A stretch of 47,496 bases of DNA from Waddliaceae bacterium (GCA_963783885.1 CAWAPJ010000022.1:1-47496); one strand, 5' to 3'; numbered from the stretch's first letter, positions 1 to 47,496 are shown. Program-made: numbers and translations. Notes: generated by a model not told the origin, from the letters alone.

Positions 1-122
1 ATGAAGCTAACACTAGTGCTAAAATTGTCAGATTTTTTTTTGCCAACATTTCGATTTTAGGTTAAATTAATCTATATATTTTTTCAATAATTACAACCGG
101 GAAAAAATCGATTTAAAATGGG

Positions 123-2828
123 ATGAATTATTCAATGATGAAGTTCAAAAAGACCATATTCAGTCTGCTGGCGTTTTGCGCCGTGATTGCCCTGGCGGCG
201 TTTGCACTCAATAAAACACCTGCCAAAGAAACAAAACCCCGCCTGTCGATCATCACGTCCGTATTCAACGGAGATCAATTTATCCGGGGCTTTCTTGAAA
301 ATATCACAAGCGTCAATCATTTTGAAGACTATGAGCTTCTTCTCATTCACCCTCCCGGACCCGGCCTAGAAGAATCCGTCATTCGTGAATACCTCCCCCG
401 CTTTGCCAATATCCGCTATATCAAACTTGAGAGCGACCCGGGAATTTACGGCGTCTGGAATCTGGGAGCAAAGATGGCACAAGCCAACTTCCTCACCAAC
501 GCCAATGCCTGCGACAGAAGACATCCGGAAATGCTGGATCGTCATCTCCGCTATCTGGAGAAAAACCCCGATGTCGATCTGGTATATTCCGATTTCATCA
601 TGACGCCTGTCCCCAACTCCGATTTCGCCACTAACAAAAGTAGCAGTATAATACGGTGCGATAATTATTCTCCTGAAAAAATGTATTTGTGCCTGCCGGG
701 GCCGGGGCCGATCTGGCGCAAAGATGTCCACAACCGCTTCGGCTACTTTCGTGATGATTTCATAGCAGCCGGAGATTTTGAAATGTGGAACCGCATGGCA
801 GCCGGCGGAGCCAAAATGAAAAAACTGCCCGGTATCGAGTTGCTTTTCTATATGAATCGTCAGGAAAGGGCCGACAATATCTCTCCAGAAAAAGCGGCCA
901 GAAGAGAGTGGGAAAACAACTATGTCAAGCATGCCTATTCGTATCTTTGGGATCAAATACCCGAGAAAGAGCCTCTTCTTCTCGTTCTTATACCTACAAG
1001 ATCGCGCCCTGAGCGGTTTTTCAAACAGCTCGACAATTATTATTACAATCTTTCCGGAGAAACCCGCTACTGTTTTCTCGTCAACTGCGACGAAGACGAT
1101 GAAACCATGAATAACCCAGAGGTGCGAGAGAAGTTAGGCACCTATCCCAATCTTATCTACACTTTTCAACCCGGTAGCACAAGAATCGACGCCTATAACC
1201 GAAACCTATCTACCACTGCCTACGACATTCTCCTTGCGGCAAGCGAAGACCTGGAACCTCAGGTGTGGGGATATGATAAAAAAATCATAGGCCAAATGAA
1301 AACCCATTTTCCCGGCTACGACGGCGTCCTCAACTACCATGATGGTTATGTCGGCGAAAGGTGCAATATCTATCCTATTGCCGGCCGCAAATTTATTGCA
1401 CGGCTGGGGCACTTCTATCATCCTGAATATACTGCCCTTTGCGCCAATGAAGAACTCACTGTGATTTCACGCATTTTAGGCAAAGAAAGAATCATCAACG
1501 AGATCTTGCTCAAACACCGCCATCCCGCCCATGGCGAAAGACCTTGGGACGACCTGGATAGACTACGTGAAGGATTCAAAGACCAAGACAAACAGGTATT
1601 TTTAAATCACAAGAAAAATCGATTTGATTTGGATGATAGGGGTATTTTCGAAAAGGAGTGGAGCATCCTAATCTGCACAATCGATGAGAGGAAAAAATTC
1701 TTTAACAAACTTTACCAAGAGTTGCAAAACCAGATAGCCGAAGCGGGCCTGAAAGATAAAATTGAAGTCCTGTATTATCGAGATAACCGCGAAAAGACAA
1801 TTGGATTTAAACGAAACGAGCTGATGAGGCGCGCCCGCGGAAAGTATATGTGCTTCATCGATGATGACGACGAAATCCATCCGGGCTACATCAAAATGAT
1901 CTATGAGAAACTGCAATCGAACCCCGATTGTGTCTCCATAACTGGCATTAGATACGATGAAGCTGGTAAACCCACTATTTTCGATCACTCCATCAAGTAT
2001 GGAAATGGATATTGTTTCTGCAACTGGAAGCAGATAAGCCCCCCGGGTCATTTAAATCCGATTAAAAAAGTTGTCGCCGCTCAATATTTATTCCCAAAAA
2101 TTAATATGAGAGAAGATTGCCATTGGGCAATGGAAATCGCTAAATCCGGAATGCTCAAAAAGGAAGCGAATATCAATACGCCTTACTATTTTTATTCTCC
2201 TTCCAAATTCAGGAAGACAACAGATATGACCAAAAAAGACAGGGAGCTTCTCGTCACTGGATGCGCAAGGAGCGGAACGACTTTTATGACGCAATTTCTC
2301 AACAAAAACAAAATGGATGTGGGCCATGAGGCCGACGGACAAGATGGCGTGGTCTCCTGGGTCATGGCTGCAGACAGCAACACTTCTCCCTGGGGTCCGC
2401 CGTCAAATGCCTATCAATTCCAGCATGTTTTGCATCAGGTCAGGCACCCCCTCAAGACCATCGCTTCCGCAGGCAATGAGCCCGATCTTTCATGGTTTTA
2501 TATTCAACGCTTTGTTCCGGAAATTAAACTGGAAGATCCCAAGATCGTCAAAGGGGCCAAATATTGGTATTATTGGAACCTCCTTGCGGAAAAAAAGTCG
2601 GAGTTTACCTACCGCGTGGAAGATTTGGATTGCGCCGTTGATGAAATCAACAACCGCCTGGGACTGAATCTGGATAAAAATATCCTTGAGGAGATCCCGA
2701 AAAACGTCAATACCCAGAGCTGTAAGGATGTCTATACATGGCAGGACCTCAAAGAAAACCTAGAGCCTGAGCTCTATGAGAATATTGTCGAGATGGCCAC
2801 GCGTTATGGATACCATGTCGAAGATTAA
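123..2828 (+). CDS. Multidomain glycosyltransferase (three GT-A/GT2-like domains) fused to a C-terminal sulfotransferase-like domain, with an N-terminal signal/anchor
   Basis: 901-aa ORF with a hydrophobic N-terminus. GT2-like segments are SIITSVFNG..NLGAKMAQANFL, LLVLIPTRSRP..LAASEDLEP and WSILICTID..KRNELMRRARGKYMCFIDDDD. The C-terminus has LVTGCARSGTT and HQVRHPLKTIAS, resembling the 5'-PSB and 3'-PB PAPS-binding motifs. Confidence 0.75.
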   Translation: MNYSMMKFKKTIFSLLAFCAVIALAAFALNKTPAKETKPRLSIITSVFNGDQFIRGFLENITSVNHFEDYELLLIHPPGPGLEESVIREYLPRFANIRYIKLESDPGIYGVWNLGAKMAQANFLTNANACDRRHPEMLDRHLRYLEKNPDVDLVYSDFIMTPVPNSDFATNKSSSIIRCDNYSPEKMYLCLPGPGPIWRKDVHNRFGYFRDDFIAAGDFEMWNRMAAGGAKMKKLPGIELLFYMNRQERADNISPEKAARREWENNYVKHAYSYLWDQIPEKEPLLLVLIPTRSRPERFFKQLDNYYYNLSGETRYCFLVNCDEDDETMNNPEVREKLGTYPNLIYTFQPGSTRIDAYNRNLSTTAYDILLAASEDLEPQVWGYDKKIIGQMKTHFPGYDGVLNYHDGYVGERCNIYPIAGRKFIARLGHFYHPEYTALCANEELTVISRILGKERIINEILLKHRHPAHGERPWDDLDRLREGFKDQDKQVFLNHKKNRFDLDDRGIFEKEWSILICTIDERKKFFNKLYQELQNQIAEAGLKDKIEVLYYRDNREKTIGFKRNELMRRARGKYMCFIDDDDEIHPGYIKMIYEKLQSNPDCVSITGIRYDEAGKPTIFDHSIKYGNGYCFCNWKQISPPGHLNPIKKVVAAQYLFPKINMREDCHWAMEIAKSGMLKKEANINTPYYFYSPSKFRKTTDMTKKDRELLVTGCARSGTTFMTQFLNKNKMDVGHEADGQDGVVSWVMAADSNTSPWGPPSNAYQFQHVLHQVRHPLKTIASAGNEPDLSWFYIQRFVPEIKLEDPKIVKGAKYWYYWNLLAEKKSEFTYRVEDLDCAVDEINNRLGLNLDKNILEEIPKNVNTQSCKDVYTWQDLKENLEPELYENIVEMATRYGYHVED

Positions 2829-3738
2829 CCACCTGAGAGATATGGGCGGCGGCTATCCAAGAGATTTTCGCGGTTATGGCGGCCAGCCTCCCGATCCCAA
2901 ATGGCCAGGGGGCGCTCGCATTGCCATTTCTTTTGTTGTTAACATAGAAGCGGGATCTGAGCTTTCGCTGGCAGATGGAGACGAGAGCAACGAAAGCATC
3001 TATGAAATCGTTGAGAAAGTCGAAGGCGTTCCCAATTTCTGCCTTGCTTCACATTTTGACTATGGTCCCCGTGTCGGATATTGGCGTGTCATGCGATCAC
3101 TTGCGCGGCACAATATCCCCTGTACCCTAAGCGCCGCAGGAAGAGCTATAGAGCGATGCCCTTGGCTAGCAAAAGATGCAGCAGCACGGGGACATGAGGT
3201 GGCCGCTCACGGCTACCGTTGGGAGTCTCACGCCGGTATGCAGGAGGATCAAGAGAGACAGGTTATCGCAAAAGTCGTACAGATAATCAAAGATGCTTCA
3301 GGGGAACGGCCTTTCGGTTGGCACACCAAAGGAGCTCCCTCTCCAAATACTAGGCGACTGCTGTTAGAAGAAGGCGGATTTCTCTATGACTCCGATGCCT
3401 ACGATGATGACCTTCCACGCATCGTCGAAGCCTACGGCAAAAAACATGTCGTTTTGCCCTATGCTTTCGATACCAACGATATGAGATTTATGGCCGGAGG
3501 CAACTTTGTCCTTAGCGATGACTTTGCAACTTATTGCATCGACGCTTTTAACACTTTATGGAAGGAAGGTGAAAAGCACCCAGCTATGATGTCGATTGGC
3601 CTCCATCCTAGATTGATCGGCAGGCCGGGGCGTATAGCGGGCCTTGAGCGATTTCTTGATTATGTCGGCGGAAGAGAAGGCATCTGGTTTGCAAGACGCG
3701 TCGACATAGCCCGGCATTGGCGTTCAGCCACTCTTTAG
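2815..3738 (+). CDS. Polysaccharide deacetylase (CE4) family protein, PuuE allantoinase-like
   Basis: Has the YPRDFRGYGGQPPDPKWPGGARIAISFVVNIE N-terminus, plus HEVAAHGYRW, FLYDSDAYDDDLP and MMSIGLHPRLIGRPGR motifs. Start moved from 2776 to the in-frame ATG at 2815; 2842 is also possible. Confidence 0.8.
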   Translation: MSKINHLRDMGGGYPRDFRGYGGQPPDPKWPGGARIAISFVVNIEAGSELSLADGDESNESIYEIVEKVEGVPNFCLASHFDYGPRVGYWRVMRSLARHNIPCTLSAAGRAIERCPWLAKDAAARGHEVAAHGYRWESHAGMQEDQERQVIAKVVQIIKDASGERPFGWHTKGAPSPNTRRLLLEEGGFLYDSDAYDDDLPRIVEAYGKKHVVLPYAFDTNDMRFMAGGNFVLSDDFATYCIDAFNTLWKEGEKHPAMMSIGLHPRLIGRPGRIAGLERFLDYVGGREGIWFARRVDIARHWRSATL

Positions 3739-3809
3739 ATTAACTTCCTTGACAACCGTATGAAAATCGTGTAAATATTTTTTTTAATTTATTTTAAAGG
3801 AAATCGATT

Positions 3810-4169
3810 ATGTCCGGTGTCACAGCTTTTTGTCAGCGTTGGGAAAAATCCATACATTTTGCAGGGACCTGTCCTGCCGGCTACTCCCTCCATCAAACCC
3901 AAAAAAATTGCGAGGAATTTATTCAAAAATTCTGGAACCAGCAACCTGAGAGAACTCCAGAAGTATATATTATACATTCTGGAGAACCTTTTAAAGTTAA
4001 AGTAGAAGGCCGGCTGCAAAAGAAACTCGACGCTAATCCCTCAGGTTTCCGCATTCGCGGACCGGAAGCAAAAAAATTCCGTCATTCAGGAGAGTTCATA
4101 ATCCTGCCGCCGCAAAAACCCAAAAGAAGCAAATCCTGGAAGAGACTGCCGACTTACAAAAGACATTAA
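3810..4169 (+). CDS. Hypothetical protein (119 aa, basic)
   Basis: ORF fills the gap, with AAGGA upstream of the ATG and TTGACA at 3749. No recognisable domain. Confidence 0.55.
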   Translation: MSGVTAFCQRWEKSIHFAGTCPAGYSLHQTQKNCEEFIQKFWNQQPERTPEVYIIHSGEPFKVKVEGRLQKKLDANPSGFRIRGPEAKKFRHSGEFIILPPQKPKRSKSWKRLPTYKRH

Positions 4170-4188
4170 TAGAGGAAATTGCAAAAAA

Positions 4189-4530
4189 GAGGGAAGGCGG
4201 TAAGCCGGATTCTGTCGAGGGCCATCATTTGTCTAGGGACCCCGTCGCCGAGATCCTCAAGCAGCTGTCTTCAGGACTCTGCGGAGAACAGTGAAGCGCC
4301 CTGTATTTGCCTTGCTTCGGATAGGGTTTGCCGCAGCCGGCAGGTCTCCCTGCCGGGGCCGGGTCTTAAACCCGGCGTTTCAGCCTGTCCGCCCAAAGGG
4401 CGGCGGTTTGCTTTCTGTTGCACTTTCCGTAGCCTTTCGGCCCCCAGCCTTTCGCTGGTATCCTCTCCTGTGAAGTCCAGACTTTCCTCCGCCGAATTAA
4501 AACGCGGCGGCGATGACCTGCCTTCCCGAG
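4189..4530 (-). ncRNA. rnpB: RNase P RNA, bacterial type A, apparently lacking helix P18 as in Chlamydiae
   Basis: The minus strand reads GGAGGAAAGTCTGGACT...GGAAAGTGCAACAGAAAGCAAACCGCC...AAACCC...AGACAAATGAT...ACAGAATCCGGCTTA. The 5' and 3' ends (GGGAAGGC / GCCTTCCC) pair as P1. Confidence 0.95.
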
Positions 4531-4588
4531 ATATTCTTACGAGCCGCTTGCAAGAGTCGGTTTTGCCGGAGCTAACGCAAGCGGGCTC

Positions 4589-5362
4589 TTACGATGATGC
4601 TTTGGAAGAGCGTCTTCTCCGCTTGGTCGGAGCGGCAGTCGTTCCTTCCAGCTTTTCGCTTTCCTGCCAGTAATGGATGCGGGAACAATGCTCGCAAAAG
4701 ACGAGGCGCTCCCCTTTTCTCACAAGGTTTTCATCCTGGGCCGTCAATGTGATGTGGCACCCGCTGCAGCAACGGTTTTCAATCGGAACGACAACACGGT
4801 TCTTCTTATTGCGAAGCAGCCTGTCGTATATTTTAAGAGTATCCGGATCCGCCTCTTTGGTCATCTCGTCGCGCTCAACTTTGATCTGCCGCCCCTCTTC
4901 GTTAATCTGGCGGATGCTTTCAAAGATCTCTTCCTCAAGCTCCTTGCTGTTGGCGATCGTTTGGTCCAAACTCTCCTGAAGACTCTTTAGGACGTCTTCT
5001 TCCGCAGCCAGCCTGTCGTATTGGTCGCTCAGGACTTGCTCCTTAGCGTGGCGCTGCTTTTCGGCGCCTGAAATTTCATGGGTCAGAGCATTGAACTCAT
5101 CGACTTTTTTGATGGCATTTTGCTGGCTTTCAAGTTTTTTGATCTTTTCGTTGATCTCTTCGACCTCAAGCTCCATAAGCTTGATGTCGCTTTTGATCTT
5201 CATGATTTCCTCTTCCTTACCCTCGACCTGGCCCCGAAGATCGTCTTTGATGCGCCCGAGCTTTTTCAGCTCTTTCTGACGCTCTTTTTTAAGGCGGATC
5301 AACCGGATCATCTTCATGTCGAGTTCTTGGATATCTAGAATTTTTTTGAGAACTTCTAACAT
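4589..5362 (-). CDS. cdsZ: Coiled-coil + C4 zinc-ribbon protein (CT398/CdsZ, DUF164/FlgZ-like)
   Basis: Starts ILDIQELDMKMIRL, followed by a long coiled coil and CSGCHITL...FCEHCSRIHYW. It lies adjacent to rnpB, as in chlamydial genomes. Confidence 0.85.
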   Translation of the reverse strand: MLEVLKKILDIQELDMKMIRLIRLKKERQKELKKLGRIKDDLRGQVEGKEEEIMKIKSDIKLMELEVEEINEKIKKLESQQNAIKKVDEFNALTHEISGAEKQRHAKEQVLSDQYDRLAAEEDVLKSLQESLDQTIANSKELEEEIFESIRQINEEGRQIKVERDEMTKEADPDTLKIYDRLLRNKKNRVVVPIENRCCSGCHITLTAQDENLVRKGERLVFCEHCSRIHYWQESEKLEGTTAAPTKRRRRSSKASS

Positions 5363-5565
5363 TTTGATTCCTTAAGAATGGATTGCAAGTTAATAATGAT
5401 ATTTTAGGCATTTAAAGCTTAGTTCTCAAGAAAAAAAGCTTTCCACAAGGCAATTATACCCGAATTTATGATTTTTTTGCTAAGCCAAGCGAATATGTTG
5501 CGCCTTAGCGGAGCGTTGTGATAATCTTCAATAGAAATTAAATCACAAACTCGGGGTCCATAAAT

Positions 5566-7065
5566 ATGCATCTCTTAAAGAATTATCTTGACGGCCGTGA
5601 ATCCTACGAGCCCGGAGCTGCCGCTTTTTTTGCCTCCCTCGACCTGATTAGTCAAACAAACCCGGAAATCGCCGAAGCCATTGTCCAGGAATTAATAGAT
5701 CAGCGAAGCTACTTAAAGCTGATCGCCTCGGAAAATTTCTCCTCGCTGGCTGTCCAGCAGGCAATGGGCAACCTTTTGACCGACAAGTATTCGGAAGGCT
5801 ACCCCCACCACCGCTTTTATGCCGGATGCGATAATGTCGATACGGTGGAAGACCGGGCGGCGACTCTTCTAAAGGAGCTATTCGATTGCGACCATGCTTA
5901 TGTGCAGCCCCATTCGGGCGCAGACGCCAATCTGGTGGCTTTCTGGGCTATTCTGATCCACAGAGTGCAAAACAGGGAAGTGGAAAAGCTTGGGAAAAAA
6001 TCGATCGACGAGCTCACCGGCGAGGAGTACGAAGCTGTCAGGCAGCTGATGATGAATCAAAAGGTGATGGGGCTGTCGCTCAATTCCGGCGGCCACCTGA
6101 CACACGGATACCGCCACAATATTTCCTCCAAGATGATGCGCGCGGTAAGCTACGACATCGACCCGGCCACAGGGCTGCTTAACTACGACCTTCTCTCCAA
6201 GCAGGCAAAAGAAGAGAAACCCGATATCCTCCTTGCCGGATACTCGGCCTATCCCAGACTGATCAACTTCGCCAAAATGCGGGAAATCGCCGACTCGGTC
6301 GGAGCGGTTTTCATGGTCGACATGGCCCACTTCAGCGGACTTGTCGCAGGAAAAGTGTTTCAAGGAGACTACAATCCGGTACCGTTTGCCCATGTTGTAA
6401 CCTCGACGACCCATAAAACCTTGAGGGGGCCGAGAGGCGGACTGGTGCTTTGCAAACAGGAATACGCCGATGTTGTAAATAAGGGTTGCCCGCTTGTTTT
6501 AGGCGGCCCGCTCCCCCATGTTATAGCGGCCAAAGCCATAGCGTTCCAAGAAGCTAAGACCAAAGAGTTTCAAAATTATGCCCGCAAGATTGTGGAAAAC
6601 GCCAAAGCTTTGGCGGAAAGCCTGGTCAGGCAAGGGATCCCTGTGCTCACCGGTGGGACCGACAACCATCTGATTCTCCTCGACCTTTCGGAGTTTGCCA
6701 TCACCGGCCGGCAGGCGGAAAAGGCTCTTCGCGAAGCGCACATCACAGTCAACCGCAATGCCATTCCATTCGACAAAAACGGCCCCTGGTACACCTCCGG
6801 CGTGCGCATCGGCACCCCGGCGGTCTCAACTCTTGGAATGGGAAAAGCCGAAATGGATGTAATCGGGGAAGTCATTTATGATGTTCTCACAAACTGCATG
6901 CCGAAAATAGTTCAGAAAACCCAAAAACCAAGCAAAGCCCAATATGAAATTAACGACAAAATTCTAAGCCGCTCGAAAGATCGGATTCACGAACTTCTGG
7001 GCCGCTTTCCGCTTTATCCCGAGATCGAGCTGGCACCTGAGCAAGAATTAATTGTTAAACATTAG
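5566..7065 (+). CDS. glyA: Serine hydroxymethyltransferase
   Basis: Motifs LIASEN, YSEGYP, QPHSGADAN, GGHLTHG, DMAHFSGLVA and the PLP-lysine motif TSTTHKTLRGPRGG. Confidence 0.97.
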   Translation: MHLLKNYLDGRESYEPGAAAFFASLDLISQTNPEIAEAIVQELIDQRSYLKLIASENFSSLAVQQAMGNLLTDKYSEGYPHHRFYAGCDNVDTVEDRAATLLKELFDCDHAYVQPHSGADANLVAFWAILIHRVQNREVEKLGKKSIDELTGEEYEAVRQLMMNQKVMGLSLNSGGHLTHGYRHNISSKMMRAVSYDIDPATGLLNYDLLSKQAKEEKPDILLAGYSAYPRLINFAKMREIADSVGAVFMVDMAHFSGLVAGKVFQGDYNPVPFAHVVTSTTHKTLRGPRGGLVLCKQEYADVVNKGCPLVLGGPLPHVIAAKAIAFQEAKTKEFQNYARKIVENAKALAESLVRQGIPVLTGGTDNHLILLDLSEFAITGRQAEKALREAHITVNRNAIPFDKNGPWYTSGVRIGTPAVSTLGMGKAEMDVIGEVIYDVLTNCMPKIVQKTQKPSKAQYEINDKILSRSKDRIHELLGRFPLYPEIELAPEQELIVKH

Positions 7066-7068
7066 GAG

Positions 7069-7668
7069 ATGAATTTCATGGCAAAAGACGAAGAGATCAA
7101 TAACTTTAAGGTGCAGGACAAGATCGACCAGTCCCTGCTGGACGCAAGGCGCATTTTTCTCTCGGACGACATCAATACAGATTCGGCCGAAGATGTTATC
7201 CGCAAGCTCTGGTATCTTGAAATGCAAGATCCCGGAAAGCCGATACTGCTCATCATCAACAGCCCGGGAGGAGCGATCGATTCGGGATTTGCGATTTGGG
7301 ACCAGATCAAAATGATCACCTCGCCAGTCATTACTCTGGTGACAGGACTTGCCGCTTCGATGGGCTCGGTGTTGAGCCTTGCCGCCGACCCCGACAAACG
7401 ATTTGCGACGCCTCATTCGAGAATCATGATCCACCAGCCAAGGCTGAGCGGCGTCATTCAAGGACAGGCGACAGACCTTGAGATTCAAGCGAGAGAAATG
7501 ATCAAAACACGCGAAATGATCATCGAGGTCTATATGGATGCCACCGGCAAAGACCATGACACCATTGACGAGTCGATTGACAGAGACACATGGTTCGGCG
7601 CCGAAGAAGCGAAAAAATTCGGCCTGATCAGCGGCATCGTGAATTCATATACAGAGATTCCGATGTGA
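7069..7668 (+). CDS. clpP: ATP-dependent Clp protease proteolytic subunit (ClpP1-type)
   Basis: Motifs [14 protein letters not shown] (catalytic Ser), RIMIHQP (His) and DRDTW (Asp). The start could be ATG 7078. Confidence 0.95.
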
Positions 7669-8441
7669 CAATCAATTTTAGCAAATACAGCGGCATGGGC
7701 AATGATTTCATTTTGATAGACAATCGAAATGGAAGCACTTTTAGTCCATCTGCAGTCAAAAATCTATGCACAAGGCGCATAGGCATCGGTGCCGATGGTG
7801 TAATTCTGCTTGAATCCTCCAAAAGAGCCGATGTCGGGATGCGTATTTTCAACGCCGACGGTTCCGAGGCGGAAATGTGCGGAAACGGCATTCGCTGCCT
7901 GATGAAGTACATTCTGGAGATCGGGATGCCCGAAAAGCCCTATAGCATTGAGGTGCATGGATCCGTGCTGAATGCTAAGTATGAGAACGACCTGGTCTCG
8001 GTCGACTTGGGAATACCGACTGAAATCGTCTGGGATATGATTGTAGAGGGAACCGCCCTCCACTTCTTGAATACCGGCGTTCCCCACGCAGTCGTCTTTG
8101 TCGAAAATTTGTCTGATGTAGATGTTGAAGCCGAAGGACGCTTCTTAAGAAGGCATAAAACCTTTGCCCCCCGCGGGACGAATGCGACTTTTGTCCAAAT
8201 CCTCTCCCCCGGCCGCCTTATTTTCAGCACTTATGAAAGAGGCGTCGAAGCCGAAACGCTGGCCTGCGGCACGGGAGCTGCGGCAGCAGCATTTGCCTAC
8301 ATCCGCCGCGAAGGAACTGCCATAGTCGAAAATAAAAATGGTGAAACTATGTCGCTTAGAGTTGACAAGCAGCAGCGCATTCATATGGTAGGCCCGGCCC
8401 GACTTGTCTACAAAGGACAGTTCTTAATTGAAAACAACTGA
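7665..8441 (+). CDS. dapF: Diaminopimelate epimerase
   Basis: Motifs [37 protein letters not shown] and [15 protein letters not shown]. The GTG start at 7665 overlaps the clpP stop (GTGA). Confidence 0.93.
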
Positions 8442-8456
8442 ATGTTGATCTATACT
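8428..8456 (+). promoter_or_regulatory. Putative sigma66/sigma70-type promoter for the UPF0158 gene
   Basis: TTGAAA-17bp-TATACT, ending 15 bp before ATG 8472. Confidence 0.5.
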
Positions 8457-8471
8457 AATCGTTAAAAAGGT

Positions 8472-9479
8472 ATGGTTATGTCTGCCAAAAAAAAATTGCA
8501 AGAAGCTAAAAATCCCTTGATTCTTCGCTCGCAGCGTTTAATGGAGGCCTTCGCCAAGTCGGATGACGAAAGAGACTTTTATCTCGACCGTCAGGAAGGG
8601 TTTATCATTTACGCCGATCTGGACGAATCCGAAGAGAATCTAGGCCGCTTATTCGAGGAGCTGGCAACCAACTCCGACCGGTATTGCATGATTCCCAAAC
8701 TGAGCTTCTATGAACAAAAAAAAATCATGGAAGGGTTTATCCACGAGAAAGTATACGATATCGACACCAAAGAGAAGCTCATGGACATCATTCAGTCCAA
8801 AGAAGCCCGTGAAAACTTTCTCGAGTTTCTCTATGACCACCATGGCGAGCTTGAAAAGTGGCAGCAATATTATCAGGAAAGATCCCGGGTACGGATTATC
8901 GAATGGCTGCGCAACAACAATTTCCATTTTGTCTTTGAAGAAGACCTGGATCTGGGAATCACGCTTATCGAAAAACTCAAAAAACACCTCTTTGACGACA
9001 AAGTGCCAAAAGATGTGCAAAATGCGCGGAAAATTTTAACAACAAAAGCAAAAACCTACTACTCGAATGAAGCCCTGAACCCCCGCCCAAAAAGAGGACG
9101 CCCCCCGAAACAAACGCAAAAAACCGAGCTTGAACCCCAAATCTCGGTCGACATCTACAACACTGTCCCTCAGTCAGTGCGCGCGTTCCTCTTCACTCCC
9201 GACCTGTCGATCGTTGGCGCCGCTTCCTTCTCGTCCAAATTCGAAACGGAAGAAGAGATTCTTGCCCACCGCCGCCAGGCAGCCAGGGAGGAATCGGAAA
9301 GCGCCCTCGAAAACCTCAATCAAAAGCTCGAAACTTTGAGAAAACTCAGCAATAAATTGCGAGGTGAAGAGCCAGATGAGAACGAACTCGAAGAAATAGA
9401 GAATGAAGAAGAGGAAGTCCCCGAGAAAACAACAAAAAAGCGGCAAAAGTCAGAAACGAACACCCGAAAAAAGAAATAA
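8472..9479 (+). CDS. UPF0158 family protein (CT429-like)
   Basis: Starts NPLILRSQRLMEAFAKSDDERDFYLDRQEG and contains EALNPRPKRGRPPKQ. It lies downstream of dapF, as in Chlamydia. Confidence 0.85.
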   Translation: MVMSAKKKLQEAKNPLILRSQRLMEAFAKSDDERDFYLDRQEGFIIYADLDESEENLGRLFEELATNSDRYCMIPKLSFYEQKKIMEGFIHEKVYDIDTKEKLMDIIQSKEARENFLEFLYDHHGELEKWQQYYQERSRVRIIEWLRNNNFHFVFEEDLDLGITLIEKLKKHLFDDKVPKDVQNARKILTTKAKTYYSNEALNPRPKRGRPPKQTQKTELEPQISVDIYNTVPQSVRAFLFTPDLSIVGAASFSSKFETEEEILAHRRQAAREESESALENLNQKLETLRKLSNKLRGEEPDENELEEIENEEEEVPEKTTKKRQKSETNTRKKK

Positions 9480-10448
9480 TTCTCGTTTGAGCTGTTCCAC
9501 AATATTTTTTTCGACAAGAGTCGCAGTTGCTGCGATGCTGTGGGCTATCGTTGATGCGGTAGAAGATCCATGGCATTTGACCAAAATACCGTCGACGCCG
9601 CACACAAGAGCGCCGGGGTGTTTTTCATCGCAGAACTGTTTTTTGAGAGTCTCATATACTGTCTCGGGAAACTCATAGCCCGCCTGGCGGAGCGCCAGAC
9701 GGCAGGTTTGGAGGGCAGCTTGCGATACGCCTTCAGCAGTCTTTAAGAATACATTTCCTGTAAAACCATTAGTAACAAGCACATCGACATCCCCTTTAAA
9801 AACTTCCCTACCCTCGATATTGCCTAAAAAGGAAAAATCCAGTTCGGGAGAAATCTTCTCAAGTTTTGCATACGTCTCTTGAAGCTCTCTTGGCCCCTTT
9901 CCTGATTCTTGGCCAATATTGAGCAATCCGATATTCGGACAAGGATTATTGAAAACACATCTTTGGTACGCAGCACCCATCAAAGCAAACTGTACTAATT
10001 TATTTGAGCTGCAGAAAAGATTGCCCCCAACATCAACGACGACAACCGGCTTTTTTTCCCTTGGAAGAACAGCTAAAAGAGCCGGGCGGTCGATTGTGGG
10101 AAATTTGGACAGATACAAAGCGGAAGAGGCAATGAGGGACCCTGTATTTCCGGTTGTGACGAGAGCGTCGGCCTGCCGGTTTTTAATCAATTCAATCCCT
10201 CTGATCAGGGTCGATCCTTTTTTCGTTTTAGCAGATTGCAAAGGATCGTCGTCCATTGAGATATATTCATCTGCAATATGGAACTGGAGACGGTCAGAAA
10301 CCTTTTTGGGCAGCTGATCCAGAATTTTTTGCGGTGCAATTACAATGAAAGAGGCCGTTTGCGACAGATCATCTATACTTTGTACAACTCCATCAAATAG
10401 TTCTTCCGGAGGTCTGTCGCCCCCCATCAGATCCAGTGCCAGACGCAT
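9450..10448 (-). CDS. plsX: Phosphate acyltransferase PlsX
   Basis: Starts MRLALDLMGGD at ATG 10448. Motifs VTTGNTG, IDRPAL, DVGGN, GLLNIGQESGKG, NGFTGNVFLKTAEG and VKCHGSS. It lies downstream of rpmF. Confidence 0.93.
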   Translation of the reverse strand: MRLALDLMGGDRPPEELFDGVVQSIDDLSQTASFIVIAPQKILDQLPKKVSDRLQFHIADEYISMDDDPLQSAKTKKGSTLIRGIELIKNRQADALVTTGNTGSLIASSALYLSKFPTIDRPALLAVLPREKKPVVVVDVGGNLFCSSNKLVQFALMGAAYQRCVFNNPCPNIGLLNIGQESGKGPRELQETYAKLEKISPELDFSFLGNIEGREVFKGDVDVLVTNGFTGNVFLKTAEGVSQAALQTCRLALRQAGYEFPETVYETLKKQFCDEKHPGALVCGVDGILVKCHGSSTASTIAHSIAATATLVEKNIVEQLKRELFLFSGVRF

Positions 10449-10453
10449 GTCTT

Positions 10454-10639
10454 TTATTCGGATTCCTCGGGAAAAAGATTCCTTTCGGCATAAAAACCGC
10501 ACTCGGGGCAGATGATATGGGACTTCTTCCTGACACCGCAATTCTTGCATGCGACAAAATTCTTGACAGAACGTCCCTGATGGGCCCGTTTTTTGTTCCT
10601 TCTCGAGGTGGAATGTCTGTTACGCGGGCAAATTGTCAT
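10454..10639 (-). CDS. rpmF: 50S ribosomal protein L32 (Zn-binding form)
   Basis: PRNRHSTSRRNKKRAH, CKNC...HIICPECGFY, in yceD-rpmF-plsX order. Confidence 0.92.
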   Translation of the reverse strand: MTICPRNRHSTSRRNKKRAHQGRSVKNFVACKNCGVRKKSHIICPECGFYAERNLFPEESE

Positions 10640-10660
10640 AGCTGGTTTGACTCCTCTTAA

Positions 10661-11125
10661 TTATAAATCCGCAAATGGATGATACCCCTCTTCAATATCG
10701 GAGGCTTCTGTTTTAAAATATTTTGTATACTCTTTTCGCTTCGGACATTTTCCTCCGGAGCATTCATGGGCCGTCGGAAGCTTCAGAATAATTTCTTCCC
10801 TGACGACTTGGCTGAAATCAAATATAGCTCCCTTGATGTCCTCTAAAGGAATGACCTCGTAGAGATTATCCAGGACTATTTCAACCGGAGACATCTCATT
10901 GCAGATCGAGCAGGGAACAAGAGCCTCTGTCTTGACGGATAAATGGAGGACAAGCTCCCCTTCTCCTTCGGCAATATAGGCCTCTCCGGTGATTCCGACC
11001 GGTTTTTCAAATTTTAATTCACTTTCATTGATTCCGATAAAATCGGATGGAAAAACATCCTTGATTTTATGAACTTTCCCTTGGGAAAGCCGGTCAATAT
11101 AAATTTTAAAAGCATCAGTATACAT
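10661..11125 (-). CDS. yceD: DUF177/YceD family protein
   Basis: PCSICNE, VREEIILKLP, C-terminal HPFADL; lies upstream of rpmF. Confidence 0.85.
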   Translation of the reverse strand: MYTDAFKIYIDRLSQGKVHKIKDVFPSDFIGINESELKFEKPVGITGEAYIAEGEGELVLHLSVKTEALVPCSICNEMSPVEIVLDNLYEVIPLEDIKGAIFDFSQVVREEIILKLPTAHECSGGKCPKRKEYTKYFKTEASDIEEGYHPFADL

Positions 11126-11182
11126 TAACGAGGGTAATTATAGCGTCTCAAACGTTTTTTTTCCAGCAGGATTTTTTACTTA

Positions 11183-11324
11183 GAATGTGAATGTTTTTCC
11201 GAGGGGCATCAGGATGGCTCGGATTTTGCAAATCACGACGAATTAATATCAAAAAAATATTAATGAGGAGTGATTTGCGTAAGACGGGTCTTTCTGATAG
11301 GTCATAGGAAAAACATTCACATCA
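11183..11324. mobile_element. 142-bp palindromic MITE-like element
   Basis: Perfect 16-bp inverted repeat ATGTGAATGTTTTTCC (11185-11200 / 11307-11322). Nested inner arms GCAAATCAC/GTGATTTGC and ATTAATAT/ATATTAAT. Flanked by TTA at 11180-11182 and 11325-11327. Confidence 0.7.
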
Positions 11325-11417
11325 TTAATGGCTCGATTAGGCTATGATGGCAAAATTACTGGTTTTCTGCTATTATATAAGCTATAATTTAGATTACCAA
11401 ATTTAGGACCACATTGT

Positions 11418-12953
11418 ATGAAAGAGCTACTTTTAAATGTTGAACCCCGTGAAATCCGCCTTGCCCACCTCCTCAACGGACAATTGTTCGATTTGAATGT
11501 CGAGAGAAAAAGCAAAAGGCGCCTGACCGGCAATATCTACCTGGGCAAAGTGACCAATATTCTTCATAATATCCAGTCGGCTTTCATCGACATCGATGAA
11601 AGCGAAAACGGATTTATCCATATTACTGACATTATTGAGAATACGAAAACGCTTAAGCAGAGATACGATCTCGATTTTGAGCTGGAATATGATATTCAGC
11701 AGCAGGGCGAAGAGAATCAGGATGTCGATATCGAAGAGGTTCTGAAAAAAGACCAGACAGTCCTTGTCCAGGTCGTCAAAGAGCCGATCGGAACGAAGGG
11801 GGCCCGCCTGACGTCCAATATTTCGATCGCCGGCCGGTATCTGGTTCTTCTTCCCAACTCCAATCATCGGGGCGTTTCCCGAAAGATCGAAGACCGCGCC
11901 GTGCGCGAGAGGCTGAAAAAACTGATCCGCTCCTTCGAGATGCCCCAAAAAATGGGGCTGATCTGCCGTACTGCCAGCCGGATGGCTACAGAAGAGATGC
12001 TGATCGACGAGGCGCATGAGCTTCTCTCCAACTGGCAGGCCATTATAGAAAAATTCCAGAAATCAAACGAACCATGCCTCCTTTTCGAAGAATCCGACAT
12101 GATCAAAAAAGCTGTGGAAACCGCTGTCGATAAACGTTTCGACCGCATGCTCATCGACGACTACCACACCTACCAGGTGTGCAAAACTCTTTATAATAAA
12201 TATCGCGGGGAACACCCTCTCCGGATCGAATTCTATCGAGACAAAGTCCCTATGTTCGAGCGGTTTAACGTCGAAAAAGAAATAGAAAAATCCTTGAGAA
12301 GAAAGATTTGGCTTCCCCATGGAGGCTATATCTTTTTCGAAAGGACCGAGGCGATGTACACCGTTGATGTCAACTCCGGCCGCAGCTCTTCGGGAGAGAC
12401 CGATGTGGAAGAGTCTCTTGTGAGAATCAACCTGGAAGCGGCCGAGGAGATTGCCAGGCAGCTTCGGCTGAGAAATGTCGGCGGATTAATCGTGATCGAC
12501 TTTATCGACATGCGCCTCCGCCGCAGTCAAAGGCGTGTTTTAGACAAACTCAAAGAGTGTATGAAAGAAGATTCGGCCAAATGCCGCATTTTGGGAATGA
12601 GTGAATTCGGACTGGTGGAAATGACCCGGCAAAGAAGCCGCGGCTCACTCAGGCAGCTGCTCTATACCAGCTGTCCCTACTGCCAGGGCAATGGAGTGAT
12701 CAAGTCCAACGAAAGCGTGGCGATAGAAATTGAGAGAGCTCTGAAAAAAATCATCCTCTATCATCAACAGTACGGAATCAAACTTCAACTCCACCCTGTT
12801 CTTTATGAATATCTTAACAAAGAAGACCTGCCTCATCTTCTGAAAATTGCCGAAGACAATAACGCCCGCCTTGAATGGGAGGTCTCCGATGAAATGCATT
12901 TAAACGACTATCATTTCATCTCCACAACAAGCAATGAACTAATCGATGCATAA
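11418..12953 (+). CDS. rng: Rne/Rng family ribonuclease (RNase G/E, CafA)
   Basis: S1 domain GNIYLGKVTNI..QSAFIDI, plus VQVVKEPIGTKGARLT, TVDVNSG, IARQLRLRNVGGLIVIDFIDM and the CPYC Zn-link. Confidence 0.93.
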   Translation: MKELLLNVEPREIRLAHLLNGQLFDLNVERKSKRRLTGNIYLGKVTNILHNIQSAFIDIDESENGFIHITDIIENTKTLKQRYDLDFELEYDIQQQGEENQDVDIEEVLKKDQTVLVQVVKEPIGTKGARLTSNISIAGRYLVLLPNSNHRGVSRKIEDRAVRERLKKLIRSFEMPQKMGLICRTASRMATEEMLIDEAHELLSNWQAIIEKFQKSNEPCLLFEESDMIKKAVETAVDKRFDRMLIDDYHTYQVCKTLYNKYRGEHPLRIEFYRDKVPMFERFNVEKEIEKSLRRKIWLPHGGYIFFERTEAMYTVDVNSGRSSSGETDVEESLVRINLEAAEEIARQLRLRNVGGLIVIDFIDMRLRRSQRRVLDKLKECMKEDSAKCRILGMSEFGLVEMTRQRSRGSLRQLLYTSCPYCQGNGVIKSNESVAIEIERALKKIILYHQQYGIKLQLHPVLYEYLNKEDLPHLLKIAEDNNARLEWEVSDEMHLNDYHFISTTSNELIDA

Positions 12954-13932
12954 GAAATTTTACGAAAATCTGGAGAGTCTAAAGGGGCGGATCCCAGAGA
13001 GATTCCTGACCCTTATGCGCGAGTGCTATGAGAATTATCGAACAGCTGTTTACACGTCCGAAGAGTCATGGGCCTCGAAGGAAAAAGTCTTTTGCACCTA
13101 CCTCGATCTTGTGGAAAAACAAGTCAATGAACCCTATGACTTTGAACCTTTCCACAAAAAAATCACAAAACCCATCGATTACGAAGCGTTCAGTATAGAT
13201 TTCATGGAACCCTTGATAGTCTTGGAGCAGTCGACTGTCCGGGGAGAAAAGAATCTGGAAACAATCGAAAACCTGATTGCGTCAGGCAGCAACGCGATCC
13301 TATTTTCCAACCATCAAACTGAACCCGATCCGCAAATCATCTCAGTACTTCTTCGGAAAAATCATCCCGAACTCGTAAAAAATATGATCTTCATTGCCGG
13401 AGACCGCGTTGTGACAGACCCGATGGCCGTCCCCTTCAGCATGGGATGCAATCTGATCTGCATTTATTCCAAGAAGCATATCGAAACCCCTCCTGAGCTT
13501 AAAGAAGAGAAATTAAAGCATAATCAACGAACAATGAAGATCTTTCGCAAACTTCTCAGCGAAGGGGGCAAGTGCGTTTGGGTCGCCCCCAGCGGAGGGA
13601 GGGACAGACCAGCAAAAAACGGGGTTGTCGAAGCGGCTCCTTTCGATCCTCAAAGCATTGAAATGCTTTACCTAATGGCCAAAAAGGCAGATAGACCAAC
13701 GCATTTTTTCCCTCTTTCGCTCAGCACCTATAATATTCTTCCGCCCCCTAACAGCGTCGATCAGGAACTCGGAGAACAACGAAAAACCAAACGGTTCCCC
13801 GCGCACCTGGCTTTCGGAGAGGAAATCGACATGGAATCCTTTCCCGGAAGCGAAGAGATTGGTAAAAAAATCAAACGCCAAAATAGAGCCGAGTTTATTT
13901 GGTCGCTGGTCAAAAACCTCATTTCGTCATAG
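12946..13932 (+). CDS. plsB: Glycerol-3-phosphate acyltransferase, soluble plastid/chlamydial type (CT807-like)
   Basis: NHQTEPDP (HX4D), AGDRVVTDPMAVPFSMGCNLICIYSKKH and WVAPSGGRDRP, typical of the plastid-type GPAT. Confidence 0.88.
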   Translation: MHKKFYENLESLKGRIPERFLTLMRECYENYRTAVYTSEESWASKEKVFCTYLDLVEKQVNEPYDFEPFHKKITKPIDYEAFSIDFMEPLIVLEQSTVRGEKNLETIENLIASGSNAILFSNHQTEPDPQIISVLLRKNHPELVKNMIFIAGDRVVTDPMAVPFSMGCNLICIYSKKHIETPPELKEEKLKHNQRTMKIFRKLLSEGGKCVWVAPSGGRDRPAKNGVVEAAPFDPQSIEMLYLMAKKADRPTHFFPLSLSTYNILPPPNSVDQELGEQRKTKRFPAHLAFGEEIDMESFPGSEEIGKKIKRQNRAEFIWSLVKNLISS

Positions 13933-13965
13933 ATCATTAAAATATAATGTATATAATTGATTCAT

Positions 13966-16821
13966 ATGAAGAATTTTTTGCTTATCGTCTTACTGTTTTT
14001 TTTCGGCAGCCTGTCGTCTTATGAAATACTTAAGGATGAAAACCATCTGCCTCCCGTTGCCTCATCCGAGGCAAAAACTCTTAAGATCAGACTGAAAAAT
14101 GATTTAGAAGCCTATCTCATTTCCGATCCCCGCGCCAAAAAATCAGCCGCCATTTTGTCTGTCAATGTTGGGAGCTGGCAGGATCCGAAAGCGCACCCGG
14201 GACTGGCCCACTTTCTTGAGCATATGCTCTTTATGGGAACGAAGAAATATCCTAAGGAAGCAGGTTTTTCCGAGTTCATCAAAACCCATGGAGGACAAAA
14301 CAACGCCTTCACTGAAGACCAGTACACGTCTTATGTCTTTGATGTCGACACTTCCGCCTTTTCTGAGGCGCTGGACCGCTTTTCCCAATTTTTTATCTCT
14401 CCCCTTTTCAAATCCTCAGCCCTCAGCAGAGAAGTGAACGCCGTAGAGCAAGAGTTTGCCGGAAAGAGCCAGCTAAATATAGCCAGAAGGCTCATGATCT
14501 ATAAAAAGTATGGACACGCCGGCCATCCTTTTAAACGCTTCAATTTCGGCAATGCCGAATCACTTAAAGGCGTCGGCCACAAAGAGCTTCAGGAGTGGTT
14601 CGATAAACACTACAGCGCGAATCAGATGCGCCTTGTCGTTCTCTCGCCCCTTCCCCTCGATGAGCTGGCTTCCCTCGTCGACAAATATTTCTCACCGATT
14701 AAAAACAAGCACACTGTGAAACCGAAGTATTCCACCCCGCTTTTTTCGCAGGACCTGAAGGGAAAGATGCTCTTTGTCCAGCCCCTGGAAGACAAGCGTT
14801 CGCTGATGCTGCTTTGGGAACTTCCTCCAAAATTTGCCAAGTCTCTGGAAACGAAGCCTCAGGATCTTCTCTGCTGGATATTGGGGCAGGAAGGTAAAAA
14901 CAGCCTTCTCGGAGAATTGCGCAAACAGGGGCTGGCGCTGGAACTCGATTGCGGAGCTACTCAATGGGACGGGGACAATATGATCTTCATGCTCGGTTTG
15001 GATTTAACCGACAAAGGGGTGCGGAATGTCGATGATGTGGTCGATCAAATTTACGAAACTTTCGCCACAATCAAAGACAAGGGAGTCCCCCGCTACATTT
15101 TCGACGACATCAATGCCATACAGACTCTTAAATACCGCTATCCCGAAAACGATACCTCTTATAAGGAGGTCATCAGCCAGTCGAAAAAAATGCGGCTGGA
15201 AAATCTGGCAACGTACCCGGAAAAATCGACAATTATTGAAAAGTTCGATCCGCAGCTGGTCCAGCAGCTTCTGGACCATTTAACCCCTCAAAATATGATC
15301 ATGGACCTTCTGGCAAGCCCCTTGCTCACTCATGTTCACTTTGACCAAACGGAAAAGTGGATGGGGACGAAATACGCAATTAAGAGTATCCCCAAAGATC
15401 TCATGAAAGAGTGGAGCGAGGCAAAAGATCATCCGACGGTTAAGATACCTCCTCCCAATCCCTACATCCCAAAGAATTTGGCTTTGCAAAAGAAAGAGAG
15501 CCGAACGGTCATTGAAAATGAACAGGGCAAACTCTACCTCATACCAGACAACTATTACAAGGTTCCCAAAATCAGCTGGACAATACATATCAAAACACCC
15601 GCCATCAATGTCGGAAGGCCCGAATCGGTAGTGCTGGCCGATCTTTGGATCAGAAGCATCAAAAAGGCGCTTTCCCCTTACAGCTTTGAGGCTAAGCTCG
15701 CCGGGCTCGATTATGACCTCGACATCGAAGATAACGGGATCAAGATCACCCTGTACGGGTATAGCGAAAATGCTCCGCGACTGCTAAAAGATATTCTGGC
15801 AGCCGCCAAAAAACTCAATCTTGATGAACAAAAGTTTGAAGAATATAAAAGAGCGCTCCAGCAGCACTACCGCAATTACAACTTCAAATCCCCTTATTTG
15901 CAAGGACTGGATCTTGTCAAAGAGATCATCTATAAACGCTTCACATCTTTTGCCGAAAAGCAAATCGCCGCAGAAGCCTTAACTGATGACAGTTTCAAAA
16001 AATTTTCCCAAAACATTTTTGATAAAACCTATATCGAAGCAGTCTTTTACGGCAATATCGACCTCGATTCTTCGAAAAAAGTCTGGGAAAATCTGCTAGC
16101 TCTATCCTCAGCTCCCTATCCAAAAAAGGACCGGCTCGAAAAAGAAGTCGGGATCCTTCCTGAGGGTTCCGGGCCGTATTATCTCGAAAAATCGATCAAT
16201 ACAAAAGGGAACGCCTTGATTCTTCTGATAGAAAACCCCGATTTTTCGTTCAAAAACTACGGAGCTCAAGGAATTCTCTCTGAAATGATGAGCACTCCCT
16301 TTTTTGATGAACTCAGAACCAAACAGCAAACCGCCTATATAATCGGGAACCTGGAAGAAGAGATACAGAGAGTTTTCTTCCAGTTTTTCGTTTTGGAATC
16401 CTACTCCTACGACCCCCGCGACTTGCTGGCACGTCTGGAGCTTTTTATCGAAGTGTTTGCTCGCTCGCTACGCCATAAGGAAGAGATGAAAGAACGGTTT
16501 GAATCGACTAAGGGAGCTTTGATCAACAAACTGAAAACCCCTCCAGAAAGTTTGAAAGAAAAAGGAAAGCAGCTTGCCGAAATCGTCTTTAAACACCGCG
16601 GAGATTTTGACTGGATTCAAAAGCGGATTGAAGGACTTCAATCCTTAAGCTTTGAAGAATTTATCGACTATGCAGAAAAAACCCTCTCCAAAAACAACAA
16701 AAGGCGGCTCGCCGCTCTGATGGAAGGGCACGAAAACAACCTTATTTTACAATATACCGAAGCCCAAAACCCGGCTTTCCTCCGCGCAAAAACGACCTAT
16801 ATTCCGGACAAAGAGCAATGA
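13966..16821 (+). CDS. ptr: Insulinase/pitrilysin family (M16A) zinc metallopeptidase, secreted (CT806/Ptr-like)
   Basis: Signal peptide, GLAHFLEHMLFMGTKKYP (HXXEH), NAFT and FFDELRTKQQTAY. Confidence 0.9.
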   Translation: MKNFLLIVLLFFFGSLSSYEILKDENHLPPVASSEAKTLKIRLKNDLEAYLISDPRAKKSAAILSVNVGSWQDPKAHPGLAHFLEHMLFMGTKKYPKEAGFSEFIKTHGGQNNAFTEDQYTSYVFDVDTSAFSEALDRFSQFFISPLFKSSALSREVNAVEQEFAGKSQLNIARRLMIYKKYGHAGHPFKRFNFGNAESLKGVGHKELQEWFDKHYSANQMRLVVLSPLPLDELASLVDKYFSPIKNKHTVKPKYSTPLFSQDLKGKMLFVQPLEDKRSLMLLWELPPKFAKSLETKPQDLLCWILGQEGKNSLLGELRKQGLALELDCGATQWDGDNMIFMLGLDLTDKGVRNVDDVVDQIYETFATIKDKGVPRYIFDDINAIQTLKYRYPENDTSYKEVISQSKKMRLENLATYPEKSTIIEKFDPQLVQQLLDHLTPQNMIMDLLASPLLTHVHFDQTEKWMGTKYAIKSIPKDLMKEWSEAKDHPTVKIPPPNPYIPKNLALQKKESRTVIENEQGKLYLIPDNYYKVPKISWTIHIKTPAINVGRPESVVLADLWIRSIKKALSPYSFEAKLAGLDYDLDIEDNGIKITLYGYSENAPRLLKDILAAAKKLNLDEQKFEEYKRALQQHYRNYNFKSPYLQGLDLVKEIIYKRFTSFAEKQIAAEALTDDSFKKFSQNIFDKTYIEAVFYGNIDLDSSKKVWENLLALSSAPYPKKDRLEKEVGILPEGSGPYYLEKSINTKGNALILLIENPDFSFKNYGAQGILSEMMSTPFFDELRTKQQTAYIIGNLEEEIQRVFFQFFVLESYSYDPRDLLARLELFIEVFARSLRHKEEMKERFESTKGALINKLKTPPESLKEKGKQLAEIVFKHRGDFDWIQKRIEGLQSLSFEEFIDYAEKTLSKNNKRRLAALMEGHENNLILQYTEAQNPAFLRAKTTYIPDKEQ

Positions 16822-18077
16822 TTGCACTGGCGACATTTATAGTCTGCTATATTTTCTTTGTCCTCATCGGAAAAAAAAGATCTTTGATCGCGCTGCTCGG
16901 CGCACTAGTTTTGCTTATATCACGGGCTATTTCCCCGTTGGATGCCCTGAATTTTGTTCAGTGGAACGTCATCGGACTTTTTTTCGGCACCCTGATACTC
17001 GCCGAACTTTTTATGCAATCCCATATGCCGGCAGTGATGGCCGAATGGGTTGTCGACAAGACAAATACGGCCAGAGGAGCGATCATTGCGATTACGGTTC
17101 TATCAAGCGCCCTGTCTATCTTCGTTGAAAATGTCGCAGTGGTTCTTATCGTTGCCCCAGTGGCGCTGAAACTTTGCGAAAAAATAGGGCTGTCTGCTGT
17201 CAAACCCCTCATCTTTCTCGCGATTTTCTCGAATATTCAAGGAACCGCGACATTGATCGGCGACCCTCCCAGCATGATCCTGGCCGGTTATCTCAAAATG
17301 AACTTCATCGAGTTTTTCATCTATAAGGGAAAGATCAGCATTTTCTTTTTTGTTCAGGCCGGAGCGCTTGCCGCTCTTTTGTTTGCCTTCTGGCTGATGC
17401 GCCGTCATAAGGAAAAAACTGAAATCATCCCCATTGAAAAAGCGCGCTCTCTCATTCCCTCCTTCTTTCTAATTCTGCTTGTCATCCTCCTTTCGTTTGC
17501 GTCGTTGATCGATCCCGATTTTCTCTGGTTTGCCGGCACAGCGTCAATGGCGCTGGCAGCTGTCGGACTCATCTGGTATGAACTCGGACCTAGGTGGACG
17601 TCCGTCAAAGACCTGATCATTCAGCTTGACTTTGAGACGACAATTTTTTTGATCTGCGTTTTTATCCTTGTTGGAGCGCTCATCGATGCCGGGTGGATCT
17701 CAGCTCTTTCACAGGGCATATCGACCTATCTTTCCGGACACCTTCTCTGGACTTACGTGCTCATCATCGCGTTTTCGGTAGCGATATCCGCCTTCGTTGA
17801 CAATGTGCCCTATCTGCTTGCAATGATCCCTGTAGTGCAGAATATCGCCACCGATATCAGCGCCCCCCTCCCACTCCTGATGTTTGCGCTTCTCATCGGT
17901 TCGTGCCTAGGCGGCAATATTACACCTATCGGCGCTTCTGCCAACATCGTCGCCATGGGCATGCTCAAAAAACATGGCCACGTGGCGACATTCACCACCT
18001 TCACCCGTCTTGGCCTTGTCCTGACACTTGCCGCAGTGATTGCCTCCAGCATTTTCCTCTGGTTCATCTGGGCTTGA
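16818..18077 (+). CDS. ArsB/NhaD/SLC13-type (IT superfamily) membrane transporter
   Basis: About 11-12 hydrophobic segments, with SNIQGTATLIGDPPS, SAFVDNVP and LGGNITPIGASAN. Confidence 0.88.
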   Translation: MIALATFIVCYIFFVLIGKKRSLIALLGALVLLISRAISPLDALNFVQWNVIGLFFGTLILAELFMQSHMPAVMAEWVVDKTNTARGAIIAITVLSSALSIFVENVAVVLIVAPVALKLCEKIGLSAVKPLIFLAIFSNIQGTATLIGDPPSMILAGYLKMNFIEFFIYKGKISIFFFVQAGALAALLFAFWLMRRHKEKTEIIPIEKARSLIPSFFLILLVILLSFASLIDPDFLWFAGTASMALAAVGLIWYELGPRWTSVKDLIIQLDFETTIFLICVFILVGALIDAGWISALSQGISTYLSGHLLWTYVLIIAFSVAISAFVDNVPYLLAMIPVVQNIATDISAPLPLLMFALLIGSCLGGNITPIGASANIVAMGMLKKHGHVATFTTFTRLGLVLTLAAVIASSIFLWFIWA

Positions 18078-19449
18078 AGCAATCATAAAATGCAGAATAA
18101 CTTTTAAAACAACGATTGTAATAGCAAAGGGTGAGGTTTGGATGGATACTAAACAATTTCTTAACTTGTCTAAACGATATCTTCCTATGCTCCAAATCAA
18201 GAAAATCCAGTTTAGGAAAAGTCGCAGCCATTTCCAGAAGATCTTTGGTTGGAAAATAATGGTAATTCGCCAGCCGTATAATTGGAGGATTTTCAGTTTT
18301 ATTGATAGCTTCGTAAAGAGAGCTCATCTTAATCTCTGCTGCCATAATATCTTTGATATTGAGTTTTAAAACCTGCAATGATGGCTGATTAAAAAGGTCG
18401 ATCCACCTCTTTGCTGACACGCTAGATATGGGATTGCAAAGCAAGATCCTAAGATTTGGACAAAGCTTCATAATCAAGCTGAGCATGTCATCCGTAAGCC
18501 AGGCCGTTCTTCCGATATCCAGAGAATCAATTGAGAACAAAGGGTTGATGTATGCCAGCGTCTTGAGATTGTTGAGAGTCAGAGGACGCCGATAGGTCAC
18601 CGAAAGCCCGCACCTATTTACTTGAATTTTCAAAAGAGAGCTGTTCTCAATGAGCCATTCAATGCCAAGCCAGGCTAACGATTTGGACATGATGAGCGTT
18701 TGACAGAGGGATAAAAATTGCAAGACCCCCTCTTCTTTCACCCTATCAAAATTAGGCAGTACATTATATTCAACAAAACTGTGGATCAACCCGAAGACTT
18801 TGGGATCAACCCCCGGAAGGTCGAAATGGTTTATTCTCGTATCTTGATTCAAAAAATCTCTGCACTGGTCTAACAGAAGAATCCGATGAAACTCAAAAGT
18901 ATCGGATCCAACCTGAACCAGAACTTTGCCGGGATTATCAAATACTTTGTAACTTGCCCGGACAATAGCCCTGAGTTCCTTAAGCGAATACTTTCCCTCC
19001 CTGGAACATTCTTCAATTTTACTATAGCCTTGCCTAAGAGAACCCGAATGCAAACCATTCCCTCTTTTGCATCCATAGAGAAACACAGCTGCCAATTCCA
19101 TGGGATCTTCTATCAAATCGGGGCGTTGAAGCCTTTCCAGCAACATTATCTCGAACAGATTGCGATTTTTTTCAATGAGATTATCAAGATCCCCTTGCAG
19201 GGTTAAGCAGTTGCTCCTAAAAGACTCGTATTTTCTGACAGATTTTGACCCCAAGCACTTAAATATTTGAAAAATCAAAAGACATTTCGGACTTGCCTCT
19301 TTATTGAGATACCAAACATGATCCTTAATATTCTGCAGTTGATAGATGTTCTTTTTACAGATCAGAAGGGATGAATGCGCATTCCAATCAGGATCGTATT
19401 GATCGTATTCCACTTTGAGTAAATTCAGCTCATTCTGCGCTTGTATCAT
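18064..19449 (-). CDS. Hypothetical protein with BTB/POZ-like and LRR-like segments (candidate effector)
   Basis: VLVQVGSDTFEFHRILL...DLPGVDPKVFGLIHSFV is BTB-like. LDIGRTAWLTDDMLSLIMKLCPNLRIL and FPKLDFLDL resemble cysteine-containing LRRs. Confidence 0.55.
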   Translation of the reverse strand: MIQAQNELNLLKVEYDQYDPDWNAHSSLLICKKNIYQLQNIKDHVWYLNKEASPKCLLIFQIFKCLGSKSVRKYESFRSNCLTLQGDLDNLIEKNRNLFEIMLLERLQRPDLIEDPMELAAVFLYGCKRGNGLHSGSLRQGYSKIEECSREGKYSLKELRAIVRASYKVFDNPGKVLVQVGSDTFEFHRILLLDQCRDFLNQDTRINHFDLPGVDPKVFGLIHSFVEYNVLPNFDRVKEEGVLQFLSLCQTLIMSKSLAWLGIEWLIENSSLLKIQVNRCGLSVTYRRPLTLNNLKTLAYINPLFSIDSLDIGRTAWLTDDMLSLIMKLCPNLRILLCNPISSVSAKRWIDLFNQPSLQVLKLNIKDIMAAEIKMSSLYEAINKTENPPIIRLANYHYFPTKDLLEMAATFPKLDFLDLEHRKISFRQVKKLFSIHPNLTLCYYNRCFKSYSAFYDCFKPR

Positions 19450-19469
19450 AAAATTTCACAATACCAATT

Positions 19470-20444
19470 TTAAAATTGGCGGCCAATAACAAGCCCCCCG
19501 CCGTAGCGAAACGAGTTCTTCTTGGTGATGCGGGCAGGCCCGTCATTGTCTTCCCGGGGATTGTAAATCCCCGGAACATAGCTTAAGTAATCGACAAAGG
19601 CCTCTGCGCCGATATGATATTCGCACCACTCCCACAAGATCGCGCCGCGAAGGCCCCCTCGGTAGGCGACCTCGCATACACTCTTTTTATCCAGATGAAT
19701 TGTCGGAAAGCCAATCTGCCCCCAGTTCTGAACACCATCAATTTCAGTACAGGCGCGGTAGATACCGAAGAAAGGGACGGCTGTGAAAACCCAGCATTGA
19801 CAAAACCGTTTGGAAATCCCCAGCTCTAAATTGACGCCGTGATACGTGGTATCTAGCGACTCGTGAATGGTTCCGTTATCCAAATCGGCGAGCGCGAAAT
19901 TGACAAGCTGACTCTCAAATGTCTGATTCTGACTGATGAAGCCATAGCCAACGGCAGGATAAAGGGTAATGCCATCGCACCAAGCGTATGTGGTGGCAAT
20001 CAGAGCGTTTGCGCGTATCTCTTCATTGCAAAAATGAAAATAGTTGGTTTGTTCCTCGGGAATCGTCCCACCGATGCCTCCCCCATTAATCGCAAATAAT
20101 TGTATGAGGCCATTCCCATCTATGTTTTTTTTCCCTTTAAAACCGCAATTAAAATAGGATACAGTTCCCATCACCCTGACAGGATCGCAGCGTTTGAAGG
20201 GACGCCCCGTCCATCCGACGGCCCCGCTCCACTGATCCGTCAAACAATTTGTATCCCAAACCACAGCTGACGTATCATCGGAATCGACAAGCCCGTAAAA
20301 ACCTATTTCGGGATTTTCTACCAGAACCCCTTCAACAGCTCCATCGGCAAAAAAACCGCATTCAGCGTAGGGATAATAGAGAGGAAGAGATTTCAGATTC
20401 CCGAATACTAAGAGAACGATAATTGAAAAAAAAAGCGATTTCAT
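19470..20444 (-). CDS. Putative Cys-rich outer-membrane beta-barrel protein
   Basis: Signal peptide, amphipathic Gly/aromatic-rich strands, C-terminal YGGGLVIGRQF ending in Phe, and many cysteines. Confidence 0.6.
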   Translation of the reverse strand: MKSLFFSIIVLLVFGNLKSLPLYYPYAECGFFADGAVEGVLVENPEIGFYGLVDSDDTSAVVWDTNCLTDQWSGAVGWTGRPFKRCDPVRVMGTVSYFNCGFKGKKNIDGNGLIQLFAINGGGIGGTIPEEQTNYFHFCNEEIRANALIATTYAWCDGITLYPAVGYGFISQNQTFESQLVNFALADLDNGTIHESLDTTYHGVNLELGISKRFCQCWVFTAVPFFGIYRACTEIDGVQNWGQIGFPTIHLDKKSVCEVAYRGGLRGAILWEWCEYHIGAEAFVDYLSYVPGIYNPREDNDGPARITKKNSFRYGGGLVIGRQF

Positions 20445-20512
20445 TCTAGACTCCTACTAACAACAAGTTTTCCTTTATAAAGCATTTTGCTTTTTTACAG
20501 TAGGTCCCTGAA

Positions 20513-21319
20513 GTGAAGAAATGGTTTTTTTTGTCCTTCATGCTCATCGCTTTTTCGGTCCATGCGTGGCTAAGCGAACCTTCCTTGGAAATGGAGCGGG
20601 AAGTCGCCCCTTACCTGCTTCCCGAAGACCATCCGGCAGCCGAAATTCTCGATGAACTCTTTGGAGTCAAGAGAGTCACGGCGAAATTGCGTTCTTTAGA
20701 ACGGGACGGATTTTACGACATTGATTTGAGAAAACGAGGTGTTGTTTTTGCCAGACATCCCAAACTGCCGGGCTATGTTCTGAAAATGGTCCTCGATTAC
20801 ACCGGCCATTCAACCGACAAATGGACGGGATCTTTCCGCATGCAGGACGAATATATCGAATTTACAGGCCGAGTAAGAAAGCGGAATGAAATCCAGCAGT
20901 TGATTGACGATTATCATCTCGAAGCCTTTACTACCCCAAAAAAATGGATTTATCCGATTCCCACACACACCGACCCACCCAAAAATCCCACGATGATCAA
21001 AAAGTTTTATATTTTGATAGCCGAAGATATGGATATTGAGCCTTTTCCTATAACTTTTGATCTTTGGAAAACAACTTTTAATCAAGATATGGTCGATGAC
21101 TACTTCTTTATTGTCACCAGCTTGAAATTACGCGATCTCGGGCCGCCCAACCAAAGCTTCACCAAGTCCGGTTTTTTGGCTTTTATCGACACCAAAGACT
21201 GGCCGGAAGATCAATGGGACAATTTAAAGAGAGTTCCCAAATTTTTAAGCGAAGAAATGGGAAATTACTGGAAAACCCTTCTTGAAAACGGCCTCCCCGA
21301 AGATAAGTATTCTCAATAA
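20513..21319 (+). CDS. Secreted hypothetical protein with atypical kinase-like motifs
   Basis: Signal peptide ending SVHA; GYVLK, RDLGPPN and AFIDT occur in protein-kinase-like order. Confidence 0.5.
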   Translation: MKKWFFLSFMLIAFSVHAWLSEPSLEMEREVAPYLLPEDHPAAEILDELFGVKRVTAKLRSLERDGFYDIDLRKRGVVFARHPKLPGYVLKMVLDYTGHSTDKWTGSFRMQDEYIEFTGRVRKRNEIQQLIDDYHLEAFTTPKKWIYPIPTHTDPPKNPTMIKKFYILIAEDMDIEPFPITFDLWKTTFNQDMVDDYFFIVTSLKLRDLGPPNQSFTKSGFLAFIDTKDWPEDQWDNLKRVPKFLSEEMGNYWKTLLENGLPEDKYSQ

Positions 21320-21654
21320 TTTCAACCCGATCTTAATGCTTACAAGTTCATAGAGGTTTGACTTTTAACAAAGATGCCTTAGACTAGATTTTTCCGTTTT
21401 TTTATCTTGGAGGTAAGCCATGATCAGACCGATGAATGAGGGGAAATCCAAAAGTTGATTCAGGACAAGGACCCTGAAGATTTGAGCCCCATTACAAACC
21501 AAATCGAGCCGAGATCGTGTTGCACGACTAACATGAAAATTGCCGCCGTTGCCGCAGGTATTATGAGTCTTTTTTTTGGTGCGACATTTATTTATCTTTC
21601 ATTTGTGGTCACAGACCCTTTCAGTCCTAAGACCCTGATTGCTACCTAAACCTT

Positions 21655-21764
21655 AGCTAGAGCTTACACGAGTGCGCCAGATACAACTGTAGCGTCGACG
21701 GCAAGGGTAATCCCTTGCCGAGGCGCTACAGGCAGTAGATGGTGTGCTCGTGTAAGCTCTAGCT
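21655..21764 (+). repeat. 110-nt imperfect palindrome just inside the left IS end
   Basis: 18-bp perfect arms AGCTAGAGCTTACACGAG, inner arms TGTAGCG/CGCTACA, and core CGGCAAGGG-TAAT-CCCTTGCCG (21699-21720). Confidence 0.85.
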
Positions 21765-22598
21765 GAGCTCCCCTTTGCATAAAAACGAAACACTATAGGC
21801 AAGAATTGCACAGAATACTTTTATCAAAAAGCCTTGTTCAGTGCAGAACTTAAAAGTTCTGGGGAAAAGGTTTGTTATGCAGCTAAATGTCGTCTCGACA
21901 ATCTGTCGCTTGCTGCTAATTTCCCTCTCTTCAATTGGTGTTCGGACTCTATTCTTTGCTTTACATCCCCGTTTTGCAAGCAATGTAATTTGTTCTTCTT
22001 TCAAGATGTCTTCTAAATCAAAGCAATTATACGCACCATCTGCATAAAGTTTAGAATCTGGTGGAATGTCCAGTTTCATTTCCCAGAGCACCTTTACATC
22101 GCTTACTGCTCCTGGCTTGAAAAGAACTTCAACCGGCTTGCCTTCGCTCGTCACAATCATATGAACTTTTATGCCGCAAAAGTAACGCTTTTTAGAAGCT
22201 GCGAAACCTAAATACCTTCGTTCTAGAAAAACCTTCCGTTTATCGATTCTATTTTTCTGACAACATGAAACTGGAAAGCTGTCTATAGCAAAACCCTGAT
22301 CTTTATTTATTTGCTTAAAAAATAGAGCTAAAAAACGGAAAATGGCGTTCCAACAAATCCAAGGAATTTTATGAATTCGGCGATTTAGCCGGCTATTGCT
22401 TAAAATAGCTCTGAATAATCGTAATCTTTTACATAAATATCTGGACATTTTATAGTTACAAGAAAAATATTTTGCTGATAAAATAGCAAAAGTTATCACT
22501 TCTGCGTTGGACATTTGAGATTGAGGATCGTCTTTAATCCCCAAAATTCGAAGGATTTCTTCGCTGATGACATAAACTGTTGTTGCGTAAGTTTCCAT
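21759..22598 (-). CDS. IS982-family DDE transposase
   Basis: 279 aa, with MSNAEVIT, SRLNRR, IDSFPV (D), YFCGIKVH, YADGAY (D) and KRQIVETTFS (E). Confidence 0.93.
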   Translation of the reverse strand: METYATTVYVISEEILRILGIKDDPQSQMSNAEVITFAILSAKYFSCNYKMSRYLCKRLRLFRAILSNSRLNRRIHKIPWICWNAIFRFLALFFKQINKDQGFAIDSFPVSCCQKNRIDKRKVFLERRYLGFAASKKRYFCGIKVHMIVTSEGKPVEVLFKPGAVSDVKVLWEMKLDIPPDSKLYADGAYNCFDLEDILKEEQITLLAKRGCKAKNRVRTPIEEREISSKRQIVETTFSCITNLFPRTFKFCTEQGFLIKVFCAILAYSVSFLCKGELS

Positions 22599-22639
22599 GA
22601 TGCCCCCTTTTTTTGGCTAAGGAAGTATCATAGAGACTA

Positions 22640-22756
22640 TTGTCGTTAAAATCTTTCATTGAATTCATCTGCTAAGCCTCGATTATCGGCAAGGGATTAC
22701 CCTTGCCTTCAAATCGAGTCTACGCATCTGAATCCAACGAAAGACTTTAACAACAA
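22640..22756 (-). repeat. 117-nt imperfect palindrome just inside the right IS end (upstream of the transposase)
   Basis: 28-bp outer stem with 4 non-Watson-Crick positions, all G-T on the minus strand. The minus strand carries the same core GGCAAGGG-TAAT-CCCTTGCC. Confidence 0.85.
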
Positions 22757-22992
22757 GTTTAGGTAGCAATCAGGGTCTAAGGATGATGCTGATACAGCGC
22801 GTGAATGGACAGTATTGAGTGCTGTCCAATTCATAACGGGAATGTTGCTCCTTGAACTCCCTGTGTCTTTTGGCGGTCTCTATGGACTAAAAGTCTGCCT
22901 CAATAAAAGATATTCAATCTGATGTTGATTTTTACAGAGGAGGCTGTTTTTTATTTTTATCCCTCACTCCGCGTCTCTGCGACCCCTCTCCT

Positions 22993-23026
22993 CCGCGTTG
23001 AAATTTTTCAAATAATAAATTCACGG
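22993..23026 (+). repeat. Dispersed intergenic repeat, copy 1 (inverted copy at 36515-36548)
   Basis: The 34 bp CCGCGTTGAAATTTTTCAAATAATAAATTCACGG is identical to the reverse complement of 36515-36548. Confidence 0.85.
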
Positions 23027-23052
23027 AATTTAAGGAGAACCCTGCATGCGGA

Positions 23053-23081
23053 TTGCAAATAATCAAGGATTTAAGTATAAT
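23053..23081 (+). promoter_or_regulatory. Near-consensus sigma66/sigma70 promoter
   Basis: TTGCAA-17bp-TATAAT, ending 7 bp before ATG 23089. Confidence 0.65.
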
Positions 23082-23088
23082 TTTTATT

Positions 23089-23385
23089 ATGCTGGAACAA
23101 GACAATTTCAAAAAAAAGCTTAACGAAATCGAGCGGCAGAATGAGGCCTTCGAGCGAGAGAAAAAGAAAATATTCGACGATCTCGGACTCACCCCTGCCC
23201 TCATTCATGAAGCCCTTAAAGATCCTTCGCAATATTCCGAAAGCGAGTGGCAAACTTTGCAATCCCTGAAAAAGGATTTGGACGAACAACTCCGAATGAA
23301 GCTCGACAATATTCGCAATGTCGAAAAATCAAAGAAAAATCTCGAAAGCCTCAGCCTTCCCCCCTGGGCCCTCTTCTGCAAATAA
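23089..23385 (+). CDS. Hypothetical coiled-coil protein (98 aa)
   Basis: Charged helical ORF MLEQDNFKKKLNEIERQ...; ATG 23089 is preferred because the ORF-track TTG start is the -35 box. Confidence 0.65.
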   Translation: MLEQDNFKKKLNEIERQNEAFEREKKKIFDDLGLTPALIHEALKDPSQYSESEWQTLQSLKKDLDEQLRMKLDNIRNVEKSKKNLESLSLPPWALFCK

Positions 23386-24915
23386 TCAATACGCTTTAGC
23401 AAAGATGGCGTCAGGTGTCGCCGGCCTTCCCGTCAGGATGCACTTTCCTTGCGTGCCGGTCTGTTCAAGGGGCAGACAGCGGATCGTTACCTGAAGCTCT
23501 TTGAGCCTCTCCTCGGTCGACTCATCCCCGCACCACTTGGCTTTGACAAATCCGCCGTGGATTTCAGGCTTGTCTTTATTCTTGGGTGTGAAGAACTCTT
23601 TAAGCTCGTCGAACGTCTCGATATCCTCGCGGAGGTGCTGGTCGCGGTAAGTTTTGGCTTGGTTGAAGTAAGACTGCTGAATCTCATCTAACCAATTGAC
23701 AAATTGAGAAGGGATTTGATCGACAGCCATGCTTTGTTTGTTCTTGTGGTCTTGATCCCTTCTGGCAACCATAGCCTTTTGATTTTCCATATCCCGAGGA
23801 CCAACTTCTATACGAAGCGGAACGCCTTTTTTGATCCATTCCCAATTCTTTTCCCCACCGCGAATATCCCGTTTATCGACGTTGACGATGACCGGCTGGC
23901 CGTGGTAGGTGAGCTCTCGTAGCGATGAAGCAAGCGCCTCGGCATAGGCGAAAACTTTTGACTCGAGTTCTTCGGAGGGAACCACAGGAATGATGACTGC
24001 ATGAGCGGGAGCGATGCGCGGAGGAAGGCGGAGGCCGTCGTCATCGGAGTGCATCATCACGATGCCGCCGATCAGCCGGGTCGTCACACCCCATGAAGTG
24101 GTGTAGGCATATTCCACATTCCCCTCTTTCGAAGTGAACTTAATATCGGACGCCTTGGCAAAATTTTGTCCCAGGAAATGAGACGTCCCCGCCTGAAGCG
24201 CTTTGCGGTCCTGCATCATCGCCTCGAGGGTGAAGGTGTTGTCGGCGCCTGGAAATCTCTCGCCGGGAGACTTTTCGCCGATAATCACCGGCATGGCCAG
24301 CCTCTCTTCGACAAACTTGCGGTACATCTCCAAAATCGACAGCGTCTCATTCATCGCTTCCTGTTTCGTTGCGTGGACAGTATGACCTTCTTGCCACAAA
24401 AACTCTGTTGTCCGCAAAAAGATGCGGGGCCTCATTTCCCACCGGACAACATTGGCCCACTGATTGATGAGCAGGGGCAGGTCGCGATAAGACTCGACCC
24501 AGCGGGAATAACAGTCTCCAATGATCGTTTCGGATGTCGGACGGACGATTAGCGGCTCTTCCAACTCACCGCAGGGGACGAGTTTTCCGTCCCTCTCTTC
24601 GAGGCGGTGATGGGTCACGACGGCGCACTCTTTAGCAAATCCTTCGACATGCGACGCTTCCCGTTCCAAAAAACTTAGAGGGATAAAGAGGGGAAAGTAG
24701 GCATTGACATGTCCCAGCCGTTTAATTTCACGGTCAAGTCCTCCCTGAATATTTTCCCAAATTGAAAAACCCCAGGGTTTTATAATCATAGAACCCCTGA
24801 CCGGAGAATTCTCCGCCAGGTCGCAAATCTTCACAACCTGCTGGTACCATTCGGGATAGTCTTCCTCTCTTCGAGGGGAAATCGCGTTTTTTGGCTTTTT
24901 TTCGGTCATCTGCAT
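23386..24915 (-). CDS. proS: Proline--tRNA ligase (archaeal/eukaryotic-like type)
   Basis: DYPEWYQQVV, RPTSET, NQWANVVRWEMRPRIFLRTTEFLWQEGHT, QAGTSHFLGQNF and C-terminal FAKAY. The start is probably 24915 or 24909. Confidence 0.95.
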   Translation of the reverse strand: MQMTEKKPKNAISPRREEDYPEWYQQVVKICDLAENSPVRGSMIIKPWGFSIWENIQGGLDREIKRLGHVNAYFPLFIPLSFLEREASHVEGFAKECAVVTHHRLEERDGKLVPCGELEEPLIVRPTSETIIGDCYSRWVESYRDLPLLINQWANVVRWEMRPRIFLRTTEFLWQEGHTVHATKQEAMNETLSILEMYRKFVEERLAMPVIIGEKSPGERFPGADNTFTLEAMMQDRKALQAGTSHFLGQNFAKASDIKFTSKEGNVEYAYTTSWGVTTRLIGGIVMMHSDDDGLRLPPRIAPAHAVIIPVVPSEELESKVFAYAEALASSLRELTYHGQPVIVNVDKRDIRGGEKNWEWIKKGVPLRIEVGPRDMENQKAMVARRDQDHKNKQSMAVDQIPSQFVNWLDEIQQSYFNQAKTYRDQHLREDIETFDELKEFFTPKNKDKPEIHGGFVKAKWCGDESTEERLKELQVTIRCLPLEQTGTQGKCILTGRPATPDAIFAKAY

Positions 24916-25005
24916 ATGGTCCTTCAAAAATATTTTCAAGGATTGACTATAACATATCCACGAGTATTTGGACAGATTATTTGCTAATAACGTATAAGTG
25001 TTTTT

Positions 25006-26454
25006 ATGAAAAAAAGTCTGCACTATCCCCTAATTGTCGTTGGAGCGGGCGCCGGAGGCCTGGTCCCGGCAATTGGGTGGGCCAGAGCGGGTAAAAAAGT
25101 TTTGTTGATTGAAAAGGGAAATTACGGCGGCGATTGCACAAATTTCGGCTGCATCCCGAGCAAAGCGACGATCGCGGCCGCCGAAACGGCTCATGCCCTT
25201 GCCCGGGCAAAAGATATGGGTATCGAAGCGGCCAGTACCTTCGACGCAAAGGGGGCTTTGGCTAGGACAAAAGAAATCGTCCGAAGGGTGCGGCAAGAAG
25301 AAGAGCCCGAAGCCCTTGCGAAGCTTGGCGTGGATACCCTGACCGGCTTGGCCTCATTTGCCGATCCCCGGACACTGGATGTGGTGACAGAAGGTGGGGC
25401 GACTATCCGTGTCTTAGGAGAGACCATCATCTTAGCGACGGGCTCCTATCCGGCAAAGCCAGACATTGATGGAATCGACGAAGTCCCCTATTTGACCAAT
25501 GAAACGGTGTTCAACCTTGCCGAAGTTCCTGAAAGACTGGCCGTTCTCGGCGGGGGCCCTATCGGATGCGAACTCGCCCAGGCCTTCTCCCGGCTCGGCT
25601 CAAAGGTCACGCTCATCCAACATGCTCCCCAATTGCTCATGAAAGAAGAGCTTGAAAGCCAAAAAGTGATTGAAGAGACGTTCCGGAAAGAGGGAATTGA
25701 GCTTTTTCTGTCCCATGAGCCGAAAAAAATTGCGACGAAAGAGGGCCGCCTGATTATCACTTACTGCGACAAATCCAATGATAAAGAGTTGACATGCCAA
25801 GCCACCCATCTTCTCGTGGCGGCCGGCAGGAAACCTGCACTTGAAAAACTCAATCTGAAAGATGCGGGAGTTGCCTGCCATAAAAAGGGAATTCAAGTTG
25901 ACGGGTATGGCCGTACGAGCCAAAGGCATATCTGGGCAATTGGAGACTGCACCGGACAGGCTCCATTCACTCATATGGCCGAACATGCCGGCAGAAGAGT
26001 TCTTTACAATCTGCTCGTTCCGCGGCTTCTTTGGAAAAAAGAGAAACAACCCTGGAATGTCCCGCGGGTCACATTCACTGATCCGGAAATTGCGGCTTTT
26101 GGACTGCTTGAAAAAGAAGCTGTGGAGAAATATGGAAAGAACAAGCTGGCGATTTACCACTTTCCGTTTTCGAAATTGGACAGGGCGGCCGCGACAGGGA
26201 GAACGGAAGGTTTTGTCAAGGTGATCACAAAAAAATGGAGCAGTAAAATTGTCGGAGCAACTGTTGCGGGGCCAAGGGCCGGGGAAATGCTCCTCGAACT
26301 CGAGACAGCCATGTATGCTAGGCTCCCTTTGCGCAAATTGGCCGATGTCATCCACCCCTATCCGACCTATAGCCTCGCTATCCGAAAAGCCGCCGATATG
26401 TGGCTGAGCGAAACACTGCTGCCCGCACTTAAAAAATTTTCAGGAAAAAAATGA
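25006..26454 (+). CDS. Pyridine nucleotide-disulfide oxidoreductase (Lpd/MerA-like family)
   Basis: GAGAGG FAD motif, GGDCTNFGCIPSK redox disulfide, GGGPIGCE and IHPYPT. There is no C-terminal CC pair. Confidence 0.88.
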   Translation: MKKSLHYPLIVVGAGAGGLVPAIGWARAGKKVLLIEKGNYGGDCTNFGCIPSKATIAAAETAHALARAKDMGIEAASTFDAKGALARTKEIVRRVRQEEEPEALAKLGVDTLTGLASFADPRTLDVVTEGGATIRVLGETIILATGSYPAKPDIDGIDEVPYLTNETVFNLAEVPERLAVLGGGPIGCELAQAFSRLGSKVTLIQHAPQLLMKEELESQKVIEETFRKEGIELFLSHEPKKIATKEGRLIITYCDKSNDKELTCQATHLLVAAGRKPALEKLNLKDAGVACHKKGIQVDGYGRTSQRHIWAIGDCTGQAPFTHMAEHAGRRVLYNLLVPRLLWKKEKQPWNVPRVTFTDPEIAAFGLLEKEAVEKYGKNKLAIYHFPFSKLDRAAATGRTEGFVKVITKKWSSKIVGATVAGPRAGEMLLELETAMYARLPLRKLADVIHPYPTYSLAIRKAADMWLSETLLPALKKFSGKK

Positions 26455-27155
26455 GAAAATATATCAACTGGCTTCCCATAATCATAATTTTCTTAATGAT
26501 GATTGCCGCTTACTTTTTGGGCGCGGCCGACTATTTTACTTATGGTATGCTCAAAGAACGGCACATGACCCTCGAAATATTAGTCAAAGAGCACTACTTT
26601 TCTGCTTCGGCGATTTTTATCGCCACCTATATTGTATCCACTGCCTTGTCGCTTCCGGTCGGCATTTATATCAGCCTGATCGGGGGATTTCTCTTTGCTC
26701 AGCCCTGGAGCACTCTCTATGTTGTTTTCGGCGCGACAATCGGGGCCTGCATTTTATTCCTGGCGGCAAAAACCGCTTTAAGAGATTTACTGATCCAAGA
26801 ATATTCCGAAACATTTTCAAAAATGAAAGATGGCTTTAACGAAAACGCCGCCAGCTATTTGCTTTTTCTCCGCTTTGTTCCCGTATTCCCCTTTTGGCTT
26901 GTCAATCTGGCGCCCGCTTTATTCGGAGTGCGGTTTTGGACTTTTGTCTGGACGACGGCTCTAGGCATTGCTCCGGCAGCTTTTGTTTTCACGCAATTCG
27001 GCGCGGGACTGGGCGCTGTATTCGAAGGGAAAAAAGAATTTTCTCTAAACAATGTCTTCAACAACGATGTGAAGATAGCCCTTGCAGGACTGGCGATTCT
27101 TGTGTTAATACCTGTAGTCGTCAAAATGATACGTAAAAGGAATAATAATGCTTGA
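26451..27155 (+). CDS. TVP38/TMEM64 (DedA/VTT) family membrane protein
   Basis: GGFLF, GATIGA and YLLFLRFVPVFPFWLVNL motifs. Confidence 0.9.
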   Translation: MRKYINWLPIIIIFLMMIAAYFLGAADYFTYGMLKERHMTLEILVKEHYFSASAIFIATYIVSTALSLPVGIYISLIGGFLFAQPWSTLYVVFGATIGACILFLAAKTALRDLLIQEYSETFSKMKDGFNENAASYLLFLRFVPVFPFWLVNLAPALFGVRFWTFVWTTALGIAPAAFVFTQFGAGLGAVFEGKKEFSLNNVFNNDVKIALAGLAILVLIPVVVKMIRKRNNNA

Positions 27156-27710
27156 GCATTACTTAAGACCGCGGATGGAACCTCTATTTTTTCATCCCCT
27201 CGCAAAACTCGTAGGCAGAACAAAAGCGGCGCCTACTTTAATCACCCTTTTCAGTCTCGCCTTAGGCATCGCAGTGATACCCTTCATGCTTTTTAGGCTC
27301 CCCCTTGCGGCAGTCGGCATGCTTTGGCTCTCGGGCCTTGCCGACGTTGTCGATGGGAGTTTGGCCAGGCTATCTAATCGAACGACCCCTTTTGGAACGA
27401 TACTCGATATTGTCTCCGACCGCATCGTTGAGTTTTCCGTCGTCCTGGCCCTTTTCCTAATCGATCCTAATAGAGCTTTTGTGTGCCTGATGATGCTGGG
27501 GAGCATACTCGTCTGCGTTACCTCCTTTTTGGTCTGCGGCATTGTCTCTGAAAAAACAGGCCAGAAAAGTTTCTACTACAATCCCGGACTCATAGAAAGA
27601 GCCGAAGCATTTATTTTCTTTACCCTGATGATTCTGTTTCCGAAAGCTTTTTATTTTTGGGGATGGACTTTTGTTTTTTTCGTTTTTCTGACTGCCCTGC
27701 TCCACATAGG

Positions 27711-29536
<1,826 letters not shown>

Positions 29537-29537
<1 letters not shown>

Positions 29538-30910
29538 TATGGTTTTCCTATTGATTTCTCGATGCTATGAGCAATGCTTGCCGCGTGTTTTTCAACAGTC
29601 TTAGCGACAGGTCCCTCCACCATAACGCGGCAAATATTTTCCGTCCCCGAATACCGGACCAGGACCCTTCCATTGCCTTCGAGTTCTTTTTCCACACGCG
29701 CGATTTCCCGCTGCACATCTTTCAATTTTTCCAAAGGAGGCTTGGAGGAGATCTCGACATTTATCAGACACTGAGGATGCAATTTGACCTGCTGCTTCAA
29801 CTCTGAAAGCGGCATATCCCTTTCGATCATGATGCTCAAAACTTGAAGAGCGGCAATCAAAGCGTCGCCCGTGGTGTTGTGCTCGAGGCAGATGATGTGC
29901 CCGCTCTGCTCGCCCCCTAAAATAGCATCGTTACCCCGCATCTCCTGAATCACATAGCGGTCCCCGACTTTCGATTGAATCACTTCGATTCCGGCTTCTT
30001 TCAACGAACGGATCAGGCCAAAGTTGCTCATCACTGTTGTCACCACCCGGTCATTCTTGAGCAGCCCTTTTTCTTTGAGATCCAAAGCAAGGATGCCTAA
30101 AATCACATCCCCGTCGACAATTTGAGCTTTTTCATCCACCAAGATCACCCGGTCGCCGTCGCCGTCTAAGGCGATGCCCACATGAGCGTGATGGTCAATG
30201 ACCCTTTTTTGCACAAGTTCCAGATGGAGAGATCCGCAGCCCAGATTGATATTCAAGCCGTTGGGCTGGATCCCGTAAGAATGCATTTCGGCTCCAAGCT
30301 CCCAAAATACATGAGGAGCAATACGATAGGCCGCACCGTTGGAGCAATCCAATACAATCCTCATATTGTTTAGGGTCATGTGCTTGGGGAACGTCGATTT
30401 GACAAATTCGGTATACCTTCCATCGGCGTCGCGCACCTTGGCATTCCTGCCGATATCCTGATCCGCAGGGAGATCCCTGTCGAAATGATTCTTGTAAACA
30501 ATCTCTTCGATTTCCTTTTCAATTTTGTCGGCAAGCTTAAAGCCCTCCGAAGAAAAGAACTTGATCCCATTGTCGTAGAAGGGATTATGCGAGGCGGAAA
30601 TCACTATGCCGGCATCAGCCCGATAGGCCCTTGTGATAAACGCCACACCCGGCGTCGGGAAGGGCCCCAGCATCAGCGTATCGACGCCCATAGAACAGAG
30701 TCCGGAGATCAGAGCGTTTTCAAACATATAGCACGAAAGCCGGGTATCCTTTCCGATCACGACTCTATGCCTTCCGTCATGCCGGCGAAAGATCCTCCCC
30801 GCGGCTCTGCCTAGAGCCAGCGCTACTTCAACAGTCATCGGAAAGCAGTTCGCCTTTCCTCTGACTCCATCGGTTCCGAAAATTCTGACTTTTTCTTTCC
30901 CACGCCTCAT
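29537..30910 (-). CDS. glmM: Phosphoglucosamine mutase
   Basis: FGTDGVRG, ISASHNPFYDNGIK, DGDGDR, GGEQSGH and RYSGTE. The start is probably ATG 30910. Confidence 0.96.
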
Positions 30911-30973
30911 ATATTCTTTAAAATTAATCGATATCCTTCTCATAATCAAGGAAAATTTAAGCTTATCCCTCAT

Positions 30974-31002
30974 TTGACTTTATACTCAATTTCCTTTAAA
31001 TT
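30974..31002 (+). promoter_or_regulatory. Putative sigma66/sigma70 promoter for the pcnB-lpxB operon
   Basis: TTGACT-17bp-TAAATT upstream of AAGGAG and GTG 31034. Confidence 0.45.
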
Positions 31003-31033
31003 AAGGGGTTTGTAAGGAGAAGAAGCCCCTCAC

Positions 31034-32296
31034 GTGGAACCGAATATTTATTTATTTGAAGATCATGGCATAAATCACAACCTCATCGACCCGGACGCTT
31101 TATTTATCGTCAACAAACTGAGGGATTCAGGTTTTACCGCATACCTGGTCGGCGGATGCGTCCGCGATATCCTAGTCGATGAAAAACCGAAAGATTTCGA
31201 TATTTCCACATCGGCGCTGCCGGAACAAATCAAGCAGATTTTCAAGAAAAACTGCCTGCTGATTGGCCGCCGTTTCCGTCTGGCCCACATCAGGTTTGGA
31301 AAAAAAGTTTTTGAAGTCTCCACTTTCCGCGCCGGAAATATCGAAGACAGCGAACTGATTATACGAGACAATGAATGGGGAACGCCGAAAGAAGACGCGA
31401 TCCGAAGAGATTTCAGCATCAACGGCCTGTTTTACGACCCCTACCACCAAACCGTTATTGACTATGTCAACGGCTGGGAAGACTTAAAACAGGGCATCAT
31501 ACGCTCTATCGGCAATCCGGATACACGCTTTAAACAAGATCCCGTCCGAATGATACGCCTTTTGAAATTCCAGGCGCGGTTTGACTGGAAAATCGACTCT
31601 GAATGTCTTGAAGCTCTGGAAAACTGCCGTGAAGACATCAAAAAAAGCGCTCCCGCGCGCATTTTAGAAGAGCTGCTGAGAATGCTTGAATCGGGGCATG
31701 CCGCCGATTTTATCCGGCTTCTTTCCAAACATAAAATACTCGCCCTTCTCATCCCGAAACTCGACGAGTTTCTCACAACCGAGGATGGAAAACAGATTTT
31801 CAATTTTCTCGAAACCATTGATGAAATCCATCGCCGCAATCCAAAGGTCAAACTCAAACGCCCCCTTCTAATCGGATGCCTGATTTTCCCTTTTGTCCAA
31901 AAAGAAGTTGAAGAGAGGTTTTTGAAGTCGGGAAAGATGCCGAATCTCGGCGAACTGACCATACTCGTCGGTTCTTTGATTCGGGAATTCATGGCCTCAA
32001 GCTTCACTCATTTTCCAAAAAAGCTGTCGGCTGCAACGACTTATACCATCACAACGCAATACAGGCTGACCCCTCTGGAGAAGAAAAAAAAGACCAGGTT
32101 CAAATTCCTTCATGACAAGGATTTTCCTCTTGCGCTCAAGTTTCTGAAGATTCGGGCTCTGATGGACGAAGAGCTTGCTGAAATCTATTTCAAATGGGAA
32201 AATATGTTTAAAAAAATGAAGCACCACCATCCCGACAAAAAGCCCAAATATGTATCCAGGCGGAGAGGAAAGAAAAGTGGCCAAAGATCAAATTGA
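31034..32296 (+). CDS. pcnB: Poly(A) polymerase I
   Basis: VGGCVRD, PKDFD, the PAP-specific LIGRRFRLAHIRF, RRDFSIN and QDPVRMIR. Confidence 0.92.
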   Translation: MEPNIYLFEDHGINHNLIDPDALFIVNKLRDSGFTAYLVGGCVRDILVDEKPKDFDISTSALPEQIKQIFKKNCLLIGRRFRLAHIRFGKKVFEVSTFRAGNIEDSELIIRDNEWGTPKEDAIRRDFSINGLFYDPYHQTVIDYVNGWEDLKQGIIRSIGNPDTRFKQDPVRMIRLLKFQARFDWKIDSECLEALENCREDIKKSAPARILEELLRMLESGHAADFIRLLSKHKILALLIPKLDEFLTTEDGKQIFNFLETIDEIHRRNPKVKLKRPLLIGCLIFPFVQKEVEERFLKSGKMPNLGELTILVGSLIREFMASSFTHFPKKLSAATTYTITTQYRLTPLEKKKKTRFKFLHDKDFPLALKFLKIRALMDEELAEIYFKWENMFKKMKHHHPDKKPKYVSRRRGKKSGQRSN

Positions 32297-33038
32297 ACTG
32301 GAAACCGGCCAGACTTTTTATTTTGCCGGCCCCCCTCTTGAACGTGGTCCTCTGCCTGCTTTTTTTTATTTCTCTTTATCCGGCCAAGACAGCCTAAATC
32401 TCGAGCCATATAACCAGCCTGCCGTCTATGCTGCCAGCGACCAGTTAAGAGTTTTTTCCACTAGCCTCCCCTTCCACGACGACTACGATAAAAAAGAGGT
32501 GATGAACAAATGGGCCGAAGAGATCGAAAACGATTGCGACTTCCTCACCCCTTTTCTCGATCAAACTCATCAGTCGCTGCTGGCACTTATGGAAATGGGC
32601 GCTGTCGCACCTGAAAATTTAGCTGTCGGGGGACTTTCCCGAGGAAGTTTGATCGCCGCCCATTTAGCCGCCCGGGAAAAGCGGATCCATTCCGCCGTGC
32701 TCTTCGCCCCGCTCACCAGGTTGAAAGGGTCGGCCAGCTTTTCCCATTTACACGAAAGCCCCATAATGGAAAAGCAGAGCATTTTTTCACTCATACCCGA
32801 ACTGCACCGCACACATATCCGGATTTACATAGGCAACCGGGATGTCATGGTAGGAACATCCAATGCCTGCGAGTTCATCAGGCAGCTAGCCGACAGCGCC
32901 TTCGAGGCGGGAGTGCGGTCTCCGCCTGCCGAACTCATTATCAGCGCTTCGATCGGCTATAAAGGGCATGGCACCCCCTCGCACATCTTCAAAGAAGGAG
33001 CCGAGTGGATTGCAGCAAAGCTAGGGGGTAAAGCATGA
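32277..33038 (+). CDS. Alpha/beta-hydrolase fold protein
   Basis: GGLSRG nucleophile elbow, GNRD and KGHGT. The GTG start follows GGAGAGGA. Confidence 0.75.
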   Translation: MAKDQIELETGQTFYFAGPPLERGPLPAFFYFSLSGQDSLNLEPYNQPAVYAASDQLRVFSTSLPFHDDYDKKEVMNKWAEEIENDCDFLTPFLDQTHQSLLALMEMGAVAPENLAVGGLSRGSLIAAHLAAREKRIHSAVLFAPLTRLKGSASFSHLHESPIMEKQSIFSLIPELHRTHIRIYIGNRDVMVGTSNACEFIRQLADSAFEAGVRSPPAELIISASIGYKGHGTPSHIFKEGAEWIAAKLGGKA

Positions 33039-33742
33039 AATATTCACTGGTCATCCCGCTAAAAGACGAAGAGAGCAACATTGAAGAACTGGTTGCCGAA
33101 ATTGAGCCTGTCATGGAAGGTTTAGACCAGCCTTGGGAGATGATTTGCATCGATGACGGATCGAAAGATAAGACGCTGCCGCTTTTGGAAGAGCTCCAAA
33201 AAACAAGACCTCATCTGCAGATACTCTCTTTTGACCGAAACTACGGACAGACGAGCGCTTTCGACGCCGGCTTCCAAGCCGCAAGCGGCGAATTTATCAT
33301 CACTTTGGACGGAGACCGCCAGAACGACCCGGCAGACATTCCCCTCCTGATCTCATCAATGAACGGCTTCGATCTGATTTGCGGACAACGAGTCGCGAGA
33401 AAAGATCCCTGGACCAAAAAAATCATTTCCACCATCGCCAACACAGTCAGAAGCCGCATGTGCAAAGACGGCATCTCGGACACAGGCTGTTCGCTCAAAC
33501 TTTACCGCAGAAGCTGCCTAAAAGAAATTCCTCTTTATGAAGGAATGCACCGATTTTTACCGGCGCTATTTCTCATTCACGGCTTTAAAGTGGGAGAAGT
33601 CCCCGTCAACCATCGCGAGCGAACAAAAGGCAAGACAAAATACAATTTTTTTAATCGCTCCCTCAATACGATTTCCGATATGTTTGCCGTCCGATGGATG
33701 GCCAAAAGACATCTCGCATACAAAATCAGAGACGCCTCATGA
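33035..33742 (+). CDS. GT2 glycosyltransferase (polyprenol-phosphate glycosyltransferase / ArnC-like)
   Basis: SLVIPLKDEE, IDDGSKD, NYGQTSA, LDGDRQNDP, DTGCSLK and MHRFLP. Confidence 0.9.
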   Translation: MKYSLVIPLKDEESNIEELVAEIEPVMEGLDQPWEMICIDDGSKDKTLPLLEELQKTRPHLQILSFDRNYGQTSAFDAGFQAASGEFIITLDGDRQNDPADIPLLISSMNGFDLICGQRVARKDPWTKKIISTIANTVRSRMCKDGISDTGCSLKLYRRSCLKEIPLYEGMHRFLPALFLIHGFKVGEVPVNHRERTKGKTKYNFFNRSLNTISDMFAVRWMAKRHLAYKIRDAS

Positions 33743-34440
33743 TTGCCGAGTGGAGAGATGTTGCCTATCCCCTCGGCTTTCTAGCCAATTTCTGTTTCTT
33801 TTTGCGATTCATCTACCAGTGGGGAAACAGCGAAATCAAAAAAAAGAGCATCGTTGATCCGGCCTTTTGGAGAATCTCACTGATTGGCAACAGCATTATG
33901 GTACTCCATACCATGATCCAGCTGCAATTCGGTATCCTGCTGATCCAAACCGTAAACGGCATGATCTCTTTGCGCAATCTCAACCTGATGAAAGAGACGA
34001 AAAAGCGATGGTCTTTTCGCTCAACCATTTTGCTTTTCATCGCAACGATCGCAATAACAACGTTTTGTTTTCTCCTCCAATGCAGCTCCCAAGAAGGCTT
34101 TGTCTTTGCAAGAACTCCTCAATTTCTCGGAAAGATGGCTGCCAATCCGCTGCCCCCTTACTGGCACATTTTTGGAATGAGCGGGGCCGCCCTTTTTGCC
34201 AGCAGATTCTGGATTCAATGGTGGTGCTCGGAAAAACGGCAAGAAAGCACTTTGGGAAAATCCTTTTGGTGGATCAGCCTTATCGGCGCTGCCATATCGT
34301 CGGTTTATTTCATCATGATGGCCGATATTGTCAATTTTATCGGACCGACAATTGGAATGATCCCGTACATAAGAAATTTAATCTTGATCAACAAACAAAA
34401 AGTCTATGACATCGATCTTTTTACTAGCAGCGGAAGCTAG
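33739..34440 (+). CDS. Lipid A biosynthesis N-terminal (LAB_N) domain membrane protein
   Basis: Two repeats, RFIYQW..SE.KKKS..P.FW.ISLIG and RFWIQW..SE.RQES....FW.ISLIG. ATG 33739 overlaps the upstream stop. Confidence 0.85.
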   Translation: MIAEWRDVAYPLGFLANFCFFLRFIYQWGNSEIKKKSIVDPAFWRISLIGNSIMVLHTMIQLQFGILLIQTVNGMISLRNLNLMKETKKRWSFRSTILLFIATIAITTFCFLLQCSSQEGFVFARTPQFLGKMAANPLPPYWHIFGMSGAALFASRFWIQWWCSEKRQESTLGKSFWWISLIGAAISSVYFIMMADIVNFIGPTIGMIPYIRNLILINKQKVYDIDLFTSSGS

Positions 34441-35527
34441 CGCAGACCTTATGGGGAGCCGGCTCATCCCCGCTCTTCGAGACATTGATCCTTCGGCTGC
34501 CATCTGGGGCGTGGGAGGGCCCAAAATGCGCAAGACATTTTTCGAATCTCTGATCCCCATGGAAGAATTCCAAATGATGGGTTTCAAAGACTGCTTGACA
34601 AGACTGCCGACATTGATCCATCAGCTGAGAACCCTTCGCAACCAGATTCTCGACCGCAAACCAGGCATAGTCGTCCTGATCGACTACCCCGGATTTAACC
34701 TCCGTCTTGCTAAAAGCTTGAGAAAGCATGGCTACAAGGGAAAAATTGTCCAATACGTATCGCCGACGGTTTGGGTCTGGGGAAAAAAACGAATTGAAGT
34801 CATCGCCAATTACTATGACCAACTCCTGTGCATCCTTCCCTTTGAACCACCCCTTTATGCCCATACAAATCTCGACGCCCGCTATGTCGGCCATCCCATA
34901 GTCGAGGCCATCGACTGGTATCGAAAAAATCCTTCCACCCCTTCAAGTAAAAAAATCCTGGCCCTTTTTCCCGGCAGCAGACAAGCCGAAATTAGAAACA
35001 ACTTTTCCCTCCAGCTAAACGCCGCCAAAGCCCTGCTCCCTAAATATCCCGATATGGAAGTTGCCGTATCGTGCTCCCAGCAGCAATACCGTCCGCTTAT
35101 CGAACAAATGCTTGCCGACGAAAACATGGAAAACCACACTTCGATTGTTGATGACAACTATGCGCTTATGGAAAGCTGCCATGCCGCGCTCGCCAAATCG
35201 GGAACCGTGACTCTGGAACTTGGCCTCTTCAACAAGCCCGCCGCTATCGTCTACCAGGTCGACAGGATCAACCGCTTTATTGCTAAACACATCGTCCGTC
35301 TCAACCTCTCCCATGTCGGCATAGTCAACATTTTGGCGAAAAAAACTGTACAACCCGAATTTGTCCTTGAGCCCTTTACACCGGAACAACTCATTGAATC
35401 GGTGGACAATCTCATTAGCAATGAAAACACTCGCCGCACATATCTGGAAGGCTGCAAAGAAGCAGCGGACATTCTCGGGCCCCAAAAAGCCAGCCTCGAA
35501 GCCGCTAGCGCGATTTTGAACGGTTAG
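34406..35527 (+). CDS. lpxB: Lipid-A-disaccharide synthase
   Basis: AAEASADLMG, IDYPGFNL, YVSPTVWVW, ILPFE, VGHP, LFPGSR and KSGTVTLE. Confidence 0.95.
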   Translation: MTSIFLLAAEASADLMGSRLIPALRDIDPSAAIWGVGGPKMRKTFFESLIPMEEFQMMGFKDCLTRLPTLIHQLRTLRNQILDRKPGIVVLIDYPGFNLRLAKSLRKHGYKGKIVQYVSPTVWVWGKKRIEVIANYYDQLLCILPFEPPLYAHTNLDARYVGHPIVEAIDWYRKNPSTPSSKKILALFPGSRQAEIRNNFSLQLNAAKALLPKYPDMEVAVSCSQQQYRPLIEQMLADENMENHTSIVDDNYALMESCHAALAKSGTVTLELGLFNKPAAIVYQVDRINRFIAKHIVRLNLSHVGIVNILAKKTVQPEFVLEPFTPEQLIESVDNLISNENTRRTYLEGCKEAADILGPQKASLEAASAILNG

Positions 35528-35680
35528 ACAAGTTGACTTATAGTTACTTGTAAAAATTTTATGGTTTGGGGATCCGAATCCAATAGTCTATAAAGTCAGC
35601 GTTACTGAGGTCTTTTACCGGATAAACCTAATTAGATTTGTGGGGAATAGGATATACGCTTGTGCCGTTGCACGACAAAG

Positions 35681-36415
35681 TTAAAATCCGACTCCGACAC
35701 TCATAGTTACAATGGGCAGCCATTGGTTTGTTGGCTTCAAGTCAAAGTTGTTTTCGTCTAATCTAATGTAATCATAGGCCGGATGGCTGATCTGAAACTG
35801 TAGAAACGATTTCACAGCTTTGTAAAGGTCGAACTGGTAGCCCGCCAGAAGCAAACCGCTAAAAGATCCACCCTCTGCTTTAGTTTTATTTATACCCATG
35901 TACACTCTATTTATATTCTCAAATACGACGTTGAGATAATCGATGCCTGCTCCCGCTCCGATGTAAAAAGTGCTTCGAGAATCCGGTCGGGTAAAATAAA
36001 GATATGTCAACTGTCCTGCTAGGTAGTACTTGACACCCTTATATTTGATCACTTTGCACTCATCAAACATCGTGGACATAGAAGATTCGTATCTGATCAC
36101 AGTTTCAAACTCACATTCCTCGGGCATGTGGCCTCTGATAGAGAAGTCAAATCCGTGGCGATGGTTGCGGTATCTGAAACCCAAACTCATTCTTGGAAAG
36201 ATCTTGTTGTCAGTCAGTTTTTTTTCAACCCAAGCTGAACTGGCATCGAACTTAGCATAAACCATAGATTCTCTGGAATGGTCTCGATTCAATCCCAGAC
36301 TTTCTTCGAGTTCAGCGTGCGATCCACTAAAACTTTGGTGAGAGTCGATAGCAGCGGCGGTTTGACATGTCATCAGTCCGAATATTGCCGCCAAAAGAAG
36401 TTTTGAGTGTTTCAT
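35681..36415 (-). CDS. Putative outer-membrane beta-barrel protein
   Basis: Signal peptide ending TAAA, alternating strands (FYIGAGAGIDY, LLAGYQF), and C-terminal MSVGVGF. Confidence 0.65.
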   Translation of the reverse strand: MKHSKLLLAAIFGLMTCQTAAAIDSHQSFSGSHAELEESLGLNRDHSRESMVYAKFDASSAWVEKKLTDNKIFPRMSLGFRYRNHRHGFDFSIRGHMPEECEFETVIRYESSMSTMFDECKVIKYKGVKYYLAGQLTYLYFTRPDSRSTFYIGAGAGIDYLNVVFENINRVYMGINKTKAEGGSFSGLLLAGYQFDLYKAVKSFLQFQISHPAYDYIRLDENNFDLKPTNQWLPIVTMSVGVGF

Positions 36416-36485
36416 AGATCAATCTCCATCTTTAGAAAATTCTCAAACGAAAGGATATAAGAGTAGCATTATACGTGCTTATGTT
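36330..36485 (-). repeat. 156-bp direct repeat, copy 1 (5' end, RBS and -10 region of the OMP gene)
   Basis: Matches 38130-38285 (offset 1800) with 5 mismatches by eye. Confidence 0.9.
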
Positions 36486-36514
36486 CATTTCTAAAGAAAT
36501 AATTGCAGTCAATC

Positions 36515-36548
36515 CCGTGAATTTATTATTTGAAAAATTTCAACGCGG
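36515..36548 (-). repeat. Dispersed intergenic repeat, copy 2
   Basis: Exact reverse complement of 22993-23026. Confidence 0.85.
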
Positions 36549-36574
36549 TGGCGTGGAGTCACAGGGATTATGAT

Positions 36575-36714
36575 AGGGCCGTGCAGTGGCTTGTGCATAA
36601 TTATTTGCTATGTTTAAGCGATGAACTTCCCGGAAGGCAATTGGGAAAGTTATGCGCAAAGCAAGGCGCGACTCCTTCGCGCGACCCTTTAACAATGCAA
36701 GGTACGGCCCCTTT
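36575..36714. repeat. Cassette-junction element, copy A
   Basis: Core TTGTGCATAA-TTATTTGCTATGTTTAAGCGATGAACTTCCCGGAAGGCAATTGGGAAAG-TTATGCGCAA (36591-36659). It is followed by stacked CAAWGCARG..CGRCYCCTT motifs. Confidence 0.88.
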
Positions 36715-36787
36715 ATCAAAATCCATTTTGAACGAAATGATGTCAGGCAAAGGGTCCTTTACCGCAGTTCAATTGCAAGTTCTTTAC

Positions 36788-37318
36788 TTAATTCTCCTCT
36801 TCGATAAGCTGCTTAGCCTCATCGAATGTCTCAGTAATAATTAATTTTCTTCCAAATTCTTTTTTAGGGTCATTGGTTTTATACATCACCGTTCCAATAC
36901 TTGAAACTACTAATGACAAATTTGGATGATATAATTTAGTGCCGTCTTCATCAAATATGATGATATCAATAACAATATTTTCAGGACCAAATGGTTTTTT
37001 TTCTAAAAATTCTTGGATATTTGGATCATTATTAACTGCTCTTGTGAATTCTTCTACACTATCAACAATAATTGAACGTGCTTCCTCTTGTGAAAGAGGT
37101 CGATATATTTCAAAACCGATACTAAGCATCGTAATTTTATCTAGCATGCTTCCACCAAAGCAGTTTGGTTGCATTGAGTATTTCTTTGCTAACTTGTTGG
37201 CCACTTCTCTTCTGATCTTACCAGCATAATAAGTTTTATCAGAGGAATATGCAGAGCATGAAGAAGTCATAAACAATAACATTGTTATGAGTAAAAAAAA
37301 TTTATTAATCATCACCAT
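36788..37318 (-). CDS. Putative lipoprotein immunity protein B3 (paralogue family B)
   Basis: Hydrophobic N-terminus ending MTSSC; strongly similar to 37369-37911 and 38388-38918; AT-rich. The start may be ATG 37312. Confidence 0.7.
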   Translation of the reverse strand: MVMINKFFLLITMLLFMTSSCSAYSSDKTYYAGKIRREVANKLAKKYSMQPNCFGGSMLDKITMLSIGFEIYRPLSQEEARSIIVDSVEEFTRAVNNDPNIQEFLEKKPFGPENIVIDIIIFDEDGTKLYHPNLSLVVSSIGTVMYKTNDPKKEFGRKLIITETFDEAKQLIEEEN

Positions 37319-37368
37319 TTTATATAATTAAAATATTTATTTTCCATCAGTTCCATTATTTTTGTTCT

Positions 37369-37911
37369 TCAGTGGGAATTGCTGTTATCTTGTTGAACAA
37401 TTTTTTTTGCATGGTCAAAGGTTTCTGTCTTTTCAACTTTAGTTTTAAACCTCTTCTCAGAATCTTCATACTTATAGCAGATTGTACCTATACTTGAAAC
37501 TACATATGATAAATTCGGATGATAAAAAATATTTCCATCATTATCGTAAATAATAATGTCAATTACTACATTTTCAGGACCAAAAGGGACATTAGCTAGA
37601 TATTGTTGAATGTGTTCATTTTCATTTACAGCATTAACTAATTCATTTACACTTTCAACAATAATCTGTCTTGCTTCGTCTTGTGTTAAAGGTCTATATA
37701 TCTCAAATCCTATATTTAACATTGTAATTTTATCGATCATGCTACCACCAAAACAATTTGGTTTCATGGAAAATTTCTTAGCTAATTTAGTGGCAACCTG
37801 CTTTCTTATTTTTCCTGCATAAAACACCTTGTCTGATGTATAAGATGAGCATGAGGAATTAAAAGTAAATAGTATTATTATTAGAAGAAATAACCTAATA
37901 TTCATTACCAT
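37369..37911 (-). CDS. Putative lipoprotein immunity protein B2
   Basis: Signal ends NSSC; family motifs CFGGSM, EAR.IIV.SV and PFGPENVVI. The start overlaps the stop of the toxin-tip fragment (TGGTAATG). Confidence 0.7.
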   Translation of the reverse strand: MVMNIRLFLLIIILFTFNSSCSSYTSDKVFYAGKIRKQVATKLAKKFSMKPNCFGGSMIDKITMLNIGFEIYRPLTQDEARQIIVESVNELVNAVNENEHIQQYLANVPFGPENVVIDIIIYDNDGNIFYHPNLSYVVSSIGTICYKYEDSEKRFKTKVEKTETFDHAKKIVQQDNSNSH

Positions 37912-38130
37912 AATCTCCTTCTAGAAAATATATCACCTATCGTAAATTTCAACCTTTGCTGATACGTCGGACTCATACAACTATGGTCGAGCAACGCGGC
38001 ATCAGGGTGTGCGCTTAGCCATTCGATTGTATTCCAAGATCTCACCATTCCCGGAATGTCAATTAAAGGTACTATATCCCTGAATGTGCTCACAAAATGA
38101 TAACATTCACTAAAGGTTTCTTCATACATA
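37905..38130 (-). pseudogene. Orphan C-terminal fragment of the lipase-like toxin with an alternative tip
   Basis: 37964-38130 matches 38971-39137 (167 bp, 1 mismatch by eye), then encodes a different last 19 aa: YQQRLKFTIGDIFSRRRLW. Confidence 0.85.
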
Positions 38131-38285
38131 AACTTTGGTGAGAGTCGATAGCAGCGGCGGTTTGATATGTCATCAGTCCGAATATTGCCGCCAAAAGAAG
38201 TTTTGAGTGTGACATAGATCAATCTCCATCTTTAGAATTTTCTCAAACGAAAGGATATAAGAGTAGCATTATACGTGCTTATGTT
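38130..38285 (-). repeat. 156-bp direct repeat, copy 2 (duplicated OMP 5' end fused out of frame to the toxin fragment)
   Basis: Matches 36330-36485. ATG 38215 gives MSHSKLLLAAIFGL..., which terminates within the toxin fragment. Confidence 0.9.
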
Positions 38286-38289
38286 AAAT

Positions 38290-38366
38290 CTCATGCAACT
38301 AAAGTCGAGCCAGTCATCATCATGGTGTGCGTTTATCCGTTCAATCGTATGCTATGATCTCATCAT
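38290..38366 (-). pseudogene. Degenerate remnant of the lipase-like toxin C-terminus
   Basis: 59/77 nt identical to 38979-39055 without gaps: MMRS*HTIERINAHHDDDWLDFSCM versus MVRSWNTIEWLSAHPDAALLDHSCM. Confidence 0.75.
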
Positions 38367-38387
38367 CTTTAGATCATAAAGTCGTTA

Positions 38388-38918
38388 TCACTTTCCCTCA
38401 ATAATAAGCTTCTTAGCTTGATCGAATGTTTCGGTTGTAACATCTTTATAACCAAAATTGCTTTCTGGATCATTTGTTCTGTAGAAGATTCTACCAATGC
38501 TAGATGATGCGTTTGATAGAGAAGGGTGATACAATCTCTTTCCGTTTTCATCATAAATTGTGATAATGATAACCACATTTTGAGGTCCAAATGGAATATT
38601 TGCTAAATAAGGTTGTATTTCTTCATTGCTATTCACATATTCTATAACCTTTTCAACACTATTAACGAGAATATTTCTTGCTTCTCCCTTAGAAATTGAT
38701 CTATACAAAATAAAACTGATACTAATCATTTCTATTTCTTCTAGCATTTTAGATCCAAAGCAACAAGATTCTAATCCATATTCTTTTCTGAGTTCTTTTG
38801 AAACTTTTTTTTGAATCTTTCCAACATAATACGATTTATTGTGATTTTGACCATTACAGCTAGTCAACAAAAAAGCAAAAACTAGAAAATTGAAAAAGAT
38901 ATAATATTTCATTACCAA
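38388..38918 (-). CDS. Putative lipoprotein immunity protein B1, cognate to the Rhs lipase-like toxin
   Basis: Lipobox-like LLTSC; start coupled to the toxin stop (TAATG at 38912); paralogous to B2 and B3. Confidence 0.72.
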   Translation of the reverse strand: MVMKYYIFFNFLVFAFLLTSCNGQNHNKSYYVGKIQKKVSKELRKEYGLESCCFGSKMLEEIEMISISFILYRSISKGEARNILVNSVEKVIEYVNSNEEIQPYLANIPFGPQNVVIIITIYDENGKRLYHPSLSNASSSIGRIFYRTNDPESNFGYKDVTTETFDQAKKLIIEGK

Positions 38919-40592
38919 AGTCTTCTCCTATCAATGATATCAGATATTCTATCCTCTATTGGATCAAAAAACGTCGGACTCATACAACTATGGTCGAGCA
39001 ACGCGGCATCAGGGTGTGCGCTTAGCCATTCGATTGTATTCCAAGATCTCACCATTCCCGGAATGTCAATTAAAGGTACTATATCCCTGAATGTGCTTAC
39101 AAAATGATAACATTCACTAAAGGTTTCTTCATACATATATGCTGCGGGACAAAGGCCGATGCCTATCACATTTTTTCTATATTTTTCATCCAGCATCAAT
39201 CCAAAATTTCTTAATTTTATTCCTCCGTGGCTATGGCCTAAGATCAGAATCGCGGCGTCATCTCCTATTTCGTTGATCATATCTTTCACCATGCCCAACA
39301 ACAATATTTCCGGTACTGTTGCTGTATAACCGGTTAAATTTTCCCAACATTCTCCTAAATCTTCGAATGTACCATGAGTAGCATTATAAACCATATGGAC
39401 ATTATATCCACCTGACATTTCGGATATCCGCTCTCCAAATTGCCTTTGTTCGTGAGGTTTTGTGTTGATGCCATTCATTGTTATAATCCGCATATTGCCC
39501 GGTTCCGGCAGATTGGCCCCATAGTAATTTAAATCATGAACAAATGACCTTTGGTCGGGCGGGAAGAAATTCTCAAATACCAGATCGACTTCCACTTTTG
39601 GAAGGGTATTTGTGCTATCAGAATGGTAAAACGACCCTCCTAATGGAGCAGCCGTATTATTTCTCATAAAACCACCGAATCCCATCGTAAAATTCCACAG
39701 AAGAGATTTTCCACTTAAACCGAATTTATCAATAAAAATCAGCGGATTATTATGAACATACGCATAGAGGTTGAACCCGTCGGAGTAGCCTTTGGGGTCG
39801 CAGGTGGTCCAGCGGCCGAGGGAGGGGTCGTAGTAGCGCCTGCCGAAATAAATCCAGTCTGTTTCGGGGTCGTATCTCTTGCTGGAAAACTGATAGGGAG
39901 GGGAGAATCCCTGAGATTTTTCGATTTGACCAAAAGCGCTGTATCGGGCTGAGAAAACGATGACGCCTGTTTTGGCGTTGACTAAAGCCGCTGTGCTTCC
40001 CGATTGGTCGTGGGTGGGAGCATAGACAACTCCTTCGATTTCCAAAGCGATGGCGGCGCCGATTTCTGCGCCGAGGCCGACTCCAAGAGCTCGGAAGGAG
40101 GTAAGCGTATCGTCTTCAACACTGCCAACCTCACAGTCGCCTTGGTAAATAAATTGAGTTGTTGCAGAGAGGATCCAGCCGTCAGGAGTGTTGCGGTATT
40201 TGTGCTTGGCGATCCGCCTGTTTTGCGAGTCATATACATAGCGGTACTTTTCTTCGTTTTTGATGACTGTGGTGAGGCGGTCAAGAGCGTCGTATGAATA
40301 AGAAGCTTCGGTATCAGCAATGAGATTGCCTGCCAGGTCGTAGGTGTAGGTTTTGCCGTTTGCGGTGAGAACCTGGTTTAAGTCATTGATGGCGATCTCC
40401 TCGCCGTCATAGGCAACGCGGTTATTGATGGAATCGTGGGTATAGGAATGGGACGCGAGTCCCTCTTCAGAGGCAAGCTGGTTGAGCTTATCATAGGAGT
40501 AATCACAGCGCTCATGGCCCCAGTAGTCGGCGGTGTCTCGGGAAACGAGGTTCCCTGTTTCGTCATAGGCAATGTTGTTTTGAGACCAGTAT
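38912..40592 (-). pseudogene. Orphan Rhs cassette 2: truncated Rhs core + alpha/beta-hydrolase (lipase-like, DUF687-like) toxin domain
   Basis: The Rhs frame at 40591 (YWSQNN..) is in frame with the ORF starting at TTG 40045, with no earlier start codon. The core reads YFGRRYYDPSLGRWTTCDPKGYSDGFNLYAYVHNNPL, followed by NGINT, YNATHG, GHSHGG, RDIVP and DHS. Confidence 0.82.
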
Positions 40593-40694
40593 ATTGTGCA
40601 TAATTATTTGCTATGTTTAAGCAATGTACTTCCCGGAAGGTAATTGGGGAAGTTATGCGCAAAGCACGGCGCGACTCCTTCGCGCGGCCCTTTT
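40593..40694. repeat. Cassette-junction element, copy B
   Basis: Near-identical to the copy A core and inner right arm. It abuts the Rhs truncation point (40592) and ends 2 bp from the immunity gene stop. Confidence 0.9.
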
Positions 40695-40696
40695 AT

Positions 40697-40930
40697 TCAC
40701 ATCCAGTCTACTTGCCAATCACATTCTTGAAAAATTTTCTTAACTGTAGAAAAATCTTCAGCCCAACTATCGTAGCCTTCTCCTGGGCGATCAATATCGG
40801 CATCTTTAGATAATAAAATCAAAAAACCACCTGATTCTTCAAAGTCGTCCTTAACGAAGATGTACCAATTTTTATGCTTTCCTTGTAAAATTTTACCTAA
40901 TTTATTTACTTTAACATCATCACTATTCAT
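40697..40930 (-). CDS. Putative immunity protein A2
   Basis: 77-aa acidic ORF whose start overlaps the toxin stop; homologous to 43320-43568 (YD.WAEDFSTV..IF.E..WQ.DW). Confidence 0.75.
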   Translation of the reverse strand: MNSDDVKVNKLGKILQGKHKNWYIFVKDDFEESGGFLILLSKDADIDRPGEGYDSWAEDFSTVKKIFQECDWQVDWM

Positions 40931-42461
40931 AAAATCTCACATGATTGTTCGCTGTTCCATATTTACTTCCAATTTCAAACCGTTCATAATGTATATGTGA
41001 ATAGAAAGGTCTATGATTTCCCATTAGTGAACCATTATCAATCCGAAACTGCCGAAGTCCATCCATACTTCTGAATACGCCGCGTGCAGGATTTCCAAGT
41101 TCTTTATATCCAGAACCAAGATATTTCATACCAGCTTCTAACGCCTCTTCTGCCGACAAGACATATTTACTTGTAAAGTTTCCATTACGCATAAATGTTT
41201 CCCGAATCACCGCATCAGCTTTATTAAGTTGTACCATTCCTTCATTAATTCTGAATGGCACCCGGTATGATAAGCCTTCAGCAGCAATTGCTTTAATCTT
41301 ATGTGATTTAGGTATAATATTCCCATTAATCATATTTTTGGTCGATTGAAAGATTCTATGAAAAAATCTTTCTCCAACTTCAGCAGCTTTTTTCGCATAA
41401 TGAACTTTCATGGCAGATTTTCCCAACCATTTAACGGCCCGACCGCCAAGCCCAAGGACTTTAGCTGGGGATAGCTCCAATGCGGTACCCCCGATGAGAA
41501 GTCCAATATTCGTCCAGCTTCTTTGAGATATGGGAATCACTCTATTTGGGTCGTTCGGATCCCCCCAAAACTCACTGTGAATGCTGGCGCCTAATTCATA
41601 AGTGCAGCCAAAAAAGAAATCGCGAGCACCGGTAAAGGTATAAACTGCCGCATCTCTTATTCCCTGATATTGGGCTTGAGGATCATACATGGCAATTTCC
41701 TCAGGAGTTGAATCCCAGTACCCGTCAAAGAGACCATACTCATCAAAGTGAGTAAGCGGATTATTATGAACATACGCATAGAGGTTGAACCCGTCGGAGT
41801 AGCCTTTGGGGTCGCAGGTGGTCCAGCGACCGAGGGAGGGGTCGTAGTAGCGCCTGCCGAAATAAATCCAGTCTGTTTCGGGGTCGTATCTCTTGCTGGA
41901 AAACTGATAGGGAGGGGAGAATCCCTGAGATTTTTCGATTTGACCAAAAGCGCTGTATCGGGCTGAGAAAACGATGACGCCTGTTTTGGCGTTGACTAAA
42001 GCCGCTGTGCTTCCCGATTGGTCGTGGGTGGGAGCATAGACAACTCCTTCGATTTCCAAAGCGATGGCGGCGCCGATTTCTGCGCCGAGGCCGACTCCAA
42101 GAGCTCGGAAGGAGGTAAGCGTATCGTCTTCAACACTGCCAACCTCACAGTCGCCTTGGTAAATAAATTGAGTTGTTGCAGAAAGTGTCCATCCCTCGGG
42201 GGTATTGCGGTATTTATGTTTGGCGATCCGCCTATTTTGCGAGTCGTATACATAGCGGTACTTTTCTTCGTTTTTGATGACTGTGGTGAGGCGGTCAAGG
42301 GCGTCGTATGAATAAGAAGCTTCGGTATCAGCAATGAGATTGCCTGCCAGGTCGTAGGTGTAGGTTTTGCCGTTTGCGGTGAGAACCTGGTTTAAGTCAT
42401 TGATGGCGATCTCCTCGCCGTCATAGGCAACGCGGTTATTGATGGAATCGTGGGTATAGGA
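40923..42461 (-). pseudogene. Orphan Rhs cassette 1: truncated Rhs core + toxin allele A2
   Basis: Rhs homology begins at SYTHDSINNR (42461). The ORF-track start (TTG 42551) lies inside repeat copy C. It has the Rhs core signature and a toxin ending GVFRSMDGLRQFRID...HIHYE...NNHVRFYE. Confidence 0.82.
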
Positions 42462-42467
42462 GGTGAT

Positions 42468-42570
42468 GGAGCCTGTTGTGCATTGTGCATACTTATTTGC
42501 TATGTTTAAGCGATGAACTTCTCGGAAGGCAATAGGGCCAGTTATGCACAATGCAGGTTACGGCCCCTTT
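42468..42570. repeat. Cassette-junction element, copy C
   Basis: GGAGCC..TGCATTGTGCATA ... TATGCACAATGCA..GGCCCC terminal inverted repeats surround the same core. It begins 6 bp from the Rhs truncation point. Confidence 0.9.
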
Positions 42571-42628
42571 AACGATGTCACAAAAACCGCTTTACGGCCA
42601 TTTTACAAATACCCTTGAATGATTATAC

Positions 42629-43276
42629 TTAAAAAAAGTCTTCTTTAGATGAAGTCGTTTGAATTCTATCTAAGTATTTTATTAGTGTATTTCTTTTTTG
42701 TTTTTTAAGGATGAAAAGAACATGATAACTTAAAATTACCAATTTATCAATCGTAGATGAAGTTATTTTTATTGTTTTACCAGGTTTAACATTTGCCTGA
42801 AATCCAACACTAGCTTTTGATTTAAAATCAAAAGAAAGTCCTGCTTCTTCCTTTTGAACAGGTATATCAATGGAAAATAAACCATTTGTTTTTGGCTTTT
42901 CGGACCATCGAGGAATTAAAGCACCTTTTGTGTGAGACAATGCGTTGCGTAGGTCGAACAAAAATTTACCCAAGTTATGTAATTTTTGTGGGACATCTTT
43001 TTCTCCAATGTAGTTAATGTGTTCGTATAAAGCTTGTCGCATAATTTCGATGTGATTGACTAAAACAGAGAGAACAATAGCTTCAAACATTTGATCCCAT
43101 TCAGTTTTGTTTCTTACAATCGGTGCAGGGTATTTTTTTTTAAAAATTTGCCAAACAAAATTGTCCCTTATATAGATAAGTTCTCTATTAGCAAAAATAA
43201 AGTGCGCTAAGGACGACTGAAGTTTGTGACAAGCTTTTTTTAGGGCCATTTTACTTCTCAGATATTTCCATGACAA
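42629..43276 (-). CDS. Hypothetical protein with a HEPN-like RxxxxH motif
   Basis: AT-rich 215-aa ORF, helical in character, containing FLFDLRNALSHTKG. The start is uncertain (ATG 43249 possible). Confidence 0.55.
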   Translation of the reverse strand: MSWKYLRSKMALKKACHKLQSSLAHFIFANRELIYIRDNFVWQIFKKKYPAPIVRNKTEWDQMFEAIVLSVLVNHIEIMRQALYEHINYIGEKDVPQKLHNLGKFLFDLRNALSHTKGALIPRWSEKPKTNGLFSIDIPVQKEEAGLSFDFKSKASVGFQANVKPGKTIKITSSTIDKLVILSYHVLFILKKQKRNTLIKYLDRIQTTSSKEDFF

Positions 43277-43319
43277 AGAAGCCGTTATAAAGAGCTTCTC
43301 GGTCCATTTTCCTGATATG

Positions 43320-43568
43320 TTAGAGCTCGACCCCTTTAGTCCAGTCTATTTGCCAATTTGATTCTTTAAATATTTGCTCTACAGTAGAAAAATCTTCAGC
43401 CCAATAGTCATAGACTTCCGAAGCTTTATTTATATCTTTGTGATTAAATATGAGAATCAAATAACTATCTGATGATCCAAAATCTTCTTGTACACGAAGA
43501 AACCAATCTTTTGATTCACCTTTACGAATAGTACCTGTAATATTTAACTTTATTATATCTTCATTCAT
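43320..43568 (-). CDS. Putative immunity protein A1, cognate to the main Rhs toxin
   Basis: 82-aa acidic ORF overlapping the Rhs stop; paralogue of 40697-40930. Confidence 0.78.
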   Translation of the reverse strand: MNEDIIKLNITGTIRKGESKDWFLRVQEDFGSSDSYLILIFNHKDINKASEVYDYWAEDFSTVEQIFKESNWQIDWTKGVEL

Positions 43569-46500
43569 AAAAAAATATATGGTTGTTTACTAATGGTTTC
43601 TTAGCTCCCAAATCAAAAGTTTCTAAGTGAAAATGAGGTTTCCAAGGACAATGAGTGCCATTTAAAGACCCATAGTCAATCCTAAACTGCCTCAAATTAT
43701 CAACACTTCGAAATACTCCACGTGTAGGGTTGCCAATTTGTCTATAACTAGAACCAAGATATTTCATACCAGCTTCTAACGCCTCTTCTGCCGACAAGAC
43801 ATATTTACTTGTAAAGTTTCCATTACGCATAAATGTTTCCCGAATCACCGCATCAGCTTTATTAAGTTGTACCATTCCTTCATTAATTCTGAATGGCACC
43901 CGGTATGATAAGCCTTCAGCAGCAATTGCTTTAATCTTATGTGATTTAGGTATAATATTCCCATTAATCATATTTTTGGTCGATTGAAAGATTCTATGAA
44001 AAAATCTTTCTCCAACTTCAGCAGCTTTTTTCGCATAATGAACTTTCATGGCAGATTTTCCCAACCATTTAACGGCCCGACCGCCAAGCCCAAGGACTTT
44101 AGCTGGGGATAGCTCCAATGCGGTACCCCCGATGAGAAGTCCAATATTCGTCCAGCTTCTTTGAGATATGGGAATCACTCTATTTGGGTCGTTCGGATCC
44201 CCCCAAAACTCACTGTGAATGCTGGCGCCTAATTCATAAGTGCAGCCAAAAAAGAAATCGCGAGCACCGGTAAAGGTATAAACTGCCGCATCTCTTATTC
44301 CCTGATATTGGGCTTGAGGATCATACATGGCAATTTCCTCAGGAGTTGAATCCCAGTACCCGTCAAAGAGACCATACTCATCAAAGTGAGTAAGCGGATT
44401 ATTATGAACATACGCATAGAGGTTGAACCCGTCGGAGTAGCCTTTGGGATCACAGGTGGTCCAGCGGCCGAGGGAGGGGTCGTAGTAGCGCCTGCCAAAA
44501 TAAATCCACCCTGTTTCGGGGTCGTATCTCTTGCTGGAAAACTGATAGGGAGGGGAGAATCCCTGAGATTTTTCTACTTGTCCAAATGCGCTGTATCTGG
44601 CGGCGTGAACGAGATCGCCTGTTTGGGCGTCAACTAGAGCAATGACACTTCCCGATTGATCGTGAGTGGGGGCATAAACAACTCCTTCGATCTCCAGAGC
44701 GAAAGCCGCTCCGATTTCTGCGCCGAGGCCGACCCCAAGGGCGCGGAAAGAAGTAAACGTATCGCCTTCAAGACTGCCTACTTCGCAACTGCCCTGATAA
44801 AGGAATTTTGTTGTCGATTCAAGACTCCAACCTGAAGTTGTCTTGCAATATTTCTGCTTGGCGATCCGCCTGTTTTGCGAATCGTAGATGTAGCGGTACT
44901 TTTCTTCGTTTTTGATGACTGTGGTGAGGCGGTCAAGGGCGTCGTATGAATAAGAAGCTTCGGTATCAGCAATGAGATTGCCTGCCAGGTCGTAGGTGTA
45001 GGTTTTGCCGTTTGCGGTGAGAACCTGGTTTAAGTCATTGATGGCGATCTCCTCGCCGTCATAGGCAACGCGATTATTGATGGAATCGTGGGTATAGGAA
45101 TGGGACGCGAGTCCCTCTTCAGAGGCAAGCTGGTTGAGCTTATCATAGGAGTAATCACAGCGCTCATGGCCCCAGTAGTCGGCGGTGTCTCGGGAAACGA
45201 GGTTCCCTGTTTCGTCATAGGCAATGTTGTTTTGAGACCAGTATTTGGACGTGCGGGAGATTTCACGGCCGAGCAGATCGTATTCGATGGCGACTTGGCC
45301 CGCAAGGCCAATCTGATCGATGCTTCTCAGCTTCCCTCTCATATCGTATCGGTAGTTTGCGGAATATTCCTCGTGGGGATTGTTGAAGATAACCTGCTCG
45401 AGATGCTCTCCGGCATATTGGTACGCGACGGCCCTTTGGCGGGGGAAGTTGGCTTTAACTGTTCTACCAAGGTTATCCTTCTCGTAGGAAACTTCAAGGC
45501 CGTTGCCGAGTTTTTCAAAAATCATTTCCGAATGGTCGTTATAGCGCTTTTCTGTAACAAAGTGATGGATGCGGTCAGCAATGGCTATGAGGTTTTTGAG
45601 GCAGTCGTAGGTATATTCATAGCAGATGGCACTTTCTTCGGGAGCATTGAGCGATTCGAGCTTTTCAACAAGACCAAGTTGGTTATAAGTATATCTGAGC
45701 TGTATGCCGTTTGGTTTGACCACTTTTTCTTTCTCGCCAAAAGGGGTGTATTCATAACGGGTGATTTTTTGATCGATGGAGCCTGAAGCTTCAATGAGAC
45801 AGGTGAGCTGATTGTCGCTGTTGTATTCCATAAGATTGGTGATCGTGCGGTCGTCTTTTCCGGGAGTGATGACCGTTTGAGTGGTTTTGACCACATTGCC
45901 GATATTGTCAAAGACTTGGTCGACTTTATAGAGCAGCTCGCCATAGGGATCTTTTTTTTCTATGCTGACGACTCTGCCGAGAGCGTCATGAGTTTCGATG
46001 GATTGAATGCCCTTGGGATCGATAGTGGTTTTCTGAAGGACCCTCTGGCCGAATTCATTGAAAAAGTCATAGTCGTAATGGATGTGTGTGATATTCCCAA
46101 GAGGATCGATTATTTTTGTGGGGTTTTTACGGGCGTCATATTCCGTTTGGGTAACGGCAATTCCGTCGTCGGTATGGACCATGACTGAGATTTTATTGCC
46201 CATCTCGTCATAAAGTGTTTGAACATGGTTGGTGATATTGCCGGATGAATCTTCGGTATATTCTTCGATGATCTGGTCGCAGAAATCGTAGATTTTCACT
46301 TGGGCGATGTAATTGTCGTTGTCGATCCATTGCCGGGTGATGGATTCACGGCCGAGGGTATCGTACTCATAGGTTATTAGGCGCTCGCCTTGTTTCACGG
46401 CTATTTTTCTGCCGGCGCCGTCATAGGTAAACTCCGTGATATTTCCTGCGGGATCGATTGTCGACATCAGGAGGTTGCCTTCATAAACATTGACAGTCTT

Positions 46501-47496
46501 TTGAAGAAGCTCGCCGGTTGGTGATTCCAGCCGGGTTTCCACTTCTTGGCCGAGGGCGTTGTATTCATGAAAGGTGATCAGGCCTGTTCTGGAAACTTCT
46601 TTAACGAGGTTTCCGTCGAGATTGTAGAGAAACGACTTTCTGTCCGTCGGGATAAGAGATGTGATAGGGTTTTTTGTGGCAGGTAAACTGCGATTTTGTC
46701 GTTCTACCCTCGCTGTCTGTCATGGAGATGACATTGTCTAAAGGATCGTATTCTTTGGAAGCGGTTGTGCTGATGAATTGCCCACTAGGCTGAAGCGTTT
46801 GAGGAAAAATTATTTTTGTCTCTCTTCCAAAGCGGTCATATTCATGTTTGACTTCATGGCCGAATCCGTTTACCTCGCTAATTTTGTGGCTTAGATAATT
46901 ATAAGAAAACGAATTGGAGAAACAGACTTTGTTTTCGTCATATTCATCGACGCGGATGAGGCGGTTTGAGTAATCATAGGTATATTCTTTTTTGCAATCC
47001 GGCCGCGGACCGATTTCCCTGATCATGTTTCCGTTCAAATCATAGTTTCTTCTGACGGAATATCCGAGGGGGTTGGTCTCAAAATTCACTTGTCCATATT
47101 TATTGTATTCTTTGTATAGGGTGTAGCAATATTGATCTTGGCTGTCGTAAATCTCCTTGCTGGCAAGCCACCCTTCTTTTGTGTAGGTGTTGACACATCT
47201 TCTGAGCTGGATTTCCTGTTCTGATTCCGGATCCCAATAACTTTCGACAACTTCTTCAGGGAGGCCGAAGCAGGGAGTTGAATATTTGGGAGTCACCCTT
47301 GTGATGAGTCTTTGCGTGGTGCCGAGCATATTTTTGCGATCTGGAGAGGTGCCGTTGTCGACAATTCTTTGGATCATGATTCCATAATCGTCATAGTCGT
47401 AAAATTCTCTTGCGGCAATTGTTCCGTCGGCAAGGAGGAGCTTTTTTTTAAGAAGGTTGGTCCCGGGCTTATAGATGATTTTGTGGTTTTTCGGCC
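43561..47496 (-). CDS. Large Rhs/YD-repeat polymorphic toxin (5' end outside the window), with a frameshift near 46640
   Basis: YD repeats run throughout ORFs 46601-47377 (frame open to the window edge) and 43561-46542. The frames join at SYPDG/KSFLYNLDGNLVKE. The Rhs core is followed by toxin allele A1. Confidence 0.9.

Follow-up and report, generated by a model that had tools for sequence, protein, structure and literature searches.

Hairpin repeats, group II intron relics and insertion sequences at the junctions of orphan Rhs toxin modules in a Waddliaceae bacterium

Orphan Rhs modules have been described by Jackson et al. (2009, PMC2935791): behind a leading rhs gene lie silent 'tips', in which a core fragment that varies in length is joined to a variable toxin end and an immunity gene. 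The model put forward there invokes only homologous recombination of cores through a circle and leaves open the origin of the first circle or junction, and the main text does not contain the terms 'insertion sequence', 'transposase' or 'H-rpt'. For the origin of orphan toxins in the Rhs/CDI literature, Poole (2011, PMC3150448) stated that the 'mechanisms ... are unknown'. The stretch of DNA analysed here (the window, 47,496 nucleotides) comes from a Waddliaceae bacterium whose genome, G000, is a metagenome bin (89% complete, 46 contigs). It contains an orphan array of 5'-truncated cores, each continuing into a toxin end of its own and followed by a small immunity gene. Like those of Jackson et al., the core fragments are of a single clade; here they are 88–97% identical. 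In contrast to the homology-only model, the junctions here carry a hairpin repeat, an intron relic or an insertion sequence (IS).

All the modules lie on the minus strand. The leading ('main') Rhs gene with its C-terminal toxin (43561-47494; Pfam RHS_repeat, E 2.9e-22) is incomplete: it extends past the end of the contig, and its reading frame is interrupted near 46542-46601. Its twin at C30:5156-8257 (96% identity) starts right after a second hairpin, termed F, and only at about residue 452 of a 1590-aa full-length Rhs. The putative immunity gene of the leading toxin (82 aa, 43320-43568, no Pfam match) overlaps the toxin stop codon, and between it and the nearest copy of the repeat described below lies orf215 (42629-43276, no Pfam match). 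Orphan 1 (40923-42461) comprises a 5'-truncated core, starting at ...SYTHDSINN and 88.5% and 96.7% identical to the cores of the leading copy and orphan 2, respectively, and a toxin paralogous to the leading one; its putative immunity gene (77 aa, 40697-40930) is a paralogue of the 82-aa gene. Orphan 2 (38912-40592), the 5'-truncated core of which starts at YWSQNN, is open in frame from the junction. Pfam matches only its YD-shell part, and the C-terminal domain, which carries a GHSHGG motif, may on that motif be lipase/esterase-like. A 176-aa lipoprotein-like putative immunity gene (38388-38918, no Pfam match) follows, with paralogues at 37369-37911 and 36788-37318. Beyond it, a 3' fragment of a lipase-type toxin (37905-38130), 99% identical to 38971-39137, is fused directly to codon ~29 of an outer-membrane-like gene copy. 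The adjoining 156 bp (38130-38285) are a direct repeat (97%) of 36330-36485, sharp at both ends, which corresponds to the promoter region and first codons of a 244-aa gene at 35681-36415. The two 156-bp repeats bracket a 1.8-kb segment with the order toxin fragment, immunity', immunity'' and repeat copy A. The join at 38130 contains no copy of the repeat and has the pattern of homology-facilitated illegitimate recombination.

The repeat, element E, is a non-coding palindrome of about 100–140 bp, present at 36571-36717 (copy A), 40593-40694 (copy B) and 42462-42571 (copy C), with covariance model scores of 113.5, 98.4 and 107.5 bits, respectively. All three copies are on the plus strand, antisense to the Rhs genes. 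The original prediction, of three copies in the same orientation with a common 69-bp core and inverted repeats, was reproduced, with 88–94% identity: blastn aligned A with B at 94% over 100 nt, A with C at 92% over 65 nt and B with C at 88% over 66 nt, while a repeat search of the window returned a 107-nt family at 36584-36690, 40587-40693 (92%) and 42476-42582 (73%, ungapped). From left to right, copy A displays a left terminal repeat (GATAGGGCCGTGCAGTGGC), an inner repeat (36591-36600), a 49-nt interior, a second inner repeat (36650-36659), an X unit (36660-36691) and a Y unit, or outer motif (36692-36715). The inner inverted repeats of copy A, TTGTGCATAA and TTATGCGCAA, recur in copy B at 40594-40603 and 40653-40662, and their counterparts in copy C are TTGTGCATAC and TTATGCACAA at 42483-42492 and 42542-42551. 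The outer motif is located at 36693-36714 in A and 42549-42570 in C, and the degenerate stacked units of it that had been predicted are present at 36660-36691 in A, at 40663-40694 in B and at ~42571-42604 after C. Copy B retains the core and the X unit and is devoid of the outer left terminal repeat and the Y unit; copy C has both terminal repeats (about 26 nt), no X unit and an extra degenerate motif unit extending to ~42604. The terminal inverted repeats of E measure about 26–30 nt, and in C and the copies of a sister genome they are about 26 nt in elements of 100–118 nt in total. E forms a long hairpin (DNA folding z-scores of -2.1 to -7.0 in seven foldings; -3.3 for copy A). A reading frame open in A, B and C is interrupted by a stop codon in a sister copy (on G001:C4), and no frame is conserved among the sister copies; in size, terminal inverted repeats and absence of an ORF, E thus corresponds to a MITE. 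With other REP/MITE-like intergenic hairpins of Waddliaceae-type chlamydiae, E forms a family-level set whose members have one terminal motif in common, GGGGCCGTGCNGTG followed by CATTGTGCATAAC.

Each copy is situated just after the last gene of a module, as had been proposed: A is 70 nt past the stop codon of the 176-aa gene at 36788, B 2 nt past that of the 77-aa gene at 40697 and C 58 nt past that of orf215 at 42629. On the other side, Rhs homology to other copies stops at 40592 beside B and at 42461 beside C. Abutments of 0 and 6 bp had been proposed; the former stands, whereas the latter shrinks to 0–2 bp, as the family alignment puts the start of copy C at 42462-42464. The two Rhs truncation points do differ as claimed, by 131 bp in register (repeat spacing 2014). 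At B, E is cut inside the terminal repeat and Rhs resumes at YWSQNN; at C, a full terminal repeat and TATCAC precede SYTHD; and at the truncated Rhs gene on G001:C3 of the sister genome, a terminal repeat, an extra motif and TTTC precede ANYRYD. The E join point and the Rhs truncation point therefore vary from junction to junction, which gives no support to a fixed cleavage or crossover site or to the cassette boundary at a constant core-site position that is a trait of attC. A, B and C have nothing in common on either flank, and similarity to other copies or contigs ends where E begins or ends (for A, homology with C30 stops exactly at 36718). This supports the earlier view of an element linked to the borders of cassettes, as opposed to a hitchhiker of one segmental duplication. 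An alternative form of the B junction occurs on a contig in two soil-metagenome runs, where the end of hairpin F replaces everything to the left of 40667, and on contigs from other runs the element behind these same immunity genes is another one (after the X unit, F; after the 180-aa gene, a motif stack).

The distribution of E was analysed with the covariance model across 31 related genomes, among which strong matches were confined to G000 (three) and G001 (three), the latter being a sister genome of the same genus (a metagenome bin of five contigs). All six copies are full-length, lie at Rhs loci and have one orientation relative to Rhs, although six copies do not equate to six independent events. 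Two of the G001 copies flank an intact Rhs-immunity unit on G001:C4 and the third is at the truncated Rhs on G001:C3. The core pattern had no match in metagenome contigs and one in genome contigs, which was the sister MAG. The terminal 22-mer (up to three mismatches; reversed-pattern control zero everywhere) was found four times in G000, five times in G001, 13 times in G002, another genome of the genus, and not at all in G004 and G005. The 13 copies in G002 are identical to each other; the six occurrences read, which represent five loci, are conserved over about 32 nt with unrelated sequence on both sides, and none of these five loci is within 1.5 kb of Rhs. Genome-wide scatter without preference for toxin modules, which the original prediction had named as evidence against a cassette-linked role, is thus seen in part for the half-motif (13 solo copies in G002, 0/5 near Rhs) and not for the full element (6/6 at Rhs loci, 31 genomes). 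The repeat family has so far been observed only in Waddliaceae-type chlamydiae.

The X unit is terminator-like on the coding strand, a GC-rich 6-bp stem preceding a T-rich tail, and would probably also terminate or stabilise the module transcript. That E is nothing more than a terminator of transcription, or a 3' hairpin stabilising the RNA of the toxin-immunity operon, copied with the modules and with a junction position irrelevant to their formation, is in our view very unlikely. The X unit of B, which starts 2 nt past the immunity stop codon, and the short hairpin versions seen in unremarkable intergenic DNA (in C29 between convergent genes, and also in G005) are consistent with such a function, but copy C has no X unit and one sister-genome copy lies ~100 nt upstream of the start of an intact Rhs gene. 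Furthermore, no two copies have related flanks, which rules out simple copying of E along with a module, and a terminator would leave the 0–4-nt abutment to truncated Rhs unexplained.

Junctions between immunity genes and truncated toxins in other Rhs arrays of G000 are filled by group II intron relics cut at the 3' side. All seven D1-D4 matches (RF01999, 86–94 bits) in G000 and G001 are inside Rhs arrays, and 7/7 lack domain V and the intron protein. RF00029 had no match in G000 or at the G001 arrays and no RVT_1 (reverse transcriptase) was detected in G000, and hence the array introns are relics rather than whole introns. The relics begin 5' GTGTG; those of C8, C19 and G001:C3 break off after about 500 nt, that of C43 after about 45 nt. 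In G000, G001 and G119 the 5' exon of the intron is the outer motif of E, and EBS1-IBS1 pairing fits six of the seven intron lineages compared, with differing exon sequences. A group II intron lineage has the terminal/outer motif of E as its homing site (IBS2-IBS1). The array intron, in sense orientation, pairs through EBS2 as well as EBS1 and is therefore not class C-like. Two further elements are found at like positions: hairpin F abuts Rhs at about residue 452, and an IS66 copy cuts the Rhs gene of C8.

The MITE-like anatomy of E raises the possibility that E and F are mobile non-autonomous elements, a copy of which inserted into an Rhs core and then underwent homologous recombination with the copy behind the upstream immunity gene, deleting the intervening stretch to leave immunity gene, E and truncated Rhs. 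The terminal inverted repeats of 26–30 nt, the small size and the lack of an ORF are in keeping with this proposal, as are the exact abutment at varied Rhs positions and the direct orientation of all copies, which deletion between repeats requires; the 13 identical terminal 22-mers of G002 suggest recent activity of something with this end. We nevertheless consider it unlikely. None of the four full copies inspected (C, the downstream copy on G001:C4, the G001:C3 copy and F) displays a target-site duplication, and nowhere in G000 or the five-contig G001, both bins in which IS copies and other multi-copy partners may be unassembled, do E ends lie beside a transposase gene. In addition, copy B has no terminal repeat on its Rhs side, the unrelated flanks of the G002 solo occurrences (6/13 read) show that these are not the ends of one IS, and the intron-type junctions do not fall at an intron end.

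A dedicated enzyme was sought among known recombinases and transposases. PF01797 (Y1) matched one gene in G000, on C10, an IS200/IS605-type tnpA (138 aa) accompanied by a divergent tnpB (405 aa), and no E motif occurs within this 3.4-kb locus. The six full-length PF01797 matches in G001 derive from a multi-copy 1.58-kb IS (five whole units, one partial), and there are three fragments. The suggested kinship of the outer motif with RAYT/Y1-associated repeats is not borne out by these data. PF00589 identified two intact Xer-type genes in G000 (C13 and C17), which have orthologues in G001 and are not at an array, together with a broken gene in two pieces on C19, about 18 kb from the array end. Searches of G000 and G001 returned no RAYT, no IntI-type integrase and no transposase bearing E ends, and no attI or Pc accompanies the Rhs arrays. 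The element-linked, trans-acting recombinase that had been postulated is therefore not supported, none of the Xer-type genes lying near an array.

These results bear on the view, a concrete version of the original prediction, that E is a folded or double-stranded (dif-/attC-like) recombination site at which host XerC/XerD, or an unseen trans-acting recombinase, captures or moves Rhs-CT/immunity modules. Placed 3' of every module, E forms an imperfect palindrome comparable to attC in size, and its inner repeats, GCATAAC and GTTATGC, are one position off the integron core-site consensus. The left inner repeat, 7 nt and CTATGTT(T/A)AAG together resemble a Xer site (an arm-like 11-mer, a 7-nt spacer and an XerD-like 11-mer), and the right inner repeat, on the other strand, matches 9/10 positions of the XerC arm of E. 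coli dif. In partial copies, homology gives out just beyond the arm and its next 6 nt, both in C29 and in the six G002 occurrences read of 13 (five after CTTTT); in C44 it gives out after the XerD-like arm. Xer-type genes are present, the E-bracketed Rhs unit of G001 is 3 kb from the predicted chromosomal dif, and the group II intron homes into E as IIC-attC introns do in integrons (PMC3001079). Conversely, the predicted dif of G000 (G000:C5:48880-48907), a prediction based on its palindrome, its location at the GC-skew switch and its conservation in G001, agrees with the E arms at just 5/11 and 6/11 positions and has a 6-nt rather than a 7-nt spacer. The Rhs junctions lie outside the putative site, at differing places; E copies are direct repeats and do not alternate as pdif modules do; an IntI-type integrase is missing and none of the arrays has a recombinase; closeness to dif is not conserved in G000; and the likeness was noticed post hoc. 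We therefore regard a recombination site as distinctly unlikely. It is correspondingly a long shot that E-family hairpins are true sites, for XerC/XerD or an unseen enzyme, that stack chlamydial Rhs modules behind one another, with the homing intron contributing to the formation of new module ends, a role already suggested for IIC-attC introns with respect to integron cassettes; if this were true, the arrays would be an integron-like cassette system for polymorphic toxins without an integrase of its own.

We favour, with a probability of roughly 0.55, the explanation that the hairpins, as a REP/MITE-like family, mark places where illegitimate or deletion joins occurred, and that homologous recombination between Rhs cores then propagated these joins. 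The abutments of E and truncated Rhs would be the join points of illegitimate recombination or deletion events, favoured at a hairpin-forming, mobile-element-ridden spacer, possibly through hairpin-stimulated breakage. Such events would have cost a tandem or incoming Rhs copy its 5' part, while selection may have retained the upstream immunity gene and the downstream toxin-immunity pair. Recombination through the Rhs core (C-terminal displacement) would later have shuffled and propagated the finished junctions, and no dedicated enzyme would be needed. The joins resemble scars left by sloppy recombination, at a repeat which a self-splicing intron also uses as its landing site, rather than the product of an enzyme dedicated to moving cassettes. 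The anatomy and distribution of E, its variable breakpoints and homing site, the presence of the intron, F and IS66 at like junctions, the E-free join, the contigs of other runs with a different element behind the immunity genes and the negative searches for RAYT, integron integrase and a transposase with E ends all support this explanation. Against it, truncated Rhs begins 0–4 nt from the end of E or an E-like remnant at three to four independent junctions, whereas deletion at random in a spacer would be expected to leave behind varying amounts of DNA. The full element is found at Rhs loci only, as a purely passive repeat need not be, and in G001:C4 it brackets an intact Rhs-immunity unit in the manner of a module boundary. 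The alternative form of the B junction and the incomplete assembly of both bins, in which multi-copy partners may be missing, also weigh against this explanation.

Join points are preserved in the chlamydial arrays, and each one examined bears a hairpin repeat, a truncated group II intron or an IS, the sole exception being a plain illegitimate join. The arrays thereby suggest that orphans originate by illegitimate recombination associated with palindromes and mobile elements, and they supply concrete sequences for testing. Newly defined are a small, Waddliaceae-type repeat family and a group II intron lineage that uses the repeat element as its homing site; among open-access papers and preprints, no literature linking Rhs orphans with group II introns or MITEs was found.

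REP/BIME and REPIN-RAYT systems consist of short extragenic palindromes, sometimes stacked, which are targets of mobile elements, possible 3' RNA stabilisers and join points of rearrangements; REP sequences reportedly occur at the join points of tandem duplications in Salmonella. E resembles REP units in being palindromic, sometimes stacked, a mobile-element target, a possible 3' RNA stabiliser and located at join points. It differs from them in that, rather than many genome-wide extragenic copies, there are three full copies in each of G000 and G001, that it is a composite of 100–140 bp with a unique 49-nt interior, and that no RAYT accompanies it, the Y1 genes found being IS200/IS605 transposases that do not carry the motif. 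H-rpt/ISAs1 elements reside habitually in the Rhs loci of E. coli. Similarly, an ISAs1-family transposase lies 96 nt from an E copy in G001:C4, but H-rpt is coding and about 1.3 kb in length, whereas E is non-coding, about 0.1 kb and exactly at the junction. With integron attC and IIC-attC (PMC3001079), where group II introns have been proposed to help build integron cassettes, E has in common an imperfect palindrome at the cassette 3' end that is a homing site for a group II intron; unlike them, it is associated with no IntI, attI or Pc and no fixed crossover, and its intron is not class C-like, is in sense orientation and survives only as 3'-cut relics. [quoted passage not shown] They are defined there by a conserved XerD-family recombinase gene at the 5' end, which the arrays described here do not have, and, in contrast to rAID-1, the chlamydial arrays keep toxin fragments beside their immunity genes.

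The minus strand carries every gene between 47494 and 35681. The leading Rhs gene and its toxin end (47494-43561) are followed by an 82-aa immunity-like gene, orf215 (42629-43276), copy C of the hairpin repeat E (42462-42571), and orphan 1, a truncated Rhs core fused to a toxin paralogous to the leading one, with a 77-aa immunity-like gene (40697-40930) behind it. Copy B of E (40593-40694) separates that gene from orphan 2, a truncated Rhs with a GHSHGG lipase-like end, after which come a 176-aa lipoprotein-like gene, a 156-bp segment (38130-38285) that duplicates the beginning of the next chromosomal gene, a toxin 3' fragment and two further lipoprotein-like genes. Copy A (36571-36717), between the last of these and a 244-aa outer-membrane-like gene (35681-36415), closes the array. 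The bin from which the window derives, G000, comprises 2.16 Mb in 46 contigs and is 89% complete, the window being the whole of contig C22. Rhs toxins of chlamydiae, Waddlia included, have been published previously (PMC3482391; PMC3150448). The reading frame of the leading Rhs is broken at 46542-46601. As a 96%-identical copy on contig C30 is uninterrupted, the break in the window is a frameshift, a pseudogene or an assembly error. The Rhs C-terminal part, used as a query for related loci, returned no relatives.

The three copies of E identified in the original prediction are genuine and well above chance (A/B 94% over 100 nt, A/C 92% over 65 nt and B/C 88% over 66 nt), and the 10-nt inner inverted repeats, the outer motif and the stacked degenerate units lie where they had been placed. 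Alignment of the window copies with three copies from the same-genus sister bin G001 revealed that E is a long hairpin, in which terminal inverted repeats of ~26 nt (GGGGCCGTGCNGTG-CATTGTGCATAAC and its complement) enclose an interior of 49 nt. This layout is seen in full in copy C and in the G001 copies. Copy A contains in addition a GC-rich stem-loop (the X unit) that resembles a terminator when read on the coding strand. Copy B retains X, but its outer repeat facing Rhs is missing. A scan of positions 35000-47496 against Rfam (E-value ≤1) identified no family, and E is without an Rfam entry. In a mosaic test the three copies differed too little for any crossover to be placed inside E.

Homology of the orphans to other Rhs copies stops at 40592 and 42461, so that E lies 0-2 nt from the truncated cores; the predicted abutment thus holds, although the gap at copy C is 0-2 bp and not the 6 bp first given. 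The truncation points in Rhs do differ, lying 131 bp apart in register. The position of the join within E also varies, being inside the terminal repeat in copy B, after the repeat plus TATCAC in copy C, and after an additional motif plus TTTC in the copy on contig C3 of G001. In orphan 2 the frame is open starting at the junction itself. In copy C (42462-42551) a TTG and 27 codons lie in frame with the orphan 1 Rhs that follows, giving a 542-aa ORF; in copy B the corresponding frame is out of register with Rhs. Although this could conceivably allow orphan 1 to be translated, the frame is probably of no significance. A promoter scan gave 29 sites over the whole region, against 20.2 ± 4.2 in shuffles, and none was a convincing promoter reading out of E into the truncated Rhs genes.

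One join in the window is element-free, the toxin fragment at 38130 being fused to codon ~29 of the duplicated flank, which is the signature of homology-facilitated illegitimate recombination (one side homologous, one side illegitimate). The 156-bp direct repeat concerned (36330-36485 and 38130-38285, 97% identical) covers the promoter of the 244-aa gene together with its first ~29 codons, and the two repeat copies flank a 1.8-kb insert comprising the toxin 3' fragment, two immunity-like genes and copy A. The duplicate was considered as an empty site for copy A and ruled out, as outside the repeat the sequences are unrelated. The C30 locus was likewise rejected as an empty site: homology ends at the edge of E, yet the far side differs. 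Alternative contigs indicate that module order and the junction element differ among populations, as in short Logan contigs from two soil-metagenome runs the 77-aa gene and an X unit are followed by a second hairpin, F, in place of the copy B core, and in those from a salt-marsh run a 180-aa gene is followed by a motif stack in place of the next gene. Two further joints carry too little weight to be used: a contig from run X1 passes from 40360 through CAAG and 42540-42569 to 43676 (side 30), and one from run X2 passes from 42252 to 44891 in repeat register, with 182 ambiguous letters.

All six full E copies are at Rhs loci, in identical orientation relative to Rhs. A profile search of G000 found only the three full copies plus part-copies at C44:674-716, which likewise lies behind an Rhs gene, and C29:123070-123104, with weak end-like matches in C8, C19 and C5. 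When 31 related genomes were searched with a covariance model, strong matches were confined to G000 (three) and G001 (three); three more members of the family gave weak matches, and the 25 genomes from other families gave none. The E core pattern was absent from the metagenome collection and matched once among 185,579 species genomes, in the sister bin. A looser pattern (TTGTGCATAA-N42-58-TTATGYRCAA) gave at least 118 matches in genome contigs of many phyla, and was discarded as uninformative because about a thousand matches were estimated by chance. On contig C3 of G001, E separates an immunity-like gene from a truncated Rhs beginning ANYRYD, a third truncation point. On contig C4 two copies flank an intact 1590-aa Rhs with a 240-aa gene behind it, one of them ~100 nt 5' of the start codon. 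No synteny with the tail of the window was found outside E at the sister-genome E loci. Full E is therefore not scattered without preference for toxin genes, whereas its terminal half-motif partly is. The congeneric genome G002 contains 13 identical solo copies of the 22-mer CCGGGCCCTGCATTCTGCATAA (reversed control, 0); in the six occurrences read, at five loci of the 13 sites, ~32 nt are conserved (GGGCCGGGCCCTGCATTCTGCATAACTT) and both flanks are unrelated. One of these copies is preceded by a tRNA gene, and no Rhs lies within 1.5 kb of any of the five examined (the 13 sites include loci L078, L081, L084, L087 and L068). In another genus a short form of the hairpin is present outside Rhs loci. 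In G000, matches to a loose form of the motif show a four-fold enrichment at Rhs loci (15 of 160 matches in 2.26% of the genome).

The other Rhs loci of G000 are on C8 (with C19), C30, C43 and C44. In C8, C19 and G001:C3 the space between the immunity gene and the truncated Rhs is filled by a conserved unit of ~560 nt that matches RF01999 (group II intron D1-D4) at 86-94 bits, and all seven RF01999 matches in G000 and G001 are within such Rhs-array spacers. A DNA search found the intron in 10 of 150 genomes, full-length relatives with an intron-encoded protein or domain V occurring in other families of the order. G000 contains neither a domain V match nor a reverse transcriptase, so its intron copies are dead relics. 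The local copies end where the protein gene would start and continue with 52 nt that begin like an E end (GGGGGCCGGTCCCTG-CATTGTGAATCAC...), before Rhs resumes at WSQSN, a few bases from the truncation point at copy B. This join falls 33 nt into the E-like end, and 15 nt in at C19, while on C43 only ~45 nt of intron remain, fused to a bare toxin fragment.

In all local copies (A)GGGGCCGTGCCGTG stands before the intron GTGTG, in many cases as tandem copies. Directly 5' of the relics, tandem copies of the motif were observed at C8:5389-5432 (locus L017) and L029:11690-11760, in units of 11 nt (GATAGGGCCGT, four copies) and 17 nt (AAAAAGGGCCGTGCTGTG, two copies after a degenerate unit). In an alignment of seven intron lineages, the intron loop CACGGC pairs with GCCGTG, the final six bases of the exon, and the loop co-varies with the exon in five other lineages: pairing is exact in two, five of six positions in one, contains two wobbles in one, and in the fifth is exact over eight exon bases (−9 to −2), so that it is seen in six of seven lineages. 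A second loop, GGCCC, pairs with GGGCC farther upstream. From these pairings the outer motif is the predicted homing site of a group II intron. The terminal repeat of E bears the same 14 bases as the intron exon, one position being variable, which makes E a natural predicted target of the intron. An intron from another family is located behind a similar motif.

Elements unrelated to E form similar junctions, namely the intron, cut at two depths, hairpin F and IS66. The C30 twin of the leading Rhs begins at approximately residue 452 of full-length Rhs, immediately after F (G000:C30:5040-5137, locus L019), a hairpin of 90-94 nt present once in the genome, whose perfect 30-nt terminal repeats resemble those of E in sequence pattern. 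The assignment of F by Rfam to a plant microRNA precursor is spurious, at 44 bits where the gathering score is 249. The point corresponding to the F-Rhs join would lie 22 nt beyond the end of the window. On C8 Rhs is cut at about residue 340-360 by the end of an IS66, and the flank beyond corresponds in position to the Rhs locus on contig C4 of G001. The sister genome has an IS66-family element 99% identical to this one (C8:9950-10300, at the end of L017). Other repeats and transposases occur near these arrays. A 55-bp repeat (GAATT.TCCCACACTATTTCACGGGAAGTGACGATTGCGACAAGGGAATAGCTT) is found at gene ends of the immunity-gene array behind the C44 Rhs (C44:1-53 and 741-795, in L004/L020) and at L016:9340-9395. 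Two transposase ORFs lie 1-3 kb from the array end on C19 (locus L018), which from their N-terminal sequences we take to be IS110-like (2312-3409) and IS5-like (3753-4520).

A dedicated cassette-moving system had been proposed; the association of E with cassette borders is upheld, the dedicated enzyme is not. The suggested RAYT link of the outer motif fails, as the Y1 genes encode transposases of the ordinary IS200/IS605 type and do not carry the motif. Tyrosine recombinases in G000 comprise only two Xer-type genes and one wreck, with no candidate cassette enzyme among them, and no transposase gene with E ends was found. The inner repeat of E plus the next 18 nt does resemble an Xer site, and E part-copies terminate near the putative central region. 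Chlamydial dif is expected to be Firmicutes-like (PMC3025954), and the predicted chromosomal dif of G000 (C5:48880-48907), which is palindromic, at the GC-skew switch and conserved in G001 (L015:7584-7611, two mismatches), is of that type. E matches it at 5/11 and 6/11 arm positions, with a 7-nt spacer. In G001 an E-bracketed Rhs unit lies 3 kb from dif, a neighbourhood not kept in G000. That E would be a true, dif-like recombination site is thus a weak reading of these sequences. G000 has another dif-like site (C28:47010-47037), in which the XerC-side arm is identical.

The variable joins, the variety of elements and the lack of a candidate weigh against a site-specific enzyme. Because the joins vary within E, are also made with unrelated elements or none, and have no candidate enzyme, we take the junctions to be scars left by illegitimate joining or by deletion, which would occur in the only stretch that is dispensable between an immunity gene and the toxin gene that follows, a spacer that would be prone to such events in being palindromic and packed with mobile-element remains. 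Homologous recombination through the Rhs core would later propagate the scars, following the core-recombination model (PMC2935791). Illegitimate joining does not fully explain the tight abutment or the restriction of full E to Rhs loci, and these two features leave room for rival views in which E would be a MITE that settled in Rhs cores or a genuine recombination site. Orphan Rhs arrays, REP- or MITE-like hairpins, introns that home to repeats and rearrangements at palindromes are each already known singly, while their joint occurrence at all orphan junctions of the chlamydial Rhs arrays appears not to have been described in the searchable literature.
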